This document shows positions 1-64,000 of a stretch of DNA of 64,000 nucleotides, in pieces. The position numbers were made by a program, and so were the translations under genes. The notes below the pieces were generated by a model. It made no database searches and was not told where the DNA came from. It saw nothing but the letters and a program-made list of their open reading frames with translations. How positions within the stretch are numbered: position 1 is the first letter of the stretch; each line of letters starts with the position of its first letter. The DNA lies in the IMG/VR virus record IMGVR_UViG_3300044825_003843, positions 1-64,000 of that record; one strand, given 5' to 3'. This stretch comes from a virus. Taxonomy: Duplodnaviria; Heunggongvirae; Uroviricota; Caudoviricetes.

Positions 1-25
1 TCTACAATTCCGATTTTCTTGTTCA

Positions 26-343
26 TTATAACTTATTTAATATCCATGAAACTCTTCCCCACAGATTTTGTTGTCCTTCGTATCTTCTAATCTTGAAACA
101 AACCTTATCTGTCAACACAACAAGGTCTCCCTCCACAGGGTCAATAGATTTGTCTATGACAAGAATATTCCCTTTCTTTACACCGAGGGAATCGGGACCC
201 ATATACCTAAAATAAAATGTGGTATGAACGTTTTCGATAATCAGTTCATTAAGGTCTAACCTCTTGTCTACATACGACTCCGCAGGTGAAGCAAATCCTG
301 TTGTCCTTGACTTGATTTGAAGTTCCTTCTCTGTAGTATACAT
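26..343 (-). CDS. umuD: UmuD-like S24 peptidase (LexA C-terminal domain family)
   Basis: FASPAESYVDKRLDLNELIIENVHTTFYFRYMGPDSL closely parallels E. coli UmuD [36 protein letters not shown]; Ser (GPDSL) and Lys (FKIRR) of the catalytic dyad present. Confidence 0.75.
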   Translation of the reverse strand: MYTTEKELQIKSRTTGFASPAESYVDKRLDLNELIIENVHTTFYFRYMGPDSLGVKKGNILVIDKSIDPVEGDLVVLTDKVCFKIRRYEGQQNLWGRVSWILNKL

Positions 344-425
344 GATACAAATATAATAAAAAATTGTGACGATAAAAAGATATTGAACTGTTAGACAACC
401 AAAACTTTTTTGTTATATTTCCTAA

Positions 426-1202
426 ATGAAGACAATTAGACAATCACTGACTGAAATAGTTAACTTTGATTTTGTTAATGCATCACAAAAAGAAATTGAA
501 AATATACTTCCGACCTTTGGAATGAACAATGAATACATTAGTGAAATACCTCCCATGTTCTCGAAATATATGGGATGGGGCATTAAATTTTGGCAATACC
601 CAAACCAACTTAGTAAATTACTTTGTCATTTGAAAGGAAAGAAAATTAATTCATACTTAGAAATTGGTGTAAGGTATGGTGGTACATTTGTTTTAATAAA
701 CGAATTACTTAAAAGATATAATAACTACGTGGAATCTCATTGTGTCGATGTTATTCCTGCTTCTGAAATATTACACACCTATCAACATGAATTTGCAAGA
801 GATAGGTTTTATTATCACCAAACCCCATCACACAGTTCTACTTTCTTTGATACACTTACTGGTGTTGACCAAATATCTGTCGCCATTACTACAAAAAAAA
901 TTGATTTAGTATTCATCGACGGATGCCACACCTATCCTTGTGTTAAACAAGATTATGTAACCGCACTTATCTTAGGTGCAAAATACATTATCTTTCACGA
1001 CATAAGTAACACTAACTCGGAAAGTACTAGATTGATTTGGAGTGAAGTCAAAAAAAATCACAAGAAGACCTATGAATTTATTGACCAATATGAAGGTATG
1101 GACGCTAATTACTTAGGTATTGGACTTGTAGAAGTTTCACCTGAGGATGCAGTATTTCCGATGTTCGAATCAAATTATCCAGGTGTCGAGTTGTCGTTGT
1201 AA
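426..1202 (+). CDS. class I SAM-dependent methyltransferase, CmcI/cephalosporin-hydroxylase-like (sugar O-methyltransferase family)
   Basis: WQYPNQLSKLL...YLEIGVRYGGTFVL (motif I) and DLVFIDGCH match CmcI-family signature (Q.P.....IIE.G...GGS ... LVFIDSDH). Confidence 0.6.
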   Translation: MKTIRQSLTEIVNFDFVNASQKEIENILPTFGMNNEYISEIPPMFSKYMGWGIKFWQYPNQLSKLLCHLKGKKINSYLEIGVRYGGTFVLINELLKRYNNYVESHCVDVIPASEILHTYQHEFARDRFYYHQTPSHSSTFFDTLTGVDQISVAITTKKIDLVFIDGCHTYPCVKQDYVTALILGAKYIIFHDISNTNSESTRLIWSEVKKNHKKTYEFIDQYEGMDANYLGIGLVEVSPEDAVFPMFESNYPGVELSL

Positions 1203-2440
1203 TATTCTTCTATTTCCTCTGAGAAATTATCTTCGATGTATTTGGTTATATATGGGGCAAGTTTCTCCCTCATTTTCATTATTTCTTCATAGTTTTCCTC
1301 TCCTGAAGAAAGAGAAATTTCTCTAACAACATTGAAAATAATTCTTTCCATGTATTCGTCATAACTATTAAATGACCATGGTGCCAACCATTCATAGGTA
1401 TTTCTTATAAAATTAGGTAACATCTCAAACAATCTTCTTTTGAGATAAACAGGAATTACCGATTCTGTAACTAAATCATTGTTTGTACCACAGTGAGGAC
1501 AGATTGGTAAAGACTTTTTTCCTTTATGAATTGTTTGTGTAAACTTCTTTTTGCAGTTAACACACTTGACCCACTCCTCTCCTGATTTTTTTTCTTCCTT
1601 GATATTAATTTTGATTTTAACTTTGGTAACCTTTGGAGTTATACCTAAAAGTCTACAAACAGACAATCTTGTGTTTCCCGCAACTAAGTATGGTGGATGG
1701 TTGTCTGCGTATGCAACTATAGGTGTTTCAACTATTCCTCCATTTTTGAGCGGTTCCATCGAATGTTTAATTATCCTTTCCTCACTCCTACCCCATTGCC
1801 CATGTATAATATCGAACAAATCTTTATATGTTTCTATTGTCCAACTATCCGTATTTTCCATCTTCGACCATTCTTCATCAGTTAATGATTTCACATCAGC
1901 CCTTTCATAAGCACTATGAATATCATCAATAAGTTTGTCTAATTGTTTATTTGAAAAATGCTCAAAGTTTACTTGAAGAACGTCGTCTTGTAACCAATTA
2001 AGAAAATGATTCATAAATTCGTTTTCTTCCGTTTGGAACTCAGGTTTGACCCATTCGATTTTTTTTTCTTCTGAATTTTCATTAAGATTATCTACGTTTT
2101 TTCTATTCAAAATTTTAATAGACCTCAAAATCTGTTCATATTTTTCTCGACTGAGACTGAATTGACCCTCATTTGTCCAATATTGTATTGCTTCAGGTTT
2201 TGGATGTTTGATTGCATCGTAAACCCATTCTTGACCTTGTTCAGGATTTTTCAAGTTCCATAATGTAACTATATTCGAATCCCCTTCCCAATTTGATGGA
2301 ACTAATTCACCATTTACATGTGGTTCGGTGACCCACAAAACACCTTTGTTAACCAAATCAGAAAAATCAAATATTTCTCTTTCGGATTCACTTAAACCCA
2401 TCATCTCTTTAATTCTTAATATGTTTTCTTGTAAGTTCAT
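1175..2440 (-). CDS. hypothetical protein with conserved N-terminal MNLQENILRIKEMMG leader and C4 zinc ribbon (family member 1 of 3)
   Basis: Track ORF 1175..2518; conserved leader starts at internal Met (ATG 2438-2440); CVNCKKK...CPHCG zinc ribbon; start chosen by paralog alignment. Confidence 0.55.
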   Translation of the reverse strand: MNLQENILRIKEMMGLSESEREIFDFSDLVNKGVLWVTEPHVNGELVPSNWEGDSNIVTLWNLKNPEQGQEWVYDAIKHPKPEAIQYWTNEGQFSLSREKYEQILRSIKILNRKNVDNLNENSEEKKIEWVKPEFQTEENEFMNHFLNWLQDDVLQVNFEHFSNKQLDKLIDDIHSAYERADVKSLTDEEWSKMENTDSWTIETYKDLFDIIHGQWGRSEERIIKHSMEPLKNGGIVETPIVAYADNHPPYLVAGNTRLSVCRLLGITPKVTKVKIKINIKEEKKSGEEWVKCVNCKKKFTQTIHKGKKSLPICPHCGTNNDLVTESVIPVYLKRRLFEMLPNFIRNTYEWLAPWSFNSYDEYMERIIFNVVREISLSSGEENYEEIMKMREKLAPYITKYIEDNFSEEIEEYYNDNSTPG

Positions 2441-2441
2441 A

Positions 2442-3587
2442 TTATTTTTCACTTCGATAAATAACTTTGAATCTTTGTTTTTCCTCAATAGGTAATTCCA
2501 ACTTTTCGAACTTTTCATTTTCTACTTGGAATCTTTCTTCATCTTTGTATTTCCACTGACCATAAAAAGAATAAACTTTACCAGTTGTGGTATCAACTAC
2601 AGTATCTCCACCTCTCGGTTCTAACCCTTCATATTTTTTGATTTTATCTTCTATAGACATTTCAGGGTTTTCCTCTAAACTATCAAACCAATTCGTAAAA
2701 TCTTCACCCAACTTTTCTTTTAATTCAGGTGATATTCGTACAGATTTTTTATCGGTAAATTTATTCGATACAAAATCATTAAATATTTTTTTAACATCTT
2801 CGTTAATGTTTTCATCTATAACCAACACATGTTGTTGTAACAATAAAGACATCAAATTATAATCAGGGTTTGATAATAAATCTTGATATATCATTTTAAT
2901 TTCCGCCGAACTCCCCATACCACTTGTAATGTATCCAAGTTTCCTAATCATCGCCAAATAAATTAAAGTTCCTAATTTTTTTCCTCTTAATTTTTCGGGT
3001 ACTCCTTTATAAAAATGAATCCTATTTTGCGAAGGTTCCAAGTTCACGTAAGTTGTTCTATCTTTAACATCTAATTCTTTAGCACATTCGTAAGGAAATT
3101 TAATTCTATAAACCTTACCACCTTCCTGAGTAACACCATAAGCTCTTTCTAAAGATTTTTCATCTTTAGCTACCAGTGGACCAATAATTTCGAAATTGGA
3201 GGGGTCACAATTCACAACTTCAGATTTTGGTTTTTGTTTTCCCCTCAAACCATAATAATCCGAAAATATTGAATACAGCAATGAGTTGAATTTTTTTGAA
3301 CCATGGGATATCATATAGTTCAGGTATTTGTTGTCTAAATTTTGTAAATCTTTAGATAAAACAGGTTTCTTTACAAATGGGTCTTTATCAATTACAACTG
3401 AGTTTTTGAATTTAACAAAATCACCATCAGATGATTGTAGTTTATCTTGTAATAAATTTGAAATCTCCTTCTTGTATTTAGGAAAATTTTTTATATTCAT
3501 CATAACATAAGAATCTGATGGTACATCTAAGGTTTCATTGATACCCATCATTTCCTTAATCCTTTGTATGTTTTCTTGTAGGTTCAT
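2442..3587 (-). CDS. hypothetical protein with MNLQENIQRIKEMMG leader (family member 2), possible GNAT-like motif
   Basis: Track ORF 2442..3608; leader at internal Met; 1-nt spacing to neighbours; RGKKLGTLIYLAMIRKLGY resembles acetyltransferase motif A (weak). Confidence 0.5.
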   Translation of the reverse strand: MNLQENIQRIKEMMGINETLDVPSDSYVMMNIKNFPKYKKEISNLLQDKLQSSDGDFVKFKNSVVIDKDPFVKKPVLSKDLQNLDNKYLNYMISHGSKKFNSLLYSIFSDYYGLRGKQKPKSEVVNCDPSNFEIIGPLVAKDEKSLERAYGVTQEGGKVYRIKFPYECAKELDVKDRTTYVNLEPSQNRIHFYKGVPEKLRGKKLGTLIYLAMIRKLGYITSGMGSSAEIKMIYQDLLSNPDYNLMSLLLQQHVLVIDENINEDVKKIFNDFVSNKFTDKKSVRISPELKEKLGEDFTNWFDSLEENPEMSIEDKIKKYEGLEPRGGDTVVDTTTGKVYSFYGQWKYKDEERFQVENEKFEKLELPIEEKQRFKVIYRSEK

Positions 3588-3588
3588 A

Positions 3589-4065
3589 TTACTTTTTCTT
3601 TTTAACACAATTGGGGTATCTTTTACCGAACATTGTTTTCATTCCTTTCTGAGTATATCCTTTCCAACATCTCTCAGTAATTTCTGATTCGTTCTGTTCT
3701 TCTTTCATATCTGAATCTGACATATATTCGGAACAAGTTGTTTGGTAAATATCAATCAAATACTGACCAAAGAAAATTCTTGACATACTTCTCAAATAAT
3801 CCATAACATCACTAATGTAGTCCTGCTCGAATATGTTTTCGTCCACATCATCCAATAATTTATCAACTGCATAATCAATTACAGCGTCTGCATATTCATA
3901 TCCATCCTCAAAATCATCACACAGAGTTGGATATTCTACTTCTGCTCTGAATATATATTCTTTCAGTGTCTCACGATTAGCTCTCCTTTTAATTGAGTTT
4001 GGAATAGTGGACTCAGTTATACCCATCATCTCTTTAATCCTATGTATGTTTTCTTGTAAGTTCAT
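3589..4065 (-). CDS. hypothetical acidic protein with MNLQENIHRIKEMMG leader (family member 3)
   Basis: Track ORF 3589..4149; leader begins at internal Met (ATG 4063-4065); nucleotide sequence atgaacttacaagaaaacat conserved in all three. Confidence 0.5.
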   Translation of the reverse strand: MNLQENIHRIKEMMGITESTIPNSIKRRANRETLKEYIFRAEVEYPTLCDDFEDGYEYADAVIDYAVDKLLDDVDENIFEQDYISDVMDYLRSMSRIFFGQYLIDIYQTTCSEYMSDSDMKEEQNESEITERCWKGYTQKGMKTMFGKRYPNCVKKKK

Positions 4066-4116
4066 ATTATGTCTATAAAGATAAATATCTTTGTATTTAT
4101 TACTAAACAAAGCTAA

Positions 4117-4503
4117 ATGCGATATATTATAAGTCCATCTCAATTTCATTCCTTGGTTTACAGATACCTTACGGAAATTTTCTCAAAAGAAGATTTCAGG
4201 AATTACAAAAACCCTCATGTTGAAGATGGTAGCGTATGGAGAGTTGAAATTCATACTGACGACGGGGAACGTTCAATGAGTTATTTTTGGTATGGTCCTG
4301 GTGAAGACGACGATGGAAATCTACATAATGGTATGGGTAGTCTTTACATTGACTCCAATTTGGTCGACAACCTAAGAATAAATCTTAACGTAAGAGAAAG
4401 TAAAATAATTGATATTCTTGCAGATTGGGTTAGTGAAAAATTGAATGTTGAAATAGATGAAGTAGGTATTACTCGTGAACCTGGTAATCGTTCAGTTTAT
4501 TAA
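4117..4503 (+). CDS. hypothetical protein
   Basis: 128-aa ORF, strand switch island, no recognisable motif. Confidence 0.4.
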   Translation: MRYIISPSQFHSLVYRYLTEIFSKEDFRNYKNPHVEDGSVWRVEIHTDDGERSMSYFWYGPGEDDDGNLHNGMGSLYIDSNLVDNLRINLNVRESKIIDILADWVSEKLNVEIDEVGITREPGNRSVY

Positions 4504-4507
4504 TTTC

Positions 4508-4846
4508 CTATTTCTCCAATCTTTGAGTTGAGTTTCCCGAAAGGTCTTTGAATTGAACACCAAAAAACGTTTGACTTGCCCTTTTAACTCCAAAGTTTTC
4601 TACAACCCACTCTCTGATTATTTTTTTCAAGTCTCTGATGTCATCAAAGAAAAATGTGTTAGTGATATGGTCAATAATACTTTTGTCGATTACGACTCTG
4701 TTAGGATAAATTGTCATCATCACTTGACCGTCTACGTATATATTTCTACCATCGCCTTCGAACTTCATTTTGTAACCCGTAAAGTTATCCGCCAAAATAT
4801 TATAAATCAATGAATCAGATTGACCTTCGGTGATGATAATTTTCAT
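4508..4846 (-). CDS. hypothetical protein
   Basis: 112-aa ORF. Confidence 0.4.
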   Translation of the reverse strand: MKIIITEGQSDSLIYNILADNFTGYKMKFEGDGRNIYVDGQVMMTIYPNRVVIDKSIIDHITNTFFFDDIRDLKKIIREWVVENFGVKRASQTFFGVQFKDLSGNSTQRLEK

Positions 4847-4864
4847 ATCTTATAAATAGATATA

Positions 4865-5152
4865 TTAAGAAAAAGAATCATGTCCATTTTTAATAACTGC
4901 TTCCAAAATACCTATGGATTCTTTATCTTTTTTACTTTTATTTGGTTTCGATTTGAGTTCTCTCAGGGTTCTTTGTAAATCGTTCTCAGGTTTTTTTGTA
5001 GGTTTTGGTTTTACTTGAGTGACCTTGTTCGGTTTGACCTGTTTAAGTTTTTGATATGAAAATTCGTCCTCGAATAATATCTTGTAAACTTTAGCAGTGA
5101 TTATTGGGTCTTTGAGAAGGAGTTTGAGTGTAAGGTATTGTAATAGTTTCAT
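4865..5152 (-). CDS. hypothetical lysine-rich protein
   Basis: 95-aa ORF, K/P-rich C-terminal half. Confidence 0.35.
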   Translation of the reverse strand: MKLLQYLTLKLLLKDPIITAKVYKILFEDEFSYQKLKQVKPNKVTQVKPKPTKKPENDLQRTLRELKSKPNKSKKDKESIGILEAVIKNGHDSFS

Positions 5153-5181
5153 ACCACAAATATACTAAATTAAATTCTAAA

Positions 5182-5529
5182 TTACTTATCGAAATAAAGT
5201 TGGTAAAGTGTAGTTTTCTCCCTCTTCAATGGGATTTTTTCGATTTTAACTTTTTTTGGTAATTTACTTATTAGAGAAATCCAAGCTCTTTCCGCCTCTT
5301 CACTACGAAACACTGAATTTATTTTTATTGATGGTATCTCAGAAAGTAATTTCAAAATTGCTCTTTGATACAACCCCTTTCCTCTAAAACTTGGTATTAT
5401 GTTTGCATCAATGATAGTAAATTCATTACCCCTGACATCTTTTTCTAATGTCATATACCCAACTTCTTCCTCATCTTGAATTAGAGAAACATTCAAACCA
5501 AAATCATCTCTAATAATTTCTATATCCAT
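5182..5529 (-). CDS. small GNAT-like acetyltransferase (putative)
   Basis: SFRGKGLYQRAILKLL resembles GNAT motif A (R-x-x-G-x-G/A). Confidence 0.35.
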   Translation of the reverse strand: MDIEIIRDDFGLNVSLIQDEEEVGYMTLEKDVRGNEFTIIDANIIPSFRGKGLYQRAILKLLSEIPSIKINSVFRSEEAERAWISLISKLPKKVKIEKIPLKREKTTLYQLYFDK

Positions 5530-5549
5530 ATTGATAAATATTTAATAGT

Positions 5550-5819
5550 ATGTATTACATTATAACAGAGGAACAGGTAAAAAGATTAGTCAAAGGTTGG
5601 AAAGTCAGTGAAGGACAGTTAACAAAAACTTTCAATTTCAAAACTTATAAAGATGTTTTGAAATTTGTTAATAAGGTAGGTTCAATTGCTGAAAAACAAA
5701 ACCATCATCCTGAAATGTTAGTTAAATATAATTCAGTAAAAGTTTCACTGTTTGACCACGGAGCCAATAAAGTTTCGGACAAATGCCACAAGTTAGCCGA
5801 CCTAATCAATAAGACCTAA
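5550..5819 (+). CDS. pterin-4-alpha-carbinolamine dehydratase (PCD/DCoH family)
   Basis: FNFKTYKDVLKFVNKVGSIAEKQNHHPEMLVKYNSVKVSLFDHGANKVSDKCHKLADLI matches PCD core (F.F..F..A..F..V...AE...HHP......Y..V...L.TH). Confidence 0.7.
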   Translation: MYYIITEEQVKRLVKGWKVSEGQLTKTFNFKTYKDVLKFVNKVGSIAEKQNHHPEMLVKYNSVKVSLFDHGANKVSDKCHKLADLINKT

Positions 5820-6007
5820 GTCTTTTCTTTCGGTATCAACCTAAAGGTACATGCACGTTTACCGTTGATGGTCGGCATACCATATTCATCAATTCCTATT
5901 GTTTTAACTGTCGTCTTCTTGTTTTTGAATCTCCCTGTATAAATTACATCACCAACATTCAAAGGCACAAATATACCCGATATTCTATTTTTATTATCTT
6001 CTTTCAT
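5816..6007 (-). CDS. hypothetical protein
   Basis: 63-aa ORF overlapping PCD stop by 4 nt. Confidence 0.3.
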   Translation of the reverse strand: MKEDNKNRISGIFVPLNVGDVIYTGRFKNKKTTVKTIGIDEYGMPTINGKRACTFRLIPKEKT

Positions 6008-6262
6008 TTAATTAATGATTTTTATTTACTCACTGAATTAAAAATTTAATATTAATATATGATTAAAAAAATATTGTTTTTCCTGTTGATAGTATCCTTA
6101 TTTTCTTCATGTTTCATAATGAAGAAAAGGGATTATTATACAAATTACAAAAAGAATGGTAGAAATCTAACCAAAGGGAGAAGTTCTTGTAATATGTTCC
6201 CATACCCAATCAAGGAAATGAGAAAATCTCGTTAATTGAAAAAGAAAACGAATACTGTTTTG

Positions 6263-6454
6263 TTAATAGAAAGTTTTTTTCTTTTTCTTCCTGTTAACCA
6301 TTAACTCTATGGTATATCCTATGAAATAAGAGACAATTAGAGCAAATCCCCAAAATATTTTGTCCCTCCAATCCATTTTAATCCAACTAACTAAAAAGTA
6401 TGCTCCGACAATTATCAGTATCCCAACGATAAGTCTTCCTATATGATGTAACAT
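6263..6454 (-). CDS. small membrane protein
   Basis: two hydrophobic helices (LIVGILIIVGAYFLVSW ; IFWGFALIVSYFIGYTI). Confidence 0.35.
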   Translation of the reverse strand: MLHHIGRLIVGILIIVGAYFLVSWIKMDWRDKIFWGFALIVSYFIGYTIELMVNRKKKKKTFY

Positions 6455-6491
6455 CGGATTTTAGTTTTTTTATGAATATAAAGATACAAAT

Positions 6492-6779
6492 TTAGATTAT
6501 GATAATCAATTTGTCATCGTGTAAAACTATTTGACCATCTTTGGTCTCCAATTCACAAATTGTATTTTCATCAATGAGTTTCGAAAGTAAAAATTCAGTG
6601 ATAGGATAATAATCTATAAACCCAACTTCTAAGTTATTACCAACTTTATTTGTGTATTTTACGTATCCTACTTGGTTAGGTAAGTTTTCCCCTTTGTTAG
6701 GTTTGAAGAAGATATACGAACCCTCCTGAACCAAATATCCTTTAATCTTCCCCGTAGATAGTTTTTTTGTATTTTTCAT
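6492..6779 (-). CDS. hypothetical protein
   Basis: 95-aa ORF. Confidence 0.35.
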   Translation of the reverse strand: MKNTKKLSTGKIKGYLVQEGSYIFFKPNKGENLPNQVGYVKYTNKVGNNLEVGFIDYYPITEFLLSKLIDENTICELETKDGQIVLHDDKLIIII

Positions 6780-7146
6780 TTTCTTTCTCGAACTTTTTGA
6801 ACATTATACCACTCAAAATATTAGCTAAATTTTCGTCAGGACCACCTATATTTTGTTTCTTTTCCTTCTCAGTTAGACCTAATTTTTGGTGTTGGTATTC
6901 ATGAACCCACTCATGAGTAATTGTTCTAAGTATGTCAACTAAAAGTCTGTCTTTTGCCAAAACAATAATCCCCATAGGCCTCATTCTCAGACCTGTTGTC
7001 ATATTAAATTGTCTGTTGTCTGTAAATTGAATATTGACCCCTTGTGATAATGGTAATTGTTTTTGAAGGAAAACAATAAACTCTTTTATCACTTCCGTTT
7101 CCTCGGAGTTGAAAAAGTTTCTTATATTTTTGAGTGGTAATTTCAC
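6742..7146 (-). CDS. putative zinc metallopeptidase (HExxH motif)
   Basis: ITHEWVHEYQH contains HExxH plus downstream His. Confidence 0.35.
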   Translation of the reverse strand: MKLPLKNIRNFFNSEETEVIKEFIVFLQKQLPLSQGVNIQFTDNRQFNMTTGLRMRPMGIIVLAKDRLLVDILRTITHEWVHEYQHQKLGLTEKEKKQNIGGPDENLANILSGIMFKKFEKENEKYKKTIYGED

Positions 7147-7186
7147 AAATATAAATACAAATATTTGTGGTTTAATTTCAACTAAC

Positions 7187-8275
7187 CTATTTTATCTTAT
7201 CCACTAATTTTAATGCAGAAGCAATAATTTGGTGCATATCGTAGTAAATATAATTTGCCAATCTACCTCCAAAGAAAATGTTTTTTTCTTTTTTTGATAA
7301 CTCGGAATATTTCTCATAGAGTGAGCTGTTTACTGAGTCTCTTATTGGATAGTATGGTTCATTATATCCTGTGTAGTTTTCTGGGTATTCATAACTCACA
7401 ATTGTACCTTTTTGTTGTTGGAAATCAAACCATTTGTGTTCTACTATTCTTGTGTAAGGGATGTCTTTGTCGGTATAGTTCATAACAGGCACACCTTGAA
7501 AGTTATCGTCCTCCAAATGTTTTTCTTCCCATCTTAAACTTCTGTATTCTAACTTTCCGAATCTGTAGTCGTAAAATCTATCAATTTCTCCTGTGAATAT
7601 TACTTTACTACATAGTGAATTATATTTCTCCCTACTTTCGAAATAATCGACCCCTAATTCAACATCAATCCCATGCAACATTTTTTCAAATATTTGGGTG
7701 TAACCACCTATTGGCATTCCAACGTATTTGTCATCGAAATAACTACTGTTCCATGTAAATCTTACAGGTAATCTTTTTATAATATATGAAGGTAACTCAT
7801 CACAAGACTTGTTCCATTGTTTTTCCGTATATCCCTGTATTAATATTCTATATATGTCTTCCCCAACTAATGATTTTGCTTGTTGTTCTAAATTGACAAT
7901 TTCCCCTTTGTATTTTTGATTTTCAATAACATTTCTCGCATCAATTTCGTTATTAACCCCCCATATTTGATTGAAGGTCCACAAATTGAACGGTAAGGAA
8001 TATATTTTGTCTTTATAGTTAGCTAAAACATTATGTGTATATTGTTTGAATTCCGCGAATTGATTTACATAGTCCCATAGGTATTTTTCATTGGTATGAA
8101 AAATATGAGCCCCATGTTTGTGAACATGAATTCCATTGATGTTTTCAGTATAACAATTACCTCCAATAACATTCCTCTTATCAATCACTAAACATTTATA
8201 TCCTAATTTAGTCAATTCATATGCACAAGTTGTGCCGAAAATTCCCGAACCCACAATAAGGAAATCATACATCAT
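7187..8275 (-). CDS. glf: UDP-galactopyranose mutase
   Basis: N-terminal FAD fold DFLIVGSGIFGTTCAYEL...VIDKRNVIGGNCYTE...GIHVHKHGAHIFHTN and near full-length colinearity with bacterial Glf (YTEKQW, RFTWNSSYFDDKYVGMPIGGYT, YTRIVEHKWF, YYPI). Confidence 0.93.
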   Translation of the reverse strand: MMYDFLIVGSGIFGTTCAYELTKLGYKCLVIDKRNVIGGNCYTENINGIHVHKHGAHIFHTNEKYLWDYVNQFAEFKQYTHNVLANYKDKIYSLPFNLWTFNQIWGVNNEIDARNVIENQKYKGEIVNLEQQAKSLVGEDIYRILIQGYTEKQWNKSCDELPSYIIKRLPVRFTWNSSYFDDKYVGMPIGGYTQIFEKMLHGIDVELGVDYFESREKYNSLCSKVIFTGEIDRFYDYRFGKLEYRSLRWEEKHLEDDNFQGVPVMNYTDKDIPYTRIVEHKWFDFQQQKGTIVSYEYPENYTGYNEPYYPIRDSVNSSLYEKYSELSKKEKNIFFGGRLANYIYYDMHQIIASALKLVDKIK

Positions 8276-9438
8276 GAAAAACTAAAAGAAAAACTGTTTA
8301 AATTTATAGTCGGTCTTGATAATTTATTTGTATATGTTTCTTTTAAGGTATTTAACAAGGTACCAGTATTGTGATAAATTCTATCGTCAATCAAAAAACA
8401 AAGATTCGGGTATGGGTTCGGTCTATCAACAGAAGCCATAAATTCTACTAAGTTTAACGCTTCTTGATATCTACCTTGAGCGTCCAAAATTTCTACTTTG
8501 TGGAACAGGTGTTCATTTCTATTAGGACAAAAATCTTCAGCAAAATCAAAATATTTGAATGTTTTGTCTTTTTCACCCATGAATTCATATGCTTGTGCCA
8601 TCAAGATTAGTGCAAAATACGCCATTTCATTATTTGATGTTGCAATTGGGTTTTCAGGTGTCCATCCGTGAACTAACTCCAAATACCTTTCGAAATACCA
8701 TATACCCCTCCTCGCATACTCGTCCGAGTGTTGCTTACCAAAAGCTAATTCATCAGGTCTACCATAACAGTCAGTATAACTTTTTGCAATATACCATAAA
8801 TGATATAAATCATGTTTAACTTTATCACCAACAATGTTATCAATTTCCAATTCTAAAGCATCTCTCAGAAACTTTCTTGGAACGTGCCAAGTTTGCCCAT
8901 CTTGAGAAACCCTGTGTCTAAATGATTGAGGTAAAGTTACTCTTTGGAAGTTTTCACCAATATTGGGTAAATGAATAGTTTCATGTCTTTTATCTAATTG
9001 GAAAAACCAAGGTAATTTAGCGTTCCACATCCATGTTCTCATGTATCTTGTACCTCCATTCACAGCATTAACATTCCAACTCTCTACTTTGGTATCATCT
9101 AATATACTCCAATCAAAATCGTTATCAATCTCTAAAGTTTCGTCCGCATCCATTCTCAAAATCCAGTCACAACCATGGTCAGTTTGTAATGCAACTTGTA
9201 AAGTATGATTCCTATTCCAGCCAGGAAAGTTCCATTCAATAAAATAAGTAAACCCTTTGATTCCTTTTTGTTTAAAAAAGGTGTCAATTATTTCTCTCGT
9301 GTTGTCTCCTTTACCATTACATTGTATTACATAATAATCGATATATGGTGCCACAGACTCCAACATTCTTGTTATTGTCGGGGCTTCATCACCGACCATC
9401 GCATTCAAACAAATTTTAGTTTTTTTATTCATATACAT
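8272..9438 (-). CDS. glycosyltransferase (GT-A/GT2-like N-terminal domain) with C-terminal TPR-like region
   Basis: ICLNAMVGDEAPTITRMLESV...YYVIQCNGKGDNTREII and RMDADE (DxD-like); helical repeat C-terminus. Confidence 0.5.
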   Translation of the reverse strand: MYMNKKTKICLNAMVGDEAPTITRMLESVAPYIDYYVIQCNGKGDNTREIIDTFFKQKGIKGFTYFIEWNFPGWNRNHTLQVALQTDHGCDWILRMDADETLEIDNDFDWSILDDTKVESWNVNAVNGGTRYMRTWMWNAKLPWFFQLDKRHETIHLPNIGENFQRVTLPQSFRHRVSQDGQTWHVPRKFLRDALELEIDNIVGDKVKHDLYHLWYIAKSYTDCYGRPDELAFGKQHSDEYARRGIWYFERYLELVHGWTPENPIATSNNEMAYFALILMAQAYEFMGEKDKTFKYFDFAEDFCPNRNEHLFHKVEILDAQGRYQEALNLVEFMASVDRPNPYPNLCFLIDDRIYHNTGTLLNTLKETYTNKLSRPTINLNSFSFSFS

Positions 9439-10672
9439 AATTCATTTTTTGTTCTTCATCATAAAACTTTCTTATGGAAACACTATTTTGAAATTTTTGA
9501 GAGTGTCCTTCTTCTTCTATCCAATTCCAATCAAAAAATCCTAAGTAATTAATTCTTTCATGAATTGCTAAATCATAGTAATCTCTTATTAATCTTGCTC
9601 TTCGATTGATATCCTGAGCGTTGTTGTCTGTTGTAGTGTCTCTACTACTATATTGAAAATATAAAACTTTTTTCACATGTATCATCCTTGTATTCAAAAA
9701 AGTCCTGATGAGTATTTCCAAATCATCTGCTACAGGTGTATTTTTATTGTGTCCTCCGATTTCATGATACAGATTTCTTTCCCACATTCTTACGTGGTTG
9801 GGCATACTAATGTTGAATCTTATAGACAAAGGGTTGATATCAGGATATCTGTGTGCTAATATTTCATTTCCATCAACAGTTTCCCATTCATGTCCAGCAT
9901 AACCAAAATCGAAAAAGTTATCATGTCTTGCATACCAATTACCTGTCCAATCGTGGTCATAATATTTAAACTCACCTGTTTCATAGAACTCACAACAATC
10001 TGAATATAAAAATCCCGCGTCAGGAAATCGTAGAATAGCATCGTCTGCAACCGCCAAACAATTTGTGGTAAGACAATCGTCATGGTCAAGTTCTATTAAC
10101 CAATCACCATCACACAACATTGCCGCTCTATGTTTTGCCAAACCAACATTCCCACCCGTTATTGGATTTAGTTTGTATATTTTAACACGGTAATCTAACG
10201 ACTCTATGTCTTTTAGAATTTTGAAGGTTTCTTCGTTTGGTGAGTCATCAACAACAACCCATTGCCAATTCTTAAGTGTTTGATTTTTTAAACTTTCATA
10301 CGTTCTATAAATTCTTTCACCCGTATTATACGTGGGGGTAAAAATTGAGAACCTTGGTCTTATAACCTCACAGGATTTAAACACGGTTTGACAAACAATA
10401 TCATTAGCCAAAACACTATCAGGTAATTGTTGTTGATAGTATCTATAAATCCTAAGTAATCTGTAATTGTTTATTGGAATATCCTGACCAAACGAGATAA
10501 TTAAGTCAGGTTTATACTTTGTGAAATCAAGTTCCATGTTACCATCATAAGTAAGTGAATAAACTTCAACACTTTCATGTAACCCTTCCTCCCAATATAC
10601 ATCAGAAGTCAATGTGTGGTGACCAATTCGGTCCCAACCATATACAATAGCCGTAGGTTTTTTTGTTTTCAT
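9425..10672 (-). CDS. family 2 glycosyltransferase
   Basis: FSIFTPTYNTGERIYRTYESLKNQTLKNWQWVVVDDSPNE ... IELDHDD (GT2 DxD motifs). Confidence 0.7.
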   Translation of the reverse strand: MKTKKPTAIVYGWDRIGHHTLTSDVYWEEGLHESVEVYSLTYDGNMELDFTKYKPDLIISFGQDIPINNYRLLRIYRYYQQQLPDSVLANDIVCQTVFKSCEVIRPRFSIFTPTYNTGERIYRTYESLKNQTLKNWQWVVVDDSPNEETFKILKDIESLDYRVKIYKLNPITGGNVGLAKHRAAMLCDGDWLIELDHDDCLTTNCLAVADDAILRFPDAGFLYSDCCEFYETGEFKYYDHDWTGNWYARHDNFFDFGYAGHEWETVDGNEILAHRYPDINPLSIRFNISMPNHVRMWERNLYHEIGGHNKNTPVADDLEILIRTFLNTRMIHVKKVLYFQYSSRDTTTDNNAQDINRRARLIRDYYDLAIHERINYLGFFDWNWIEEEGHSQKFQNSVSIRKFYDEEQKMNYVYE

Positions 10673-10709
10673 GGATTAAATTTAAAGAAAAAAAAGATAC
10701 CTGTAAAGT

Positions 10710-11042
10710 CTAATCACCATCATCATTCCAAGATGTTAATATGAATTCTAAATTTATGTAATTGATTTGATTATACTTGTTTTTTGTTACGGATGCCTTC
10801 ATTCCTCCTGTTGCGGTGAAGAATGACTCCCAAGGTCTCAAAGTTTTACTTTCGAGCGCCCCTTTAATCGCATTATCAATCAAATATCTAGCATTACTTT
10901 TCAAATCGTCAACATTTGGAACTCCCCGACCAGGAACACCAGCCCATGTCCAATTCAAAAATCTCATAGTTTTTTCTGTTTTTTCCCAATTGAAATGCTC
11001 CATGACGGTTTCAATCATGTCCTCGAGTTTCTTTCGTTTCAT
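10710..11042 (-). CDS. hypothetical protein
   Basis: 110-aa ORF. Confidence 0.4.
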   Translation of the reverse strand: MKRKKLEDMIETVMEHFNWEKTEKTMRFLNWTWAGVPGRGVPNVDDLKSNARYLIDNAIKGALESKTLRPWESFFTATGGMKASVTKNKYNQINYINLEFILTSWNDDGD

Positions 11043-11061
11043 ATTTTTTTGTTTAAAGGAA

Positions 11062-11079
11062 AACTCCCCGAAGGGAGTT
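11062..11079 (-). terminator. putative rho-independent terminator hairpin
   Basis: aactccccgaagggagtt stem-loop immediately downstream of the 11084..11824 gene, followed on minus strand by T-rich tract. Confidence 0.4.
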
Positions 11080-11083
11080 CTAA

Positions 11084-11824
11084 TTAACTTACCGCATCTA
11101 ACGCCATGGACATATCACCATCCCACTTAATGATTTTGGACTTCGGAACCCAAAACTCCATCTCTCCAATCTCTTCTACTCTTTTCAAATATTCCTCTCT
11201 AAATCTGTTCGCTTGGGACTTGTCTGTGATATACTCAACTCCCATGTGACCAGCACAAATCTTACCCATACGAGTCAACATTGAGAACTCATCAGTCAAA
11301 GTTTTAGCACAACACATACAAACGTCCCCTCTTTTAACTGTCATCTTTCCTGAGAACTTAACCGCCTTCGGAGAAATTGCCAATATCTTAGTGATATCAA
11401 GAAGGATTGGATTGAACTTCAAACCATACTTCTCTTTCAATCCCTGACCCACAGTTCTTCCCACTTTGATGGTTTCACCTGGTGTCGGCCACTTGACATG
11501 GATAGTTTCGTTTTTGTCTTTCTCTTTCTGAATTGTTTTGGTTGCTGCTTCAACCTGCTTGTTAGTGAGTGTCCCGTAAGTAATCAACTTTTTCTTGATG
11601 TCAGCTACAAACGCACTTGGACCATTGTAATCAGCAATAATTTTGAGTTCTTCAGGTAACTCCTGAACGTTCACTTTAACTTCTGAATTCAAACACTTCT
11701 CAACCGCGGCTTCTTGTGCGGGAGTCAAACCTCCGTAACGTGAAATTGTTTCTTTCATTTTCATAACAAAACTGTTTGAACCTTGATAGTTTCTTACTTT
11801 GCTAACGGTGTTAATTGTTGTCAT
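11084..11824 (-). CDS. hypothetical protein (possible virion protein), preceded by conserved promoter motif
   Basis: 246-aa ORF with internal YGxLTxxQ repeats; conserved upstream motif 11836..11857. Confidence 0.5.
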   Translation of the reverse strand: MTTINTVSKVRNYQGSNSFVMKMKETISRYGGLTPAQEAAVEKCLNSEVKVNVQELPEELKIIADYNGPSAFVADIKKKLITYGTLTNKQVEAATKTIQKEKDKNETIHVKWPTPGETIKVGRTVGQGLKEKYGLKFNPILLDITKILAISPKAVKFSGKMTVKRGDVCMCCAKTLTDEFSMLTRMGKICAGHMGVEYITDKSQANRFREEYLKRVEEIGEMEFWVPKSKIIKWDGDMSMALDAVS

Positions 11825-11835
11825 ATAGTGGTGAT

Positions 11836-11857
11836 TTGTGAATACAAAGATACGACC
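11836..11857 (-). promoter_or_regulatory. conserved upstream element, Bacteroidetes-type promoter (TAnnTTTG) plus palindrome TTTGTATTCACAAA
   Basis: minus-strand reading GTCGTATCTTTGTATTCACAAA about 15-35 nt upstream of ATG; identical 22-mer at 12487..12508 and related copy at 44536..44554. Confidence 0.55.
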
Positions 11858-12002
11858 TTTTTCTCATTCCGCCAAATAAAAAATCCCTCAATTTGAGGGA
11901 CCTTTTTTCCTAAATTTTCCAGCAAAATTGTCAAAAACTATGATACAAACAAGAATCAGTGGTACACTGAAAAGATACAACAAAATCGAAATCTTGAAGA
12001 TA

Positions 12003-12476
12003 TTAATTATTTCTAAAAGCATAATCAGCCCAAGTTTTAGCGTTTACAAGTTCCCACAATTTCATGTCACACATATCAGGGAAAGAAGTTCTCATATCAC
12101 CTACGGTCAAAACTTTCAGGAAACCCAAATCTATACTATACCATTTACCCCCTTTGGTTGTTAGAACATTAAACCAAAGAACCTTACCGTTATCGTAGGT
12201 GTGTTTAACTTGAATATTTACGAGACCGTTTTTGGACCAAGGAGAAATAACGTCCTTGGGAGTTCCTGTTATATCAGTAATATTGACAAATCCCGCTTTA
12301 CATTTAGCCGCCACACGGAACTCATACTGTTTATTGTCATCCTTGAGATGGTTAGAAACCATAACTGAGGTTCTCTTACCTTTGATTGTGGTATCGAAAG
12401 AACCGTAAAAAACATCTCCTGACATTACTGGGTCTGTACTAACTTTAACTGCGGGGGTGGTAGTGATTGTGTTCAT
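12003..12476 (-). CDS. hypothetical protein (beta-rich, possible structural)
   Basis: 157-aa ORF preceded by same conserved upstream motif. Confidence 0.45.
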   Translation of the reverse strand: MNTITTTPAVKVSTDPVMSGDVFYGSFDTTIKGKRTSVMVSNHLKDDNKQYEFRVAAKCKAGFVNITDITGTPKDVISPWSKNGLVNIQVKHTYDNGKVLWFNVLTTKGGKWYSIDLGFLKVLTVGDMRTSFPDMCDMKLWELVNAKTWADYAFRNN

Positions 12477-12486
12477 ATGTTGTTTT

Positions 12487-12508
12487 TTGTGAATACAAAG
12501 ATACGACT
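12487..12508 (-). promoter_or_regulatory. second copy of conserved promoter-like element
   Basis: tttgtgaatacaaagatacgac identical to copy at 11836..11857. Confidence 0.55.
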
Positions 12509-12614
12509 TTCTATATTGTCAGCCAAAACTTTTTTTTGTATTGATTTTCAGTTAGTTATGTTTTCTACTGAGGGGAAAACTGTAGATTTTTAGTCAATTG
12601 TTGTATTTATTGGA

Positions 12615-13529
12615 ATGAGTAATAGGTTAAAAAAACTTGCAAGTATTATTAGTGATGAATTCAGTGATAATTTAACAAAAATCTACGGTTCAGTTTTGAC
12701 TTTTCAGTCAGAAAATCCTGATTATTTTGTACCAACTTTTACCGCCAATGATACAATTAAATTGGTATATTATATCTATTCTCTCAAAAAAACTGATGGT
12801 TTTGACTTTGCTGAAAAAATTATCCCTGAGTTACATCTTGCACAATTTTTTGATTATAATAAAGTAAGTGTACATCAGGAAAATTGTGATAATTGTGATG
12901 GTGATGGAAATGAGACATGTCAATATTGTGATGGAAATGGGCAGATAAGTTGTGACAGTTGTGAGGGCGAAGGTGAAGTAGATTGTAATATGTGCGATGG
13001 AGAGGGTAGAACAGAATGTAGTGAATGCGATGGTGAAGGTGATATCGATGGAGAAACATGTGATAATTGTAGTGGGAACGGTGAAGTTGAGTGTGATACT
13101 TGTGGAGGTGGTGGTAAAAAAACTTGTAATAGTTGTGGTGGTGATGGGTATGAAAGTTGTGATGAATGTAGTGGCAACGGGTCAATAAATTGTGATTACT
13201 GCGATAATGATGGTCAAATAGATACTGAAGATTTCGATTATATAATACATGAATATCTGATATTTGACGATGACCTTATAGATGGTCTTTACAGGGATTG
13301 GCAAAATAACACACCCTTAGGTCATACCCTCGAGTTCAAGGGAAGACCAACAGTTCTCTTAATCAATAGTAGATGGGAATATGGTCAATTCGACCCATCA
13401 GTTAAAGAGTATGAAAAATATTGTTTCAACATATCCCCATTCAATTCAACAAGACTATTCTACAAAAGAAAAGGTGTATCAGTTGAAGGAATTAGTGCAA
13501 ATGACGAACCAGATACTTTATTGATTTAA
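12615..13529 (+). CDS. protein with about 14 tandem DnaJ-type CxxCxGxG zinc-finger repeats
   Basis: CDNCDGDGNETCQYCDGNGQISCDSCEGEGEVDCNMCDGEGRTECSECDGEGD...; N- and C-terminal flanks paralogous to 14205..15050. Confidence 0.65.
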   Translation: MSNRLKKLASIISDEFSDNLTKIYGSVLTFQSENPDYFVPTFTANDTIKLVYYIYSLKKTDGFDFAEKIIPELHLAQFFDYNKVSVHQENCDNCDGDGNETCQYCDGNGQISCDSCEGEGEVDCNMCDGEGRTECSECDGEGDIDGETCDNCSGNGEVECDTCGGGGKKTCNSCGGDGYESCDECSGNGSINCDYCDNDGQIDTEDFDYIIHEYLIFDDDLIDGLYRDWQNNTPLGHTLEFKGRPTVLLINSRWEYGQFDPSVKEYEKYCFNISPFNSTRLFYKRKGVSVEGISANDEPDTLLI

Positions 13530-13793
13530 ATTATCAATCCAATCCTGTAAAGGTTGATGGTCACCATTGTAAAGTTCCCTTCTCAAATCATGTTGAATAT
13601 GTTGTTCTTCTGTTGGAGTTTGTCCGTTTGTCAGAAGTTCTGTGTGTCTTTGACCTTGAATAAATTGTATGATATTTTGATAACATCGAGCAGAATAAAC
13701 GAAGTTCTCACACTCAAAAACAACATATTTTGTAAACTCTTCAGGTGAAATCAGAGTTCTTATAAAAGTAAATCCAGTAGTTTCGTAACTCAT
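13518..13793 (-). CDS. hypothetical protein
   Basis: 91-aa ORF. Confidence 0.35.
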   Translation of the reverse strand: MSYETTGFTFIRTLISPEEFTKYVVFECENFVYSARCYQNIIQFIQGQRHTELLTNGQTPTEEQHIQHDLRRELYNGDHQPLQDWIDNLNQ

Positions 13794-13798
13794 AGTTT

Positions 13799-14140
13799 TT
13801 ATTTATAATTACACACGTTTGATTGAAAACAACCCTGTCCCGCACCTTCAACATAACCGACTCTTGTATCAATATGAGTATAGGTTTTGTAAGGTGACAC
13901 TTTACCACAGACAACACATTTATCATATCCGTTTTCTACATAAGAATCTTTTTTTGGTAAATGTATTCCCTTGACCAATCCGTCTTCATCAGCAATAATC
14001 ATAAACTTTTCGTCATCATATTCACGGATAGATTCCTCTTCTTTTTCTTCCCAATACATTTTTCTTACTTTTTCACCCAATTCTGCATCGTTAGGTGTAT
14101 TCAAAATTTCGTTTTCAGACAAATTAATAGTTATTGACAT
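13799..14140 (-). CDS. hypothetical protein with putative zinc ribbon
   Basis: CVVCGKV...GQGCFQSNVC. Confidence 0.4.
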   Translation of the reverse strand: MSITINLSENEILNTPNDAELGEKVRKMYWEEKEEESIREYDDEKFMIIADEDGLVKGIHLPKKDSYVENGYDKCVVCGKVSPYKTYTHIDTRVGYVEGAGQGCFQSNVCNYK

Positions 14141-14204
14141 ATAATTTAGTTTTTTGAAAACATAATCAAACTAATTCAATTTTCCAAAGCTATTTATAGT
14201 TTGA

Positions 14205-15050
14205 ATGAAAAATACAATCAAGAAAATTTGTTTAACATTGTTAGAGGATTGTCCTGAATCCCTCAATGGAATTTATTTGGAAGTGAAAAAACAACTTAAA
14301 TCACAACCTAATTATTTCTCGAGATTTTCTACTGCTGAAAAGTTTGAAATCGTTTACGGTATTTTTTCTCTCAAACAAACAGGACGTTTTGATTTGGCTG
14401 AACAAATTTTACCAAATATCAAGTTAGTTTCAATCTTCAATTTTTTATCAGATGATTTTGCAGAAATCGATTGTCCAAAGTGTGAAGGAGGTGAAAACCG
14501 ATGCAAGGAATGTAACATGTTCGGTGTAGTCAAATGTGATGATTGTGATGGTGAGGGTAGCCAATTTTGTTACAAATGCTATGGGACAGGTGAATACGGA
14601 AATGCCGATTGTGATAATTGCAGAGGAACTGGTCAAATTAGATGTAAGGTGTGTAATGGAGATTCAATGTTAACTTGTCCTGAATGTGGTGGTGACAAAG
14701 TTTTAACCTGTAACGAATGTGGTGGACAAGGAATGTTAGAATCTGAACAAGTGAACTTTAACCTATACGATTATATAATTTACGATAAAAATATATTACG
14801 ATATCTGTTCGATAGAGCCGAGTTGTTCAAACCTATCGGAGAAAATTCGAGCTTTTCTGATTCAATATCTTCGAATGAGAATATACTTCATTTAGGGTTA
14901 AGGTTTGATACCTTTGAACCAAAATCATTTGTTCAAGAAAAAGATTATTGTTATTTCATAGGTTCTATTAACGACGAAGAAAAAATAAATTGGAATATTT
15001 CTCCATCACCAATAGTCTCGACATTACCTCACAAGTATGTAAAAAAATAA
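14205..15050 (+). CDS. paralogous CxxCxGxG zinc-finger repeat protein
   Basis: DCPKCEGGENRCKECNMFGVVKCDDCDGEGSQFCYKCYGTGEYGNADCDNCRGTGQIRCKVCNGDSMLTCPECGGDKVLTCNECGGQG; shares flanking domains with 12615..13529. Confidence 0.65.
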   Translation: MKNTIKKICLTLLEDCPESLNGIYLEVKKQLKSQPNYFSRFSTAEKFEIVYGIFSLKQTGRFDLAEQILPNIKLVSIFNFLSDDFAEIDCPKCEGGENRCKECNMFGVVKCDDCDGEGSQFCYKCYGTGEYGNADCDNCRGTGQIRCKVCNGDSMLTCPECGGDKVLTCNECGGQGMLESEQVNFNLYDYIIYDKNILRYLFDRAELFKPIGENSSFSDSISSNENILHLGLRFDTFEPKSFVQEKDYCYFIGSINDEEKINWNISPSPIVSTLPHKYVKK

Positions 15051-15052
15051 AA

Positions 15053-15072
15053 AGAGAGACCGTAGTCTCTCT
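15053..15072. terminator. bidirectional terminator hairpin between convergent genes
   Basis: agagagaccgtagtctctct perfect 8-bp stem, A-run upstream and T-rich downstream. Confidence 0.5.
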
Positions 15073-15116
15073 TTATTGGGACTGCCCGATAAGGGACAAT
15101 CGCTCCACCACCAAGT

Positions 15117-15395
15117 TTAACTTGGAAAAATCAACTCGTTTATGATTCTTTCTGTCTCTTGAGCAGATACCCAAGCCATCACATCATCTTTTAGGTCAGG
15201 AAAATATTTCTTGGTTACAAATTCTTTTGTCTGTTTGTCTATGAGAGCAATTTCAAAATCATTCTCGAAATCACCATATAAACCTGGTCTACCACCTACA
15301 ATAGAAATCATAAATGAGTCTGACTCGATTATTGTTTGTTTTGCATCATCGGGTCTTGTCGTTGCGAGAGATACTACGTCTTGAATCGTTATCAT
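15117..15395 (-). CDS. hypothetical protein
   Basis: 92-aa ORF. Confidence 0.4.
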   Translation of the reverse strand: MITIQDVVSLATTRPDDAKQTIIESDSFMISIVGGRPGLYGDFENDFEIALIDKQTKEFVTKKYFPDLKDDVMAWVSAQETERIINELIFPS

Positions 15396-15401
15396 ATGTT
15401 A

Positions 15402-15686
15402 TTATTTTGAGACTGGTGACTCTATTTTAGATTTATTGATAAGTTGGTCAGTCAATGTTAAATAGTGTGTTTTAGTGGTTATTACGGACTCCACAAGGGT
15501 CTTGTAGGGAACGTGAATCAAGAAGTCTACCCCATTGAAAAAAGTAAGGTCTTCTTTCATGGTCAAACAACCTTGAATCATCTTCAAAAAAAGTTTGAAC
15601 TGAGATGGATTGACAAAATCTTCATCAACCAAAGTGCCGTAGGTTTCATTGATAACCCTGATGTTGTAGTGACTCATTGTATTCAT
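15402..15686 (-). CDS. hypothetical protein
   Basis: 94-aa ORF. Confidence 0.4.
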   Translation of the reverse strand: MNTMSHYNIRVINETYGTLVDEDFVNPSQFKLFLKMIQGCLTMKEDLTFFNGVDFLIHVPYKTLVESVITTKTHYLTLTDQLINKSKIESPVSK

Positions 15687-15722
15687 ATTACAAAGATATG
15701 GAAAAAAACATTACCAAAAAAA

Positions 15723-16268
15723 TTATTCTTGAGTGTTTTGTATAATTGGGGTGAAATTTTTACCCGAATCACTCATTATTCTGAAAGTTTGTATTTCTCC
15801 CAAATCGGGGAAACTTACCTGTTCTACAGTAATTCCCCACTTCTCCACCTGTTCGTTAATCTCAGGTGTTACCACACTACTCAAATCATACAAATCAGCC
15901 CATTTACAACCTTCAACTATATCACGAATAATTCCCTGTGTTGTATCAACCAAGACATCATTAGCATGCATTACTCCTAACAAAAACTTTCTAACGTCGT
16001 GAATATGGTATCGAACAATACTTGTGAGAACGACACTTTTCTCATCTTCAGAAGTCACAGTTTGGGGTGATAAGTTTACAGTCTGAGTTATTACAGGAGT
16101 TGTGATTATTTGGTCAAAGAAAGGAATTTTCCAATTCAAACCCGGTTCCACAACCTTTATGAATTTACCTACTCTGAGATGAACACCCATTTCCCATTGG
16201 TCAACAATTTTGAAGGGTAAAAAATCTCCAATAAAAGTTACGATTAAATCGATGAGTTTGTCAAACAT
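15723..16268 (-). CDS. SPFH/band-7 domain protein (stomatin/HflC-like)
   Basis: IVDQWEMGVHLRVGKFIKVVEPGLNWKIPFFDQI...KSVVLTSIVRYHIHDVRKF...WGITVEQVSFPDL fits SPFH core. Confidence 0.65.
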   Translation of the reverse strand: MFDKLIDLIVTFIGDFLPFKIVDQWEMGVHLRVGKFIKVVEPGLNWKIPFFDQIITTPVITQTVNLSPQTVTSEDEKSVVLTSIVRYHIHDVRKFLLGVMHANDVLVDTTQGIIRDIVEGCKWADLYDLSSVVTPEINEQVEKWGITVEQVSFPDLGEIQTFRIMSDSGKNFTPIIQNTQE

Positions 16269-16332
16269 TTTATGTAATTTTGAAACACAAAGTTACTTAA
16301 AATAATCCAAATCACAAATATTTATAAAAACC

Positions 16333-16605
16333 ATGGAAAAAGATTTTGAAGTTTTGAAAAAAATTCTTAAAGAAATGAATTTCGCTGAAGGATTCATTGA
16401 TATGTTACTGAGTTTTGTAAAAAAACAAATGTTATCATATAATTTTGATAAATTGACACCAAACTTCCTTTACACTATTTTGATGTACGAAATTGGTAGG
16501 AATAATGCAAGAGACGTTTCTGAATATTTTGAAGATTATTTGAAAAAGGGAACTTACAAAACTAAACTGCAAGACTTATTGGATAAGTCTCCGTGGATGA
16601 GATAA
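16333..16605 (+). CDS. hypothetical protein
   Basis: 90-aa ORF followed by strong terminator. Confidence 0.4.
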   Translation: MEKDFEVLKKILKEMNFAEGFIDMLLSFVKKQMLSYNFDKLTPNFLYTILMYEIGRNNARDVSEYFEDYLKKGTYKTKLQDLLDKSPWMR

Positions 16606-16608
16606 TAA

Positions 16609-16633
16609 AAACCCTCCGTTTGGAGGGTTTTTT
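16609..16633. terminator. bidirectional rho-independent terminator
   Basis: aaaccctccgtttggagggtttttt: 6-bp GC-rich stem, GTTT loop, T-run; between convergent genes. Confidence 0.7.
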
Positions 16634-16635
16634 AT

Positions 16636-17823
16636 TTATTGTTGTTGTCTATTTCTCATCCTCTCAACCTTACGTTGTTGTTGAGGTGTTAAGTTAGTTT
16701 GTGGTACTTGAAATGTTGGTGCTTGTGTCGATAAATTCTGTGGTATTTGATTAGATATTTGTGTGTTTCTGTCAGGTCTATCTAATTTCACTGGTTGTTC
16801 CAACTCTCTTTTAGTAGGTATTGGTTCTTCCTGAGATGGATTTTGTTGTCCTTTACTTGCTAAATAAGCTTTTTTAATCTCTTCATCTTGCCATGCTCTA
16901 CTTGTATTTGGTCCAAATTTACCGAAGCCTTTTTGAACATTACCACCAAGTGTTTGATATTTAGAATGCCATCCAGGTTTATTTGTATCCAACCAAGTTT
17001 GGAAATCCTGAACTCCTTTTACATCCACTAATTCAGAAGGAATTTCATAACTTGTTGATGAGCTTGAACTTGTTCCATAACCAGTTACTGGTGTGTCTTG
17101 CGGTGGTTGTTCTGGTTGTCCTTCAGATTGAACTCCATTATCTTTAGCAAATTGCCAAAGAACCGCACCTGTTATACCTATACCAGCAGCAAACGCTAAG
17201 GTTTTTTTCCACCCTTTTGTTTTTAGTGAAGTCAACAAATTATCTTTATATTTTGTTAGATTCTCTTTAGCCTTTGTCAAACCTTCTTTGGTTTTTTGAA
17301 TCAATGATTTTTTGCCTTGTTGTATTGGTGGTGGTGCAATACTATCATATTTTTTCATAATTCTTTTGATACCATCATCAGAATATCCATTTTGTTTTAA
17401 TAAAACTTTTCTATCTGCCGCTGAAGCATTTTGGAATTGTACAGCCTTTGTTCCTTTTGAATTTGCTAGTTGTTTTGCATAACCCTCGGCCGCTGCATCA
17501 GCAAGTCCAACCAATTCATCTGTTTGTTTCGCATTTTTTAAGAGACCTTGCTGTAATTCTTGCATGACGTTTGCTGATGCCTTACCCTGTTTAGCTAATG
17601 CTAATACTTTTTCAGCACCACCAGCATTTTTCAAAGAAGGTATTATATTGTCTAATTGTGCTGAAATTGTCTTAATAAAATCATCACTATATCCTTGAAT
17701 TAGTTTAGCAAAAAAACCTGATTCGACTAATAAGTCAAGATTTTCAGTAAGAGTTAGCTCTGTTTTATAATTTGAAAGAATTCTCATTCTTTCCAATTCT
17801 TCTTTCAATAAATTCTCTGTCAT
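16636..17823 (-). CDS. hypothetical membrane-anchored protein with Q/P-rich C-terminus (possible internal virion/ejection protein)
   Basis: one TM segment (TLAFAAGIGITGAVLWQF), low-complexity S/Q/P-rich tail. Confidence 0.4.
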   Translation of the reverse strand: MTENLLKEELERMRILSNYKTELTLTENLDLLVESGFFAKLIQGYSDDFIKTISAQLDNIIPSLKNAGGAEKVLALAKQGKASANVMQELQQGLLKNAKQTDELVGLADAAAEGYAKQLANSKGTKAVQFQNASAADRKVLLKQNGYSDDGIKRIMKKYDSIAPPPIQQGKKSLIQKTKEGLTKAKENLTKYKDNLLTSLKTKGWKKTLAFAAGIGITGAVLWQFAKDNGVQSEGQPEQPPQDTPVTGYGTSSSSSTSYEIPSELVDVKGVQDFQTWLDTNKPGWHSKYQTLGGNVQKGFGKFGPNTSRAWQDEEIKKAYLASKGQQNPSQEEPIPTKRELEQPVKLDRPDRNTQISNQIPQNLSTQAPTFQVPQTNLTPQQQRKVERMRNRQQQ

Positions 17824-17842
17824 TTTTATTTTTTTTTATTTT

Positions 17843-19075
17843 TTATAAAGATTGATTGAAATCTATACCTGTATCATCGAATGATACAGAAGAATAATCT
17901 TGAGGGGTAGAAGTCTTACCGCCACCACCACCACTAGATAACCCATAAGCAAGCCCTGTTGATAACCCAACACCTACCGCGCCTTGTGATATTTTAGCAG
18001 CGTTCGGTGCGGAGGCACCAAGTTTTTGAGCTGTTTTCGTAACTATTTTACCAGGAGCATTAACCACTGCAGCACCTCCCTTTATAGCACCTTGACCTAA
18101 ATAAGCCAAAGTGTCAACTATTTTTTTAATAAATCCTGAAACTTTAGTAATAAGTCCACTAACCCATTTATGTATTGTTGGTGATTTTGTTGCCAACCAT
18201 TGTGAAGCTTGACTTAATAAACCCGGTACCTTGTCTAAAGAACTTTTTATTTTATCTACTATTTTAATCATAGCTGGAGATTTTTGAATTCCAGCTCTCA
18301 TTGTTTGTAAATTTTTTCCGAACCCCCTTACGAAAGCACCAACCACACCCTTTGCTGTTTTAGCCGCAACGCCAGCGAAAACCAGCCCTATCATATCGAC
18401 TCCAGTGAACAACAACTTTGTATACAAATTCTGTCCTTCAGGATAATCTCCACTTACCAATTCATAGATATCCAATGCAACAACGATTGCCCATACAACA
18501 AATTGAGCAGCTTTTCCAATTCCCGATGCAACTAAAATAGCATCTAAAACCATACCTACAGGATGATAGAGAGCATCTCTCAATTTTCTTGCCAAATATA
18601 AAGTGCCTTTTTTAACAATATCCAAAGCTTGCATCCACTCACTTTGACTGAATTTTGAATAAGCATCTTTTGCTCCTTGTATTGTTTTTTGAATGACCTG
18701 CTTAGTACCTTGAACCGCCTCTTTCCCTTTTTGATATGCCCAATCCATGAAACCTTCTTCATTCAATAAAATAAATTGAGACTTGAGAAACTGTAGTTGT
18801 GTTTTACTTTCTAATAATACTATTGAATTGATATCTTTTTTAATCTGAATTAAGTTTTCATTCAGAGTTTTCGGAACATCGTTGAAGAATACTTTGAAGT
18901 TATCAAAACTTTCCCAAATGTTTCCAAGATGTTTTTTATTTTTCAAATCATACATCTCATCAAGGAAAATTGCATAGTTTTCATTCAAAGATACCAAAGC
19001 AGTTATCGCAATCTTTTCTCTTTCGATATTATATTGTGAAAGTATTTCTCTTTTTTCACTTTCTGAGATAATCAT
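17843..19075 (-). CDS. hypothetical Gly/Ala-rich membrane-associated protein
   Basis: hydrophobic helices (AAQFVVWAIVVALDI, VDMIGLVFAGVAA) and GGGGGK tract; weak similarity to 24218..25351. Confidence 0.4.
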   Translation of the reverse strand: MIISESEKREILSQYNIEREKIAITALVSLNENYAIFLDEMYDLKNKKHLGNIWESFDNFKVFFNDVPKTLNENLIQIKKDINSIVLLESKTQLQFLKSQFILLNEEGFMDWAYQKGKEAVQGTKQVIQKTIQGAKDAYSKFSQSEWMQALDIVKKGTLYLARKLRDALYHPVGMVLDAILVASGIGKAAQFVVWAIVVALDIYELVSGDYPEGQNLYTKLLFTGVDMIGLVFAGVAAKTAKGVVGAFVRGFGKNLQTMRAGIQKSPAMIKIVDKIKSSLDKVPGLLSQASQWLATKSPTIHKWVSGLITKVSGFIKKIVDTLAYLGQGAIKGGAAVVNAPGKIVTKTAQKLGASAPNAAKISQGAVGVGLSTGLAYGLSSGGGGGKTSTPQDYSSVSFDDTGIDFNQSL

Positions 19076-19138
19076 CTTTTTTTACTATAAATACCCATAA
19101 GAACAAAAAAGTTTTTTTCTCATCCTATTTATTTATAC

Positions 19139-19468
19139 ATGAAAAACTTAAAAAAGTATTTGGATGAGATTTCAGGTAAAGAAATTCATAGTGTGTCAGT
19201 GTTCATAAGACTTCCATACGATTCAAGAAAAACTAAATTATCATTTAGTTTAAAAATAGAAAGTGCAAAGCTAACTGAGGTTTTGACTATTAAATTCAAT
19301 ATTTTTAATAGAAAAGTGAACGATGAGTCAGATGACCCAACGTTCGAATACTTATTCAGTAAAAATTCATTTCAAGAAGAATTTCAACGAGATACTTATG
19401 AAAACTATAACTTAGTAATCTTTGGTGTCGAGTTAGAAGATTTGGAATTGGTTTACGTGTTCAAATGA
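19139..19468 (+). CDS. hypothetical protein
   Basis: 109-aa ORF. Confidence 0.35.
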   Translation: MKNLKKYLDEISGKEIHSVSVFIRLPYDSRKTKLSFSLKIESAKLTEVLTIKFNIFNRKVNDESDDPTFEYLFSKNSFQEEFQRDTYENYNLVIFGVELEDLELVYVFK

Positions 19469-19474
19469 TTTTTA

Positions 19475-20329
19475 TTAAATTATTTCTATCTGAACCGAGT
19501 CAATTCGTTTTATACTTAACTCAAAATATTCTTTAGAAATTTCACTACCGATAAATTTTCTTCCTGTAAGTATTGAAGCTTTAGCAGTAGTTCCACTTCC
19601 CATAAATGGGTCATAAATAAGTTCTTCAGGGTTCGACCAACTAAGAATATGGTCTTTCACTAGTTGTATTGGAAATATTGCAGGATGTTGATATGCTATT
19701 TCGTCTTCTTGTCCGTTTTTCGATGTCTTATATGTCCAAACATTATATCTTTGTCCGTACTCATCAATTATTTTCTTTTTCCTTTCAATCATACTTCCGT
19801 CAACCTGCCTTGATGTATTTTTTCCCCAACTACCGACTTGTCCTCCGTAGACGTTTTTCCTGTCTTTTATTGAATTAAAAGTTTTTGGTTTACCCTTAGA
19901 AAACACAAACATATATTCAAAAATCTGATGATACCTGTTTGAAGATGGATTTGAAAAATTATTCTTCATGTAAATCATAGTATCATGGATATTGAATCCA
20001 ATTTCTTTGAAGAAAAGAGCCTGTCTGAATGAAGTGCCAGTTTCACTCCCTTTTTCCGTTCCATCTCCAACGACCCATACAACAACCCCGCCTTGTTTAG
20101 TGGTTCGATAAAGTTCCTTTGCAATATTTTCGAAATCAAATGAATAACCATTGAATTCGGTTTTTATACCTGAAATATGATTATTGTAAGTTCTTAAATC
20201 ATCATATGGTGGTGAAGTTATTGTTACGTCAATAGTATTATCAGCAATTTTACCTAAGGTTGTAAGACAATTTTCTTGATATATTTTATTAAATTGAATC
20301 ATAAATTTCGTAAAATTTTTTTGCTGCAA
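19475..20329 (-). CDS. DNA methyltransferase, beta-class (N4-cytosine or N6-adenine), SPPY motif
   Basis: motif IV TSPPY near N-terminus and motif I DPFMGSGTT near C-terminus: beta-class permutation as in M.PvuII. Confidence 0.8.
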   Translation of the reverse strand: MQQKNFTKFMIQFNKIYQENCLTTLGKIADNTIDVTITSPPYDDLRTYNNHISGIKTEFNGYSFDFENIAKELYRTTKQGGVVVWVVGDGTEKGSETGTSFRQALFFKEIGFNIHDTMIYMKNNFSNPSSNRYHQIFEYMFVFSKGKPKTFNSIKDRKNVYGGQVGSWGKNTSRQVDGSMIERKKKIIDEYGQRYNVWTYKTSKNGQEDEIAYQHPAIFPIQLVKDHILSWSNPEELIYDPFMGSGTTAKASILTGRKFIGSEISKEYFELSIKRIDSVQIEII

Positions 20330-20738
20330 TTGATTTATTTACTCCTATTGGGAGATGGTTTAGGTCATCTTTAGAAACCTCTATTAAATCAACACTACCG
20401 CTATGTAAACATCTTAAATCTAATAATAAGTAACTATCCAACGAATTCAACTTTTGTTCAAACCCTTCATTTGTTACACTTCTTCCGTAGCCAACTTCCT
20501 TAGAAGAGGCAAAACTTACCTGAGTTGTAATTGAACGAACCTCAACTCTTTTTCCATCTTTATCCTTCACATCAAATGGTGAATTTTCATTTTGTCTTTC
20601 TCCCTCGTGCCAAAATTCACCTACTCTACCCATAATTCTTCCATCATCACAAAATTTACGAGCTTCATATTCATTCTTGAATCCGAACCCTTTAGCAATT
20701 GCTTTAAAATCAAGTTTTCTACTACCAATTTGTTTCAT
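20289..20738 (-). CDS. putative PvuII-like type II restriction endonuclease
   Basis: 149 aa; NSPFDVKDKDGKRVEVRSIT parallels R.PvuII catalytic segment NDAVDNAGQEYELKSIN (D..D...E.E[LV][KR]SI); overlaps MTase gene by 41 nt. Confidence 0.45.
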   Translation of the reverse strand: MKQIGSRKLDFKAIAKGFGFKNEYEARKFCDDGRIMGRVGEFWHEGERQNENSPFDVKDKDGKRVEVRSITTQVSFASSKEVGYGRSVTNEGFEQKLNSLDSYLLLDLRCLHSGSVDLIEVSKDDLNHLPIGVNKSIAAKKFYEIYDSI

Positions 20739-20772
20739 TAGAAAATGATAATAAAATTTTTGACTACAACCA

Positions 20773-20806
20773 AATAAAAAACCCCATTTGTAGAAACAAA
20801 AGGGGT
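20773..20806 (-). terminator. putative terminator (minus strand)
   Basis: minus-strand CCCCTTTTG-loop-CAAATGGGG followed by TTTTTTTATTT. Confidence 0.45.
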
Positions 20807-20829
20807 CAATTAGTTAAAAAAACTTTGAG

Positions 20830-21780
20830 AATACAAGTTCTATTTGAGAATCTTTAGAAGGATTATGGTTTCCCTCCGTTTCCACTTCCTTTTGAGAAGT
20901 AATCCTCAGTGACGATTAATTAGGTTAATCAAACCTTGAGTTGTCAGATACTCTCTTGATACTTGCTACTCCTCGATGATGCCTCACCAATACTTCCTTG
21001 CGAGAATAGAGAACTTTTTCAAAAATCGTGTCGGGTTTGGGACCCTTCACGGCCGTGAACTTCTCACGACTATGTAGTCACCTTTCACTGACAACTGACG
21101 GACACTTTTCCGTTTGTAATTATTATTGTTAATAACATTTAACAAATGAATTGGTTTGTGGATTTGGAAAGTAGCGGTCCGTCAACCTGCTTCCCCATCT
21201 TTTGAACGAGGAAATACTGAACTACTCTCTGAGACATCCCTGCCTCCATACTTCAAGTTTACTTCATAACTCATGCCTTGGTAGGCTAAGGTTAAGGAGA
21301 ACAACAGCACCACCTGTACGAACTCATACCTTTCGGTTTTAAGTCAACTCTGATATTGAATCACGCAATTGTATAGTTGGATGACCATACTTCTTGCAGG
21401 AGTTCTACGGGTTATTCTTATCGGTGTTCCCACCTCAACCAAACGACCCACATCGCTTGGTCATCATTCCATTTCGCCTACAGTGTCACCCTCAGCTACT
21501 CAGGGACAATGATATCCCGCTTGTCTACTCAAGCTCAACAGAGGACACCCCTATCGAGCCGCAACCTACTTCAACCGAGGTAGGTCACTTTATACTGCTT
21601 TCACAGTTTATTTTATGGACTATAGACCGCCCAATATCTTGAATCAAAGAACTATCAAGTTTGAAGGAAAAAGGTATTTTTACGACCTGAAACCTTTCAG
21701 GAACCTTTACAACCCGTTTCCTTCAATTGTTCTACAAAACTAAGAAGGGTTTTTGATACTTCCAAATTTTATTAGAACTT
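20830..21780 (-). ncRNA. candidate large structured non-coding RNA (ORF-free, GC-elevated block downstream of tRNA); strand uncertain
   Basis: about 1 kb with stops in all six frames, markedly higher GC than flanks, many local helices (e.g. TTCACGGCCGTGAA at 21046..21059); no known ncRNA family recognised by eye. Confidence 0.3.
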
Positions 21781-21788
21781 TTTTTTGT

Positions 21789-21860
21789 TGCGTGAGTAAG
21801 AATCGAACTTACGACCTAAAGGTTATGAGCCTTCCGAGCTACCGCTGCTCTATCACGCGA
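21789..21860 (-). tRNA. tRNA-Met (anticodon CAT), initiator-like
   Basis: 72-nt cloverleaf CGCGTGA-TA-GAGC-AGCGGTA-GCTC-G-GAAGG-CTCATAA-CCTTT-AGGTC-GTAAG-TTCGATT-CTTAC-TCACGCA-A; C1:A72 mismatch and A11:U24 typical of bacterial initiator tRNA. Confidence 0.8.
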
Positions 21861-22166
21861 TGTTAAGTTAAATTCTACCCATTCCCCGTCGTCACCATCC
21901 AAGTCATGCTCTGGTTGTACATGGGTAGAATCAATATATTAAAGAACTTTATTCGATTAAAAAGTCCCACAAATCTACGATACTTTTCTCAAACTACCAA
22001 ATTCGTGGGACTAAGGGGGGAGAGATGTTTGACCATCTCATTTGTTTCACAAAGTTAAGAAGAATTTCTCAATTCGTCAAATTTTTTCTTGTGAAACTTT
22101 TTTTGTGGGGTGTTCACCTTTTTACAGGTGTGGATATATAAATATCACATTAATTTGTAAAGTCAA

Positions 22167-22589
22167 TTATTTTCCCAAAATAATTTGAAGTAATTTGTAT
22201 AAATGTGTTCCTGTCGAAAGTTCGTCCATTTGTTCTGCAGTAAAATATTTACATTCAGAATGTTCTTCACCATCCGAAGCATTTTCCAAATCAGGATTTA
22301 TTTCTTGGTCGGTGTTCAGAACGTATGTGTACATTCTCCCCTTAACTTTTTTACCGTCTCTAGTATGTCTTGGTAGAATACCTGTGAAAGTTAATTCTTT
22401 ATCAGAAATATCCAAATTAGTTTCCTCAAAGAATTCTCGCTTAGCACCTTCAAGAGTATCTTCCTCTTTTTCTAATTTGCCTGCTGGTATAGACCACATA
22501 CCAGGGTATGAGCCTTTACTATTTCTCTTACATAGTAAACATTTCTCCTTATGTTTTACTATTATTCCTACATATGTTTGTTGTTCCAT
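22167..22589 (-). CDS. Nudix hydrolase
   Basis: Nudix box GKLEKEEDTLEGAKREFFEETNL (Gx5Ex7REUxEExGU). Confidence 0.8.
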   Translation of the reverse strand: MEQQTYVGIIVKHKEKCLLCKRNSKGSYPGMWSIPAGKLEKEEDTLEGAKREFFEETNLDISDKELTFTGILPRHTRDGKKVKGRMYTYVLNTDQEINPDLENASDGEEHSECKYFTAEQMDELSTGTHLYKLLQIILGK

Positions 22590-22604
22590 CGTATTTATAT
22601 ATAT

Positions 22605-22952
22605 ATGAAAGTAAAAATAAATGAAAATATCTTCAAGGTCAAAACTTTAATTGATGAAAATTCACAAACCCTTGGAATGCAGAATAAAAGTTTTGATAAT
22701 ACTTTCGATGGGTTGCTTTTTCTGATGGGTGGAAAAGAACAATGTTTTTGGATGAAAGACTGTATTATACCCTTGGATATAATAATGATTAAAAATAACG
22801 TTATAGTTAATATTCACCACGACTGTCCTCCATGTAAAGGTGATGACTGTCCTTCTTACTGTGGTAAAGGTAATATTGTTTTAGAACTTGAGGGTGGTAC
22901 TTGTGAAGAGGTAGGTATTGAACCAGGTGATTCAATAGAATATATTTTCTAG
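22605..22952 (+). CDS. DUF192 family protein
   Basis: GLLFLMGGKEQCFWMKDCIIPLDIIMI...VLELEGGTCEEVGIEPGDSI fits DUF192/COG1430; start moved to MKVKINE (ATG 22605) to avoid overlap with divergent gene. Confidence 0.55.
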   Translation: MKVKINENIFKVKTLIDENSQTLGMQNKSFDNTFDGLLFLMGGKEQCFWMKDCIIPLDIIMIKNNVIVNIHHDCPPCKGDDCPSYCGKGNIVLELEGGTCEEVGIEPGDSIEYIF

Positions 22953-23506
22953 TTTGACTTCCAAACTTTTTCTTCTACACCAATAACAAATCCAACGTAT
23001 CTTGAAAGAACAAATAGATAGTCACTTAATCTATTCAGGTAAATTAAAATTTCGTTAGGAACTGATTCCAAAACACAAAGTCTTTCTGCTCTTCTACAGA
23101 CAGTTCTACATACGTGAGCAGTAGAAACATATATGTGACCACCAGGTAGTATAAAGTTTTTCAATTCAGGAAGAACATTATCCATTTTGTCAATCCAATT
23201 TTCTAAAGATTTCACATCTTCTGAATCAACTGATGATAATTCGAAACCTAACTTAGCATTTGGGTCTTTAGAAACTACAGAACCTATTTTGAATAGGTTA
23301 TTTTGAATGATATTCAATTGCAGTTGTTGTTCCATAAATTTAGACTTATCTGAAAATAAATGGTCAGAGAGTAACCCAATAAATGAGTTCAATTCGTCTA
23401 TGGTTCCGTATGCTTCTATTCTTAAATTGTTTTTTGGGACTTTTGTTCCACCTAATAAAGAAGTATACCCTTTGTCTCCTGTCTTTGTGTATACTTTTTT
23501 ACTCAT
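22949..23506 (-). CDS. ATP:cob(I)alamin adenosyltransferase, PduO-type
   Basis: VYTKTGDKGYTSLLGGTKVPKNNLRIEAYGTIDELNSFIGL matches PduO/MMAB N-terminus (YTKTGDKGETSL...R.EAYGT.DELNS.IG). Confidence 0.8.
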   Translation of the reverse strand: MSKKVYTKTGDKGYTSLLGGTKVPKNNLRIEAYGTIDELNSFIGLLSDHLFSDKSKFMEQQLQLNIIQNNLFKIGSVVSKDPNAKLGFELSSVDSEDVKSLENWIDKMDNVLPELKNFILPGGHIYVSTAHVCRTVCRRAERLCVLESVPNEILIYLNRLSDYLFVLSRYVGFVIGVEEKVWKSN

Positions 23507-23521
23507 ATGGTTATTTGAACA

Positions 23522-23830
23522 CTACAGACTTAACACAATTTCTTTACCTTTTCCGATTAACTTACCGTTTTTGTTTATTATCATGAATTTTTCTTTGTCT
23601 TTCAAATGGTCGGCAGTTACAGGACCTATTTTTTTTGTTTTACCAGGAAACATTTCAGATTCCAAATATATATATTTTTTTCCGTTTTCTACTTTTACAA
23701 AAGCTTGAGAAGAACCTCCATCACGAATTGGAAGTTTCAATAAAGGTGGTCTCTGTTCTTCTATTACTTTATTTATAATGCGGGCCAAGTCTTCCTCGTT
23801 CAATCTGATTACTTTTGGATTGTTTTTCAT
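23522..23830 (-). CDS. hypothetical protein
   Basis: 102-aa ORF. Confidence 0.4.
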   Translation of the reverse strand: MKNNPKVIRLNEEDLARIINKVIEEQRPPLLKLPIRDGGSSQAFVKVENGKKYIYLESEMFPGKTKKIGPVTADHLKDKEKFMIINKNGKLIGKGKEIVLSL

Positions 23831-23833
23831 GAA

Positions 23834-24205
23834 TTAGTGCTTAAGAGTTAACAAGTATTTCAATTTATTTGTCATACCTAAAATTTCATCCCTAAGGTTG
23901 AGTAGGTCAGTATCATATCTAGAATCTAGATGGTCACTTAAACCCACCAAAAATTCAGTTATGCCATCTAAAAAATTTTGAATAGTCAACTTGGAGATGT
24001 CTTGAAACATGATTGAAAATTCAGAATCAAATTGATATCTACCGTACTTACCCATGGTTATTTCTGCAAATTCGTCTAAAAAATCACCCAATTGTTCGTA
24101 AGTCTCACCATATGCACGATGTTTAGCATCACCATATGTTTGCCAATGTAAAAATCTGAATTGATTTTGGATTTGTACTAATTTTAAAATAATTTCTTCC
24201 TTCAT
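23834..24205 (-). CDS. hypothetical protein
   Basis: 123-aa ORF. Confidence 0.4.
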   Translation of the reverse strand: MKEEIILKLVQIQNQFRFLHWQTYGDAKHRAYGETYEQLGDFLDEFAEITMGKYGRYQFDSEFSIMFQDISKLTIQNFLDGITEFLVGLSDHLDSRYDTDLLNLRDEILGMTNKLKYLLTLKH

Positions 24206-24217
24206 ACTTTATAAATA

Positions 24218-25351
24218 TTAAACCGCACCTAAAGCTGCACCTTTTACTCTACCTAAAACTAAAGATTGAACCATTTGTTGAATTACATCTCCTTTTGGAC
24301 TTTGTGTATCCGTAGATTGTGATTGTCCTTGAGTTTCAGGTGTAGTTTCATCTACGCCATGCTCGTCTGCGAAATTCTGCTGAGACTGAGGAGTTTTTTG
24401 ATAGTTTGCTAACATCTTTTCAAATTCCGTATCTCCAACTTTATTTTTAAATTCTTCAGGACCTACAAAATTAGCAACACCAACGTAATCTAAAAACCCT
24501 AACCACCATTTACTTTTTCTCATCAAAGCTCTTACAGACTTATTCCTTCCCATAAGTTGAGGCATCCCTCCCCATATATTTTTCCACGAAAGTATTTTAT
24601 TAGGAGTTCGATATGATTTGAAAAAATTTGTTTCGTCCGCAATTTGCTTCAATGCTTTCAGTTTACTCAACTGTTCTGTCTTAGATAATGTAGGTAATTT
24701 TGCCGCTAAATTTTGACCATAAATTCTCAACGGTTTTCCTGCTTTAGCTCCCTTCTCGAAAAGTTCTATCCATTGTAAAATAGTATTTTTAACACCTTTG
24801 AACAATCCTCCAGGACTTCTAAGAATCATTTCTTTCAATTTACCAGATAACTTTCCGAAACCTTGTACAAATTTTGCAACAGTACCATCAGTTTTACTTA
24901 TTCTAGCAAGTTCAGCTGAAGCTCTGGCTGTATCACCAGCCTTTGCCAACCCCATCACATTTTTCAAACCTTTCACAGATGGACCTCCAACTCTCAACGA
25001 AGCCATTACAGGTTTTGCTACAGCGTCACCAATATATGGGACTGCAGAAATAAGTGATAAAAATCCGAATAATTGGTCTCCCTGTAATATATATGAAACA
25101 CCGTTTACAAAATCCACAACACCTGTTGGGTCAAAGATTCCTATCACATCACCGAGAGTATTCAACCAATGAGCTTCGTTTATATATTTTACTTTTTCAG
25201 GATACCAATTTTTGAAAGTTTCAACTACAAATTCTTTTTGTTCTTTTGTGAAATTTTCCCAATTTTCGAGAGCAAGATTATATTTTTGTTGAAATTCAAT
25301 CTCATTTGTTATGTGTTCAAGTTGTTCTTTTTTAAGGATATAGTCAGGCAT
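24218..25351 (-). CDS. hypothetical Gly-rich membrane-associated protein
   Basis: 377-aa ORF, hydrophobic segment LFGFLSLISAVPYIG, Gly/Lys-rich middle. Confidence 0.4.
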   Translation of the reverse strand: MPDYILKKEQLEHITNEIEFQQKYNLALENWENFTKEQKEFVVETFKNWYPEKVKYINEAHWLNTLGDVIGIFDPTGVVDFVNGVSYILQGDQLFGFLSLISAVPYIGDAVAKPVMASLRVGGPSVKGLKNVMGLAKAGDTARASAELARISKTDGTVAKFVQGFGKLSGKLKEMILRSPGGLFKGVKNTILQWIELFEKGAKAGKPLRIYGQNLAAKLPTLSKTEQLSKLKALKQIADETNFFKSYRTPNKILSWKNIWGGMPQLMGRNKSVRALMRKSKWWLGFLDYVGVANFVGPEEFKNKVGDTEFEKMLANYQKTPQSQQNFADEHGVDETTPETQGQSQSTDTQSPKGDVIQQMVQSLVLGRVKGAALGAV

Positions 25352-25388
25352 TGAAATACTTTTAAAATAAATATCAACAAATAAAAAA

Positions 25389-25404
25389 AGGGTCTATTGA
25401 CCCT
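25389..25404 (-). terminator. rho-independent terminator overlapping stop codon of MTase gene
   Basis: minus-strand AGGGTCAATAGACCCT followed by TTTTTTTATTT. Confidence 0.55.
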
Positions 25405-26263
25405 CTTTTAAATCCAATTCCAATTGTTTCTTCTTATCTATGAAACCCTGAACTCTTTTCTTAGCTATTTCACAATAGTTTTCACTCAGTTCAATCCCTA
25501 CCCATCTTCTGTCTAAGATTTCCGCAGCAACCAAACTAGTTCCACTACCAGCAAACGGGTCAAGTATCAAATCATTTTTATATGAGAGTATTTTGATTGC
25601 TTTCGTTGGAATATCCATTGAGAATGTTGCCTTGGTAAGTGACTTTGTATCTGCGAAGTAATCCCACTGACCGAAGACCAACTCCATAAATTCTTTCTTA
25701 CTTTCGTCCGTATAGACCATTTTTTTCTTTGAGGTGCCATCCTCATTCTCAATTAAGGTTTCTTCTCCTTTCCATTGTGGTTCACCTTTAACCTTCTTAA
25801 TATGATTGTTTTTGTAAGCTAAAATTATACACTCTTTGGGATTATAAATGTAAGGAGATGATGGCGACATCCACGACCCCCATGCCGTAGTCTTGCTTCT
25901 ATGTGGAGAATTTTCTTCTAAATCCACAATTCCGAAGAATTTGAAACCAATACTTTGCATGATTGACCATAGTTCTGCCGCCATAAAGATTCGACCCCCT
26001 TTCGATTGTCTGTTAATCTCATAGGGTATATTGAGAGCTATTCTCCCATCGTTTTTTAATACTTTATAGGCTTCTGTTAACCAACTCTTTGAAAACTTTT
26101 TATATTCTTCAAAATCAATATCATCATCATGTGTGTCGTAATCAATTCCAACTCCATAGGGTGGTGAGGTAACAATTAAATCAATAGAATTCTCAGGAAT
26201 GTCTTTCATAACTTCAATACAATCCCCATTCAGTATTTTACCAACGTATTTTTCCATAAACAA
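25394..26263 (-). CDS. DNA methyltransferase, beta-class (SPPY)
   Basis: N-terminal IVTSPPYGVGIDYD and C-terminal DPFAGSGTSLVAA. Confidence 0.8.
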   Translation of the reverse strand: MFMEKYVGKILNGDCIEVMKDIPENSIDLIVTSPPYGVGIDYDTHDDDIDFEEYKKFSKSWLTEAYKVLKNDGRIALNIPYEINRQSKGGRIFMAAELWSIMQSIGFKFFGIVDLEENSPHRSKTTAWGSWMSPSSPYIYNPKECIILAYKNNHIKKVKGEPQWKGEETLIENEDGTSKKKMVYTDESKKEFMELVFGQWDYFADTKSLTKATFSMDIPTKAIKILSYKNDLILDPFAGSGTSLVAAEILDRRWVGIELSENYCEIAKKRVQGFIDKKKQLELDLKEGQ

Positions 26264-26282
26264 AATATAAAAAATTTTTTGA

Positions 26283-26687
26283 CTATAACAAACCTTCGTT
26301 TCGAAGTTCTTGTCTGATTTTTGTTGCTGATATCTCTTTGATGTCGTCAGGTGGAATGTGTTCTATGATATCATATCCAACACCCCTTCCAAAATTAATT
26401 GATTCGATATCAGGTATAATAATAACTTTTACCCTTTCATCACCTAAAAGTTGCCATAGGTCTCGTTTAATTTTTATTTCCACTTCTTGTGCGGTGAAAG
26501 GATTTTTTTCATCGGGTTTTATGTCCCTGACACAAATCAAAACATTTTTTCCTTCTTCGATACATTGATTTACTAACCATTTGTGACCATCATGAAAAGG
26601 TTGGAATCGTCCCACAATCATGGAGTATTGTTTACCTCCTGTGTTTTTGAGTTTCGGGTCACCTTCTACGTGAATTTTTTTCATCAC
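26283..26687 (-). CDS. nicotinamide-nucleotide adenylyltransferase, archaeal NadM-type (HxGH nucleotidyltransferase)
   Basis: VGRFQPFHDGH, ...KNPFTAQE..., ISATKIRQEL parallel archaeal NMNAT IGRFQPFHKGH / ENPFTAGER / ISGTEIRRRM. Confidence 0.65.
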   Translation of the reverse strand: MMKKIHVEGDPKLKNTGGKQYSMIVGRFQPFHDGHKWLVNQCIEEGKNVLICVRDIKPDEKNPFTAQEVEIKIKRDLWQLLGDERVKVIIIPDIESINFGRGVGYDIIEHIPPDDIKEISATKIRQELRNEGLL

Positions 26688-26690
26688 TTA

Positions 26691-27125
26691 TTACATTATT
26701 CGAGTTAATATATACGACACACATTCTTCAGGTGTGATATCATCCGTACATAAACTTAAATAGTTCTCTGATGGTTCTTCATATTCTTTAACAAAGTAAT
26801 TCTCCCTTCCTCTTATTTGTGTTGTATGAACGTAAACCTCCAAAATATCTTTACCCATCTTATCTTTGAACTTATCTCTTTGGTCTTTGTAAGGAGAAAC
26901 CAATGAGACTACAGGATGAAACCCTTTTCTATGAAGAAACTCTGCAATATGTTGTGCCAGTTCAATATTCTTTCTCCTACCAACTTCACTATAGTCCTTG
27001 TTTTGGAAGATTTCTCTGAGGTCGTCTCCATCTATATTGATGAATGTACCCGTACTATCTGAAACAAGTTCATTAGCGATTGTAGATTTTCCACTACCTG
27101 GTTGTCCTGTTAACCAAATTATCAT
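26691..27125 (-). CDS. APS-kinase-like P-loop kinase
   Basis: IIWLTGQPGSGKSTIA...IDGDDLRE...RRKNIELAQHIAEFLHRKGFHPVVSLVSPYKDQRDKF...ILEVYVHT colinear with CysC (VLWFTGLSGSGKSTVA...LDGDNVR...ENIRRVGEVA...LTAFISP...FIEVFVDT). Confidence 0.7.
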   Translation of the reverse strand: MIIWLTGQPGSGKSTIANELVSDSTGTFINIDGDDLREIFQNKDYSEVGRRKNIELAQHIAEFLHRKGFHPVVSLVSPYKDQRDKFKDKMGKDILEVYVHTTQIRGRENYFVKEYEEPSENYLSLCTDDITPEECVSYILTRIM

Positions 27126-27304
27126 TCCTCGTCCTCCATACTTTCTATAGACATCTGTTTAATGTAGGCTATTGCAATCCAAGCCATACATGATAATTGC
27201 CAAATAAATGGTTCACCTTCGTAAAAATCTATTAGGGAACTTATTCCTGCAGAAATGAATCCCAAAAACATGAATAATTTATCAAAAATTCTATAATTTT
27301 TCAT
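27122..27304 (-). CDS. small membrane protein
   Basis: 60 aa, two hydrophobic helices. Confidence 0.35.
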   Translation of the reverse strand: MKNYRIFDKLFMFLGFISAGISSLIDFYEGEPFIWQLSCMAWIAIAYIKQMSIESMEDEE

Positions 27305-27770
27305 TTTTGAGATTTTGAATTTTTCTGTTTAGATAAAAAACCGCCTTTTCCAAATCCTCGATTTCTTTAGATGGATTTTTCTTACCGGCTCTTGCAACAT
27401 ATTTTACCACATTGAACAGGTAAGCATCTTTGTCTAAATCCCATGCCTCGCATACTTTGATAACTTCATAAGTATTTTTTTCTCCTCCGTAGTGATTAGG
27501 GTGATTTACTGATTCAGAGGATTTTGGTAATAATTGTCTAATATTTGTGACGACATAATTTTCAGTGATGTCATTCATGTGAACTTCGTATTCAACCTCC
27601 ATTCCTTTTCCATCATTATTAAAAAAATCAAAATGTTGATTACAAATCTCTTGTTCTTCACCATGAAGTTCTATTCCCTCAGACCATATTCCGTTGTATA
27701 AAACAGTGTAAACATACCACTTTGGTGGAGTGAGGAGTGTGTTGTTGAATTTTAATAATCCTTCGGGCAT
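27291..27770 (-). CDS. phage protein with DUF3310-like C-terminal domain
   Basis: NHPNHYGGEKNTYEVIKVCEAWDLDKDAYLFNVVKYVARAGKKNPSKEIEDLEKAVFYLNRKI matches DUF3310 (HY...E.I......F...N.IKY..R...K....EDL.KA..YL). Confidence 0.55.
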   Translation of the reverse strand: MPEGLLKFNNTLLTPPKWYVYTVLYNGIWSEGIELHGEEQEICNQHFDFFNNDGKGMEVEYEVHMNDITENYVVTNIRQLLPKSSESVNHPNHYGGEKNTYEVIKVCEAWDLDKDAYLFNVVKYVARAGKKNPSKEIEDLEKAVFYLNRKIQNLKNEKL

Positions 27771-27780
27771 ATTATTTTTT

Positions 27781-28560
27781 TTAAAATGTGTAATAAGGCA
27801 TGTTTTTTTTCTTTATGATAGGACAATAATATTTTTTCCATTCAGGGTACCAATATATTAAACCATCCGTTCTTTGTCTGTCCGTTGAATCTATAAAATC
27901 CAAATCAATCGGCTGAAACTCAACCTCTCCCCACTTAGTTATTATTTCAAAATCCTCGTCCGTCATATGGAGTCCTTTTTCATCATCTCTCGGATTATTG
28001 AAGTATGAAAAGATTCCATTCTCTTTGAGAATACTACGAACTTTCATCAAAAAGTCACCTCCGTCGTCTTCCCAAGTGTCAAAATATATTCCATCAAACA
28101 TGGGTAGATATTTGAAATACCACTGCCAATCACCAAACAATATCTTTACTTTAGGTTTCAAGTGCCAACCATCATCGAACATTTTTTTATACACGTCTTT
28201 GTGTGGTTCTATAATCCAATGTTCAGTGATATTTTGTTCTTGGATGTAACTATCAATGATACCCATCCCAAAACCAACGTTCAAAACTTTCCCACCATTT
28301 CTACAAACTAACTCTGCAGACTTTTTCATTATGGGTCTTTCCCACTCCATCATGACTGCGTTACCATATTCATCTAACAACCTACCATCAGATGAATATG
28401 TTAACTTTTGGTCTTTGTATGGTTTCACATCATTCATTTGGAATTTTACTGTGGTCGAAAAAGAAACTATCCAAACTTTTTTTGTAATACTCTTGAGAAG
28501 TCGTGTCTTCAACTGAAGGAGTAGGTAATTCTTTCTCTCCTTTGTTAGTAAGTCCAACAA
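27781..28560 (-). CDS. guanidinoacetate N-methyltransferase-like (GAMT/RMT2 family) SAM-dependent methyltransferase
   Basis: MEWERPIMKKSAELVCRNGGKVLNVGFGMGIIDSYIQEQNITEHWIIEPHKDVYKKM...FDGIYFDTW colinear with GAMT (MERWETPYMHALA...[39 protein letters not shown]...FDGILYDTY). Confidence 0.75.
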   Translation of the reverse strand: MLDLLTKERKNYLLLQLKTRLLKSITKKVWIVSFSTTVKFQMNDVKPYKDQKLTYSSDGRLLDEYGNAVMMEWERPIMKKSAELVCRNGGKVLNVGFGMGIIDSYIQEQNITEHWIIEPHKDVYKKMFDDGWHLKPKVKILFGDWQWYFKYLPMFDGIYFDTWEDDGGDFLMKVRSILKENGIFSYFNNPRDDEKGLHMTDEDFEIITKWGEVEFQPIDLDFIDSTDRQRTDGLIYWYPEWKKYYCPIIKKKNMPYYTF

Positions 28561-28735
28561 TTGTTAAGCCAATTATAAGAGAAAATAACATTGCAAAAAA
28601 GAACTCTTTATTTTTCATTCTTACCCCATTTTTTCTCCATATATTCGATATACTTGTGACCCTTATTGCCGTTATACAACATCCAAACGAAATAATAGTC
28701 TACGAACCATTCAACTTTTCTAATAAAACTTTTCA

Positions 28736-28990
28736 TTAGTCTTTGTTTTTATGTTTTTCAGACCTTTGCCCTTTTTTATAAGGTTTTTTCTCAACTTGCT
28801 CGTTTTCAACTTGGTCCTGACTTGGTTCCAACTTGGTTCCAACTTGGTTCCTTGTGGACTTTTTCCATTCTGTTTTTGGAATATACTTCCAAGAAAGTCC
28901 TACCATGTTAAATGCCGTTTTGTCATCAACACGTCTGATTTCACCTGACTTGAACTCTTTACCATCCTTAATTGCCATGATTGTCTTCAT
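28736..28990 (-). CDS. hypothetical basic protein
   Basis: 84-aa K-rich ORF. Confidence 0.3.
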   Translation of the reverse strand: MKTIMAIKDGKEFKSGEIRRVDDKTAFNMVGLSWKYIPKTEWKKSTRNQVGTKLEPSQDQVENEQVEKKPYKKGQRSEKHKNKD

Positions 28991-29171
28991 ATATTCTATT
29001 TTTGATTTCTTCCGTAGTTATACCGCTTTTGAATAATTCAAAAACTTTGGAGCTGACATCGTCCATAAAAATAAGTGATTCGGATGAATAAAGCACAGAA
29101 AGTTCATCTGAATTCAGATAAGATTTGGTTACTTGTTCAGTAATAATTCGTCTGTGAAAGCCCATAAACAA
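28968..29171 (-). CDS. hypothetical protein
   Basis: 67-aa ORF. Confidence 0.3.
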   Translation of the reverse strand: MFMGFHRRIITEQVTKSYLNSDELSVLYSSESLIFMDDVSSKVFELFKSGITTEEIKNRIYEDNHGN

Positions 29172-29182
29172 AATTAATGAAT

Positions 29183-29959
29183 CTATTTGACAGAATCAAT
29201 AACTTGGGTCTTTTTGAAATTAACAATTTGGAAAACGTAAGCCATAATTTTTCTTCTCATCATTGGGATGAAGGCTTCTTGCATTGGATATTTCTGTGAA
29301 CATTTAATTTCGAATACAGGAAATTTTTTGTGTTCTTCTGTCTCTTTCCATGTTGTATTGGAATAAAGAACATCATTCATGGTTTTGTCCTCTGTTGGTC
29401 CTTCGTATATTTTGGTTAGATATGTTTTGGAGATTTGCTGTTTTCCTGCGTTTTTGATTGTATACTCCCAAACATGTAGAGTTTCGTCCTCTTTGGAATA
29501 ATAAAATGAATATCCTTTTGTCGACTCAATATTTTCTTTGTTCTTTTTGATACTGAGGTTCATACTATCGTGAACAACGTTCCATATTGATTTTCCAATA
29601 TTAAAAACATCGAACACTTTAGTTGTTGAATACTTAATAGTCTTATCTATTTCTGCCTGTTCTTCTTCATTAAGTTTTGGTGGAACTTTTGGGTATAATT
29701 CTTTAAGTAATATTTCATCGTCAGGGTCTTCGAACTTTTTCTCAGTCAATAATAATGTATTTTCTTTCAGTAAAGATTGTAAATTAGCAAAGTGCAATGA
29801 TAACTCAACAAAGTCTGGATAGATTTCAAATTTCTCGAATCTATTTTCACATTTCTGCAAATAACCCAATAGTGTGTATTTGTTATATTCAAAATCTATG
29901 GGTTCCTTGAACATCCATTCAGGATTAAGTCTGAATGCCATTTTCTTTTTTCTTGCCAT
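29183..29959 (-). CDS. hypothetical protein
   Basis: 258-aa ORF. Confidence 0.45.
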   Translation of the reverse strand: MARKKKMAFRLNPEWMFKEPIDFEYNKYTLLGYLQKCENRFEKFEIYPDFVELSLHFANLQSLLKENTLLLTEKKFEDPDDEILLKELYPKVPPKLNEEEQAEIDKTIKYSTTKVFDVFNIGKSIWNVVHDSMNLSIKKNKENIESTKGYSFYYSKEDETLHVWEYTIKNAGKQQISKTYLTKIYEGPTEDKTMNDVLYSNTTWKETEEHKKFPVFEIKCSQKYPMQEAFIPMMRRKIMAYVFQIVNFKKTQVIDSVK

Positions 29960-29977
29960 ATTGAAATATAAAAAACT

Positions 29978-31729
29978 TTAATCAAGTCTGAATACATAAA
30001 TCCATTTGTCATTGATGTTATATTCTTCGTAGTTCCCGTCATACGGACAAAGAACCCCCCAACCATCCTCGTCAACCACCGCGTCTACAAACGATTGTCT
30101 GTCTATAAACTCTGTAATTTCCATTCCATGTTCCCTTATATAATACAATGGACTACTTCTCACGTCTTCAATCATTTCTTCAACCTTCTCATCAATTAAT
30201 TCTTGTGGAAAATCACCTTCAGGGTCTGATTCTATTTCCTCTATTTCCGATTCAAGTTCTTCAATATTAGATTCGAATTCTTCAATTTTCGAAGTAATTT
30301 CATCTTCTTCCTCATCATCTAAACGAGCCTCCAACGTTTGGATTACTGTTCTATAATATTGAATTTGTTTTTTCAGGTGAGATATTTGGTCATTCTGTCC
30401 ATCTGATAACATTCTACTTTCATCATCAAAATACGCATCAGGACTATTGTTAATATCATCCTCCCAAAAATCTCTGAAGTGGTCTGCAACCATATCTGCG
30501 TCGACGTGGTCTTCAACAAATGAAGCTCTAAAACCTTCATAACCAACATCATCCACTAGTTGATTCACATAATCTACCACTGCATCTGCCATTTCTTGTT
30601 GTGTACCAGCTGCATACGTATGCCCGTCTGTAATCAACTCAAATTGCGATAACCCATAATAGTCATAGGTCAATGGAATAATCGAATATAAATCAATATA
30701 TTCCGAATACCCTTCGAGTTCATCCTCCAATTCAGAAATACTATCTAATAAGTCAGTTCTAACATCTTCACTCTGATTGTATTCGTTATTTAATCTTTCG
30801 ATTTCTGATTTCAACGAAGCAATATATTCTCTATCTTCATTGGTTATTATGTTATGGTTGTTTGTATCATCTATAAACCTTAAAACTCCATTTGCCTTTA
30901 GACATTCTTCATCACAATTACCACTATTCAAATCCCATTCGTTATCCAACCTTCTTTCTTCAGCTTGTGCCTCTTTTGCCATTTGTTCTCTTCTCCTCCT
31001 CAACGCTTCAATTCTTTCTTTTTCCTTCTTTACCCTTTCCTTGTCAGCAAAAATAGCCAATTGTTCAGAGAATTCAGAGTTCATGTAATCTAGAATCTCC
31101 TTGATAAGTTTACTAACAATTTCTTCACCAAATATTTCTTTAGGTTTATGAAGAACTTCATCTTTAGCATCATAGAATATTTCTTCCCCATCAAATTTTT
31201 TCAATAAGGCTATTTTATACATTGGGTCATTTGCCGCCTTGGTTTTGTCTAAAATATAAAAAAGTTTGCCGTCATCGTTGTATTTTACAAACTGATTATT
31301 AGTCTCAGCTGCCGTACACCATTTGGTTCCCTTACCATAATAACAAGAAGCGGTAGGTGTCAATGGGTTTACGACAAAAAATCTATCATCTTCATAAACA
31401 ACATTACCACCCTCCACTTGTTTGTATGACCTTCTTGGTCTTTCTACATAAGCTTTGATAGCAGTTGCTAATTCATCAATACTCTTATATTGTGAGATAT
31501 CTGTTTTTGGTAGATTGGTTGAATATTTTTTGAACAAATCTATGTTTTGTTTGACTTTCATTAAGTTTTGGTCAAAGTTCATAGTTTCTAACACCTGACC
31601 AACCCAATTCAGAAATTTTGGTTCAATCAAATCAACAATCCTTTGGACATTTTCTTGACCAAACTTTCTTGTGAATTGTTGTTTGAAATTATCTTCCCTA
31701 CTTTCTTTTAAAATATCCAAAAATTTCAT
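29978..31729 (-). CDS. hypothetical large protein with acidic coiled-coil region; shares a Cys/Trp-containing domain (KGTKWCTAAE) with 43115..44512
   Basis: 583-aa ORF; segment ASCYYGKGTKWCTAAETNNQFVKYNDDGKLFYIL aligns with AACFYGG...GETRWCTSAPGLSWFDRYIKDGPLYVVI. Confidence 0.5.
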   Translation of the reverse strand: MKFLDILKESREDNFKQQFTRKFGQENVQRIVDLIEPKFLNWVGQVLETMNFDQNLMKVKQNIDLFKKYSTNLPKTDISQYKSIDELATAIKAYVERPRRSYKQVEGGNVVYEDDRFFVVNPLTPTASCYYGKGTKWCTAAETNNQFVKYNDDGKLFYILDKTKAANDPMYKIALLKKFDGEEIFYDAKDEVLHKPKEIFGEEIVSKLIKEILDYMNSEFSEQLAIFADKERVKKEKERIEALRRRREQMAKEAQAEERRLDNEWDLNSGNCDEECLKANGVLRFIDDTNNHNIITNEDREYIASLKSEIERLNNEYNQSEDVRTDLLDSISELEDELEGYSEYIDLYSIIPLTYDYYGLSQFELITDGHTYAAGTQQEMADAVVDYVNQLVDDVGYEGFRASFVEDHVDADMVADHFRDFWEDDINNSPDAYFDDESRMLSDGQNDQISHLKKQIQYYRTVIQTLEARLDDEEEDEITSKIEEFESNIEELESEIEEIESDPEGDFPQELIDEKVEEMIEDVRSSPLYYIREHGMEITEFIDRQSFVDAVVDEDGWGVLCPYDGNYEEYNINDKWIYVFRLD

Positions 31730-31800
31730 CCTTTTTTATTTGATAAATATTAGGCACAATTTATATTTATTGGTATAATAAACATTTAAAAATAAATGCT

Positions 31801-31968
31801 ATGGGTTGCGGATGTAAAGGTAAACAACAACCAGCTCCAGCTCCTTCTACTCAAACTACCCAAACTACTTCGGGTCAAACTACTAAAACTGTCGTAAATG
31901 AGAGTGTTAAACAAGCTATCAAGAAGACAGTAGAAAAGTATTATTACGTTAACAAATCTTCACAGTAG
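31801..31968 (+). CDS. small S/T/Q-rich protein (55 aa) starting MGCGCKG
   Basis: below 60-aa track cutoff; own AT-rich upstream region and strong downstream terminator. Confidence 0.3.
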   Translation: MGCGCKGKQQPAPAPSTQTTQTTSGQTTKTVVNESVKQAIKKTVEKYYYVNKSSQ

Positions 31969-31993
31969 AAAGGGGAGGAACAATTAGTTAGAA

Positions 31994-32020
31994 GGGGCGT
32001 TAAAAAACGTCCCTTTTTTT
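31994..32020 (+). terminator. rho-independent terminator
   Basis: ggggcgtt-aaaa-aacgtccc stem followed by ttttttt. Confidence 0.6.
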
Positions 32021-32033
32021 GTATTTATAACAT

Positions 32034-33068
32034 ATGTCAACTTGGAAAGATTATATTGAAGAATTCAACTCAGGAGATACAGACTTTTTAGGAAACTTTG
32101 GAGATGATATTGGTCTGTTCGTAGATTTAATAACTCAGAAAGGATTACTTAAATACTTGAACGTTAATGCAAGTATGGAACCTGAAGTTGAGAATAAAGT
32201 TGTGTTGGCCTTTTATGAACATCACATGCCAAGTTATATAGAATTTTTACAAGAGAATTTGAGTGATGTAGAATTTGAAAATGGAGTGTTTTATTTTGTC
32301 GGTGACCCTTCAGATTTATCTACTCTTTTTGATGAAGGTAGAAATACCTTGCAGAAAAAAACTGTAGAAAAAATTTTGAGTGGTGAAGGTTTAGACTTTG
32401 AATTTTTTGACTACACAACAGACAACGTTTATTCCGACGTTGTTGAAGAATTGAATATTGTAAATTTGCAATCCTTATATGAAGCCGTTCTTTACTTTTC
32501 CAAAGACGTTCAAATAGAACCAAGTACAGAACTTTTAGAATTGATTGCTGAAGAACAAGGTCACCCTGATTTTGTAATCATAGACAAAAACAATGTTGAA
32601 AGAATTGTCGATGACAGAGAAACTTTCGAATCACTTCTTAATGATGAATTATCTGATTTGAAGGGTAATCTCATAAACCTTCATCATTGGGCTTACAATT
32701 CAGCATATGAAGAAGAAGTTTACGAGGAAGTTTGGAATCAGCTTGATAAGTTTTTTGTCACTGACCAAAAGAAATGGGTTTCAGTACCAATGTATACAGG
32801 ACCTGCTGGTTCACAAAAGATTGCAAGTACTATAGAAAGAATGAAATTACCAATAAGAAATTTACCCGAAATAATAAATGATTATCTAAGATGGAATGTG
32901 GAAGCTACATATCCAGAATCAGTTAGGTATTATGGTAACTACTCAGCAATATTGACATGGGTTCTCGACGAAAACCGTGATTATTCAAAGGTATATCCCC
33001 CTGATTTTCCTGATAGTTCTAAAGTTGATAAAAACATCAACGAAATGTTCAACGATTATATATACTAA
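32034..33068 (+). CDS. hypothetical acidic protein
   Basis: 344-aa ORF, only long plus-strand gene near the fibre module. Confidence 0.5.
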
Positions 33069-35152
33069 CCATTAAGTTTGTCTTCTATCTTTTTTAACTT
33101 ATCCTCTACCTGAGTCAATAATCTATATTGTTCTTTAATTGCTTGAGTGCAAATTGCAACAATCTCAGAGTATTTTACTTTATATCCATTTTTTTCGTCA
33201 CCATATACAACCTGTGGTAAAACCTCTTGAAGTTCTTGTGCAATGAAACCTATATCATCATCGTCTTTCTTGTGAATATGATATTTTTCTGGGTTCTTCC
33301 ACTTAAATCTAACACCCCTCAATTTTTGGATTATACTAACAGCATCCTCTATTACTTTGATATTTTTCTTCATCCTTGAATCAGACGGTGGTCCGATTGC
33401 ACCTGTTCTACCTGTCTGTCCAATATTACCTTGAGCACCTTGAGCTCCTTGTGGACCAGGTCCTCCACTTTGTCCTTGAGCTCCTTGGGCACCTGTTGCT
33501 CCTTGTGCACCTTGAGGACCCGCGGGATTACCCGCAAGGTTATTACCTTGGTCACCAAAATTTCCTTGAGCACCCTGAGTACCTGGTGGGCCAGGAGTTG
33601 GTTGACCTTGAGCACCTTGAAATCCTTGACCACCAACAGGTCCTTGAGCACCTTGAGCACCGGGGGGACCTGTATTCCCTTGTGGTCCAGGTGCTCCTAT
33701 AGGACCTGGTGCACCTGGCGGACTAAGTCCTGGTGCTCCTTGAGCCCCTTGAGCACCTTTCGAACCCTGACTTCCTGCGACTCCAGGAGTTCCTTGTGCA
33801 CCTTGTGGTCCTTGTGGTCCGAGAGCTCCAGGATTACCTGTAGGTCCTTGAGCACCTTGTGCTCCTTGCCCTCCTTGAGCTCCTTGAGGTCCCTGAGCTC
33901 CTTGAGCTCCCTGAGCACCCTGAGCACCCTGAGGTCCTAAAGCACCTTGTGCACCTTGACCACCCCGTGGGCCTTGAGGACCCGCAGTCAAAGATTGAGC
34001 TCCTTGAGCACCTTGACCTCCTTGAGCACCAACAGCTCCTTGTGCTCCCTGCGCTCCCTGAGCTCCCTGTCCTCCTTGAGCACCTTGAGCGCCTTGACCT
34101 CCTTGAGCACCTTGACCTCCTTGAGCACCTTGGCCTCCTTGAGCACCTTGACCTCCTTGAGGACCAACAGCTCCCTGCGCTCCTTGTATTCCTTGAGCAC
34201 CTTGACCACCTTGAGCTCCTTGAGCACCTTGACCTCCTTGAGCACCTTGTATTCCTTGAGCACCTTGACCTCCTTGAGCGCCTTGAGCACCTTGACCTCC
34301 TTGAGCACCTTGAGCACCTTGACCTCCCTGAGCACCTTGAGCACCCTGTCCTCCTTGAGCACCCTGTCCTCCTTGAGCACCCTGTCCTCCCTGTGCTCCA
34401 ATGTTTGCCCCTGGGGCACCTGTATTTCCTTGAGCACCTTGAGCTCCTTGAGCACCTTGAGCTCCTGTTGCTCCTTGAGCACCTTGAGCACCCTGTCCTC
34501 CTTGAGCACCCTGTCCTCCTTGGGCACCTTGTCCTCCTTGGGCACCAACGTTACCCACAGCACCCTGAGCACCTTGACCTCCCTGAGCACCTTGAGCACC
34601 CTGTCCTCCTTGAGCACCCTGTCCTCCTTGAGCACCCTGTCCTCCTTGAGCACCCTGTCCTCCTTGAGCACCTTGAGCTCCTGTTGCTCCTTGAGCACCT
34701 TGTCCTCCTTGAGCACCTTGTCCTCCTTGAGCACCAACGTTACCCGCAACACCCTGAGCACCTTGACCTCCCTGAGCACCTTGAGCACCTTGTGCACCTT
34801 GAGCACCTTGACCTCCCTGAGCACCTTGAGCACCTTGTGCTCCTTGGGGCCCTTGTGTACCTGAAGAACCTTTTGCACCTTGAGCTCCTTGGGGTCCTTG
34901 TGGTTGTCTGTTACCCTGCCATGCCGTCGTATTAATCAAAGTTCCAGCATCATTAATAAGAGTATTGGTTAATCGTAAATCTGCATTTGTAACTCTGAAA
35001 TTAGGATAAGTATTATCCAAGGACAGATAAGTAGTAACCCCTCTTCTAAATTGTAAACTAGCTGAGGTTACAACCAAATCAGTTTGGGTCGTTGCAGAGT
35101 CATAAAAGGAAATCGTCCCCGTACCAGGCGTTATCTTAATATCTTCAGGCAA
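33065..35152 (-). CDS. collagen-like triple-helix repeat tail fibre protein with C-terminal intramolecular chaperone (peptidase S74-like) domain
   Basis: about 480 aa of G-X-Y repeats ([10 protein letters not shown]...) and C-terminal [32 protein letters not shown] (SDxRxK self-cleavage motif). Confidence 0.85.
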
Positions 35153-38100
35153 TCAATTTTGTTTTTAAATATTTTATTTTTTCATAAATAGAATTTATCC
35201 TTTTTTGTTGTTCTTGAATTGAACCGATACAAAGAGCAACAATTAAACCATATTCCAATCTTTTATATCCATCGTCCTCCGTCCACACAACTTGTGGTAA
35301 TACCATTTCTACCTCCTGAGCAATATATCCAACAGAATCTTTTTCATAATAGTGTTCTTGAGCTGGGTTGAGATAGTTTTGAACTTTATCATTTTTTTCA
35401 TCCCAAGTAAAGTAAACACTTTGAAGTTTCAAAATTGTATCAATACTGTTTTTCAAAGTCTGAACTTTTGACTTCAATCTTCTATCTGAAGTAGGTCCAG
35501 TTGGTCCTTGCGGTCCTTGAGAACCTTGAACCCCTTGAGCACCTTGAGCTCCCTGTGGTCCCTGTGGACCAGCACCTGCAGTTGCAGGTGCACCAACACT
35601 ACCTTGAGCTCCTTGTGCACCTTGAGCCCCTTGCGGGGCACTTAACCCTTGGGTTCCTTGAGCACCTTGAGCACCCTGAGGTCCTCGAGGTCCAGTTGGA
35701 GAGGCACCCTGAGCACCTTGTGCACCCTGAACCGTACCTTGCGGTCCAGCAGCTCCCGAGTTACCTGTCACACCTTGAGCTCCTTGTGGACCTTGTGGAC
35801 CTTGGGCACCTTGAACACCTTGAACACCTTGTGGTCCCTGAGCACCTTGCCCACCTTGGGCACCTTGGGCACCTTGGGCACCTTGTGTAGTATTTGTAGT
35901 TCCTGGTGCGCCAGGATTACCGACCACAGCACTTGCACTTCCTTGGGCTCCTTGAGGTCCTTTCGCACCTTGCGCTCCTGTGTTAGCACCTGACGCACCT
36001 GTGTTACCTGTCCCTCCAGGGACACCTTGAGCTCCGGTCGCACCCACGGGTCCTTGAAGTCCTTGAGCTCCTTGGTTTCCTTGGAATCCTTGTGGTCCTT
36101 GTGGTCCAGGTGCTCCAGGCGTTGTGTTGGCAGCACCTTGAGCACCTTGTCCTCCTTGCGCCCCTTGAGCACCCTGAGCACCTGTATTTGCACCCTGAGC
36201 TCCTTGAGCACCTGTCGCTCCTTGCACCCCTTGAGCACCCTGAGCACCTGTATTTGCACCCTGAGCTCCTTGAGCACCTTGAGCTCCTTGTTGTCCAACT
36301 GCGCCGGTATTTAGACCCTGAGCTCCCTGAGCGCCTGTTGCTCCTTGTATCCCTAATGCACCCTGAGCACCTGTATTTGCCCCTTGAGCACCTTGTGCAC
36401 CTTGTCCTCCCTGAGCACCTTGTGCACCTTGTCCACCCTGAGCTCCTGTATTCGCACCTTGAGCACCTTGTGCACCTTGTGCACCTTGTGCACCTTGTAC
36501 ACCTTGTGCACCTGTATTTACACCTTGAGCTCCTTGAGCCCCTGTTGCTCCTTGAGCTCCTTGTCCACCCTGAGCACCTGTATTTGCCCCTTGAGCACCT
36601 TGTGCACCTTGTCCTCCCTGAGCGCCTTGTGCTCCCTGAGCACCTGTATTTGCTCCCTGAGCTCCCTGAGCACCTTGTCCTCCCTGAGTGCCTTGTGCTC
36701 CCTGAGCACCTGTATTTGCTCCCTGAGCACCTTGAGCTCCTTGAGCACCTTGAGCTCCTTGAGCACCTTGAGCTCCTGTGTTTGCTCCCTGAGCACCTTG
36801 AGCTCCCTGAGCACCTTGTCCTCCCTGAGCACCTTGAGCACCTGTATTTGCTCCCTGAGCACCTTGTCCTCCCTGAGCACCTTGTCCTCCCTGAGCACCT
36901 TGAGCTCCTGTGTTTGCTCCCTGAGCACCTTGTGCTCCTTGCACACCAATACTTCCTTGAGCACCTTGGGCTCCCTGCACACCAATACTTCCTTGAGCAC
37001 CTTGAGGTCCTTGTGACCCCTGAGCACCTTGAGCTCCTTGTCCTCCTTGGAACCCAATAATATTTGTTGTTGGTCCTACCCAAATGGCAGAACTATTAAC
37101 AAATAAAGTATTTCCAACATACAATCCACCTGAATTTAGGCTAGCCCCTGATGATAATATATTTTGTGGCCCTATTTGAAATCCCGTGGAAACTGTTGAA
37201 GATGAGAGTTGTAAAAACAAATTTTCAACATTCAACTGTAACTTGTTTGTACCATCATCGAATATGATGAATGGTTTCAGAACTGAAGCATTACCTTGAG
37301 GATATATTATTATATTAGCCATTTATTTTACTTTCTAATTCTTTTACTTCGATAAGAAGTTTTTCTATTTCTCTTTGATGCTCTTTTATCGCTTCAACCA
37401 CAACCGCGTTCAATTTGGTGTATTCCACGTAATAATATCCAGACTTATTGACACCAACGGCCTCAGGGAAATATTTCTTAAGGTCTTGGGCTATCAATCC
37501 GATAGACTGTAGTTTACCTACCTGAGAAAGATAATCATATTTGTTAGGGTCTATTTTATCATTCCATTCAAATTGAATTACTTTCAGTTTATTAATACTC
37601 TCTAACACATTTTCAAGGTTAGATACTTTCTTTTTCAATCTTTTATCTGAGAAACCTGGTGGACCTGGGAAACCAGGGTCCCCTTTAGCACCTTGAGCCC
37701 CTTGAGCACCCGTATTTCCTGTCGGTCCTCCACTTGCAGGACCTTGAGCTCCTTGTGCACCTTGAGCTCCGGTGTCCCCTTGAGCACCAAATTTTGCACC
37801 TGTAGCACCTTGAGCACCTTGTGCACCTTGAAACCCTGTTGGTCCTTGAGGTCCGAGAGTTCCTGGAGCACCTTGAGCCCCATTGGGTCCGAATGCACCT
37901 GGTCCTCCTTGAAAACCTATATTGCCTGGCGCACCTGGCCTTCCGACGAATCCTTGTGCTCCTTGTAGTCCTTGTATTCCTGTAGCACCTTGAGCCCCTT
38001 GAGCACCTTGACCTCCTTGGGCCCCTTGAGCACCTGTAGGACCATTAGGTCCAGGTGGACCTTGGACTCCTTGTGCTCCTGCAGCTCCCTGAGCACCTTG

Positions 38101-39130
38101 TGGACCTTGTTGTCCCTGAGCACCTTGCGGTCCCAAAGGGCCTTGAGCACCTTGTGGACCTGTGGGTCCTGCGGCTCCTTGGAAATTTTGAGGTCCTTTC
38201 GCACCTTGAGCACCTTGTGAACCTTGAGCACCTTGAATACCCGGAGGTCCAATAGGTCCTATAGGTCCTTGAGCACCTTGAGCACCTTGAGCACCTTGAG
38301 CACCTTGTCCACCTTGAGCACCTTGTGGACCTTTGGAACCCTGAGCTCCCTGAGCTCCTTGTGCTCCCTGAGCTCCTTGTGCTCCTTGTGGACCTTTGGA
38401 ACCCTGAGCTCCCTGAGCACCTTGTGGCCCTTGAGCTCCTTGTGGTCCTGATGGTCCTTTGGCCCCTTGAGCCCCTTGAGCTCCTTGACCTCCTTGAGCT
38501 CCTTGTGGACCCCGTGGACCTTGAGCACCCACAGAACCCTGTGCACCTGTACTTCCCACAGCACCTTGAGCTCCTTGAGGTCCCCGTGGACCTTGAGCAC
38601 CTTGACCACCTTGAGCACCCTGCCCTCCTTGAGCTCCTTGTGGACCTCTTGGTCCTTGAGCACCTTGTCCTCCTTGAGCTCCTTGCGGACCTTGAGCTCC
38701 TTGAGGTCCCCGTGGACCTTGAGCACCTTGAGCACCTTGGCCACCTTGAGCACCTTGAGCTCCTTGTGGACCTCTTGGTCCTTGAGCACCTTGTCCACCT
38801 TGAGCTCCTTGTCCACCTTGGGCTCCTTGAGGTCCGGCAAAACCTATATTCCCTTGAGCACCTTGCCCACCTTGAGCACCTTGAGCACCTTGTGGCCCTT
38901 TCGAACCCTGTGCACCCTGAGCTCCCTGAGCACCCTGACCTCCTTGAGCACCTTGTGGCCCTTTCGAACCCTGTGCACCCTGAGCTCCCTGAGCACCCTG
39001 ACCTCCTTGAGCACCTTGTGGCCCTTTCGAACCCTGTGCACCTTGAGCACCTTGTCCTCCCTGAGCACCTTGAGCGCCTTGTCCTCCCTGAGCACCTTGA
39101 GCACCGATATTTCCTATAAATCCCACATTT
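33400..39130. repeat. highly repetitive 9-nt periodic DNA (GXY-encoding ccttgagca/ccttgtgca units) spanning three genes
   Basis: visible tandem near-identical 9/18/27-nt units; all six frames open. Confidence 0.9.
35145..37322 (-). CDS. collagen-like tail fibre protein with C-terminal S74-like chaperone domain (paralog 2)
   Basis: [20 protein letters not shown] repeats; C-terminal [30 protein letters not shown]; overlaps neighbours by 8 nt. Confidence 0.85.
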
Positions 39131-39447
39131 CCTGGCGCACCTTGAGCCCCTTGTCCTCCCGCAATATTTGTGGTTGGTCCGACCCAATTCAAAGTATTAT
39201 TTAATATCTGTATTCCACCAACACTCATGAAATTTCTAATATTCAAAGTGTATCCTGAAATATTAGTGTTCGAAGGATTAACTGATAATATATTACTTTG
39301 AGTTGCAGAACTAAAAGTCACTACAGCACCCGATAAAACTTTCAATGAAATGGGTACATCACCGACATTATTTATAAAGTCGATAAAAGGAATTCTGTCA
39401 GGTTGTTGAACCAACCGACTCGGAACTATTTTAATGTTTAGACCCAT
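37315..39447 (-). CDS. collagen-like tail fibre protein with C-terminal S74-like chaperone domain (paralog 3)
   Basis: [16 protein letters not shown] repeats; C-terminal [30 protein letters not shown]. Confidence 0.85.
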
Positions 39448-39569
39448 CTGATAATACTATACGATAAATACCTTACAATAAAACTTTATATAGTAATTAA
39501 ACTATCATTCATATTGTTACAAAAAATAGTTATACTTCCACTCACAATAAATAAATAAAATACTCATTT

Positions 39570-40232
39570 ATGAACTTATCAGGTAAGACAAACCTAAACC
39601 TTTATGTAAACTTTTTATTAGAAAGTTTACCATCGAATGTTGAAAGTTTTTTTGAAGTGTGTGATTGTAACAATTTTGTGGTGGTCAAAGGTGAAACCTC
39701 TCATACTGAAGTACTGAACTTAATAGACTTGAATAAAAAATTCGAAGAAAAATATCCTGAAACTAAATTGAAAGGAACCATAGATTTGATAAAATATAAT
39801 GTAGTATTTGAACCGAAAAAAACCTATGAATTTATTTTTTATAACACACCGAATCTGAAGTTAAGTGCCGATAGTAATAATTCTTTATTTACATTATCTG
39901 AATTTCCATGGGGTTCGTCTTGGAATCAAGGGAAACTATTATATTTTTATTTCAAATTTATAACTTATAAAATACCGTCAACCTATGTGTTCGATTGGCT
40001 AAAATATAAAGTAGAGGTTAGTTCGGATAATCAAATTGATTTCACGATAGAAGATAACTTTGTTAATAATCACAACGATGTTTTGAAATCTGCAATCTTG
40101 GATTGTTTCGATTTCAATTTGTATGATTTTGAAACTCACGCAAGAAAAATGGATTTAGAAAATTTAATTCTAAACCCATTCAATAAAGAAGATATTTCAG
40201 ATATCTCTGTAAAAGATTTTATAATCGTTTAA
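39570..40232 (+). CDS. hypothetical protein
   Basis: 220-aa ORF. Confidence 0.45.
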   Translation: MNLSGKTNLNLYVNFLLESLPSNVESFFEVCDCNNFVVVKGETSHTEVLNLIDLNKKFEEKYPETKLKGTIDLIKYNVVFEPKKTYEFIFYNTPNLKLSADSNNSLFTLSEFPWGSSWNQGKLLYFYFKFITYKIPSTYVFDWLKYKVEVSSDNQIDFTIEDNFVNNHNDVLKSAILDCFDFNLYDFETHARKMDLENLILNPFNKEDISDISVKDFIIV

Positions 40233-40525
40233 CCTAACAATTTTTTTCGATGTCCTTGAATGATTTTCATGGCTTCTTTAAGTTCATTATAATCCCTCTC
40301 AGGTGCATATAGGAAACTTTCATATTTGTCTCCTTCACTTTCAATCAGAAGCAGAGCCGGAATGTATTCATTTTCCGTAATTTCAACGTAAGTTTCGTAT
40401 TCCTCATCGTACTCTTCAATGTCTCTATCGTGGAATTCTACATTTTCTTCCTGTAACATTTTTTTAAAATCATCACAGAAAGGACATCCTTTCATTGTAT
40501 AAACAACTACCGTTAGTTCTTTCAT
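40229..40525 (-). CDS. glutaredoxin/NrdH-like redoxin
   Basis: VVVYTMKGCPFCDDFKKML (CPFC active site at start of helix 1). Confidence 0.55.
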   Translation of the reverse strand: MKELTVVVYTMKGCPFCDDFKKMLQEENVEFHDRDIEEYDEEYETYVEITENEYIPALLLIESEGDKYESFLYAPERDYNELKEAMKIIQGHRKKLLG

Positions 40526-40526
40526 T

Positions 40527-40844
40527 TTAATTCAATAAACTAATTAATTCCGGTGCAGACATTACACCAGTCTTAGAATGGTATTCTTTACCATTCTTAT
40601 AAAATTTTACTGTCGGTACACTTCTTATACCTAATTCATTCATTGCAAATTCTCTATCTTGGTCGATATCGAACTTATAGAAAGCGTAGTCAGAATTTTT
40701 ACTTTCAGTAAGCATGGTTGAAGCTTTCTCCATATTATTCAACATTACTTTACAAGGTCCACACCAAGTGGCGTATAAATCCAAAACAAAGTTTTCATTT
40801 GAGTTCATTTTTTCTTTGAGTTGTTCTGATGTTAATTGTGTCAT
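40527..40844 (-). CDS. thioredoxin
   Basis: FVLDLYATWCGPCKVM (WCGPC), SVPTVKFYKNGK. Confidence 0.85.
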   Translation of the reverse strand: MTQLTSEQLKEKMNSNENFVLDLYATWCGPCKVMLNNMEKASTMLTESKNSDYAFYKFDIDQDREFAMNELGIRSVPTVKFYKNGKEYHSKTGVMSAPELISLLN

Positions 40845-40845
40845 A

Positions 40846-41166
40846 TTATTTATTTATAAATTTTAAGAAAATTATTATTTCGTTGATTTGGTTTGGTAAA
40901 TGATAAATAGTTAATTCATATTTGGAAATACCTTCATTAGTTAAATGTTTTTTCACATAGACATAAAAGCCAATACTACTTGAAAATAATTTACATTTAT
41001 AATCTATTTTATTTTGAACAAACTCAGATTCGCAGTAAACTAACTTCAGGTTAGGATTTTTATTCAATTTATCGACCTGAAAAGTTTCGAGTAAAAGTTG
41101 ATTATCTAAGACTGAGAATATTAAATCTTCAGTCTCTATTTTTTTTATAAATTCTATTTTATTCAT
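40846..41166 (-). CDS. hypothetical protein
   Basis: 106-aa ORF. Confidence 0.4.
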   Translation of the reverse strand: MNKIEFIKKIETEDLIFSVLDNQLLLETFQVDKLNKNPNLKLVYCESEFVQNKIDYKCKLFSSSIGFYVYVKKHLTNEGISKYELTIYHLPNQINEIIIFLKFINK

Positions 41167-42775
41167 AATACGATGTTATATCTACCGAACTCCACTTAAG
41201 GTAACCCTCTTCATCCCAATAAGTATCAGAACAAAGTTTCTTACCATTCTGAAATTTTTTTTCTATTTTGACAGGTTCAAAATTATCCTTACCTAAGGAT
41301 TTAGCGAATCTTAACAACAATTTCTGAATAGCTGGTTCCCATAGTTGAGATAAAGATTGATTGTATTTCCCCAATGCCTGTTTAACCCTGAAGTATGGTA
41401 CATCCGTACCGAACTTAGTAAGATAAAATTCAATTGTAGCCCTATCATTTGAATTTTTATCATCCCTTCTAAGTGAAACAATGTATGAGCTCGGATTACC
41501 TATGTATGTTTTTACACAATTACTTTGAACCGTACTTTCACTTACATATTCATCAGTATCCTTGATAAGGATTGGATAAAATAAATCATCTTCAGTAACT
41601 ATTGGCATTTCGATTAAATCGGTGAAGTTTTTTGGGTAAATTCTAACATAAAAACCTTTTTTATGATATTCTACTTTTGAGGCCAATTTCGAATGTTCCT
41701 CGTTAAACTCGTGGATATTAGTTGCTTTCCAACTTATATCATTCTCACCTATCAACTTCAACTCTTTTATCATCCTAAGGTGGTCCATGAATGTAGAAAC
41801 ACCGAACATGGATATTTTAAGAACATATTCCCTCAAAAAGTTGAACGCTCTCCTTTTTTCAGATTGTGTTAAAAAATCAATATTTGTAATCCTTGTTTCG
41901 AACATATCTGAATAATAAAGTTTACTATTCAAACAATATAGTAATAACTCATAATCTTGATTGACCCAATCTTGCCCAAACAATCCCGATACTAGTTTTA
42001 GGATTCTCAAATTGACGTTTTCACAATTATGGAGCGCTTTTTTTATTACCCTTCCGAATAATTGATTTTTTTCCATGAAAGCATCAATAAACTTCCCTTT
42101 GAATTTCCTTATTTCTTTTAATTTTAGTAAGTTATCTTTTTCTCTTATGAAATACCAAATGTTATCAGGATATTTTATTCCTTTCTTGTTTGCATAATAT
42201 TTCAATAATTGAACATTAATGTTGAAATTAGGTGTGTCAACATAATCAATATTTAGTTCCTTAAAGAAAACATATACTATTTGTTGGTACAATTCTTGAT
42301 TTTTTGACATAGTCTCAGGATTCGAATTACTTTTGAGACATGAGTAAATTGACAAAAAATCATCATTAGAAAAATTATTTTTACTGAATGTTTTTTTAAC
42401 TTTTCTTTTTTTGTGGTAGTTTACAAGTCTTCCTGTATATAAATCACCAGTCTTCTTGGACATAGTTATAAACTGACAGAGTGTTGATTTACGAAAGTAA
42501 TTGGTGAAAGACCTTCTATATCTGCTTCCACTGAAAAGTTTAAGGGAGACCTTATTTTCATCTGAAGTAATAACTACAAGTTGGTAGTTGTGATGTAACT
42601 CACTTAGTGGATTTCCGTAGTTATCAACGAAATCTTTCTCAGTGATTTTAGTTCCAATGATTTTGGAAACAAGTCTATTTTTTTTTCGGAATGGTAGTTC
42701 AGAACCTAAGTTGGAGTGGTCTTGATAAATTATTGTAGAATAGTTGTCGTTTTTGAATTTGAAAAGTTCTTTCAT
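41159..42775 (-). CDS. PcfJ-like protein
   Basis: C-terminal SNCVKTYIGNPSSYIVSLRR...ATIEFYLTKFGTDVPYFRVKQALGKYNQS resembles PcfJ core (HCVGSY...LR...TIE....Q.RGK.N). Confidence 0.5.
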   Translation of the reverse strand: MKELFKFKNDNYSTIIYQDHSNLGSELPFRKKNRLVSKIIGTKITEKDFVDNYGNPLSELHHNYQLVVITSDENKVSLKLFSGSRYRRSFTNYFRKSTLCQFITMSKKTGDLYTGRLVNYHKKRKVKKTFSKNNFSNDDFLSIYSCLKSNSNPETMSKNQELYQQIVYVFFKELNIDYVDTPNFNINVQLLKYYANKKGIKYPDNIWYFIREKDNLLKLKEIRKFKGKFIDAFMEKNQLFGRVIKKALHNCENVNLRILKLVSGLFGQDWVNQDYELLLYCLNSKLYYSDMFETRITNIDFLTQSEKRRAFNFLREYVLKISMFGVSTFMDHLRMIKELKLIGENDISWKATNIHEFNEEHSKLASKVEYHKKGFYVRIYPKNFTDLIEMPIVTEDDLFYPILIKDTDEYVSESTVQSNCVKTYIGNPSSYIVSLRRDDKNSNDRATIEFYLTKFGTDVPYFRVKQALGKYNQSLSQLWEPAIQKLLLRFAKSLGKDNFEPVKIEKKFQNGKKLCSDTYWDEEGYLKWSSVDITSYYE

Positions 42776-42818
42776 TTTACAAATATAACAACTTTTCGGG
42801 AATCGATAAAGTTTTTAA

Positions 42819-43103
42819 TTAATTCAAACAGAATTCCCCATACTTAGTTCTGTATATAGGTCCACTGATATGTGTAATTTCAAATGGTTTTTCATTTGTA
42901 TTGATTTCAATGCAAATATCAATCATTTGTTTTTGTGTGATTGTAACTTCCTCTCCCTTTTCACAATTTTGCAAAGCTTTCTCACGAATTTTTGTGAAAA
43001 AGATTTCTTTCTTGTCTTGTGGGATTAGACTTTGTAAGTCTTTAGGATTTTCGTTGAAAAATTTAATCACCCCATTCATGTAAATTTCAACATCCAAATT
43101 CAT
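42819..43103 (-). CDS. hypothetical protein
   Basis: 94-aa ORF. Confidence 0.4.
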   Translation of the reverse strand: MNLDVEIYMNGVIKFFNENPKDLQSLIPQDKKEIFFTKIREKALQNCEKGEEVTITQKQMIDICIEINTNEKPFEITHISGPIYRTKYGEFCLN

Positions 43104-43114
43104 ATTATAAGTTT

Positions 43115-44512
43115 TTATAAGTCATCATCTTCTAACGCAAAGTCCCACATACCCTCTTTCTTCCAATTGCTTCCTTGTGGTGTTCTTGCCTTTTCTTTAA
43201 TCTTTTGTGGAACCTCCACGTTATTTGAACCCATCAAGTTCAACATAAGGATTTTCGGCATATCTGCAATACACTCAGGTACTGTTCTCAACTCAGGACA
43301 ATTCAAGATTGTAATAAAGTTGAGTTTTCTCAATTGACAAATAGAATCAGGTATACTACTAACACAATTATTTAAAATTATTGTCTTCAAGTTTTGGAAA
43401 CGAGAAATACTTTCAGGTATTTTTATGTTTACATTTAAGTTTTTGTCGTTGTTGGTCATTGAAAATGATTTTATGCTGTTAGGAATAGAATCAATTAGTT
43501 CGTCCAACCCGTAAAGAGCAATAAATTTACCAACAGGACCTGTTGTGAAACTATCCACTACAAACTTTTCACCACCAACGGTCAAACCTTTGGCAAACTC
43601 ATGTTTGAAAATATCTTTAAGCTCTGACATAGAACCGTTCAACAATTGAACCAAATCAACACTTCTATCATGAACGTCCATGAATTGATTAGAAGGGAAA
43701 TGGAACTGATATCTTTCAGCAGGTAGATTTGATTTTATACCTCTCTGTCCTTCCCAATTATTTGGGATTACAACATATAATGGACCGTCTTTAATATATC
43801 TGTCGAACCAACTCAGACCAGGGGCAGATGTACACCATCTTGTTTCACCCTTCGATGGTTCTAAGTAATTACCTCCGTAGAAACAAGCTGCATCTTTACC
43901 CAACGCACCGGTATCGGAAACTCTTGCTACTGTCCATTGGTCTCCCCTGAATATTACATCACCACCAGGGTGTTCATATGTTTCTTGAGCCTTCTTTTTT
44001 TCTTCTGCGGATGCTTTAACTTTTTCTAATGAGAAATCCTTCACTTTATCATAAAGTTGTGATGGCTTCATTTTATTCAAGTCTCTCTCACCTTCAATTC
44101 TACCCTTGAACCTCTTAAACTTCATTAAATCATTAGTTAATTTGAAGAGGTCTTCAAAGTAAACTTCTCTTTGTCTGAGTAATGCAGACTTGTATTGTTC
44201 ACTTTGTGGGTCTAGTGAAAGATACTCCTCAGGTATTTCAGGCTTCAAATAATGTCTTATAATCCATTCAGAGTATCCACCTGGTTTAATCTGCATCAAT
44301 TCCTTTTCGTCAGCCGTCGCAGGGTCAACATTATTCATCTTTGTATCTGGGTCTGCTTGTATTAGTTGCAGAAACATATCTTTACTCAAAAGCGGTTTCA
44401 CTTTTTTTCCTTCTTTATCTAATTTCGGTTTTGTGTATTTGTCAAGAAGTGCATCCATTTTAGCACCTTCTACAATTAGACTTTTCAATATGGTAGTAAA
44501 CCTTGTTGCCAT
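43115..44512 (-). CDS. hypothetical protein with C-terminal leucine-rich repeats and a shared WCT domain
   Basis: LRR-like IPNSIKSFSMTNNDKNLNVNIKIPESISRFQNLKTIILNNCVSSIPDSICQLRKLNFITILNCPELRTVPE; domain shared with 29978..31729; conserved promoter motif upstream. Confidence 0.5.
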   Translation of the reverse strand: MATRFTTILKSLIVEGAKMDALLDKYTKPKLDKEGKKVKPLLSKDMFLQLIQADPDTKMNNVDPATADEKELMQIKPGGYSEWIIRHYLKPEIPEEYLSLDPQSEQYKSALLRQREVYFEDLFKLTNDLMKFKRFKGRIEGERDLNKMKPSQLYDKVKDFSLEKVKASAEEKKKAQETYEHPGGDVIFRGDQWTVARVSDTGALGKDAACFYGGNYLEPSKGETRWCTSAPGLSWFDRYIKDGPLYVVIPNNWEGQRGIKSNLPAERYQFHFPSNQFMDVHDRSVDLVQLLNGSMSELKDIFKHEFAKGLTVGGEKFVVDSFTTGPVGKFIALYGLDELIDSIPNSIKSFSMTNNDKNLNVNIKIPESISRFQNLKTIILNNCVSSIPDSICQLRKLNFITILNCPELRTVPECIADMPKILMLNLMGSNNVEVPQKIKEKARTPQGSNWKKEGMWDFALEDDDL

Positions 44513-44535
44513 TATTTTTGTTTAATATAAATACT

Positions 44536-44554
44536 TTGTGAATACAAAAATAAC
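44536..44554 (-). promoter_or_regulatory. third copy of conserved promoter-like element (TAnnTTTG + TTTGTATTCACAAA)
   Basis: tttgtgaatacaaaaataa upstream of 43115..44512 start. Confidence 0.45.
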
Positions 44555-45393
44555 TAATAATTCAATATCAACAGCTCTTCACCCAAATTTTGTTTTACCC
44601 CTTTTTTCGCTGAAGCTGCTTTTGCAAAACTTTTTTTCTCCCACCTATACCTATCTTCAGGAAACCACTCGTGTAGCTGGGGAAAATCATAATAAGAAAG
44701 ACTGAATTTGGAATGTACTTGATTTAGTACATTTGCCAACCTTTCGTGGTCATTTCTATCAAAATCGTGATTAGAATAATAATTCTCAGTTTTCCAATAA
44801 GGTGGGTCAAGGTATATGTATGTGTTTTTACTATCGAATTCACCAATAACTTCTTGAAAATCCATATTCCTTACCTCAGTTATTTTTAAAAAATGTTCCA
44901 CCCAATCAGGCTTAGATAATTTGTCCCTGAATGAGAGATATTTTGACCTGTACTTACCTTTCAAATCGATAAATGATGAAGTTTCTGGTTTACTGCCACT
45001 AAAGACCTGAGTTACAACGTAAACGTATTTTGCTGCGATGATATAGTCAGGATAATTAATCGTAAGACCTGAATGAAAAATTTCAAATTGGAAGTCTTCA
45101 AACCTTGATTTGTATACTGGGTCTGTACTATACTCTCCAAGTCTCTGTACAGGTATCATATCGAGAGCCCTTTGAAGTTCTGAAGGGTTCTGTACACATT
45201 TGAAAAGATTGTAATTTAAAGGATTGAAATCGTTGTATACAACTTGTTTTAGATTTGGGAACTTGGAAAGGTCCATATTAAAAAAACACCAAAACATTCC
45301 TCCGAATGTTTCCAAGTAAACTTCCATATCTTGTGGATAAAGGTCCACAATCCATTTACCTATTTTTGATTTACCACCGATATAACTTAACAT
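44554..45393 (-). CDS. Dam-family (alpha-class) N6-adenine DNA methyltransferase
   Basis: N-terminal YIGGKSK and ETFGG (SAM binding) followed by YIYLDPPY (catalytic DPPY). Confidence 0.8.
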   Translation of the reverse strand: MLSYIGGKSKIGKWIVDLYPQDMEVYLETFGGMFWCFFNMDLSKFPNLKQVVYNDFNPLNYNLFKCVQNPSELQRALDMIPVQRLGEYSTDPVYKSRFEDFQFEIFHSGLTINYPDYIIAAKYVYVVTQVFSGSKPETSSFIDLKGKYRSKYLSFRDKLSKPDWVEHFLKITEVRNMDFQEVIGEFDSKNTYIYLDPPYWKTENYYSNHDFDRNDHERLANVLNQVHSKFSLSYYDFPQLHEWFPEDRYRWEKKSFAKAASAKKGVKQNLGEELLILNY

Positions 45394-45428
45394 GTAGTAA
45401 TGATAAATAAAAAAATTGAAAAGGCAAA

Positions 45429-45659
45429 TTACTTATAACAATTTTTGTATGGTCTACAAGAAGCTTTTTGTGTAAATCCCATTTTATTACATGGAGTTGA
45501 TTCACAATAGGATTTACTATATTTCCTTGGTTTTTTAAATTTGTTTGAGTTTTTTTCCTCAAGATATTGATGAATAATCCTTCTTATAATCTGCTCGTTA
45601 ATCATACTTATAAATATGTCAGAAAAAAAATGTAGTTCCTGCAAAAAACCACTTATCAA
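45429..45659 (-). CDS. hypothetical small Cys-containing protein
   Basis: 76-aa ORF in intergenic gap; alternative overlapping ORF 45371..45562. Confidence 0.2.
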   Translation of the reverse strand: MISGFLQELHFFSDIFISMINEQIIRRIIHQYLEEKNSNKFKKPRKYSKSYCESTPCNKMGFTQKASCRPYKNCYK

Positions 45660-45752
45660 CGTAGAGTATAAAATAGTAATATTATCAACCTATATAATAG
45701 GAACTTCCATATACGGAACGATTGAGTTACTAAAAAAACTTATTTCGTTATT

Positions 45753-46670
45753 CTAATCTCTTTCGAATCTAACGTTAAGTTTTACATACATATCTCCACC
45801 ATTGTATCCTTTACCCTTTAATCTCAAGGGTTTAGAACTATCAAATAGTTTCGGAGCATTAACATTCAATTCCCCTTGTGGGTGAGGTATGGTATAAGTT
45901 TGTTTCTTCAAATCTTCATAATTCAAATATAAATTATATACAAGGTCATTATTCATTTTTTCATACATCTCATCTCTCGTCATAACAATTTGAATTACCA
46001 AGTCGCCGAACACACCGTTTGCATAATCACCATGATTCTCCAATTTCAAAAATTGTCCATCGTCAACACCATGAGGTAATTTTATCTTAACTTCATTTGC
46101 TTCTGATTTAACCCCCCTACCGTCACAGTAATAACACTTGTCAACTAAAGTGAAACCTTTACCACCACACCCATCACACACTGTCCTAACTTGTTGAACA
46201 AGAAAACCAGTACCGAATGTTCTAATGTGCCCCCCACTACCTCCACATGATGTACAAGTTTTCTGTTCTCCACCACCACCCTTACAACTATTACATGGAT
46301 TATTCTTAAAGTATGTCAAGGTCTTTTCAGAACCTAAAAATGAATCTATTGGTGTAACGTTTAGTTTTATAATTTTATCTGGTGCATTTTTTCTCCTCTG
46401 TTGGTTGAATGGGTTATTCATGTTAAACATACTATTGAATATGTCGTTAAAGTTACCTCCATTAAAAGGGTTTTTTCTTTTGGCATCATATTCCGCTCTC
46501 TTGGTTGGATTGCCAACAAAGTCGTATGCTTCAGCAATTTCTTTAAACTTCTCCCCCCCTTGAGGATTTACATCAGGATGGAACTTCTTAGATAAATTTC
46601 TATATTGTTTTTTTATCTCATCTTCTGTCGCATTCTCTTCAACTCCTAAAATTTTATAGTAATCTTTCAT
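45753..46670 (-). CDS. dnaJ: DnaJ-like co-chaperone (J domain + CxxCxGxG zinc finger + C-terminal domain)
   Basis: DYYKILGVEENATEDEIKKQYRNLSKKFHPDVN (HPD), CNSCKGGGG...CTSCGGSGG...CDGCGGKG...CYYCDGRG. Confidence 0.85.
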   Translation of the reverse strand: MKDYYKILGVEENATEDEIKKQYRNLSKKFHPDVNPQGGEKFKEIAEAYDFVGNPTKRAEYDAKRKNPFNGGNFNDIFNSMFNMNNPFNQQRRKNAPDKIIKLNVTPIDSFLGSEKTLTYFKNNPCNSCKGGGGEQKTCTSCGGSGGHIRTFGTGFLVQQVRTVCDGCGGKGFTLVDKCYYCDGRGVKSEANEVKIKLPHGVDDGQFLKLENHGDYANGVFGDLVIQIVMTRDEMYEKMNNDLVYNLYLNYEDLKKQTYTIPHPQGELNVNAPKLFDSSKPLRLKGKGYNGGDMYVKLNVRFERD

Positions 46671-46671
46671 T

Positions 46672-47325
46672 ATGGAAAACTATTTGATTGTTTTATTCAA
46701 AAATAAAGTTAGGTATAAAATACTAAAAAAATATATTACCTTCAAGAAGGCAAAAAACTATTTTGAAAGTTTGAAAAAAGAAAGTCAAGAAGTTATTTTC
46801 GACAAATTGATTGTAGATGGACACGAAACAAACTTTGAAATTGGATTAGTCGAAAAAAGTTCTGTTCAGTTAATACCAGTCTACATTACAGACGAAATGG
46901 GTAGAAATGTGAGGGTTAAATTGGAAAACGAAGGAATGACATTAATTGAAATTTCAGGGTTCAAAATAGAAGAAGAAATTTATGATTTACAACAAAATAG
47001 AAAAATTAAAACTAAGGAATTAATAAAAATATATCTAAGAGATGGAGGGGTTAAGATGATTTCATCTCTAAACAATAAGGTTATAATACAGAATGATGAT
47101 GAGATTTACTTATTTTCAACAAAAAACTCATTAGAGTCTGAAAGGTTTTTAGATTGTCTTTCGAATCACTTTTACAACATAAAAAGAAGAGATTGTCTTT
47201 TTATTAAGGATGTTTCAACACCACAAAAGAAGTATTTATATTCTTTCTTGGAATCTAAAGGTTTCGATAAAAAATTATTGTATAGAAAATTTACAACTTA
47301 TCCTCGACAGGTTGGTCCAAAATAA
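46672..47325 (+). CDS. hypothetical protein
   Basis: 217-aa ORF. Confidence 0.45.
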   Translation: MENYLIVLFKNKVRYKILKKYITFKKAKNYFESLKKESQEVIFDKLIVDGHETNFEIGLVEKSSVQLIPVYITDEMGRNVRVKLENEGMTLIEISGFKIEEEIYDLQQNRKIKTKELIKIYLRDGGVKMISSLNNKVIIQNDDEIYLFSTKNSLESERFLDCLSNHFYNIKRRDCLFIKDVSTPQKKYLYSFLESKGFDKKLLYRKFTTYPRQVGPK

Positions 47326-47530
47326 AGACAAAATCGGTCCCTGAAATCTCTATAGTAAATTGTTTGTGATGTCTATCTATTTCTCGAAAATGATTTATTA
47401 CCTGTGAATATTCGTCTTTTGGTAATTCAAATATTATTGTGGTCTTCCCTTTGAATAGGGTTTGTACAGAATCAGTTATCAATGCTAACTTTTCTAATGT
47501 CCCCAAATCACCATCTTTATTTTCTGCCAT
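47291..47530 (-). CDS. hypothetical protein
   Basis: 79-aa ORF. Confidence 0.35.
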   Translation of the reverse strand: MAENKDGDLGTLEKLALITDSVQTLFKGKTTIIFELPKDEYSQVINHFREIDRHHKQFTIEISGTDFVFILDQPVEDKL

Positions 47531-47641
47531 AATGTGAGTTTTTTCGGTTCAGGAAAAAAATCTTTTTTGGAATATTTTTTTATTTCCGTAATAAATTTCT
47601 CCTTATCTTTTTCTATTTGGATTTGGTCTTTCCTGCTTTCT

Positions 47642-48073
47642 TTATTCAGCCAATCCAATAATTTCTGACTCCTGTCCATCTTCTTCTTCGTTTAGTTCAG
47701 TTACATCGGTTTCAAAATCGAAATATAATTTTTTTAATTTATCTAAATCGGTTTTCTCAAATGTCTGTTTGAGTTTTTCTATAGTTTCTTTAAAGAGTCT
47801 ATCTTTAATTTCTCGGTCTTTGTTTAATTTAATTGCTTTACCTATTTTAGATAAAACTTCATTTATTTCCTTTTCATTTATTTGACACACAAAAGAAAAC
47901 CCCTTTAAATTGTCATCACCAGTTTCAAAAGGTACCAACTTCCCTTCCTCTAAATAACTTTTAGGTAAACCCCATTTAGTGGGAAATTTCATGTCAAAAC
48001 TTAAAAAACTTTCTAGTTTTCTAATCGAATGAATATAATCCAAATACTCTACAAAAACTTTATGAAAATCCAT
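47642..48073 (-). CDS. hypothetical protein
   Basis: 143-aa ORF. Confidence 0.4.
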   Translation of the reverse strand: MDFHKVFVEYLDYIHSIRKLESFLSFDMKFPTKWGLPKSYLEEGKLVPFETGDDNLKGFSFVCQINEKEINEVLSKIGKAIKLNKDREIKDRLFKETIEKLKQTFEKTDLDKLKKLYFDFETDVTELNEEEDGQESEIIGLAE

Positions 48074-48253
48074 TATTTGAAACTTAAATAGGTAATTAAA
48101 TAACTTATGATTAATCCGGTAAAAATTAGTTCCCTGTTACTCAGGACCAATGGTTTCGGTTCTTTTTGTAACAGGGTACCTAAAAATTTGAATAAAATTC
48201 TACTAATAACTAAAATACTGAACACGAATGTATAATAAAACACTGCGTCAACA

Positions 48254-48436
48254 TTAAGCATTTTCTTCTGATTTTTTGTGTTCTAAAATCTCACCTCTGA
48301 ATTTCTGAAGTAAAGCTTTCAGTTCTTGAGCAGATTTTCTTGCTCTGGTTCCCGCACTTTTATTCCCGTTAAAAAATTTTGACGCATCAACAGAAAGTTG
48401 TTCTGTAAGAGCCTTAATTTGTTCTAAAGTTTCCAT
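48254..48436 (-). CDS. Bacteroidetes-type histone H1-like small DNA-binding protein
   Basis: 60 aa, FFNGNKSAGTRARKSAQELKALLQKFR resembles the NKAAGTRARK...ELK.LLQ.FR pattern of Bacteroidetes histone H1-like proteins (from memory). Confidence 0.45.
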   Translation of the reverse strand: METLEQIKALTEQLSVDASKFFNGNKSAGTRARKSAQELKALLQKFRGEILEHKKSEENA

Positions 48437-48510
48437 ATTAATGTAATTTGTTTTTTTTATTATTGGCTAATAATAACAAGAATTTTCAATAAAATAAAGA
48501 TATCAAAAGA

Positions 48511-48978
48511 CTATTCCGTATTTTTTTCGAACATATTATAAAGTTCAGTTAATATATCCAAATCACTTTTGGTGAATGGTTTATCTAAATTAAAAACATC
48601 TTCTATAAATTCAGGTATCGCCACTTTTAAATTTTTTTGAGTTGAGTCATAGAATGAATCCAAAAAAAAGGATTTGAAGTAATCCTTATGTTGTCCTTCG
48701 TGTTTTATGATAATATTTTCTTTTTTGAAATCTTCTAAAACCTTATTCCAACACCATTCGAAGTGAGCAATTTTATCTTCTTCTTTTAAACTTATTCTTG
48801 TTTCTAACTCATCATCACCCAAATAGGTGTCAATAATAGTTTGATATAATGATTTTACTAAATCACCATATAGTTCAATTTTCTCATAGTTTAAATTATG
48901 AATATTGAACCAAATCAACACTTCTTCTTTCGATATTGGGTTTGACATCCACCTAAAAAAATTCTCCATAGAACTCAT
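48511..48978 (-). CDS. hypothetical protein
   Basis: 155-aa ORF. Confidence 0.45.
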   Translation of the reverse strand: MSSMENFFRWMSNPISKEEVLIWFNIHNLNYEKIELYGDLVKSLYQTIIDTYLGDDELETRISLKEEDKIAHFEWCWNKVLEDFKKENIIIKHEGQHKDYFKSFFLDSFYDSTQKNLKVAIPEFIEDVFNLDKPFTKSDLDILTELYNMFEKNTE

Positions 48979-49016
48979 CTATGGAGAATATAATTTAATA
49001 ATTGATAATGTGAATT

Positions 49017-50252
49017 TTATTGAGTTTTGGAATTATATTTGATGATATTCATCATCTTTGAAATTTCCTCGTTAACCATCTTTTCTTTTTTGTTCTCCGT
49101 TGATTCCAACTTTGCAAACATTTTATCTAATGATTTCTCTCCCTTATCCTCACCGGCAGTATCTACAGGTTGTTTAACTCTTTTGTATGACCTGTCTTTT
49201 TCTTTTTGATAAAGATTCGCCTTTCTTTTGTTGTTAGCCTTTTCACCTACTTCAGTTTTTACGGCATTTGCCCACTCAGGATTATTTCCTGTTCTAGATG
49301 AACCTATTAAATTATCTTCCAACCATTTATCATTTGGCTTTATTTCATCATAATGAGTGTTTTCTAAACCTGGATATGCGAAGTTTTCGATATATTCTTC
49401 AACAGCGTCAGAAGGCTTATAAGCTTTTTTCGTCATTTTTTCATCTAACTCTCCATTACCTTCTGGGAAATGTTTAGGGTCCATGGTAAAATCTTCTTTG
49501 GACCCATCTTTCAAATATTCTTTGAGTTTTTTTGTGACATCTTTAACTTGTTGTGATGTTTCTTGTCCAGTTTTTTTGTTCGCCTTTTCAACTTCTCTTA
49601 GACCGATAGGTATTTTCATCTGAATATTACTTTTTGTTTTTTGTTCAGATATGATTTTTTCAATCATGTCAATCAATTCATCTTCAGTAAGTTGTAAAGT
49701 TTGTGTGTTCTCTTTTAACCCTTTCAAGGTTAATGCTAAATTAACTTGTTTCAAAAGTTTTGAATCGGAAGCAGATAGTTTTTTATCTCCTTCACCCTTT
49801 TTCATCAATTCTTTTTTCAAAGATTTGAGTTTAGCCTCAGGTATTTTTTCGTCTTCAGGAACATTTAATTTTTTGTGTAATGCACCTTTTTTCATATCTG
49901 TTTTCTGAATCCACTTTTTTTCTTCTTTATTTTCTTTTTTCTTAACAGATTCTTTGACATCATATTTCTTTCCATCAACTTCAAATGAATCTTTACCCTC
50001 TTCCTTGGCTTTAGCCAAAGCGCCAGAAAATGCATTACCTTCTTCAGTTTCTTGTTCCTCGACATCTTCCTCTTCTTTCATATCACCTAACTTTTTGAAA
50101 TCCGCCTTTGTTAATTTACCTTTTGGTTTTGCAACATCTAATTTGTGTTGGTCTCCGTGAAGTTTCTCATTCATTTCATCAGACTTTTTTTCTATTTCTT
50201 CCAATAAAATTTTAGAAACCATTCTATCTATTTTTTCTTGAAAATCTTTCAT
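49017..50252 (-). CDS. hypothetical highly charged K/E-rich protein
   Basis: 411 aa, low-complexity charged composition. Confidence 0.45.
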   Translation of the reverse strand: MKDFQEKIDRMVSKILLEEIEKKSDEMNEKLHGDQHKLDVAKPKGKLTKADFKKLGDMKEEEDVEEQETEEGNAFSGALAKAKEEGKDSFEVDGKKYDVKESVKKKENKEEKKWIQKTDMKKGALHKKLNVPEDEKIPEAKLKSLKKELMKKGEGDKKLSASDSKLLKQVNLALTLKGLKENTQTLQLTEDELIDMIEKIISEQKTKSNIQMKIPIGLREVEKANKKTGQETSQQVKDVTKKLKEYLKDGSKEDFTMDPKHFPEGNGELDEKMTKKAYKPSDAVEEYIENFAYPGLENTHYDEIKPNDKWLEDNLIGSSRTGNNPEWANAVKTEVGEKANNKRKANLYQKEKDRSYKRVKQPVDTAGEDKGEKSLDKMFAKLESTENKKEKMVNEEISKMMNIIKYNSKTQ

Positions 50253-50273
50253 TTTTTTTTATTTATAAATATC

Positions 50274-51257
50274 TTATTTCGTTTGTTTATTCAATTTCTC
50301 TATTTCATATTGTAATATTGCCTTGATAGTCGTTTCACTTAGGTTGAGTTTTTTTGATACATTCGAAATTGCATCATGGACGTTTTCGTTTTGATAAATG
50401 TTCAAAGCATTGATGTCTCCTTTATTACAATAAGGAAACTTTGTGCATTTTTTCTTTACAGAAACGAAAGCTCCACCTGGTATCTGTGTTTTCGATTTAC
50501 CTCTCCAATCTTTTTTACCTGTAGATTTCGCCCAAGCGGCAGGACTTTCATACGAACCTACAGAACCAGATGTAGTTGCTTCTTTAGCCTCAATCTTTTC
50601 AACTTTACTATCGACAGGTTTTGGATTTTCACTTTTACTTTTTTTCCAAAATTCGTCATTACCTCCAAATACAGGAGCCGAGTATGCCCCTACTGAACCT
50701 GACCCTGTTGCTTCTTTTGATTCAGTCTTTTTATTTGTTTTAAATCCACATGATTTCATAAATTTGTCATGGTCAAAATCTACTTTTTCTCTTTTCAATT
50801 TTTCCAACATGTTTTTTGCAATTGATTTTCTATTTGTAAGATTTTTGACCTGTTTAACTATTTCGATTATTCCATTAACCATATCTTTTTCATTTTGAGT
50901 CGAGTTAACTTCTTCAGTTTCTTTCGTCTCTATTTTAGATAATTTATCGTAATATTTTGGGTCTTCAAATATATGGTCCATTGCAATCTCTCTTGCCTTT
51001 TTTTTATTATCAGTATGTTCTAATTCAACCTTAATACCAATTTGTAATTGTTTTTTTAATTCTGAGATATCTTTCATTTTGTGTTTACGAGCTAAATCCT
51101 GTAAACTTTTTTTATCTGCCAGTCCCCCTTGTAGAATTTCATTTTCTTTCATACTGTTTTTCAAATTACTTAAAGTCGCAACTACTTCAGGACTTAGTTC
51201 CACTCCTGCAGATGATTTATCAATTGAATTTCTAAAAATGTCTTTAGATGATTTCAT
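50274..51257 (-). CDS. hypothetical charged protein with internal duplication
   Basis: repeated KEATGSGSVGAYSAPVFGG / KEATTSGSVGSYESPAAWA modules. Confidence 0.45.
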   Translation of the reverse strand: MKSSKDIFRNSIDKSSAGVELSPEVVATLSNLKNSMKENEILQGGLADKKSLQDLARKHKMKDISELKKQLQIGIKVELEHTDNKKKAREIAMDHIFEDPKYYDKLSKIETKETEEVNSTQNEKDMVNGIIEIVKQVKNLTNRKSIAKNMLEKLKREKVDFDHDKFMKSCGFKTNKKTESKEATGSGSVGAYSAPVFGGNDEFWKKSKSENPKPVDSKVEKIEAKEATTSGSVGSYESPAAWAKSTGKKDWRGKSKTQIPGGAFVSVKKKCTKFPYCNKGDINALNIYQNENVHDAISNVSKKLNLSETTIKAILQYEIEKLNKQTK

Positions 51258-51259
51258 AA

Positions 51260-51505
51260 TTATGCGTTTTTAAGTCTTGGTTCCCAATAGCTTCTATTCA
51301 TCCACATGAATTGATAGAATTCTCGGAACATTTTCAGTGTTATCTCCTTTACCTCACCCTCTAATTTGCCACGTTTAATTTCTTTTTGTATCTTTTCCAT
51401 CAACTTATCTTCGAACTGTCTGATTGTATTATTTTCCATAAAGTTTCTTATTTCTTTACGAACCACAGTTTGAATTTCTCTCATTTCAGATGCAGTCAGT
51501 GCCAT
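51260..51505 (-). CDS. hypothetical protein
   Basis: 81-aa ORF. Confidence 0.35.
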   Translation of the reverse strand: MALTASEMREIQTVVRKEIRNFMENNTIRQFEDKLMEKIQKEIKRGKLEGEVKEITLKMFREFYQFMWMNRSYWEPRLKNA

Positions 51506-51924
51506 TATTTAATAATTAATAAAACAGCCAAAATTGCGGTTAAAGAACTACCAACTATTTTGGTAAGTTTATTTTTGAATTTTTCTTTTTTCAATTCTTT
51601 ACTCACTTCAGATATTTTATCATCCATGATTTTAATTTTACTATCTTTTTCTAACAGAATTTTGTCATAGATTAAAAATTTATCTTCTTGTTTGACTATA
51701 ATACTGTCTTTCAGAGAAACGAGTTTTTCAGTATGTTTCAGTTGTTCCTCGGTCAATTTGAGCTGAGCCTTAGCTGAATCACCACTAATCAAATCTTTGA
51801 TGATTAGTTTGACTACAGGTATTGGAAAACTTTTAGTTGGTATACTGTCTACCGTACCTGCTTGAGAAAAAGCTGTCGAGCTCATCATTAGTGAACTTAT
51901 CAACACTATTAATTTTGTTTTCAT
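51505..51924 (-). CDS. secreted protein with Bacteroidetes-style signal peptide
   Basis: MKTKLIVLISSLMMSSTAFSQ N-terminal signal. Confidence 0.45.
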   Translation of the reverse strand: MKTKLIVLISSLMMSSTAFSQAGTVDSIPTKSFPIPVVKLIIKDLISGDSAKAQLKLTEEQLKHTEKLVSLKDSIIVKQEDKFLIYDKILLEKDSKIKIMDDKISEVSKELKKEKFKNKLTKIVGSSLTAILAVLLIIK

Positions 51925-52204
51925 AATACTCTTTAATGATTACTTTTTGATTTTTAACTGAACCTATTGTAGACTCAACTTCGAAAACTTCCCCTTTCAA
52001 TTCAGAAATGTTCTCATCTACTTGTTTTTGTTGTTCCCTTAAGAGAACAATCTTATTATCTATAGAATCAATTTTATTTTTGAAAGTGTTAATTCCGTCC
52101 AATTTCGGAGAAAATATAGCACTGAACCAATAAAATATTACACCTACAATTATAATAAGTGCAAAATCCCTTCTATACTTTTTTATAAAATCAAACATTT
52201 TCAT
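51833..52204 (-). CDS. membrane-anchored protein
   Basis: N-terminal TM helix FALIIIVGVIFYWFSAIF then coiled-coil. Confidence 0.4.
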   Translation of the reverse strand: MKMFDFIKKYRRDFALIIIVGVIFYWFSAIFSPKLDGINTFKNKIDSIDNKIVLLREQQKQVDENISELKGEVFEVESTIGSVKNQKVIIKEYYENKINSVDKFTNDELDSFFSSRYGRQYTN

Positions 52205-52763
52205 TCGGTTTTGTTCTTTTTCTTGAGGCCAATATTTTTGACCATTTTGATTTGAATTTTTCGTAAAACTGTTGAAGTTTATTGACCATATTCAAAAATT
52301 CCTCATCTACTTTGATTGCCGTTCCATTTACGTAGATTCCACTGTCCTCTCCTATAGTCAAAATAAATTCAACATCCTCATCGATAATTTTACCAGACCA
52401 CTCCACACTATTCGAATAAACATTCAACTCGTTGAAGTCAACTAAATCAGAGACTTCATCAACAAACTCATCCATCGTTTCTTGGAATGCTAACTTCTCT
52501 TCTGATGTGATTTCAACATCGCTTTTTTCTTTACCGTGCATTGATATTATTCCACCCGATATTCTATATTTTTGAACTACGTCATCTGGTGATTCTTCTT
52601 TTTCTACTTTTGCAGTTTCGAACTCATCATTATCTTGGTCTATCTTATCTTCAATACTTTTAGCAATATTGTCTTTTTGTATTGTAACTTGTTCTTTAAG
52701 TAATCTTGACTTATTCAATAAAGATTTTATTTGGTCGTATTTTTCATCATGATAGTTACCCAT
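52191..52763 (-). CDS. hypothetical acidic protein
   Basis: 190-aa ORF. Confidence 0.4.
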   Translation of the reverse strand: MGNYHDEKYDQIKSLLNKSRLLKEQVTIQKDNIAKSIEDKIDQDNDEFETAKVEKEESPDDVVQKYRISGGIISMHGKEKSDVEITSEEKLAFQETMDEFVDEVSDLVDFNELNVYSNSVEWSGKIIDEDVEFILTIGEDSGIYVNGTAIKVDEEFLNMVNKLQQFYEKFKSKWSKILASRKRTKPNENV

Positions 52764-53424
52764 GTTCTATTTTTTTTAAAAATTTTTCAAAATCGAAAGC
52801 TGGACTCAAATCCGTAAATCTTGTATCGAAATTACTCCTTGATACTATGCCCTCGAAGTTTTTTATTCCTTCTATTTTAGTGTTATGTCCTGTACATTTT
52901 TTGGAAATTTCTAAATTTTCACAAATCTCTTTACACAACTCAGAAAGACTTTCCATTTGCTGTTCAGGATAAAAGTCCCAAAAAAAATAATCTCTCCATT
53001 TTTTTTCGAAAACTTCTCCTTTATAAATACTCTTGTTCCAGTTAATGTAGTCAGATGAAAGCGGTTTTCTCTCAAGCCACCCTAAATTCTCGAGACTAAT
53101 TACTATAGAATTTTTGTTTATCTTCTCTTCTTCGAATATGTTAGAAAATTTGTTATTCTGGAGGGTGTTCAAAATATCACCCTTTTTGGTTATTATATAA
53201 TGCGGAATTTTATTATATTTCCCATTATATCTAAATTTAAGGGAGGTCAAATATTCATTGACCTCCCTTGATGTATGACACAGAATTATTTGTGACTTTC
53301 TTTTGTGTATACCCTCAGACTTAAACTCTTCTAAAAGGTAAGTTTTATCCATTTCTATTGATATAAGATAATCTTTTAATAGTTGTCCCACTTTCTCCCT
53401 GTTGAATGTCTTCAGGTTCTTCAA
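52756..53424 (-). CDS. N-acetylmuramoyl-L-alanine amidase (T7 lysozyme-like endolysin)
   Basis: IILCHTS, IPHYIITKKGDIL, NKNSIVISLENLG, YPEQQMESLSELCKEICENL, SPAFDF colinear with T7 lysozyme IFVHCSAT, VGYHFIIKRDGTV, NHNSIGVCLVGG, FTPAQMQSLRSLLV, CPSFDL; true start may be internal Met. Confidence 0.6.
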   Translation of the reverse strand: MKNLKTFNREKVGQLLKDYLISIEMDKTYLLEEFKSEGIHKRKSQIILCHTSREVNEYLTSLKFRYNGKYNKIPHYIITKKGDILNTLQNNKFSNIFEEEKINKNSIVISLENLGWLERKPLSSDYINWNKSIYKGEVFEKKWRDYFFWDFYPEQQMESLSELCKEICENLEISKKCTGHNTKIEGIKNFEGIVSRSNFDTRFTDLSPAFDFEKFLKKIEHG

Positions 53425-54133
53425 TCGTCATTTCTTCGGGATTAAGAGGTTCTTGTTTTGTAACAACCTCAGGAGTTTCTTCCAAAGTCTTGAATTTATT
53501 TTGATTGATTTCCTTAAGGGCTCTTTCCAACTCGGCCAATTGTTGTTCGGTGGGTACGAACTTCTCACTTTCTATTTTTGCTTCTTCCTTACCTGCAAGA
53601 ATACTCAACTCATCTATGTTTTTTTCTTCAATTTGTTGTGGTATCGCTTGTAGTTCTCCTTTTTTCTTTTTTTCTTCTTCTTCAAATTTTACAAGCATAT
53701 GTAAGAATGAAAGAGAAATTATTGGTAACATCCCACCAGAAAAAAGTGCCAAGAACCTCTTATGGCCGACCATGTCACCAGACTCTACCCCCATAAAACT
53801 TACAATTGGGTCAACTAGCTCAACCCAATCGATGAAAGATTCCGAGGTAATATCTATAAATTGATAAGAAAAATATATGTTACCTAAGAATTGTATCAAG
53901 GTAACAATCGCAAAAGGAAAATAAACTTTTTTACCCATTTGGGCTGAAATTGCAGCTAACGCCGAGAGAGCTGCAATTTCAATACCAATGGAAAGATATA
54001 TCGCCCAACTAAGTGGATTCGAAATACCATACCATGTAGTTACGTGTGATATTGAAACAAACGCAACTGCAAGTATCGGAACTAAGAATGCGGTATAAAT
54101 TAGTGTTTTGAAATTTCTTTGAAACCAATTCAT
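53345..54133 (-). CDS. polytopic membrane protein with charged C-terminal tail (holin-like candidate)
   Basis: four to five hydrophobic helices in first 140 aa; adjacent to amidase. Confidence 0.35.
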   Translation of the reverse strand: MNWFQRNFKTLIYTAFLVPILAVAFVSISHVTTWYGISNPLSWAIYLSIGIEIAALSALAAISAQMGKKVYFPFAIVTLIQFLGNIYFSYQFIDITSESFIDWVELVDPIVSFMGVESGDMVGHKRFLALFSGGMLPIISLSFLHMLVKFEEEEKKKKGELQAIPQQIEEKNIDELSILAGKEEAKIESEKFVPTEQQLAELERALKEINQNKFKTLEETPEVVTKQEPLNPEEMTIEEPEDIQQGESGTTIKRLSYINRNG

Positions 54134-54138
54134 TTTTG

Positions 54139-54414
54139 TTATTTAAGTTTTTTTATCTCTTCCTCGATTTCAGTTTGTCTTCTAACATCTAATAGTTTTC
54201 TATCAGTTGCCTGAATCATCCTTTTTTCCGCTTCTAAACCAGAAATTTTCAATTCTTTCAAAAGTTCCGTTTTGGTATAGGTTGAATCTTTGATGGACTT
54301 TATTTCATTTTTAATTTTAGAAATTTCTCTTGAATCACTACAACCCTTGAAAAAGGCTAGTAGGGAAATTACAAGAACAATTACAGTAAAATTTTCTTTA
54401 ATAAATTTTTTCAT
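54139..54414 (-). CDS. small signal-anchored protein
   Basis: N-terminal hydrophobic VIVLVISLLAFFKGC (possible lipobox) then coiled-coil. Confidence 0.35.
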   Translation of the reverse strand: MKKFIKENFTVIVLVISLLAFFKGCSDSREISKIKNEIKSIKDSTYTKTELLKELKISGLEAEKRMIQATDRKLLDVRRQTEIEEEIKKLK

Positions 54415-54427
54415 GATAAATAATATC

Positions 54428-54835
54428 TTAGTGTTTGTTGAACCTATACACAGGAACTTTTAATCCTATAGTTCTCAATCTGTCGTTAAAAGAACTTGTA
54501 AATGCAAGTCTAACCTGTTCAGAAATTCTAACATCTACTCCGAATATTGGTTCGAATTTATGATTCTGTAAATAACAACCAGCAAGCATGAAACCTACGT
54601 TGTTTTTCCATGCTGAATGTCTGAAACCTACAGTTGACATGTCTTGTCCTGCAAGAACTTTCGAATATGTTCCGACTGCAGTCAATTCTTTTGTTATGTT
54701 TCCACTAACCTCCAACTGAGAAAAACCGTAGTTTTTTCCTCTGTAAGTTACGTTTCCACCTTGTACTGAAACCAATTGTGCTTTGGACACCATGAATGAT
54801 AGTGTCATCAAAAATGCGAATAAAATTTTTTTCAT
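54428..54835 (-). CDS. secreted outer-membrane beta-barrel-like protein
   Basis: signal peptide MKKILFAFLMTLSFMVSKAQ and alternating amphipathic beta pattern ending in aromatic residue. Confidence 0.4.
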   Translation of the reverse strand: MKKILFAFLMTLSFMVSKAQLVSVQGGNVTYRGKNYGFSQLEVSGNITKELTAVGTYSKVLAGQDMSTVGFRHSAWKNNVGFMLAGCYLQNHKFEPIFGVDVRISEQVRLAFTSSFNDRLRTIGLKVPVYRFNKH

Positions 54836-54874
54836 AATTTTTTATTTTCTTAATAAATACTAAAAATTTCAGGA

Positions 54875-55672
54875 TTATAAATAATCAAACAAAGAACCTG
54901 ACTCATTTCTAAGTTTTCTAAGTGCCTTTTCTTTGATTTGTCTGACCCTTTCTTTAGTTAATTCGAAATCATTTCCAATGTCTTCTAATGTTCTTGTATT
55001 ACCTGATAAACCGAAATAATCTTCAATTATTATACGTTCTCTTTCGTCCAAAACATCGAGCATCGATAGTAATTTATCTTTTAAAGTATGTTCGGTATTT
55101 AATCCTGAATCAGGACTTTCGACGTTAGGGTTTATTACAACATCCATCAAGGTATCTCCGTCTTCATTAAGTGGTGTTTCAAGGTCAACAGTATATGGTA
55201 AGTTAGCAAACCTATCAGATAACTCTTCTCCATTTATTTCTTGTTCCTTTTTTGCCTTATGTAATTCTTGAACTACGTTCACAGGGAACCTAATGGTTCT
55301 CGCGTTCTCATTTAGCGACTGTAATATAGATTGTCTAATCCACCAAACAGCATATGATATAAACCTCAAATTTTTCGACCAATCAAAGTTCTCTATCGCC
55401 TTTAAAAGACCATAGTTACCTTCAGCAATTAAATCTGAAAGGTCTAGTCCTTGGTTTTGATATTGTTTACTTACAGTAATAACAAACCTCAGGTTACCTT
55501 CTAATATTTCTTTTTTAATCTCTTCCTTTTGTCTTGGAGTTACACTTCCAGAAAGCATAAGTTTTGCCAACTCTTTTTCTCTTTCAGGTGTCATGACAGT
55601 CAACTTCCTGATGTCTTTAAGATAAACTGAAATCTCTTCTTGATTAATTGGAATTACTGATTTTTCTTTCAT
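54875..55672 (-). CDS. RNA polymerase sigma-70 family factor
   Basis: region 2 LRFVITVSKQYQNQGLDLSDLIAEGNYGLLKAIENFD...FISYAVWWIRQSI; region 4 TLEDIGNDFELTKERVRQIKEKALRKLR. Confidence 0.85.
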   Translation of the reverse strand: MKEKSVIPINQEEISVYLKDIRKLTVMTPEREKELAKLMLSGSVTPRQKEEIKKEILEGNLRFVITVSKQYQNQGLDLSDLIAEGNYGLLKAIENFDWSKNLRFISYAVWWIRQSILQSLNENARTIRFPVNVVQELHKAKKEQEINGEELSDRFANLPYTVDLETPLNEDGDTLMDVVINPNVESPDSGLNTEHTLKDKLLSMLDVLDERERIIIEDYFGLSGNTRTLEDIGNDFELTKERVRQIKEKALRKLRNESGSLFDYL

Positions 55673-55675
55673 TTT

Positions 55676-56203
55676 TTATTTTTTTGAATATTCTGACAAA
55701 ACGTCTTTTTCATAACTGGTTAGTGAATCAATACCTTTATCTTTTATCTTGTCTAATATTGAATCTAATGATGGTTTTTTATCATTCTTGATTAACTCCA
55801 AAAGTGATGCCAAATTTTCATATTCAGACTCATCTTCTTCTTCGAATTGAGCTCGAGTAGTGTTTTGACTCAATCTGATTTCAGAAGAATTATCAGACTC
55901 TAAATCCATTAAATGTTCATATGTTACTTGTGGAAAAGAAACTGACACCTTGTCATTCATTTCTGTCAAAATAAATGACATACCCACTCCATCACTTTCA
56001 ATACATGATTTAATATAATAATTGATTTCCTCCATGGGTACCTCTGTTCCAAAGTGGAAAACCGATGCACCCTTACTGAATTGAAACTTAATCTGTGGTG
56101 TATCCACAAGTGGTGTTAGAGAAATTGCAAAATTTTTCAAATAATTAATGCTCTCAGAATCCTGTAAATAATCACCAAATACTACTAATAAAAATTTTTT
56201 CAT
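55676..56203 (-). CDS. hypothetical acidic protein immediately downstream of sigma factor
   Basis: 175-aa ORF, 3-nt spacing to sigma gene. Confidence 0.4.
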   Translation of the reverse strand: MKKFLLVVFGDYLQDSESINYLKNFAISLTPLVDTPQIKFQFSKGASVFHFGTEVPMEEINYYIKSCIESDGVGMSFILTEMNDKVSVSFPQVTYEHLMDLESDNSSEIRLSQNTTRAQFEEEDESEYENLASLLELIKNDKKPSLDSILDKIKDKGIDSLTSYEKDVLSEYSKK

Positions 56204-56223
56204 AATCTATAACACAAATTTAA

Positions 56224-56868
56224 TTAAACTCTTTTAGAATGCGAAATAACTTGATAAAAATCTTTTTTCCCTTCACAATAACTTTTGACTAAAATTAACA
56301 AATCCTTGAACATAAATGCCTTTGGATTTTGTTTTTCGCACTTGATAAATAACTCTATCATTATACATAAAAATTCAATACTATATTCTCCCAACATACC
56401 TAAGGTAGAATACTTAGAATCGAATTTTTGCAAATATCTAATCTGATAATTGTTCCTTTCTTCCACAGAACTGAATGGGTTAATTATATCGTAGTGTTCT
56501 AACCAATCATTGACAAAATTCAAAACCTGAGGTTTGGCGTTCTCACTTTTTATCAATAAATCAACAACCCAATGTGTGTGTGATGGAGCTCTTAGTCTTT
56601 TATTTGGTGAAAGATATTTTACAACAAAATCTAATTCGGGGTTTGACCCTCTATTCCCTTGATATATTGCGACGAAAGTACCATCTCTCAATTCCCAATA
56701 TTTTAAGGGGAGATGTTCTGCTCCCGTTTTTTTAAATTGCAACTTCTTCATATAGATAAACTCTACCTTTTTGTCCTGAATGTTGTTCGTACCATTTTTC
56801 ATTCTCATCCATCCAAACATATGGTGAGGATGGGTCGACGTTCCATTTATACCTACTGTAAAACTCAA
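56224..56868 (-). CDS. hypothetical protein
   Basis: 214-aa ORF; likely true start at a downstream Met to limit overlap. Confidence 0.4.
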   Translation of the reverse strand: MSFTVGINGTSTHPHHMFGWMRMKNGTNNIQDKKVEFIYMKKLQFKKTGAEHLPLKYWELRDGTFVAIYQGNRGSNPELDFVVKYLSPNKRLRAPSHTHWVVDLLIKSENAKPQVLNFVNDWLEHYDIINPFSSVEERNNYQIRYLQKFDSKYSTLGMLGEYSIEFLCIMIELFIKCEKQNPKAFMFKDLLILVKSYCEGKKDFYQVISHSKRV

Positions 56869-57223
56869 AGTCTTTCTTCAACAAGTTTGCTTTATGTGAA
56901 TCGTGAAATTTAGTTTCACCCCACCATTTTGGATAATAAATTGCTTCATTTACGTCTTCACGTACCATAGTATTTTTGAATCCTCTTTTAATCCATTCCT
57001 CGAGCGATAAGTTGTAATAAACTTTGAGAAGTGGAACATATTTTCTCCACATTACAGAACAAGGATGATTTAACCATCCCTTGTATGGGGTTCCATCTAA
57101 TTTTGGTCTACCTGTAATTGCAGACAAGATTTGATATGTTTCGACTCTCTGTTTACCTAATCGTTTGTTATCAAGAACTTCTAATGATTTTATTAAGTCG
57201 GGGTAGGGTAAAAATGTTTGCAT
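56732..57223 (-). CDS. putative pyrimidine-dimer DNA glycosylase (DenV/Pdg-like)
   Basis: LPYPDLIKSLEVLDNKRLGKQRVETYQIL...GWLNHPCSVMW...LEEWIKRGFKN parallels WSLHPKYLD.KGLVALWREALLAQ..L...GY..HPQ and T4 endoV ECLKRGFNIK. Confidence 0.45.
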   Translation of the reverse strand: MQTFLPYPDLIKSLEVLDNKRLGKQRVETYQILSAITGRPKLDGTPYKGWLNHPCSVMWRKYVPLLKVYYNLSLEEWIKRGFKNTMVREDVNEAIYYPKWWGETKFHDSHKANLLKKDFEFYSRYKWNVDPSSPYVWMDENEKWYEQHSGQKGRVYLYEEVAI

Positions 57224-57691
57224 TTAATTTAGTATTAATTCTGATAAACCTTTAACTTCAATATCAAATTTAAGATAAATCTCATAGTTCAAATATGATG
57301 AGTTATTTCTTGCAAAGATACTAACTTTCTGATGTTCTTCCTTCGTTAATTTTACAGTTGAGCAGTATTTTTTTAGACAAAAAATGAATTCTTCTTGAGA
57401 CATATTTTCATTCCTATCTAATTCAGAAAAAATAAATTTCATCGCAAAACTTCTTTGAATGTAATGGTCATCGACTAATTCTGCAACAGGAATTTTTTTT
57501 CCTTCTTCTGAAACTAATTTAGTTTTAAAATATACCGCTTGAGAAATATCCCAAACAGGATTTCTGTTTCTAACGAAGAAACTCCTACTTTTGACTTCAT
57601 CGTTTTTGATTTTTCTATATCTTGGTAATAATGCTTTAAAATCTTCTAACGTTTCAGATATTTTATCCAACTGATTATTATTCATTCTCAT
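57224..57691 (-). CDS. hypothetical protein
   Basis: 155-aa ORF. Confidence 0.4.
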   Translation of the reverse strand: MRMNNNQLDKISETLEDFKALLPRYRKIKNDEVKSRSFFVRNRNPVWDISQAVYFKTKLVSEEGKKIPVAELVDDHYIQRSFAMKFIFSELDRNENMSQEEFIFCLKKYCSTVKLTKEEHQKVSIFARNNSSYLNYEIYLKFDIEVKGLSELILN

Positions 57692-57727
57692 GGAGAAAAG
57701 TTTATATATTCGAAGATATGGAAAATT

Positions 57728-58660
57728 TTAATAAGTTGAGTATTTTTTTTCGAATTCGTTAAGAAAATCAATTTTTTCCTGATAACCTAAGAATAAAGGT
57801 GCAAAGTCTATTGGAATTTCACCTGGTCCTGTTCTTTCATGAATCATTTTGGAAAGTACATGGTCCCTTACTTTATAGAACATATCGTCTCTTCTTGCAA
57901 TAACATAATCACCATTCTCAACGGTATTTGAAGCTCTTTTCTGAATACCGAATGATGTTCCATCTCTAACCCACATATCACTAGCAGAAGTAAACCAATA
58001 GGATAATTCATCATTTTGGTGCCCCCATAAAAAATCGTAATGTATTTTTAAATCTTCACCAACTATAACTTCAGGGTCGTATCTATAACTTTCAGCAACT
58101 TTTCTTGAGAAAAGAACTAACCTTGCATAGTTTGGGTTACTTATACCATCAACTAGCGGGTCTTTACCAAAAAACATATTACCTCTGTAATCAATGTAAT
58201 TTGCCCCCCAAAGACTGCCGAAATTACCTGATGCGAGTTGAGCATCGTTTCCATTTTTTCTTGGAAAAATTGAATCGCAAGGACATGTTGCCATCGCATC
58301 CGTGTTCGGATATTTTTTCAAATGTCTTTCTACTTGTTGTAAAAAGGTTGGATAAAAGAAATCATCTCCATCTAATTGTGTTAGATGTGTAAAGTCTTTA
58401 GTCATGAAATATTCGAATACAGTATTCTTACCTGTTGAAGGCGTGCCATCTGACTTGGTGACCACATAGGGTATATGGTTATTTTCACAATATTTTGCCA
58501 TTTGACTCACAAAACTACTATCTACACTATTGATTACCAAATGAACTTCATACTTTATAGAATAGTTTCTTTGGTTTAATGCTGTTTGTATACATCTAAT
58601 TGCTCTTGAGACATCCGAAGATACCAGAGGACAAATCATTAATTTTATTTCTTTACACAT
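57728..58660 (-). CDS. putative glycosyltransferase (GT-A-like)
   Basis: ICPLVSSD...EVHLVINSVD and LDGDDFFYP (DxD). Confidence 0.35.
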   Translation of the reverse strand: MCKEIKLMICPLVSSDVSRAIRCIQTALNQRNYSIKYEVHLVINSVDSSFVSQMAKYCENNHIPYVVTKSDGTPSTGKNTVFEYFMTKDFTHLTQLDGDDFFYPTFLQQVERHLKKYPNTDAMATCPCDSIFPRKNGNDAQLASGNFGSLWGANYIDYRGNMFFGKDPLVDGISNPNYARLVLFSRKVAESYRYDPEVIVGEDLKIHYDFLWGHQNDELSYWFTSASDMWVRDGTSFGIQKRASNTVENGDYVIARRDDMFYKVRDHVLSKMIHERTGPGEIPIDFAPLFLGYQEKIDFLNEFEKKYSTY

Positions 58661-61035
58661 TATTGACTTACTTTTGAAATGTTATCGCTTTTTGTTATTC
58701 TAACGACGTTATTAGCCCAATTATTGACTAATGGGTTATGAGTTATGACAAATATTTTTTCAAAATAATCCCTCATTTTAGTAAAAAATTCTCCCACCAT
58801 TTCTAAGTTTTCATTACTTATTTTACCGAAAACTTCATCCCAAACTATAATATTTGGTTTAGGTAGAGAACAGACTTTAGAAAGAACTGCCCTCAAAGCC
58901 ATAGCCGCAATACTTCTTTCGTATCCCGAACCTGAGGTTATTAATTTCTCAATACCGGTATTATTATCAATCATAATAAATTCTACCTCATTTTTTTCAT
59001 TGATTCTAATCTCCAAATTGAAGTATGCAGAATCCATCATCAACCTTTGAAGTTCTTGATTTATCAACGGCATCATGGTTTTCATTATATTTTTTGATAT
59101 TCCATTTTTACCGAAGACATCCAAGTATATTTTATAAACTTTCTCTCTTTCAAATTCCTCGACAATTTTAGTAATATTTTCATGATTTTTACTAATTCTG
59201 TCTTGGTAATTTTTGATACTAATTTGGTTGGAGGTAATTATTCTCTCATATCCTCTCTTCTCATTAATCAACTCATCAATTCTCATATTAGCCTTGATTA
59301 GTTGCCCATCTATTTCTTTATTCTTTTTAATCTTATCCTGAACTTCAAGGAACCTCCTTTTCTTATCTTTGAGTTGGTCTAACTTGATAGTAATAGATTC
59401 CAAGGTAATCTCAAACTTTTCTTTGATAAGTTTATTTTTTTCATACTCATCAAAGTCCTTCTTGAGCTGTATATATGATTTTTCCTTGTAATCTAAATCT
59501 TTCAGTTGTTTAGATAAGTTATCTACTTTTTTCTCCCAATCACCCAATTCATCAATCTTTTGTTTGGTCAAAGCCGCTTCCATCAGTTTTATACCACAAT
59601 GTTCACACTGTACCCCATTACCAAACTTTTTTATCAGTTGTTCAATATCCTCCACCTTATTCTGAGCAAGAATCAAATCATTATTTACTTTCTTGAATGA
59701 CTCCTTTATCTCATCGTGTTTATCTTCATGATAAAACTCTTTAGGTTCTACAATTTTTACCTCACTAATTTTTCTATTGGTATCAATTTTTCTTGCTTCA
59801 AAATCATTTATTTCAGAGTCCAAAACTACAGGATTCAAAACAACTAGCTCTTGTTCCAAATCATTGAATTTAGACTTTAGAAGGTTTTCTTTATAGTCTT
59901 GTCCCTTCTTTAGTCTACTATCAACGTCGTCGATGTTTTTATTGGAGCCTTCTATTTCAGACTGTAAACCTTCAATGTCTTTTGTGAGAGACTCTATTTC
60001 CTGTTTCAATGATTCCCTGTCATACAAGTTGGAAATCATACCTTTAGAGAAATTCGAATATAATTCTTTTCCTATTTCTTCTTTCTTTTTCAAAAATTCC
60101 AATCCGAGAAATCTTGATAAAACTTGTCCTCTTGCGGTTGGCTTTGATTCCAAGAGTTCTTCCAAATTAGAAGCTGTTGTCAGAATTGTCATCAAGAAGT
60201 CGTCCATAGTCCCGATTGACTTTTTGATAAAGTCTTCGGTTTCTCTTCTTTGTTCTCCGGTAAAATTCTGAAGTTGACCATCAGCTAGTTTTTTGAAAAA
60301 GTCCAATTCAGTTTTAACAGTCCAATCACCGTTTTTACTTTTTTTCCTTTCAATTTGTCGGACTAAAATATAGTCTTCTCCATCGATTTGAATCTCACCT
60401 CTAACTGAAACTTTATTCTTATCAGTAAACCTGTTGAATATTTCTTCGGCTTTGCTTGTCTTTGTTGTCGTATTAAAGAACAAAAAGATTAGTAAGTCTA
60501 CAGTTAAAACTGTTTTACCTCCGAAGTTTGGAGGGTTAGATTCGACAACAGTAATTCCATTACATTTATCAAAATCTAATACTTGATTTTCTCCGTAAGA
60601 AAGGAAGTTAGAAAATTCAATCTTCTTTATATACCACCTTTTGAAAGCAGTAACACTTGTGTCTTCGCTAATTATTTTATTTTCAACTGCCAAGTCAATA
60701 TTCATCACATCTTCGAAAGATTGGTCTAATCCTTTCGATAAAAGATAACTTCTAATCAACTCTCTTTGATAATTTTTATCTAAGATATTGAAAGATACAT
60801 CAACAGTTTGTTGGTTCTCCTCTGTAGATTTTACTTTGGTGATAACATTAACGTTAGTTGTAATATACTTTTTTTGAAAGTATTGTTTAACTGACTTCAA
60901 TCTTTCCTGTGTGAAGTTCTCGGGTGTATCTTCCCAAATTACTTGCACATAAGGATTGTCTAAACTCTCAATATCAATTTTTTTTGACATAGTGTTATAG
61001 TTAAATTCTGGAGTTGGATTGAATAAATCCCACAT
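58660..61035 (-). CDS. SbcC/Rad50-like recombination ATPase (T4 gp46-like)
   Basis: N-terminal P-loop region NFGGKT, long coiled coil with CxxC zinc hook (CEHCG), C-terminal signature SGSGYERS, Walker B IIVWDEV, H-loop ITHN. Confidence 0.75.
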   Translation of the reverse strand: MWDLFNPTPEFNYNTMSKKIDIESLDNPYVQVIWEDTPENFTQERLKSVKQYFQKKYITTNVNVITKVKSTEENQQTVDVSFNILDKNYQRELIRSYLLSKGLDQSFEDVMNIDLAVENKIISEDTSVTAFKRWYIKKIEFSNFLSYGENQVLDFDKCNGITVVESNPPNFGGKTVLTVDLLIFLFFNTTTKTSKAEEIFNRFTDKNKVSVRGEIQIDGEDYILVRQIERKKSKNGDWTVKTELDFFKKLADGQLQNFTGEQRRETEDFIKKSIGTMDDFLMTILTTASNLEELLESKPTARGQVLSRFLGLEFLKKKEEIGKELYSNFSKGMISNLYDRESLKQEIESLTKDIEGLQSEIEGSNKNIDDVDSRLKKGQDYKENLLKSKFNDLEQELVVLNPVVLDSEINDFEARKIDTNRKISEVKIVEPKEFYHEDKHDEIKESFKKVNNDLILAQNKVEDIEQLIKKFGNGVQCEHCGIKLMEAALTKQKIDELGDWEKKVDNLSKQLKDLDYKEKSYIQLKKDFDEYEKNKLIKEKFEITLESITIKLDQLKDKKRRFLEVQDKIKKNKEIDGQLIKANMRIDELINEKRGYERIITSNQISIKNYQDRISKNHENITKIVEEFEREKVYKIYLDVFGKNGISKNIMKTMMPLINQELQRLMMDSAYFNLEIRINEKNEVEFIMIDNNTGIEKLITSGSGYERSIAAMALRAVLSKVCSLPKPNIIVWDEVFGKISNENLEMVGEFFTKMRDYFEKIFVITHNPLVNNWANNVVRITKSDNISKVSQ

Positions 61036-61225
61036 ATTTTTTACTCGAATGATTCAGTTGCACCTGATTCAGTCATTTTTTTAATTTCTTCGAGCTGTTT
61101 TTTCATAGACTCGTTGAATAGTTTTTGCATTGCAGATTGAGCTGCTCCAATTTTCTGATTTCTTGATTGTACTTTTTGTCTGTGGGCTTTAGCTCCACCT
61201 CTAACTTTTGATTTTGCCATATTTT

Positions 61226-61576
61226 TTAATTTTTGTTTGGTCTATTTTCTTCGAACCACTCCACTATTGAATTAATTGCCCATGTTCCTCCTGATGCTAA
61301 CATACCATCAAAGAACCATGAAACAAAATTATTCACCCCGAGAAGTTCATGAACAGGTGAATATAAGAAAATTCCGAAAAAGAATCCAACCCAAGTTGGC
61401 GCACACATCATGCATTTCAACATATCGGAAAGAAAGACCCAAAACCCATGTAACGGAGCAAACTCATTTGCCGCCCATTTATTTATTTGATTCCTTGGTC
61501 CATTAAAAATACTTCCGTAAACTAATATGTTACTCATTCCATAAGATAACAATATCCATAAAATTAACTGTGTCAT
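61226..61576 (-). CDS. membrane protein
   Basis: 116 aa with three to four hydrophobic helices. Confidence 0.4.
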   Translation of the reverse strand: MTQLILWILLSYGMSNILVYGSIFNGPRNQINKWAANEFAPLHGFWVFLSDMLKCMMCAPTWVGFFFGIFLYSPVHELLGVNNFVSWFFDGMLASGGTWAINSIVEWFEENRPNKN

Positions 61577-61582
61577 ACTTTT

Positions 61583-62233
61583 TTATTTATATAATGTATC
61601 ATTCAGGTTTGACCCTCTCAAGAAAGCCGCACCCGCATTTTGTTTATAATTCTCAAAATTAGTGATTATTTTTTCTAATTCCTCAATTTTTTTATTTTTT
61701 TCTCCCAAATCGTGTTTCAGTTTTTGTAAGGTCTGAGTCAACATTTCTGTTTTACTGTTATCTTGGACAACAACTTCTTTTGTAATTTCTTTAATTACTT
61801 CTTTTTCAACCACCTGTGGTTCTCTATTCTCTAATTCTTTAATTTTATCCAACAGAATTTCAATCTCTGAGTTGTCGTAAACATTTACTATTTTTTCGAC
61901 AATTTTTTCTACAGGAACCTCTCTAATTACCTCTCTATCAACATATTCCACAACTCTAACTTCCGTGGGAGGTGTTGGGACTTCCTTGATAATTTCTACG
62001 GTCACTTCCTTAATCACTTCGACCTCTTTTACAACCTCTACGGGTCTATCAACATACTTGATAACTTCTTTTTCAGTTATGGTCCCACCTGAAGACAACA
62101 ACCCATACTTCTCAATCCTAAAACCTTGTAAATAAGAACTCTTGAGAACTTCATCCTCAACCAACCCATTCAAATCACAATAGGATTTCAGGTCTTTGTA
62201 TTCTTTAGTTGAAAGTGATATTGTTTTCTCCAC
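61583..62233 (-). CDS. hypothetical protein with VEVIKEV-type short repeats
   Basis: 216 aa, repeated (K/R)EV(I/P)(K/V)E motifs. Confidence 0.4.
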   Translation of the reverse strand: MEKTISLSTKEYKDLKSYCDLNGLVEDEVLKSSYLQGFRIEKYGLLSSGGTITEKEVIKYVDRPVEVVKEVEVIKEVTVEIIKEVPTPPTEVRVVEYVDREVIREVPVEKIVEKIVNVYDNSEIEILLDKIKELENREPQVVEKEVIKEITKEVVVQDNSKTEMLTQTLQKLKHDLGEKNKKIEELEKIITNFENYKQNAGAAFLRGSNLNDTLYK

Positions 62234-62241
62234 TTTGATTT

Positions 62242-63021
62242 TTAATAGTTTACCAGTTTTTCAGTTCCTTCTGTCAAAGACTCAAAAGAGTTGATATAAA
62301 AAGAAAGGAATGGTTTAGGATTTGGTAAATCAACAAATGTGTATTCATCAGTTTCTACATCATATACCCCATATCCATGATTTCTTACTGTCTCACCAAA
62401 GTTTTGTTGGATGGTTGACCCAACCATGTAAGCCTTCTTTTTGCCAGGTATATCGAAAACTTGTCTTTTATGGATATCACCACACAAAACTATATCGCAT
62501 CCTTTGAACTTATCTTTATCATACCCTTCCTCAAACTTATATCCAATATCAGTTGTGAGACCTTGTATAGGACCATGAAAAAGACCTATATTCTTTTTAC
62601 TACTTTTTGATATGTCGGGAGGTAGATTATGTTCAACCAATGAGTAAACACACCAATTTATATTTTGGTCTTCGTACACTCCTCGATTTTTGAGATAAAC
62701 AATATTTTCATCTTGGAGTGAATCTACGATAGGTGTGAGAGCATCTAGTCTTGAACTATTATTCTCCAAGAAGTCGTGATTACCGATTACAATGATAGTT
62801 TTAGCAATTTTAGAACATTCTGTGAGAACCCATGCAACAAACTCAACGAGTTCAGGTGTCATCTGATTCTTTGAATGTACCAAGTCACCGGTAAAAACAA
62901 TTCTATCAGGAGCAATGGAACCCCACTCACTGAACATTTGCTTCAGTATCTTTTTGTAGAGTTCGTGGTCTTTAAATAATCTGATATGTAGGTCCGAAAA
63001 ATGAACTAATCTTTTTATCAT
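62242..63021 (-). CDS. SbcD/Mre11-like nuclease (T4 gp47-like metallophosphoesterase)
   Basis: FSDLHIR (DxH), FTGDLVH (GDxxH), VIGNHDF (GNHD), LFHGPIQG, CGDIHKRQ. Confidence 0.75.
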   Translation of the reverse strand: MIKRLVHFSDLHIRLFKDHELYKKILKQMFSEWGSIAPDRIVFTGDLVHSKNQMTPELVEFVAWVLTECSKIAKTIIVIGNHDFLENNSSRLDALTPIVDSLQDENIVYLKNRGVYEDQNINWCVYSLVEHNLPPDISKSSKKNIGLFHGPIQGLTTDIGYKFEEGYDKDKFKGCDIVLCGDIHKRQVFDIPGKKKAYMVGSTIQQNFGETVRNHGYGVYDVETDEYTFVDLPNPKPFLSFYINSFESLTEGTEKLVNY

Positions 63022-63042
63022 ATTATAGTATAATATAGTAAA

Positions 63043-63891
63043 TTATTTTTTGAAATTCAAATATTTGTTCACATCCATATCCATCACTATATTAATGATG
63101 TCTTTAGGAACACGATATTCCTCAAAGGTTGCATCCTCTTTGAGATGTGTTATGATACAACCGTAAAGTTTGATGTTTTCGAATTTACTGCCTTCAAGCA
63201 TTTTAAGTAATAACTTACCGTATAAAGGTAACTGAACATAGTAGTGTCCAAGTGCAGTATTTGGATAGTTTTCAAATGGACTATACATTCTTTCAGTAAA
63301 ATCATTCTCAACAAAATTCTTAGGTTTATTGGTCTTCCAATCTGTAATCATCAGACCATATTCTGAATTTGTTTTGTTGTGTATCAACCAAACTTTATCG
63401 GGCTGACCGGTATACCCAAGTTCAGGATGTCCTAAGACCATTTCTGTATCCAATAGAACAGAACCTCTTTTTTTCATCAAATCAAGGTATACTCTGCCAG
63501 CACCAATCATCTTATCACTTTTCATAAGTTGGGTCAAGTCACACTCAAATATTGGTTGTCTAACGTCCTTGAAAGAACCGTACATGTCAACCAAAGCTTT
63601 TTCCAAAACGAAATGGACTCTACTTCCTAAGTTCGTAGAATATTCACCAGCCTTTGACCACTCTTCGAGTAGTTCTTGTTGTCTCTGTGGGTCACCTTTG
63701 GCTTTGTTAAAAGCTGCTTCTTCAGTTGGGAATTGTTTATAAAACATTTTCAAAACTTTAGAAACTGAAGGATAATCTGTCCTTCCATTCATTGTATAGA
63801 TATGGTCTTCCTCTTTGAAGGTAAGACCTAATTCTTTTTGTTTTTGGGAAACGATTTCACGTATTTCTTTGGAGATAGATTGTAAGTCCAT
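63043..63891 (-). CDS. putative PD-(D/E)xK exonuclease (YqaJ/lambda-exonuclease-like)
   Basis: HIYTMNG...YPSVSKVL, GLMITDWKTNK (D-x-K), YVQLPLYG (QxxxY). Confidence 0.4.
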   Translation of the reverse strand: MDLQSISKEIREIVSQKQKELGLTFKEEDHIYTMNGRTDYPSVSKVLKMFYKQFPTEEAAFNKAKGDPQRQQELLEEWSKAGEYSTNLGSRVHFVLEKALVDMYGSFKDVRQPIFECDLTQLMKSDKMIGAGRVYLDLMKKRGSVLLDTEMVLGHPELGYTGQPDKVWLIHNKTNSEYGLMITDWKTNKPKNFVENDFTERMYSPFENYPNTALGHYYVQLPLYGKLLLKMLEGSKFENIKLYGCIITHLKEDATFEEYRVPKDIINIVMDMDVNKYLNFKK

Positions 63892-64000
63892 GTTTTATTT
63901 TTGAAATTTTGGAGTGAGATATTGAATTAGGTATTTTGCGTAATCTGTCAACAAATCATGACCTTCGAATTTAAATACCTCTGTTTTGTTTTGGAGTGCG

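Follow-up and report, generated by a model that had tools for sequence, protein, structure and literature searches.

Genes at the locus

Two plus-strand genes of the window, by which we mean the whole 64,000-nucleotide stretch of viral DNA that was analysed, encode members of a single protein family and are referred to here as ORF1 and ORF2 (Table 1). BLASTP aligns their products over the full length with 29% identity (E=5e-40), so that the sequence-only reading of this DNA was right to call them paralogues; the N- and C-terminal domains that it took them to share, put at about 80 and 100 aa, come out at about 90 and 104 aa. Once the repeats described below are excluded, identity falls to just 23%, and the two are then no nearer to each other than to copies from other phages; their sequences mark them as old paralogues. 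Measured against a relative that is 94% identical, dN/dS is 0.115 for ORF1 and 0.065 for ORF2, and purifying selection acts on both. Three relatives (P0009, P0022 and P0015) sit, like ORF2, between a 113-aa gene and a 92-aa gene, and ORF2 occupies the position at which the family ancestrally had its single copy. The 92-aa gene is convergent with ORF2, and the GC-rich palindrome with its flanking A-run and T-run is probably a bidirectional terminator common to the two.

Both genes have a promoter-like motif close to the start codon, and the same motif is found 5' of the family gene, or of the operon that contains it, in loci L001, L004, L005, L006 and L008. TATTTAT is likewise found 5' of a collagen-like tail-fibre operon and of some 20 further genes; it stands before a DNA methyltransferase gene as well, so it is not limited to structural genes. 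The opposite-strand neighbours of ORF1 and ORF2 carry Bacteroidota-type TAnnTTTG motifs, which ORF1 and ORF2 themselves lack. A scan for sigma-70-type promoters was uninformative, and a phage sigma factor gene lies at 54875..55672. We infer that ORF1 and ORF2 are expressed from middle or late promoters of a class specific to the phage, and not from host-type promoters. A motif held in common with the tail-fibre operon would speak against an Ocr-like, immediate-early role in anti-restriction and would fit an assembly role or a virion role equally well.

Table 1. Features of the two genes and their flanks (window coordinates; AF2, features taken from AlphaFold models)
Feature	Position	Strand	Description
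GTATTTAT promoter-like motif	12603..12610	+	4 nt 5' of ORF1 start codon
ORF1	12615..13529	+	304 aa; 5+5 zinc-ladder protein (predicted), polyanionic ladder
ORF1 N-terminal base part	12615..12884	+	aa 1-90; five helices, then long beta-strand aa 74-90 into ladder (AF2)
ORF1 zinc ladder	12885..13214	+	aa 91-200; 5 up + 5 down CxxCxGxG units, 5 Zn(Cys)4 predicted, net charge -27
ORF1 central tip linker DIDGET	13041..13058	+	aa 143-148; from spacing vector and AF2
ORF1 C-terminal base part	13215..13526	+	aa 201-304; beta-strand aa 201-216 back from ladder, then alpha/beta domain
TATTTAT promoter-like motif	14191..14197	+	7 nt 5' of ORF2 start codon
ORF2	14205..15050	+	281 aa; 4+4 zinc-ladder protein (predicted), ladder near neutral
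ORF2 zinc ladder	14472..14732	+	aa 90-176; 4+4 CxxC units, 4 Zn(Cys)4 predicted, net charge -5
Palindromic GC-rich hairpin with A-run and T-run flanks	15051..15074		immediately 3' of ORF2 stop codon

Repeat layout and predicted structure

Each protein had been credited with 10-14 CxxCxGxG units and described as built almost entirely of them. The count is in fact 10 CxxC units in ORF1 (nine strict CxxCxGxG and one loose, starting at aa 91, 102, 113, 124 and 135, then at 149, 160, 171, 182 and 193) and eight in ORF2 (four strict, with both glycines kept, and four loose, starting at aa 90, 100, 111 and 122, then at 136, 147, 158 and 169). This places 20 and 16 cysteines, respectively, in CxxC pairs, and the repeats make up only 36% of ORF1 (110 of 304 aa) and 31% of ORF2 (87 of 281 aa). 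The DnaJ-type character of the units and a copy number above DnaJ's four were both borne out: in a six-frame translation of the window the strict motif is confined to ORF1, ORF2 and the DnaJ gene, so the repeats stand far above chance. Neither gene has a tandem repeat at the DNA level, which rules out recent slippage as the origin of the units.

The units of ORF1 follow one another at intervals of 11, 11, 11, 11, 14, 11, 11, 11 and 11 residues, the single interval of 14, from unit 5 to unit 6, being given by the DIDGET linker, which is taken as the hairpin turn. The same plan recurs in 76 of 83 related proteins, which have an even number of CxxC pairs, 11-aa spacing and a sole long linker lying exactly at the centre (3+3 in six, 4+4 in 47, 5+5 in 17, 6+6 in four and 7+7 in two). 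Versions with 2+2 units on the same base also exist (P0087 and P0133), and the members that seem to have seven units carry a CxC inside the linker, so that their cysteines remain in fours. Spacings of 10 residues occur now and then; read by eye in the spacing lists, they showed no consistent mirror symmetry and were dropped as evidence. In the solved structures of DnaJ and BSD2, motifs 1 and 4 pair on one zinc and motifs 2 and 3 on another. Sets of units at 11-residue spacing, mirror-symmetric round one linker across these proteins, point to Zn(Cys)4 centres stacked as a ladder, in which ascending unit i and descending unit 2n+1-i would bring four cysteines onto one zinc; judging by homology, the ladders would indeed bind zinc. 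The hairpin, elsewhere commonly of 2+2 units, would thereby have been lengthened to 4+4 in ORF2 and 5+5 in ORF1, giving a rigid zinc ladder with four and five rungs, respectively.

AlphaFold (AF2) models, proposed in the sequence-only reading as a check, agree with this in part. The overall scores are pLDDT 85.2 and pTM 0.69 for ORF1 and 88.6 and 0.74 for ORF2. The base is modelled with confidence (pLDDT 89-97 for the N-terminal part in ORF1), as is the ladder of ORF2 (83-93), where short strands are mirror-placed at residues 97-99, 108-110 and 119-121 and at 144-146, 155-157 and 166-168; the ladder of ORF1 is modelled best at its tip (82-89), and its arms stay low (51-66). The helical N-terminal part and the alpha/beta C-terminal part would come together as one conserved base without known fold relative, from which two long antiparallel strands would emerge carrying the hairpin. 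No relatives of the N-terminal part of ORF1 were found in Pfam or the PDB. A profile of the N- and C-terminal base parts had no PDB match at E<0.25, and a two-sequence profile of these parts, run against the representative sequences, retrieved solely ladder-bearing proteins, with no hairpin-less ancestor among them. The base would be the constrained part, serving for docking or oligomerisation. Very probably, then, ORF1 and ORF2 belong to a phage-only family in which one base bears a hairpin of the DnaJ/BSD2 type extended to 4+4 or 5+5 mirror-paired units, which we call a zinc ladder.

Occurrence and genomic setting of the family

Clustered at 50% identity, the family amounts to 68 clusters in a set of 1.84 billion representatives, in keeping with the rarity claimed for such proteins at the outset, and to judge by these searches it is small, phage-only and seen in metagenomes only. 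In the family alignment the Cys and Gly columns of the repeats are invariant or more than 90% conserved, and no column outside the ladder is invariant. Pfam, PHROGs and NCBIfam hold no family model for either protein and give sub-threshold matches to the DnaJ-type cysteine-rich domain (CRD) only; a known structural family, such as a tail-fibre zinc module, was also sought in Pfam, PHROGs, the PDB and BFVD, with no match. The window had no megablast match in INPHARED, and the searches of IMG/VR and of GTDB genomes found no relatives. By tblastn the cysteine region alone was found in three uncultured huge phages, together with a weak match to a four-motif protein of E. coli phage mEp010. Phage CRDs with multiple rungs are not described in the literature searched, and neither there nor among solved structures was the multi-rung form found.

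The same ladder is also carried by longer phage proteins of 400-563 aa that are similarly acidic and otherwise unrelated, and in which no recognisable domains were found. The ladder protein of LR756504 and the window's PcfJ-like ORF are unrelated. In the huge phages the ladder proteins have DNA-metabolism and translation genes as neighbours, and in all eight loci examined the family gene is surrounded by genes of accessory type: glycosyltransferases, SPFH, NUDIX, methyltransferases and small ORFs. Plus-strand neighbours of 129 and 170 aa that accompany the relatives carry no annotation and are missing from the window.

Charge and surface evolution

The ladder of ORF1 consists of 27% Asp/Glu and 3% Lys/Arg, for a net charge of -27 over 110 aa (roughly 30 acidic residues to 3 basic ones). 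The mean for ladders of the family is -21.5 and the value for ORF2 is -5; the CRDs of the phage's own DnaJ and of E. coli DnaJ each stand at +3. The exposed ladder positions of ORF1 and nearly all its relatives are acidic or small, with Lys and Arg almost absent, so the predicted rod would be a polyanion of DNA-mimic composition. DNA-mimic proteins typically have a surface rich in Asp/Glu and poor in Lys/Arg; the ORF1 ladder shares this feature and that of ORF2 does not. For comparison, the 116 aa of Ocr include 34 acidic and 6 basic residues (PMC3439906). Another protein of the window (29978..31729) contains a 110-aa stretch that is still more acidic, at -34, so acidity alone is not unique to the ladder, and its purpose could be no more than to hold a long zinc ribbon in solution or away from DNA.

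The two ladders have also evolved very differently. Among close orthologues of ORF1 (P0001-P0003, 92-94% identical overall) the ladder surface retains 82-84% identity as against 96-99% for the N-terminal part, with dN/dS of 0.41 and 0.07, respectively; despite being the fastest-changing surface of the protein, these ladders hold their net charge at -25 to -27. The ladder of ORF2 has lost this acidity and gained hydrophobic and basic residues, and it shows zero non-synonymous changes relative to L001. The sequence-only reading did not contain the three features that most constrain function, namely the mirror layout of the hairpin, the acidity of the ladder and the promoter class.

Comparison with known zinc proteins and DNA mimics

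The phage's DnaJ gene was correctly recognised at 45753..46670; it lies on the minus strand, 31 kb from the ladder genes, and its product matches the J domain (E=1e-23) and DnaJ_C (E=6e-18) in Pfam, with a CRD score of 32.2 bits just short of the cut-off of 32.7. ORF1 and ORF2 have no J domain (PF00226, HPD) in a Pfam scan at E<=1, and no DnaJ_C (PF01556) or G/F region in a Pfam scan. Their scores against the DnaJ CRD model PF00684 are 19.6 and 16.5 bits (cut-off 32.7) and against PF25436, the BSD2 model, 21.0 and 15.9 bits (cut-off 27). The family HMM nevertheless reaches CRDs of known structure (E=9e-8 to 6e-5, with 1exk at E=9e-8), and the predicted ladder fold superposes on a solved CRD, the closest solved relatives being BSD2 and the DnaJ CRD.

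With the DnaJ CRD (PF00684; PDB 1EXK) the ladders have in common the motif and a position as an insert between two strands of the adjoining domain, and they are predicted to follow its principle of one zinc for two mirror-placed motifs (1+4, 2+3). The CRD differs in having four units at irregular spacings (13, 26 and 14 in the phage's own) and a charge of +3, whereas the ladders have 8-10 units with a regular 11-residue period and net charges of -5 to -27, in proteins that lack the J domain, G/F region and DnaJ_C. BSD2, the plastid Rubisco assembly chaperone (PF25436; PDB 6EKB), is like them in its 11-residue spacing of CxxCxGxG units, its want of a J domain and, as predicted for the ladders, its hairpin round a central linker; however, it has 2+2 units with two zincs, is not polyanionic and lacks a comparable base, whereas the 4+4 or 5+5 units of the ladders are inserted in a base without known fold relative. 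The J-less DnaJ-like zinc fingers of plants and algae (DnaJE, ZnJ2, ORANGE, PSA2 and LQY1) likewise carry a CRD on unrelated domains and act as client-specific assembly factors, but they are eukaryotic, carry four motifs and lack a multi-rung ladder, and many of them have a membrane anchor or a transit peptide.

Two further comparisons concern proteins that act by binding. Anti-TRAP (RtpA; PF15777; PDB 2BX9, 3LCZ) is a stand-alone zinc protein of CRD type that works by binding alone, blocking the RNA-binding surface of TRAP. Its sequence and fold matches to ORF1 and ORF2 are weak (20.4 and 18.9 bits against the anti-TRAP equivalog NF058604, cut-off 65, with just 24 residues matched), and it differs in being 53 aa long, with one zinc per chain, assembled in trimers and dodecamers, and without ladder or base. 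The DNA mimics, such as T7 Ocr and ArdA, are a functional class and not a sequence family. They resemble the ORF1 ladder in being elongated, non-enzymatic products of phages or mobile elements, in composition (about 27-29% Asp+Glu and 3-5% Lys+Arg) and in a surface whose sequence drifts while its charge is maintained. Known mimics, however, are helical proteins without zinc, most of them dimers, and no gene is expressed before Ocr, whereas the ladder would have a zinc-ribbon scaffold and has a promoter class that is not of host type.

Possible functions

Outside the Cys/Gly scaffold no polar residue is invariant, which argues that ORF1 and ORF2 are not enzymes, and no enzyme family or fold matched either of them in Pfam, PHROGs, NCBIfam or the PDB; their conservation suggests that function is probably a matter of binding more than of catalysis. 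Our tentative proposal, held at somewhat less than even confidence, is that both are non-catalytic, with the base docking and the acidic ladder, as the working surface, binding a basic nucleic-acid-binding surface. The rod of ORF1 would occupy such a surface, on a protein of either the host or the phage, and would act as a competitive inhibitor, in the manner of anti-TRAP and of DNA mimics such as Ocr, or else as an acidic holdase. Since ORF2 is not polyanionic, a mechanism based on charge cannot cover both copies, and ORF2 probably binds one specific partner by shape, more as BSD2 does. A bolder form of the proposal, which we consider rather unlikely, makes the acidic ladder a new structural solution to nucleic-acid mimicry, plugging the DNA- or RNA-binding grooves of host proteins that serve defence, the nucleoid or transcription. 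It would then be a rigid polyanionic rod of tunable length with 3-7 Zn(Cys)4 rungs, mounted by large Bacteroidota phages on a dedicated base and attached C-terminally to other proteins in huge phages of about 630-640 kb.

The sequence-only reading offered a virion rod, a holdase and a DnaK or DnaJ decoy as possible functions. The rod-on-base plan invites a structural explanation, in which the base would sit on the capsid or tail lattice of the virion and the rod would project outward as a decoration protein, whisker or short fibre, free in length and surface. The TATTTAT motif common to the ladder genes and the collagen-like tail-fibre operon suggests as much, as do the conservation of the base beneath a fast-evolving rod of 2 to 5 rungs and the rigid rod shape that the AF2 models suggest. 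Against this, the gene lies among accessory genes and not in the structural module in 8/8 loci examined, the company of the huge-phage ladder proteins is likewise not structural, TATTTAT precedes the methyltransferase gene too, and no similarity to virion proteins was found in PHROGs, BFVD or the PDB. Zn(Cys)4 sites exposed outside the cell are, moreover, prone to oxidation, and on balance a virion projection seems fairly unlikely. Expression that would coincide with that of the fibre genes is equally what one would expect of an assembly chaperone or holdase, a DnaJ/BSD2-like protein without J domain whose CRD would bind unfolded or assembly-intermediate clients and possibly hand them to phage DnaJ or host DnaK. 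Its nearest solved relatives, BSD2 and the DnaJ CRD, agree with such a role, as do the presence of a DnaJ gene in the phage and the hydrophobic and basic residues of the strongly conserved ORF2 ladder. Plastid J-less CRD proteins of the ZnJ2/BSD2 family, which act as assembly chaperones (PMC5818400), offer a precedent. But ORF1 and almost the whole family are polyanionic with few exposed hydrophobics, whereas client-binding CRDs stand at +3; the Pfam CRD scores lie under their gathering thresholds, J domain, G/F region and DnaJ_C are all absent, and there is no evident reason for a holdase to have 2 to 7 rungs, so that we regard this role as unlikely.

The abundance of CxxC pairs raises the question of redox or metal handling, the pairs serving as a thiol-disulfide oxidoreductase or the whole as a zinc store or buffer, and two studies (PMC4428491; 10.1101/2020.09.14.296681) reportedly attribute thiol-reductase or oxidase activity to the CRDs of DnaJ and ZnJ6. 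Such a role is very unlikely: the CxxCxGxG glycines and the strict mirror symmetry are kept in the manner of a scaffold and not of isolated active sites, the conserved base and polyanionic surface would be left unexplained, and the PDB fold search found no thioredoxin-like fold. Hardly credible, finally, is a decoy of host DnaK or DnaJ, that is, a multiplied, isolated CRD competing with host DnaJ for its substrates or for DnaK. Domain homology and the phage DnaJ gene at a distance of 31 kb speak for it and nothing else does; there is no J domain with its HPD motif to contact DnaK, the ladder and the CRDs of DnaJ differ in the sign of their charge, the conserved, family-specific base has no counterpart in DnaJ, and the phage's own working-looking DnaJ would be hit too.

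Significance

ORF1 and ORF2 represent a known kind of domain, the DnaJ/BSD2-type hairpin, in a new form. The architecture is well supported, and the function is inferred. If the architecture is true, the two-zinc hairpin of DnaJ and BSD2 is a modular building block to which rungs have apparently been added in mirror-placed pairs, giving rods of 2 to 7 zinc centres; such a metal-stapled rod of programmable length would be of interest to structural biologists and protein designers. The pair formed by the acidic, fast-evolving ORF1 and the neutral, frozen ORF2 is a natural experiment that could separate scaffold from function. The polyanionic surface, equal to Ocr in composition, leads to a testable prediction about phage-host conflict in the large freshwater phages of Bacteroidota, for which functional annotation is almost nil.

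Two paralogous ladder proteins

Both open reading frames, ORF1 and ORF2, were found exactly where the sequence-only reading had placed them (see table), and its claim of shared domains also holds, the two proteins aligning end to end (BLASTP E=5e-40, 29% identity). Its picture of proteins built almost entirely of 10-14 CxxCxGxG units was overstated: motif counts give 10 CxxC units in ORF1 (nine strict CxxCxGxG, the tenth CDYCDNDG; starting at residues 91, 102, 113, 124, 135, then 149, 160, 171, 182, 193) and 8 in ORF2 (4 of the 8 strict; starting at 90, 100, 111, 122, then 136, 147, 158, 169), and repeats make up 36% of ORF1 and 31% of ORF2. In a six-frame translation of the whole window, strict CxxCxGxG is confined to these two genes and the DnaJ gene. 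No tandem repeat was found in either gene at the DNA level, so the units are old rather than the result of recent slippage. Values of dN/dS against the 94%-identical relative L001 are 0.115 for ORF1 and 0.065 for ORF2, and both are, as judged from sequence, genuine genes.

AlphaFold2, run with the family alignment, gives confident models (ORF1, pLDDT 85.2 and pTM 0.69; ORF2, pLDDT 88.6 and pTM 0.74) in which five N-terminal helices lead into a strand of 17 residues, then the cysteine region and a return strand of 16 residues, with a C-terminal alpha/beta domain last. The cysteine region of ORF2 is modeled at pLDDT 83-93, with short strands at 97-99, 108-110 and 119-121 mirrored by 144-146, 155-157 and 166-168. 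The decisive support for the architecture comes from the sequences, in the mirror-symmetric layout of the units. Of 83 related proteins, 76 have an even number of units spaced 11 residues apart, with a single longer linker of 13-22 residues exactly at the center (3+3 in six, 4+4 in 47, 5+5 in 17, 6+6 in four and 7+7 in two); two members of the ORF1/ORF2 family have 2+2 units, and apparent seven-unit members carry a CxC in the linker that restores four cysteines at the tip. Unit number therefore changes only in mirror pairs, as would be expected if, with n units per arm, one zinc were shared by units i and 2n+1-i in the manner of the solved DnaJ and BSD2 domains, where motifs 1 and 4, and 2 and 3, each share one. 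Those domains are also the nearest solved structures to the family profile (1exk, E=9e-8; 2ctt, E=7e-6; 6ekb, E=6e-5) and 6ekb is matched by Foldseek (E=7e-4); none of the structures searched matched beyond a two-zinc stretch of the ladder. Very probably, then, the predicted "zinc ladder" of Zn(Cys)4 centers has five rungs in ORF1 and four in ORF2, and is mounted on a family-specific base formed by the N- and C-terminal parts; zinc binding is predicted from homology to zinc-binding cysteine-rich domains (CRDs).

Family and distribution

A sequence search returned 78 relatives: P0001-P0003 are near-identical orthologues, a further set of 265-312 aa shares the layout, and proteins of 400-527 aa have only the cysteine region in common. 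A two-sequence profile of the base, covering just the N- and C-terminal parts, was searched against 1.84 billion representatives. It recovered no more than 68 clusters, almost all of them 250-315 aa long and of the family architecture, and no hairpin-less version. All genomic contexts of relatives are phage-like metagenomic contigs; no relative was found in IMG/VR or GTDB genomes, nor any cultured one in the collections searched. In single-copy relatives the family gene is flanked by homologues of the 113-aa and 92-aa genes of the window, which is the ORF2 slot; ORF1 is the extra copy. With the repeats set aside, the two share only 23% identity and are no closer to one another than to other phages' copies, so the duplication or acquisition is old. 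The family gene is opposed in orientation to the surrounding genes at every locus examined (L001, L002, L004-L008). In all checked relatives with long flanks (L001/L002, L005-L008), glycan genes are found no more than a few kb from the family gene.

The ladder surface

The unit consensus is C-D-E-C-D-G-x-G-E-(V/I)-(E/D), and the ORF1 ladder has 27% Asp+Glu and 3% Lys+Arg, net -27 over 110 residues, within a protein of net charge -39; the window proteome averages 14% acidic and 12.9% basic residues. Averaged over 68 family members, the ladder has a net charge of -21.5, the C-terminal part -12 and the N-terminal part about -2. The C-terminal ladders of unrelated longer phage proteins are mostly as acidic; a CRD charge of +3 is found both in E. 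coli DnaJ and in the DnaJ of the phage itself. In comparisons of close orthologues, evolution is fastest at the ladder positions other than Cys and Gly (82-84% identity, vs. 96-99% for the N-terminal and 89-96% for the C-terminal part; dN/dS 0.41 vs. 0.07 for the base, on small counts), and despite this drift the ladder's net charge is held at -25 to -27. The ORF2 ladder is exceptional, with a net charge of -5, 10% Lys+Arg, several hydrophobic residues, only half of the glycine pairs and zero non-synonymous changes relative to L001. Only one window protein, encoded at 29978..31729 (-), exceeds the ORF1 ladder in acidity over a 110-aa stretch (net -34), located in its C-terminal ~120 aa; this protein has a coiled-coil-like region with weak FlxA and HSBP1 matches, and its gene also carries a TATTTAT motif.

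Genome context and expression

Features of the window discussed in the text
Feature	Position	Strand	Remarks
(G)TATTTAT promoter-like motif	12603..12610	+	ends 4 nt before ORF1 start
ORF1	12615..13529	+	304 aa
TATTTAT promoter-like motif	14191..14197	+	ends 7 nt before ORF2 start
ORF2	14205..15050	+	281 aa
UDP-galactopyranose mutase and GT2 glycosyltransferase cluster	7187..10672	-	
SPFH/Band_7 protein	15723..16268	-	
GOLLD RNA (Rfam RF02032)	20822..21229	-	316.5 bits vs. gathering 150, E=1.7e-90
tRNA-Met(CAT)	21787..21859	-	about 560 nt from GOLLD RNA; the window's one tRNA
Three consecutive ~700 aa collagen-repeat genes with C-terminal Peptidase_S74 chaperone domains	33065..39447	-	
DnaJ	45753..46670	-	305 aa
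Phage RNA polymerase sigma factor	54875..55672	-	PHROG 351, E=1e-54
SbcC- and SbcD-like nuclease subunits	58660..61035 and 62242..63021	-	

The window is AT-rich (about 32% GC) and densely coded, with most genes on the minus strand, and looks like part of a large phage; most of its proteins have no PHROG match, and megablast of 10000..20000 against INPHARED gave none. The collagen-repeat genes, with long triple-helix repeats and Peptidase_S74 domains that are intramolecular chaperones, are probably tail fibers and account for an island of 46-51% GC. DNA methyltransferases are also encoded. GOLLD, a large structured non-coding RNA, is matched over its full length (model positions 1-416) in an ORF-free gap, 20739..22166, of phage-like sequence. 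The DnaJ noted earlier is real, with J domain and DnaJ_C, though short: it scores 229 bits against TIGR02349 (equivalog cut-off 377), and its four-motif CRD falls 0.5 bit below the Pfam cut-off. Neither DnaK nor GrpE was seen among the genes of the window.

The 8-mer form of the (G)TATTTAT motif occurs 11 times in the window vs. 4.3 expected. About 20 start codons have (G)TATTTAT 1-17 nt upstream (further examples at 39464..39471, 44527..44534 and 32021..32028); TATTTAT stands at most 30 nt upstream of a correctly oriented ORF in 26 of 44 occurrences (control heptamers, 15-41%). Its bearers include the first gene of the collagen-fiber operon and a DNA methyltransferase, and in L001, L004, L005, L006 and L008 it stands before the family gene or the gene that opens its small operon. 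The opposite-strand neighbors (11084..11824, 12003..12476, 15402..15686 and the SPFH gene) have Bacteroidota-type TAnnTTTG boxes instead (regions 11840-11870, 12480-12510 and 15690-15710), the near-identical GTCGTATCTTTGTATTCACAAA preceding both 11084..11824 and 12003..12476. Going by motifs alone, ORF1 and ORF2 would fall into a middle or late class specific to the phage, and the two motif classes suggest a split between host-polymerase and phage-sigma promoters. By tblastn, 96 phage records, among them those of Prevotella, Bacillus and Enterococcus phages, contain relatives of the sigma factor at 37-40% identity. The TAnnTTTG boxes, along with a T9SS-type CHU_C domain in a related contig, suggest a Bacteroidota host.

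Possible functions

The family shows no catalytic signature and no invariant alignment column outside the ladder, and the proteins may well work through binding. The acidic rod would most plausibly meet a basic, nucleic-acid-binding surface of its partner, either as a competitive blocker, for which there are precedents in anti-TRAP, a CRD protein that acts on the RNA site of TRAP, and in DNA mimics like Ocr, or as an acidic holdase; we hold this reading tentatively, at somewhat under even odds. The neutral, frozen ORF2 would more likely recognize one specific partner, in the manner of BSD2.

That the ladder proteins form a virion projection would fit their promoter class and the contrast of conserved base with variable rod, but the gene neighborhoods are consistently non-structural and no similarity to any virion protein was found, leaving this unlikely. 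The ladder's charge speaks against a classical holdase for hydrophobic clients working with DnaJ and DnaK, to which we give slightly less credence still, and a redox or zinc-storage role seems improbable. The suggested decoy for DnaK or DnaJ is hardly credible for proteins that have no J domain and whose ladder charge is opposite in sign.

Comparison with known systems

At the domain level ORF1 and ORF2 are members of the DnaJ/BSD2 cysteine-rich hairpin superfamily, sharing its motif and fold while scoring below the curated Pfam thresholds. They are not DnaJ, for they have neither J domain nor DnaJ_C and break the four-motif rule, and identity with anti-TRAP was likewise rejected. The ORF1 ladder equals Ocr (34 acidic and 6 basic residues in 116; PMC3439906) in its acidic/basic make-up, a likeness to DNA mimics that is compositional only and would serve as a lead, not as evidence of membership.

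Acidic, mirror-symmetric ladders are also carried by huge phages: L009 2107..3798 (LR756504.1, 636 kb), P0055 (L010 10001..11521, on a 629,742-bp contig) and P0030 (L011) are proteins of 465-563 aa, otherwise unrelated and with no recognizable domains, that end in such a ladder at the very C-terminus, with 5+5 to 7+7 units in P0055 and P0030. In L010 the ladder gene is again opposed to its neighbors, 1.5 kb from a J-domain protein. Escherichia phage mEp010 encodes, in the recombination/early region of a lambdoid-type coliphage, a 242-aa hypothetical protein (L012 3731..4459; PP180001.1 18880..19608) in which a helical N-terminal part is followed by a basic CxxCxGxG domain of four motifs; the protein matches the family only weakly (E=4e-3) and was rejected as a member.

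What is new in these phage proteins is a hairpin lengthened in strict mirror pairs to four or five rungs (up to seven in related proteins), the insertion of this predicted zinc hairpin into a base with no known fold relative, and the polyanionic surface of the ladder.

Follow-up and report, generated by a model that had tools for sequence, protein, structure and literature searches.

The stretch of DNA analysed here, 64,000 nucleotides of a virus assigned to the Caudoviricetes and hereafter called the window, carries two overlapping genes on its minus strand, one for a small protein of 149 aa and one for a DNA methyltransferase. The window is phage-like and encodes, among other products, a collagen-like tail-fibre protein and an SbcC/gp46-like protein. 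A first-pass annotation of this DNA had read the pair as a candidate type II restriction-modification system borne by the phage, with an endonuclease that parallels R.PvuII. Both reading frames are present in the ORF list at the positions it gave, and they do overlap. The features of the locus are as follows.

20289..20738, minus strand: gene for the predicted RsaI-family PD-(D/E)xK restriction endonuclease, 149 aa (from the ORF list)
20616..20618, minus strand: endonuclease E41, on the predicted helix that precedes beta2 and beta3
20526..20576, minus strand: candidate catalytic core segment F55-T71 of the endonuclease, covering the predicted strands beta2 and beta3 (coordinates checked); residues 55-71 read FDVKDKDGKRVEVRSIT
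20571..20573, minus strand: endonuclease D56, in predicted beta2
20541..20543, minus strand: endonuclease E66, in predicted beta3
20535..20537, minus strand: endonuclease R68, in predicted beta3
20289..20302, minus strand: 14 nt shared by the 3' end of the endonuclease gene and the 5' end of the methyltransferase gene; short overlaps are found alike in orthologous loci
19475..20302, minus strand: DNA methyltransferase gene, 275 aa from the ATG at 20302 (PF01555, PADLOC and PDB sequence matches)
20204..20215, minus strand: methyltransferase catalytic motif IV, SPPY, residues 30-33
19586..19606, minus strand: methyltransferase AdoMet-binding motif I, FMGSGTT, residues 233-239
20774..20807, minus strand: hairpin and U-run that bound the cassette upstream and resemble an intrinsic terminator (fold -19.1 kcal/mol, z -3.2)

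The extent of the overlap depends on the start codon of the methyltransferase gene. Its longest ORF (19475..20329, minus strand, 284 aa) opens with a TTG at 20329 and yields the 41-nt overlap that was originally described. An in-frame ATG at 20302, beginning MIQFNKIY..., is the gene caller's choice on an identical metagenome contig and gives a protein of 275 aa; alignments with orthologous methyltransferases in other phage contigs likewise begin there. Because the gene-caller start and the orthologue start coincide, the ATG at 20302 is most likely the true start, and the overlap would be 14 nt rather than 41. This suggests co-transcription and translational coupling of the endonuclease and the methyltransferase.

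The terminator-like hairpin lies between a match to the GOLLD RNA and the start codon of the endonuclease gene. It was not reported by a consensus terminator scan because its stem has a mismatch, and scanning for sigma-70 promoters and terminators around the locus was uninformative. The GOLLD match itself (20822..21229, minus strand; Rfam RF02032, 316 bits, E 9e-90, full model) directly precedes the endonuclease gene and shares its strand, and a tRNA-Met(CAT) is found at 21787..21859 (minus strand). The interval 20739..22166 is wholly non-coding, and the part of GOLLD that is unmodelled, its 5' half, probably falls within it beside the tRNA. Since a search of 16 related loci bearing restriction-modification genes turned up no GOLLD, the adjacency seems incidental, and we rejected a functional link between the cassette and this RNA.

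Elsewhere in the window, 33065..39447 (minus strand) holds three consecutive large ORFs (695, 725 and 710 aa), with many long alternative-frame ORFs over each of them. Repeated stretches of the middle ORF match collagen-like tail-fibre PHROGs, and judged by these matches the region is a repetitive tail-fibre gene array.

Conservation and predicted fold of the small protein

The small ORF is a real gene and not a chance reading frame, since more than 120 homologues of 149-174 aa were found at E < 1e-19 and a profile search with the family gathered 295 representative clusters at 50% identity. All of them are unnamed: no cluster carries an informative name, and NCBIfam holds no model for the ten family members tested. 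Close homologues, which form what we call the A1 clade, were seen only in viral and metagenome contigs. A GTDB scan with the alignment of this clade gave no match, and the window protein used directly as a tblastn query likewise matched nothing among INPHARED phages or PLSDB plasmids.

Among 41 close homologues, the residues D32-G33-R34, E41, E51, D56, E66, R68, F76, S79, G83, R86 and D101 are invariant. Conservation of at least 90% is seen in 55 diverse members for G33, R34, E41, D56, E66, R68, F76, S79, G83, R86 and D107. Of the PD-(D/E)xK signature, E41, D56 and E66 are thus present and conserved, and the position of the lysine is taken by Arg68. The change from Lys to Arg in the E-x-K motif had been singled out for checking, and the wider family largely answers the worry: position 68 is Arg in at least 90% of the 55 diverse members and Lys in a few, including gp153 of Synechococcus phage Syn19 (E-G-K). 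As gp153 and other members carry Lys, Arg68 occupies the position of the catalytic lysine and Arg is the norm of the family; the Rhodobacteraceae homologues likewise carry Arg in their E-x-R. K80 was considered as a relocated catalytic lysine and rejected, as it is unconserved in the wider family. Conservation and the structural model together designate E41 / D56 / E66-x-R68 as the putative active site.

Replacement of the canonical lysine could also mark the small protein as an inactive PD-(D/E)xK descendant with a DNA-binding role, such as that of a regulator or specificity helper of the methyltransferase. We consider this very improbable. The three acidic positions and the arginine are strictly conserved across the 295 clusters, Lys and Arg interchange at position 68, and no helix-turn-helix family was detected in the small protein by Pfam search. 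Arg is moreover shared by the Rhodobacteraceae homologues, whose presumed counterpart R.RsaI is an active commercial enzyme that cuts GT^AC.

In an AlphaFold2 model computed with the family alignment (pLDDT 92.6, pTM 0.86), the core helix carries E41, beta2 opens with D56 and beta3 bears E66-x-R68. A Foldseek search with this model returned no match below E 1e-3; its top 13 matches were all NhoI, Eco15I or PvuII, and the best was NhoI, of the BisI family. This structural neighbourhood is coherent, because the work on NhoI names PvuII as the canonical enzyme nearest to the BisI family (PMC11347163). In the model, the small protein has the PD-(D/E)xK nuclease fold on which the initial proposal hinged.

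The protein might instead be a modification-dependent endonuclease like NhoI, cutting methylated foreign DNA. BisI enzymes, among which NhoI and Eco15I are of type IIM, have a Q-x-K motif, are solitary and need 5mC. Unlike them, the window protein has E-x-R and is encoded by a methyltransferase-linked gene, and a profile search of PDB sequences gave no sequence similarity to BisI or NhoI. Residue conservation and methyltransferase linkage both disfavour this reading, to which we allow only a slight chance, smaller still than that of an inactive descendant.

The predicted structure has a PvuII-like three-dimensional architecture, and the register is gap-free, with D56/E66/R68 of the window protein facing D58/E68/K70 of PvuII. 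For the sequence comparison, the PvuII query was verified against the PDB and the PvuII family then collected. Probabilities from hhalign were 0.3% against PvuII and 0.2% against 28 PvuII homologues (E 0.21 and 0.38), and the sole stretch aligned, D56..T72 against PvuII D58..I74, is the register of the first-pass annotation. Pfam PF09225, the PvuII family, gave no match at E of 1 or less, and searches of PDB sequences with the small protein, both single-sequence and profile, returned only a chance match to nsp8. Membership of the PvuII family was rejected on these grounds. Of the proposed parallel with the R.PvuII core, the register and the structural likeness hold while the family relationship falls: as modelled, the resemblance is structural and local, with no demonstrable homology, and by sequence alone it is within chance.

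Assignment to a family annotated as R.RsaI

The PADLOC type II REase model PDLC03550 (REase_II), which is derived from REBASE, matches the window protein (E 7.7e-9) and 55 of 55 diverse relatives (best E 3.6e-47). A search with a distant family member finds Syn19 gp153, deposited as 'R.RsaI endonuclease', and hhalign of the family profile against gp153 gives a probability of 99.5% (E 2.5e-22). The Syn19 'R.RsaI endonuclease' is also the best Foldseek match in BFVD (E 2.6e-6, TM 0.73/0.65). With BLASTP, E values of about 1e-11 were obtained against homologues of Rhodobacter capsulatus and of a GTDB contig (L127), at 32-42% identity over partial alignments. By these profile and structural matches, the window protein belongs to a family annotated as R.RsaI. 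The tie to the authentic R.RsaI of Rhodobacter blasticus 28/5 is indirect: it rests on the deposited (GenBank/UniProt) name of Syn19 gp153 and on the Rhodobacteraceae homologues, not on the REBASE sequence of R.RsaI.

A PD-(D/E)xK fold was predicted for RsaI in 2008, at the lowest confidence only (PMC2441816). The product of M.RsaI is GTA(m4C) (PMC3287169, PMC6256690), which fits the SPPY enzyme in the window. The Rhodobacter and Paracoccus homologues of the endonuclease adjoin SPPF methyltransferases of about 409 aa.

The methyltransferase and its linkage to the endonuclease

The methyltransferase matches PF01555 over its full length (E 4.1e-42), and its motif IV (SPPY) lies N-terminal to motif I (FMGSGTT), the order of the beta class; on its sequence motifs it is a beta-class enzyme. 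Its matches among PDB sequences include M.MboIIA, CcrM, DpnA, cytosine-N4 enzymes and M.PvuII; adenine as well as cytosine-N4 enzymes are represented. N4-cytosine methyltransferases typically have SPP[YF], and the Ser in SPPY indicates that the window enzyme is probably N4-cytosine-specific.

The two genes could be functionally independent, as an orphan anti-restriction methyltransferase next to a general host-DNA-degrading or DNA-processing nuclease that does not need this methylation to tell self from non-self. The best PADLOC model for the methyltransferase is indeed oMTase ('orphan MTase', PDLC03714, E 4e-95), and its family is mostly orphan in phages, which counts against a restriction-modification pairing: among homologues of at most 66% identity with upstream sequence, the endonuclease is absent in 37 of 37. 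Marine phages also have solitary relatives of the nuclease near gp32 and RecA-like (Rad51/RecA_N) genes, and other relatives lie beside Mom and DruA-like genes without a methyltransferase. Weighing against independence are the 14-nt overlap of the genes and the behaviour of the methyltransferase subclade to which the window enzyme belongs. Across the orthologues examined (80 loci), the endonuclease is found upstream in 37 of the 41 informative loci with a methyltransferase at least 73% identical to that of the window. The pair also moves jointly between unrelated genomes, and cellular homologues of the nuclease are methyltransferase-linked, as detailed below. Independence of the two genes is therefore distinctly unlikely in our estimate, although it is the strongest of the competing accounts of the pair.

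In the remaining four of the 41 loci, the place of the endonuclease is taken by another ORF, 182-197 aa long, that has a PD..E-x-K-like motif. These loci (L177 and L220, 1444..1992; L200, 1371..1964; L192, 1374..1964) have methyltransferases 74-84% identical to that of the window. The replacement ORFs are unrelated to the RsaI-like gene and carry motifs such as 'GYPDL...YPELK' and 'SDYVFDNVFIEGK'. From their sequences, it looks as though the endonuclease had been swapped beside a conserved methyltransferase.

Seen from the endonuclease side, a methyltransferase orthologue is directly downstream of the endonuclease homologue in 34 of 40 IMG/VR loci, where the methyltransferases are 73-88% and the endonucleases 40-72% identical to those of the window. 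Twelve neighbouring genes of the window were sought in the paired IMG/VR loci and none was present. The pair alone is shared, and since no flanking gene accompanies it to the other loci, it moves as a unit.

The linkage extends to cellular genomes. A hand-made degenerate DNA pattern recovered at least 120 bacterial and archaeal loci, 118 of which hold a family member; the pattern forces W-E-[VI]-R and F-x-P-S...G-x-G-R, so that conservation of these motifs in its loci is not independent evidence. An N6_N4 methyltransferase lies within 200 nt in 90 of the 118 loci among the matches listed, and in these 90 it is downstream in 41, upstream in 31 and on the opposite strand in 18. The partners have two architectures, one of about 409 aa in which SPPF follows motif I and one of 265-275 aa of the beta class. 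Restriction-modification gene complexes are usually recognised by linkage of this kind, kept despite changes of gene order and of partner, and an orthodox type II system likewise has its endonuclease and methyltransferase as separate genes that stay tightly linked.

A homing-type endonuclease like I-Ssp6803I, which would mobilise the cassette by cutting empty target sites, is a further candidate. The locus has no intron or intein context, and the protein matches the REBASE-derived type II REase model. Its homologues are conserved beside methyltransferases in cellular genomes in all orientations, as is the signature of restriction-modification rather than of homing. We give this account hardly any credence.

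Two unusual proteins were seen among the relatives. P0329 (325 aa) joins an RsaI-like domain to the C-terminal portion of an N6_N4 methyltransferase, a fusion that may be genuine or a frameshift artefact. P0341 (3033 aa) matches the RsaI-like profile in 10 separate stretches.

Nuclease relatives without an adjacent methyltransferase form other contexts. In a sister clade with weak DUF6998 matches, an RsaI-like nuclease is followed by a DruA-like gene (238-253 aa, PF14236) and there is no methyltransferase (L028, 3052..6135; L031, 3100..6205; L243, 2151..5256; also L033 and L038-L040). Two Mom-family genes (PF25680) precede the nuclease in L028, L031 and L243, and the nuclease is frameshifted in L039 and L040. 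GTAC is absent and GATC occurs at most once in L031, L033 and L243, and L028 is strongly depleted in both. This Mom/DruA-linked clade may represent a restriction system paired with hypermodification. Marine contigs L246-L251 encode homologues (P0090 and P0110) without an adjacent modification gene, near gp32 and RecA-like (Rad51/RecA_N) genes, and GTAC occurs at its expected frequency in L246-L248. In these contigs either protection is encoded elsewhere or specificity or function differs.

A broader idea covers all of these contexts: phages might use RsaI-like nucleases as a weapon of host takeover or competitor exclusion with interchangeable means of self-protection, be it an m4C methyltransferase, a Mom-Mom-DruA-like cluster or nothing adjacent. 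We put it forward tentatively and regard it as rather unlikely.

Palindrome avoidance was also considered as a guide to the recognition site. GATC is missing from the window (positions 1..64000; 0 observed against 177 expected under a trinucleotide Markov model, z -22.7), which points to strong selection by GATC-specific host restriction. Other depleted sites (observed/expected) are CTAG (27/95), CCGG (18/44) and GTAC (79/149); the window thus has roughly half the GTAC expected, and related phage loci often lack this site altogether or, in several cases, almost so. Related loci avoid differing sets of sites, including GATC, GTAC and TCGA. With several sites depleted and patterns that differ between phages, no single recognition site stands out.

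Interpretation as a probable mobile cassette and precedents

We consider it probable that the gene pair is a mobile type II restriction-modification cassette carried by the phage. The original reading is upheld in its essentials by the predicted fold and the conserved linkage, and amended as to the family of the endonuclease, which is that annotated as R.RsaI and not PvuII. Its further point, that a complete system in such a phage would be unusual, was overstated: the arrangement is already annotated in Syn19, the pair occurs in about 40 IMG/VR contigs, and chloroviruses provide a classical precedent (PMC7019647).

In such a cassette, the methyltransferase would modify phage DNA at its recognition site during each infection cycle, so that packaged genomes would reach the next cell already protected. 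The endonuclease, co-translated from the overlapping frame, could then be made at once, in keeping with the R-then-M gene order, with the overlap and with the lack of a controller gene. An RsaI-family enzyme, presumably a homodimer with the E41 / D56 / E66-x-R68 active site, would cut unmethylated DNA, namely the host chromosome and co-infecting unmethylated phages. The same methylation could protect the phage against host enzymes of equal specificity as well. Catalytic activity, a common specificity of both enzymes, m4C chemistry and the biological role are what we infer from the comparisons made here. Analogy with RsaI weakly suggests GTAC as the recognition site; the window endonuclease shares 21-45% identity with the 55 diverse members of the wider family, and with this divergence its specificity may differ from GTAC.

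Virus-encoded type II systems, the RsaI family and its carriage by a phage, as in Syn19, were already known. New here are a name and a testable function for several hundred 'hypothetical' phage proteins that lack a Pfam or NCBIfam model, and the documentation of E-x-R as the normal active-site variant in the RsaI family. We know of no solved structure for this family, for which a confident structural model is now given. The cassette hops between unrelated, mostly AT-rich environmental phages. The finding bears on the use of restriction-modification systems by virulent phages, and new restriction specificities might be drawn from its clade. If it is true that a non-methyl adenine modification blocks the Mom/DruA-linked nucleases, these would constitute an undescribed kind of restriction-'hypermodification' system.

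The locus can also be compared with known systems. Like R.PvuII (157 aa), the window endonuclease would be a small PD-(D/E)xK enzyme, with identical D-x9-E-x-K/R core spacing, and its partner, like M.PvuII, would be a beta-class N4-cytosine methyltransferase. It differs from the PvuII system in having Arg for Lys, in the absence of a gene for a controller (C) protein and in its co-oriented, overlapping R and M genes.

The closest counterparts are Syn19 gp153 and the RsaI family, with which the window shares an endonuclease of about 150-170 aa and the signature DGR, E, D, E-x-R/K, F-x-PS...G-x-GR, D. As in gp153/gp154 of the virulent phage Syn19, R lies upstream of M and overlaps it. The proteins of the two phages nonetheless differ: the endonucleases are 22% identical in the Foldseek alignment, with no alignment given by BLASTP, and the methyltransferases are 25% identical. 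The methyltransferase partners in the Rhodobacteraceae differ as well, being enzymes of about 409 aa in which SPPF follows motif I, an order of the alpha type, whereas that of the window is a 275-aa beta-class enzyme.

Finally, type II restriction-modification systems of chloroviruses degrade host DNA (PMC7019647). Those viruses infect eukaryotic algae, their enzymes are of unrelated families and their endonuclease is packaged in the virion. They nevertheless share with the window the setting of a lytic virus and adjacent R and M genes, as for CviAII and CviQI, and thereby offer a model for how host DNA could be lost while methylated viral DNA is spared (PMC7019647).

Follow-up and report, generated by a model that had tools for sequence, protein, structure and literature searches.

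What does a phage encode in about 1 kb of DNA that carries no long open reading frame (ORF)? This question is raised by a locus in a 64,000-nucleotide stretch of viral DNA (positions 1 to 64,000 of IMG/VR record IMGVR_UViG_3300044825_003843, hereafter the window). The first-pass annotation had singled out positions 20806..21788, between a terminator-like hairpin and a tRNA-Met, as a G+C-elevated candidate for a large structured phage RNA, either one of the GOLLD, ROOL or HEARO classes or a new one. Our analysis leaves hardly any doubt that this block is a complete GOLLD RNA gene (RF02032), read on the minus strand from approximately 21634 to 20822. GOLLD is a giant non-coding phage RNA that self-assembles into hollow RNA cages, and its expression is reported to rise in lytic phage growth (PMC12286853).

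The lack of coding capacity ascribed to the block was borne out. Only two ORFs of at least 60 aa lie inside 20806..21788, one of 68 aa (21377..21583, plus strand) and one of 82 aa (21394..21642, plus strand), and neither has a Pfam match. ORFs of at least 100 aa are absent for 1,428 nt (20739..22166), the longest such gap in the window, bordered by a 149-aa ORF ending at 20738 and a NUDIX ORF ending at 22167. The elevated G+C content also held when computed: 0.402 for the block and 0.425 for the RNA proper, compared with 0.343 for the window and 0.335 for each flank. This rise is genuine yet modest; 8% of 815-nt windows match or exceed the value of the RNA, and the three collagen-repeat tail-fibre genes reach 0.58.

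The surrounding genes are of phage type and include two N6/N4 DNA methylases, NUDIX, an SbcC-like nuclease and three collagen-repeat/Peptidase_S74 tail fibres, and the genome that holds the GOLLD gene looks to be that of a large phage. A megablast comparison of the locus and its surroundings (24 kb) with 50,697 phage records gave no match, and hence no close relative is present in that set. Exact look-up of the neighbouring NUDIX protein returned a single 1.4-kb Logan contig. Another neighbouring protein with a strong match, UDP-galactopyranose mutase, was considered as a clue to the host and set aside because phages of many hosts carry it.

Family, extent and domains of the RNA gene

An Rfam scan of the whole window at gathering thresholds returned two RNAs, GOLLD and one tRNA. 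The GOLLD match (20822..21229, minus strand) scored 316.5 bits against a cut-off of 150 (E 9e-90) and covered the model from end to end (1-416 of 416). Just four non-canonical pairs were flagged in the cmscan alignment to RF02032, and the pseudoknot annotated in the family was formed. The RF02032 model spans the 3′ domain only and left 21230..21788 unmatched; homology extends the gene to both domains, as follows.

20822..21634, minus strand: complete GOLLD RNA gene, ~813 nt, delimited by colinearity with env-38 and conservation with relatives
20822..21229, minus strand: GOLLD 3′ domain (P14-P27), the universally conserved half, matched by Rfam RF02032
21230..21634, minus strand: GOLLD 5′ domain (P1-P13) of env-38 type, by homology to env-38, outside the Rfam model

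Approximately 813 of the 983 nt of the block belong to the RNA, and the rest is a leader of ~150 nt with a promoter-like motif and a hairpin. The first-pass annotation gave no strand; GOLLD, the tRNA, the terminator and the promoter-like motifs are all carried by the minus strand.

The GOLLD RNAs described in the literature are longer than 800 nt, and conservation is lower in their 5′ domain (PMC12286853). We compared the locus with env-38, a GOLLD RNA from a marine metagenome (PDB 9MEE, Kretsch et al. 2025, PMC12286853), whose sequence was taken from Supplementary Table 4 of that paper. Nucleotides 3-810 of env-38 align colinearly with the minus strand of the window from 21633 to 20828, across both domains, and long 5′-domain motifs are common to the two RNAs (GAGCUUGAGUAG-CAAG--GAUAUCA, GAUAAGAAUAAC and GGUGGUGC). 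Our copy of env-38, obtained from PDF text, has 815 rather than 833 nt and conflicts at its 3′ end with a listed primer; because of these errors, published bridge residues were mapped by motif only.

A 17-nt motif of the 5′ domain, GAGCTTGAGTAGNCAAG, was then used as a query among IMG/VR viral contigs and retrieved 30 loci. At 23 of the 30 loci with the 5′-domain motif GAGCUUGAGUAGNCAAG, the Rfam 3′ domain follows ~300 nt downstream on the same strand, with scores of 227-313 bits (one of them runs off the contig end), and two further loci are truncated GOLLD copies. The score of the window copy is the highest among all loci examined (316.5 bits, compared with 257-313). From these searches, 18 distinct viral-contig relatives were aligned, 62-71% identical to the window. 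Conservation with them begins at UGGGCGG (21633) and stops at 20822, which places both ends to within a few nucleotides; the 5′ end is set by the start of homology, with an accuracy of ~3 nt. At 813 nt the window RNA lies within the 798-837 nt of its relatives.

More distant searches added little. Apart from tRNA matches, blastn of the locus gave just two hits, partial matches to GOLLD in uncultured phages of 634-642 kb, both of which are full GOLLD genes by Rfam. When 185,579 representative bacterial and archaeal genomes were scanned with the 5′ motif, 69 matches came back, none of which was GOLLD (nhmmer, profile of the 19-sequence alignment described below). These matches are attributed to chance, since none is GOLLD and a 16-base pattern was sought in 596 Gb; the scan of representative genomes yielded no prophage or host information.

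These results bear on whether the block could hold a different or new class of large RNA (ROOL, HEARO, a group I or II intron, tmRNA, RNase P RNA or an undescribed RNA). Such a reading drew on the failure to match known RNAs by eye and on the part that the Rfam GOLLD model leaves unmatched (21230..21788). However, a permissive cmscan of 20400..22400 found no match to ROOL, HEARO, group I or II introns, tmRNA or RNase P RNA at E up to 10; only GOLLD and the tRNA rose above noise, the other matches having E values of 0.7-8 and scores far under their own cut-offs. In addition, the unmatched part is homologous to the env-38 5′ domain and is joined to a GOLLD 3′ domain in 23 viral loci. The proposed search against Rfam has thus placed the candidate in one of the classes suggested for it, a new RNA class is excluded, and we consider it extremely improbable that the block belongs anywhere but in GOLLD. 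The gene is an ordinary and intact copy from an RNA family already known; standard tools suffice to detect it, and its class, architecture and context have been published before.

Conserved base pairing across 19 sequences

Homologues and covarying base pairs, which the first-pass annotation had proposed to seek, were both found. The alignment comprised 19 sequences, the window and its 18 distinct relatives. RNAalifold predicted 201 pairs on this alignment, 116 of them with compensatory changes. For a consensus of 240 pairs, 96.1% of cells pair, compared with 39-45% when the partners are slid by 1-3 columns, and 131 of the 240 pairs show double-sided changes versus 28-48 in the slid controls; the 240-pair structure was derived from the same alignment and is favoured over its slid versions, but the gap to the controls is far too wide for this to explain. 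None of 500 shuffles matched the observed values for pairing or double changes. The window itself forms 217 of the 240 pairs (90%), and every major helix of the 5′ domain has compensatory changes across the 19 sequences. Pairing is weaker in the first helix, P1, where the window keeps 4 of the 6 pairs of the consensus.

Long-range pairing is conserved as well:

21089..21096 with 20939..20946, minus strand: long-range helix, annotated as a pseudoknot in Rfam ([[[ ]]]), 8 of 8 pairs formed, 5 of them covarying

An all-against-all covariation scan of the unpaired columns of the 19 sequences was noisy and gave one clean extra helix, GGUGAC (21082..21077) with GUCACU (20913..20908).

The pattern of substitution also speaks to the alternative of a decayed or frameshifted protein gene, with the G+C rise as a coding remnant. 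The 68- and 82-aa plus-strand ORFs and a tblastx similarity to L011, the closest relative, might be read in this way. However, neither ORF has a Pfam match, and the similarity to L011 is spread over both strands and several overlapping frames simultaneously; because of this it reflects nucleotide-level, non-coding conservation, and the tblastx comparison that might have exposed a frameshifted pseudogene carries no coding signal. Substitutions keep base pairs rather than codons, as the 131 pairs changed on both sides illustrate. A gene relic of this kind has almost no probability in our view, and the base-paired GOLLD RNA remains the reading followed below.

Two features pointed out in the block, a palindrome and an AT-rich island, find their place in this fold:

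21027..21070, minus strand: two adjacent hairpins that make the palindrome, the second with an L20-type loop, CCCAA (21037..21041)
21097..21166, minus strand: variable single-stranded linker J13/15, which holds the AT-rich island and is unpaired at Rfam positions 64-136
20973..21006, minus strand: pair of hairpins, counterparts of P21a/P21b, with loops CGCAA (20998..21002) and GGCA (20980..20983)

The perfect 14-nt palindrome TTCACGGCCGTGAA is indeed present at exactly 21046..21059, but it is not functional as a palindrome. It consists of the 3′ strand of the 21070..21063/21059..21052 helix beside the 5′ strand of the 21051..21048/21030..21027 helix. These two helices, together with 21045..21042/21036..21033, are fully paired in the window, and all three covary. 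A role as a protein-binding site was rejected. Among the aligned relatives, L011 alone has the palindrome.

Similarly, the AT-rich island exists (21113..21160, GC 0.19), but the promoter proposed for it does not stand: the island is part of J13/15, unpaired in the Rfam model and variable in sequence among relatives. This linker is 70-80 nt long in relatives and poorly conserved. A review gives the name J13/15 to a single-stranded linker that may carry an embedded tRNA in some GOLLD RNAs (PMC12990946), and the equivalent linker of env-38 (nt 497-538) lies disordered on the inner side of the cage (PMC12286853). The kissing contact between L20 and J13/15, one of the inter-subunit bridges of GOLLD, shows covariation among relatives (GCAA/UUGC, CCAA/UUGG, and UCAA with UUGA or UUGG); complementarity in the window is limited to 3-4 bases, in a shifted register.

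Every pair of the P21-type hairpins (helices 36 and 37) is formed in the window, 3-4 of them covarying in each helix, and 17 of the 19 aligned sequences keep the GGCA loop. From the order in which they occur and from their loops, the two helices probably correspond to P21a and P21b. In env-38, L21a and L21b are symmetric kissing loops that join two half-shells (PMC12286853, PMC12990946).

The tRNA-Met neighbour and transcription signals

The tRNA-Met that adjoins the block was confirmed, 1-2 bases away from the coordinates first given for it:

21787..21859, minus strand: tRNA-Met (CAT), initiator-like, ~150 nt upstream of GOLLD, found by ARAGORN and by Rfam (tRNA, 63.5 bits)

A C1xA72 mismatch, A11:U24 and anticodon-stem G:C pairs are initiator identity elements. 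The tRNA-Met has the C1xA72 mismatch, A11:U24 and GGCUCAUAACC, but only two of the three anticodon-stem G:C pairs, and as a whole it resembles E. coli tRNA-fMet. Among 15 relatives examined, nine have such a tRNA-Met directly upstream of GOLLD on the same strand (L011, L004, L005, L022, L019, L021, L024, L003 and L010), and a tRNA-Met lies directly downstream of it in three others (L001, L018 and L025). Relatives carry arrays of 13-26 tRNAs, often with a tmRNA, compared with the one tRNA of the window.

Transcription signals of the locus were searched on both sides of the RNA:

20774..20807, minus strand: intrinsic terminator, 15 nt beyond the GOLLD 3′ end, with a CCCCUUUUG/CAAAUGGGG stem and, after it, a run of six U residues
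21661..21726, minus strand: leader hairpin between promoter-like motif P3 and the GOLLD 5′ end (-27.9 kcal/mol, z = -2.9)
21735..21766, minus strand: promoter-like motif P3, TTTG-N20-TAGTTTTG, in the tRNA-GOLLD interval, 101 nt upstream of the GOLLD 5′ end
21970..22001, minus strand: promoter-like motif P2, upstream of the tRNA, within a strong hairpin (z = -4.6) followed by a U5 run
22050..22081, minus strand: promoter-like motif P1, upstream of the tRNA

The hairpin that had been described as terminator-like reads on the minus strand and has a G+C-rich stem; it folds at -17.3 kcal/mol (z = -3.8), and none of 200 shuffles was as stable. Transcription of GOLLD probably stops here (20807..20774).

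The sigma-A promoter consensus of Bacteroidota is TTTG, ~20 nt, TAnnTTTG. Sites fitting this consensus number 6 in the window, compared with an expectation of 0.86, and each of them is read from the minus strand. Besides motifs P1-P3, two of the other three sites lie ~20 nt upstream of the starts of minus-strand ORFs (11824 and 12476). The P1 element is repeated at 21734..21785, and L011 has two copies of it. In relatives the consensus motif recurs 76-109 nt upstream of the RNA, on the strand that encodes GOLLD and often as tandem copies. The leader hairpin also has a counterpart in L011 (GGAAGG..CCUUCC). These motifs suggest that GOLLD has its own promoter, and transcription most likely would start at the Bacteroidota-type promoter ~100 nt ahead of the RNA. 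Promoters in front of the tRNA-Met may contribute by read-through, in which case the tRNA would be co-transcribed. The promoter motifs point to a probable host among the Bacteroidota.

A sigma-70 consensus scan gave 12 sites against 8.0 by chance (sd 2.9), ~1.4 sd above, and missed the terminator because of one U-U mismatch in its stem. The sigma-70-like pair TTGATT/TATAGT (21647..21619) was rejected as a promoter; its -10 hexamer falls within conserved GOLLD sequence.

With these signals at hand, a GOLLD-derived relic, recognisable but no longer assembling or functioning, can also be weighed. The weakened helix P1, the reduced complementarity between L20 and J13/15 and the single tRNA of the window, compared with the arrays of 13-26 tRNAs and tmRNA in relatives, might all be taken as signs of decay. 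However, 90% of the consensus pairs are intact, the Rfam score (316.5 bits) exceeds that of every other locus examined, and the window has kept its conserved loops, promoter motif and terminator intact. Env-38 itself is described only as downstream of a Met-tRNA (PMC12286853). We regard a relic as very improbable, and an intact GOLLD gene as the appropriate description.

Comparison with known cage-forming RNAs and putative function

The window RNA shares with env-38 the same two-domain architecture, colinear over ~810 nt, and a similar length (833 nt in env-38 versus 813 nt in the window). Both have P21a/P21b-like hairpins and a variable internal linker, and both lie downstream of a tRNA-Met, the published position of env-38 (PMC12286853). 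The two differ in several respects: identity is only ~63%, the L20 loop is CCCAA in the window and CGCAA in env-38, and one hairpin of the 5′ domain has an extra 14-18 nt in env-38 and the L003/L005 group and is shorter in the window. The closest relatives found are L011, L014 and L030 (IMGVR_UViG_3300020220_005971 and others), which match the window RNA along its full length at 71-74% identity. They share with the window the palindrome-forming helices, the CCCAA loop of L20 and the leader hairpin, as well as the upstream initiator-like tRNA-Met and the repeated promoter-like element. In L011, the spacing between tRNA and GOLLD is ~100 nt longer than in the window and both promoter-like copies lie within it, whereas one copy lies upstream of the tRNA in the window.

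Two further cage-type RNAs were considered. GOLLD of Streptococcus agalactiae (PDB 9L0R, PMC12990946) belongs to the same family, with the conserved P14-P27 and a cage-type homo-oligomer. It is a 12-mer and entirely lacks P9, P11a-c and P21b (PMC12990946), unlike the window RNA, which has an env-38-type 5′ domain and both P21-type hairpins. ROOL (RF03087) is likewise a large ornate phage or prophage RNA found near tRNA genes and forming an RNA-only cage (PMC12286853), but its sequence and secondary structure are unrelated, and the region shows no match to it even when E values up to 10 are allowed.

Judged from its homologue env-38, the transcript would fold free of protein and assemble into a closed, hollow, dihedral cage, in which the 5′ domains may form the caps and the 3′ domains the rings, with the linker directed inward. 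The env-38 cage, solved by cryo-EM (PDB 9MEE), is a 14-mer (PMC12286853). Small helix differences alter the oligomer number of GOLLD, for example 12-mer versus 14-mer (PMC12990946); given this, and the shorter 5′-domain hairpin, a 14-mer cannot be assumed for the window. Published ideas about the role of the cage include encapsulation or sequestration of tRNAs, ribosomes or other cargo in lytic growth.

For annotation, these results turn a 1.4-kb gap in a phage genome into a GOLLD gene and a tRNA-Met gene with their promoter-like and terminator signals, including the 405 nt at the 5′ end of the RNA that otherwise go unannotated because the Rfam model marks the 3′ half only. The window copy adds nothing that is new in kind. 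It is a compact example, with one initiator-like tRNA, its own promoter-like motif, a clean terminator and a probable Bacteroidota host. Only mildly new is the recurrent partnership with an initiator-like tRNA-Met, together with Bacteroidota-type promoters, in this GOLLD subfamily.

It is conceivable, though we think it unlikely, that GOLLD and the initiator-like tRNA-Met form a conserved functional unit in which the cage acts on the initiator tRNA or on translation initiation during infection. If so, the cage might, for example, store, shield or deliver phage tRNA-fMet or ribosomal particles, and the window would represent a minimal module, consisting of one tRNA and GOLLD under putative strong tandem promoters and free of a tRNA array, that would offer a clean test system. 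Few natural RNAs are known to build large cages free of protein, and GOLLD is one of them; the window and its 18 distinct relatives could be used in comparative and experimental work on the role of these cages.

Initiator-like tRNA-Met and adjoining sequences

The tRNA-Met adjoining GOLLD, a large phage non-coding RNA gene, is the sole tRNA within the 64-kb window. The initiator-like character of the tRNA-Met at GOLLD loci is seen in C1xA72 (as in the window) or U1-A72, A11:U24 and GGCUCAUAACC, and an initiator-like tRNA-Met was again found directly 5′ of GOLLD in most of the relatives examined (viral-contig loci with L handles, of which L011 is the closest).

Initiator-like tRNA-Met beside GOLLD
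Window 21787..21859, minus strand: tRNA-Met
L011:110-182; L004:1359-1431; L005:1787-1859; L022:7209-7281: relatives
L019:5281-5353; L021:13134-13206; L024:4943-5015: further relatives

This tRNA is immediately preceded on its 5′ side by a long hairpin (window 21871..21929, minus strand), the stem of which (UUCUACCCAU...AUGGGUAGAA) spans 10-12 bp; its stability was not clearly greater than that of shuffles (z = -1.7). In the window, as in L011, L010, L012 and L002-type relatives, the motif AGUUCUUUGA precedes the GOLLD 5′ end by 10-50 nt, and a similar AAAGUUCU followed the tRNA 3′ end. The motif AGUUCUUUGA could be a processing signal.

Window 21644..21653, minus strand (columns 30-75 of A1, the alignment of the window GOLLD with 18 distinct relatives): motif AGUUCUUUGA

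A repeated promoter-like element and a candidate small RNA

We identified an element of ~55-65 nt with two copies in the window and two in L011. Every copy forms a hairpin (GUUUCACAA...UUGUGAAAC) that carries a promoter-like TTTG-N20-TAnnTTTG motif in its loop.

Window 22039..22104 and 21734..21785, minus strand: repeated element
L011:181-235 and 320-382: repeated element

The region 3′ of P1, a promoter-like motif upstream of tRNA-Met, was also structured (window 21960..22048, minus strand): a short hairpin (GAGAUGGUCAAACAUCUC) is followed by C-rich single-stranded CUCCCCCCUUAG, a strong hairpin (GUCCCAC...GUGGGAC) and UUUUU. This region folds at -32.2 kcal/mol (z = -4.6) and had no Rfam match on the minus strand. 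It may represent either an ~85-nt small RNA whose seed is C-rich or simply the terminator of the NUDIX gene.

Other regions of the window

Window 5530..6741 (~1.2 kb), which ranks second in length among the stretches lacking an ORF of at least 100 aa, gave no Rfam match at gathering thresholds. Two candidate auxiliary genes for surface polysaccharides were noted: one is a homologue of UDP-galactopyranose mutase (50-57% identity to glf genes of phage records), and the other gives a weak match of the GtrB-like glycosyltransferase type.

Window 7187..8275 and 9425..10672, minus strand: the two genes

In addition, three tandem paralogous genes (~700 aa each) occupy window 33065..39447 (minus strand), the window's most GC-rich part (~0.58 vs 0.34 for the genome). 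Their products combine collagen triple-helix repeats with a Peptidase_S74 chaperone domain at the C terminus, and are therefore tail-fibre-like.

GOLLD surroundings in other phages

Full-length GOLLD genes adjoining tRNAs were detected in two unannotated, uncultured huge phages (634 and 642 kb), at loci L100 and L101 (287 and 275 bits, respectively).

LR745206.1:418022-423261: L100
LR756502.1:432144-437358: L101

The window contains neither a tmRNA nor a tRNA array. In many relatives, GOLLD is preceded by a tmRNA at a distance of 0.6-1.5 kb and followed by a large tRNA array, and therefore heads a phage translation-RNA island.

L003:5794-6173; L001:8589-8940; L006:6220-6608: tmRNA near GOLLD
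L002:6244-6656; L024:5101-5488; L017:3501-3852: tmRNA near GOLLD, further relatives

Follow-up and report, generated by a model that had tools for sequence, protein, structure and literature searches.

A phage gene pair encoding a short-lid APS kinase and a minimal NMNAT-derived nucleotidyltransferase as a candidate sulfate-activation module

The DNA analysed here (the window) is a 64-kb stretch out of a phage genome of at least 112 kb. It is AT-rich (~32% GC), comes from a large uncultured phage and encodes DUF3310, three DNA methylases, a sigma-70 factor, DnaJ, collagen-repeat tail fibres and a tRNA-Met. Its glycan genes are three or four GT2 glycosyltransferases and a UDP-galactopyranose mutase. 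Megablast of the 12 kb around the gene pair described below against isolated phages gave no match, and for the other window proteins the searches turned up either remote phage relatives or nothing. The following features define the locus:

26691..27125, minus strand: short-lid APS kinase of 144 aa, the pair's first gene (ORF and Pfam APS_kinase)
26685..26693, minus strand: kinase/NT junction TAA TAA GTG (sequence and in-frame translation)
26283..26684, minus strand: minimal NMNAT-derived nucleotidyltransferase (NT) of 133 aa, the second gene, a candidate sulfate adenylyltransferase
25384..25409, minus strand: terminator-like hairpin with a T-run (consensus scan, pattern match only)

Both ORFs named in the initial annotation are present, and the kinase does adjoin NT. 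It had been called the downstream gene, but the minus strand puts it upstream of NT. The hairpin is positioned after a DNA methylase gene, itself downstream of NT, and probably marks where the minus-strand transcription unit holding the pair ends. The two genes share a reading frame and are split by a double stop, TAA TAA, which is followed by GTG ATG. NT could start at GTG 26687 (134 aa) or at ATG 26684 (133 aa), and 133 aa is the length of nearly all the database relatives listed. Other phages and bacteria have the two domains joined in a single polypeptide. For the junction, stop-codon recoding and readthrough were considered and rejected in view of the double TAA and the long standard-code ORFs across the window. 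A hydrophobic 60-aa ORF (27122..27304), which overlaps the kinase start and whose product is not DUF2061-like, was dropped as a part of the module, being kept in only 8 related loci.

The kinase matches Pfam APS_kinase (PF01583) with an E-value of 5.1e-18 and 66 bits (gathering cut-off 21.1). The match, in line with the proposed colinearity with CysC, takes in only profile positions 4-110 of 152, owing to the truncated lid. The canonical full-length mobile lid (RDPKGLYKKAR.GEI.NFTGI) is absent; the lid reads IRGRENYFVK and is 14 residues shorter. Against NCBIfam apsK the kinase scores 69.2 bits, under the equivalog cut-off of 138.7, and its best solved relatives are archaeal APS kinases (2.9e-13). 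Short-lid and canonical relatives alike keep the P-loop GQPGSGKS, D32-G33-D34 followed by R37, R50, N53 and S77-P78-Y79 with little or no variation, and R105 is also conserved with canonical APS kinases. Human PAPSS loses its APS-kinase activity when either of the two DGD aspartates is mutated (PMC8528679). The APS-kinase fold is evident as well, the five best structural matches all being APS kinases. Homology and fold strongly support the identification of the window kinase as an APS-kinase-type 3′-phosphotransferase.

The motifs that had been picked out in NT are GRFQPFHDGH (residues 25-34), NPFTAQE (61-67) and ISATKIRQEL (118-127). Its key positions can be written as G25-R26...H31-x-G33-H34, V-R53-D, N61-P62-F-T, G99-R100-G-V-G-Y104 and I-S119-A-T121-K-I-R124. 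In an alignment of 46 divergent family members, G25, R26, H31, G33, H34, R53, P62, G99, R100, V102, G103, Y104, S119, T121 and R124 are all invariant or near-invariant. The closest family by sequence and fold is the archaeal/NadM NMNAT family, with its HxGH and (I)SxTxxR motifs, and NT does not group with glycerol-3-P or CTP transferases, a grouping that the initial annotation had weighed against its own reading. Pfam assigns NT only to the generic CTP_transf_like family, and a BFVD fold search gave only weak generic cytidylyltransferase matches. At the sequence level NT has no match to Sat (PF01747) or CysD/CysN. Homology and fold show NT to be an alpha-phosphate nucleotidyltransferase of the HxGH type whose catalytic core is intact.

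It is also evident that NT departs from the NMNATs it resembles most. No curated NCBIfam model reaches its cut-off: the scores against the curated NMNAT models (NF002243, TIGR01527 and the NadM equivalogs) are 41.8 bits (cut-off 127), 40 bits (181.2) and 37.5 bits (409), and the match is confined to the N-terminal ~75 residues (22-96). The segment that starts at ‘DIE’ in archaeal NMNAT (34 residues, 76-109 of MJ0541) is represented by only 9 positions in the NT family profile. The nicotinamide contacts N84 and W87 of the M. thermautotrophicus enzyme presumably fall in this segment. The position that could stand in for the NMNAT Asn varies within the NT family (N, H, Y, A, C, T, E or K). R53 takes the place of the Ser in the NMNAT ‘GSAQ’ motif, and R100 belongs to a new ‘GRxVGY’ loop. 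Judged by its sequence, the NT family is distinct from ordinary NMNAT and is without the segment after ‘DIE’, and the NadM-type label in the initial annotation is right about the nearest relatives.

We searched 50%-identity cluster representatives exhaustively for the NT family and obtained 1233 clusters at E <= 0.001. Among the best 150 of the 1233 representatives, 36 are fused to APS kinases, 26 in the order kinase-NT and 10 in the order NT-kinase, and several of the fused kinase domains are full canonical APS kinases (170-231 bits). Further fusion partners of NT are a DHHA1 domain (one member), DUF6717 and a GT-A-like domain; pAp phosphatases occur among DHH/DHHA1 enzymes. A kinase homologue lies upstream of NT in all 80 IMG/VR loci examined and is directly adjacent in 75. 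In a genome scan made with a narrower NT-family alignment, 31 of the 37 loci have the kinase directly upstream and another two have it upstream at a distance of up to 6 kb (33/37). Some Bacteroidota MAG loci may be phage contigs binned with the host. Some other viral contigs have NT first and the kinase second. Fusion in both orders and strict adjacency are strong evidence that NT and the kinase perform consecutive steps.

The nearest isolated-phage proteins found by tblastn are the kinase-NT fusions Salvo gp32 (Xylella phage) and DLP6 gp227 (Stenotrophomonas phage). Both belong to PHROG 10255, which is named just ‘kinase’ and whose proteins carry no annotation beyond ‘kinase’ or ‘hypothetical protein’. 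The window kinase matches positions 2-89 of the PHROG 10255 profile and the window NT positions 134-228, so the window holds the two domains of these fusions, split by TAA TAA. Public names for the NT family are ‘cytidyltransferase-like’, ‘NMN adenylyltransferase’ or ‘hypothetical protein’, and for the fusions ‘adenylyl-sulfate kinase’ or ‘kinase’.

Marinimicrobia (SAR406) contribute the majority of the 37 genome loci, on contigs that reach 0.97 Mb, and 18 of the 37 have Sulfotransfer_5 within 8 kb. Among 10 Marinimicrobia capsule clusters, APS_kinase was found in all 10 and Sulfotransfer_5 in 9, and the 25 commonest families across these clusters include no Sat or CysDN family. In two such loci (L023 and L027) the pair sits inside a capsule/exopolysaccharide cluster with a Wza-type exporter, Wzi, a flippase/GT1 and an epimerase, and a Sulfotransfer_5 gene (1e-48) adjoins the pair or is one gene off. 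The same slot holds a short-lid kinase in L023 and a canonical kinase (225 bits) in L027. This slot sharing among relatives lends indirect support to the predicted phosphorylation of the APS 3′-OH by the window kinase. The cellular context of the NT family is capsule sulfation, not NAD metabolism.

A similar association is found on viral contigs. In one phage contig with terminase and portal genes (L127), a fused APSK-NT gene is directly followed by a Sulfotransfer_2 gene. On a virus-like contig (L125) a sulfotransferase-like gene immediately precedes a fused NT-APSK gene, and a third locus (L132) reads NT, kinase, sulfotransferase-like gene. Across 13 diverse viral loci, three neighbour genes match sulfotransferase families and three match DUF2061. 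When the L127 sulfotransferase was used to seed a scan of viral sequences, no relatives were recovered. In the 64-kb window itself, Pfam searches of the ~90 ORFs, relaxed E-values included, found no PAPS user (sulfotransferase or CysH) and no CysDN. A regular expression for the sulfotransferase 5′-PSB motif and phmmer with Sulfotransfer_5 found nothing in the window, nor did phmmer with CysD, CysN and three other sulfotransferases.

We propose, with a probability of roughly 0.6, that the two genes are a portable sulfate-activation module producing PAPS, the universal sulfate donor. A role of the module in PAPS and sulfation chemistry is highly probable, whereas the case that NT itself is a sulfate adenylyltransferase we place only a little above even. 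In the first step NT would let sulfate attack the alpha-phosphate of ATP, yielding APS and PPi, the task done elsewhere by Sat or CysDN. NT would have arisen from an NMNAT by losing the post-‘DIE’ segment and gaining the invariant arginines R53 and R100. In the second step the short-lid APS kinase would phosphorylate the APS 3′-OH to give PAPS and, by forming PAPS, may pull the unfavourable NT step forward. Judging from the relatives, the PAPS would probably go to a sulfotransferase, either phage-encoded outside the window or of the host, which would sulfate a glycan or other acceptor; alternatively, it could feed host sulfur assimilation.

A switch of acceptor from the NMN phosphate to sulfate would be a chemically small one and fits the loss of the base-binding segment together with the gain of arginines. 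The fold of NT is shared with ATP sulfurylases in structure comparison, and human ATP sulfurylase uses an HNGH motif (PMC8528679). As in PAPS synthases, an adenylyltransferase and an APS kinase occur together or fused; the association with sulfotransferases is seen in the relatives and not in the window, and NT is neither a Sat (PF01747) nor a CysDN homologue. The initial annotation had offered, as a second possibility, 3′ phosphorylation of an adenylylated intermediate or sulfation-type chemistry, and it is this possibility that the evidence favours. The canonical APS pocket and sulfate context that it had set against its NAD reading are largely what is found for the kinase.

Several observations bear on the sulfurylase role from the other side. 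The nearest relatives of NT are true NMNATs. A host that already makes APS would require the kinase alone, and the 64-kb window holds no identified PAPS user. In an Acidobacteriota MAG (L124), an NT-APSK fusion lies beside an ABC exporter and sulfotransferase-glycosyltransferase fusions and is adjoined by cysD and cysN, so NT is not needed as a sulfurylase at that locus; the L124 protein has His at the otherwise near-invariant R100.

The L124 locus also suggests that NT can do something besides replacing a sulfurylase, and the pair might make a cofactor that resembles PAPS. NT would then nucleotidylate another small anionic acceptor (phosphoramidate-type, phosphonate or selenate) and the kinase would 3′-phosphorylate the product, or NT would have another role in PAPS or pAp turnover. 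The lid sets the short-lid kinase apart from canonical APS kinases. In C. jejuni, O-methyl-phosphoramidate synthesis employs a nucleotidyltransferase and the APS-kinase homologue Cj1415, which acts on CDP-amidate to give 3′-phospho-CDP-amidate; membership in the APS-kinase family alone therefore does not fix the substrate. Against such a cofactor, unrelated phages carry the two genes on their own, unaccompanied by any further conserved partner enzyme, and the genes that recur next to them are of the sulfotransferase family. Full canonical APS kinases (225-231 bits) also pair with the same NT and are interchangeable with the short-lid form in the same Marinimicrobia slot. We consider this alternative unlikely, though it deserves to be kept in mind.

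The order of the genes in the window, kinase and then NT, could also be read as the order of the reactions. The P-loop kinase would phosphorylate a small alcohol or sugar and NT would make an NDP-activated donor for the phage glycosyltransferases, following the logic of HldE or of choline kinase plus CCT. The GT2 and UDP-galactopyranose mutase genes in the window and the polysaccharide clusters of the relatives are in line with this. It is nevertheless improbable: the nucleotide-binding motifs of APS kinases are kept and the structural matches rank APS kinases in all five top places, the reverse order NT-kinase is also common, both fused and as separate genes, and the recurring neighbours are sulfotransferases. 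The ranking of the kinase's fold matches and the sulfotransferase surroundings likewise speak against two other roles, a CoA-synthase-like one (PPAT plus DPCK) and that of a polynucleotide kinase. CoA synthase (PPAT and dephospho-CoA kinase) is among the known systems with a comparable logic.

Slightly less probable again is the reading put forward in the initial annotation, in which NT functions as an NMNAT and the module restores NAD+ in the face of NAD-depleting defences, as a variant of NARP2 or NARP3 with the kinase supplying or modifying the nucleotide. Archaeal and NadM NMNATs are the best sequence and fold matches of NT, and JGI pipelines label some family members ‘nicotinamide mononucleotide adenylyltransferase’. 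Phage kinase-plus-NMNAT systems do exist; NARP3, for example, is defined by PnuC and a NadR-like NMNAT/NR kinase (PMC13464706). The Nudix gene that had been invoked (22167..22589) is real (PF00293, 3.1e-19), but it resembles generic Nudix and MutT-type families most, and it lies 3.7 kb from NT with six genes in between. Against the NAD reading stand the NMNAT scores far under the curated cut-offs, the reduction of the 34-residue post-‘DIE’ segment to 9 positions and the lack of conservation at the Asn-equivalent position. Moreover, the match of NT to true phage NadM/Nudix proteins is limited to residues 19-93 (~1e-5), while its match to the kinase-fused family extends over residues 23-128 (5e-19). 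A check for Nampt (NadV) or a PRPP-synthetase-like gene, which the initial annotation had called for, found neither: in Pfam searches of the ~90 ORFs in the window (64 kb of at least 112 kb), no ORF matches Nampt/NAPRTase, a PRPP-synthetase-like protein, PnuC or a NadR-type kinase, and the kinase of the pair is not of the NadR/RNK type. With the distinct NT family, the coupling to APS kinases, sulfotransferase neighbours and no NAD partner genes, the proposed NAD-reconstitution anti-defence module is left unsupported.

Finally, it is very doubtful that the kinase alone matters, as a plain cysC auxiliary metabolic gene of the kind commonly listed in virome surveys, with NT non-catalytic or regulatory like the inactive sulfurylase-like domain fused to the APS kinase of Thiobacillus denitrificans (PDB 3cr8), since the HxGH, GR and ISxTxxR motifs, invariant or nearly so in 46 divergent members, argue for a conserved active site.

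The pair differs from each of the known systems that it resembles. Bifunctional PAPS synthases (human PAPSS1, 1x6v; Aquifex aeolicus Sat/APSK, 2gks; the CysNC and NodQ types) combine ATP sulfurylase with APS kinase. Here the adenylyltransferase is a ~110-residue NMNAT-derived domain, not Sat and not CysD/CysN, its sulfurylase role is one that we infer, and the kinase has the shorter lid described above. Compared with archaeal and NadM NMNATs (MJ0541, 1f9a; M. thermautotrophicus, 1ej2; NadM, 2qjt and 2qjo), NT has the 9-position GRxVGY loop for residues 76-109 of MJ0541 and an invariant Arg instead of the ‘GSAQ’ Ser, scores under every curated cut-off, and keeps company with APS kinase and sulfotransferases, not with Nampt or Nudix. 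Like NARP2 (Nampt and NMNAT) and NARP3, the pair is a small phage-encoded module with an NMNAT-superfamily transferase, and NARP3 also shares the use of a P-loop kinase. Unlike them, it has no Nampt or PnuC in the window, its kinase is APS-type rather than NadR/RNK, and NT is without the post-‘DIE’ segment. NT is neither fused to nor in an operon with an ADP-ribose-type Nudix, unlike the frequent NMNAT-Nudix combination of NARP2, and neither the PnuC-like transporter nor the NadR-type ribosylnicotinamide kinase domain of NARP3 is found in the window. Literature searches on novel or non-canonical ATP sulfurylases, phage-encoded sulfotransferases, phage PAPS, and DUF2061 with sulfate returned nothing relevant.

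Taken together, the chances are about even that the NT family is an unrecognised third class of ATP sulfurylase, a ~110-residue NMNAT-derived domain that has lost the nicotinamide-binding segment and gained anion-binding arginines, and that with the short-lid APS kinase it forms the smallest PAPS synthase known. Hundreds of uncultured phages and marine Marinimicrobia carry the module, and on this reading the phages would sulfate cell-surface or virion glycans during infection through phage or host sulfotransferases. NMNAT-like motifs in a phage protein should not by themselves be equated with NAD reconstitution. If NT is a sulfate adenylyltransferase, there would be a third, very small enzymatic route to sulfate activation that current annotation has missed; the counts of viral ‘cysC’ auxiliary genes and of viral ‘NMNAT’ anti-defence candidates would change, and a compact two-gene PAPS generator would be at hand for biotechnology. 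Phage-driven sulfation, in some cases with sulfotransferases that the phages themselves encode, would be a further implication.

A small membrane protein of the DUF2061 family (about 70-105 aa) is encoded just 3′ of the minimal nucleotidyltransferase (NT) gene in many phage and MAG loci, including the following:

L128:11034-11261, DUF2061 protein
L016:8341-8547, DUF2061 protein
L108:8733-8948, DUF2061 protein
L118:10401-10616, DUF2061 protein
L040:8765-9082, DUF2061 protein, 0.4 kb downstream of NT
L029:1564-1779, DUF2061 protein
L136:418-672, DUF2061 protein
L137:6865-7077, DUF2061 protein
L138:6874-7089, DUF2061 protein

In the virus-like locus L125, DUF2061 and a sulfotransferase-like domain form one fused protein (L125:9154-9999). 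No DUF2061 protein was found within the 64-kb window. Besides the kinase and NT, the module may thus far have gone without its third member being recognised in the DUF2061 protein.

Among the fusions of NT with the APS kinase domain, protein P0274 of an Acidobacteriota MAG (L124:7300-8259) is the only one found adjoining canonical cysD and cysN. The near-invariant R100 of the family is replaced by His in P0274 (NYGHDVGY). A possible reading is that constraint on NT is relaxed in the presence of CysDN, but this is one case only.

Three of the six genes between the Nudix gene and the kinase/NT pair are listed below, with a further gene, encoding a 218-aa product, that lies three genes upstream of the kinase:

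22551-22952, plus, DUF192 protein
22949-23506, minus, PduO-type cob(I)alamin adenosyltransferase (match 1e-55)
23834-24205, minus, DUF5856 protein
27781-28560, minus, match to PF27704 (guanidinoacetate N-methyltransferase-like), a recent Pfam family

The presence of the PduO-type adenosyltransferase suggests that the phage supports an adenosylcobalamin-dependent enzyme, one absent from the window. The PF27704-type gene is kept at the same position in a nearly identical contig (L003:5592-6248).

The gene-poor stretch at 20.7-22.1 kb is explained in part by a GOLLD RNA, a large structured RNA whose name marks it as lake- and Lactobacillales-derived, and which here adjoins a tRNA gene:

20822-21229, minus, GOLLD RNA (Rfam RF02032, 316.5 bits, E 9e-90, full model length)
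21788-21859, minus, tRNA-Met

Three tandem paralogous genes (33065-39447, minus) encode proteins of 695, 725 and 710 aa that share 56-59% identity with one another, each with collagen triple-helix repeats and, at the C terminus, a Peptidase_S74 chaperone domain. These proteins are probably tail fibres, and the GC content of their genes (46-51%) is higher than that of the genome (about 32%).

The window also holds a set of glycan-related genes, comprising a UDP-galactopyranose mutase, three or four GT2 glycosyltransferases and a Methyltransf_24 methyltransferase:

426-1202, plus, glycan-related
7187-10672, minus, glycan-related
57728-58660, minus, glycan-related

These genes could be the source of an acceptor for sulfation. 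A pterin-4a-carbinolamine dehydratase is also encoded on a matching contig (L043:14854-15123).

In the genome scan (L006-L042), NT proteins of phages and of Marinimicrobia (SAR406) share 54-62% identity. This level of protein similarity suggests that the module has recently passed between Marinimicrobia and phages of marine or freshwater habitats, and it may also hint at the host.
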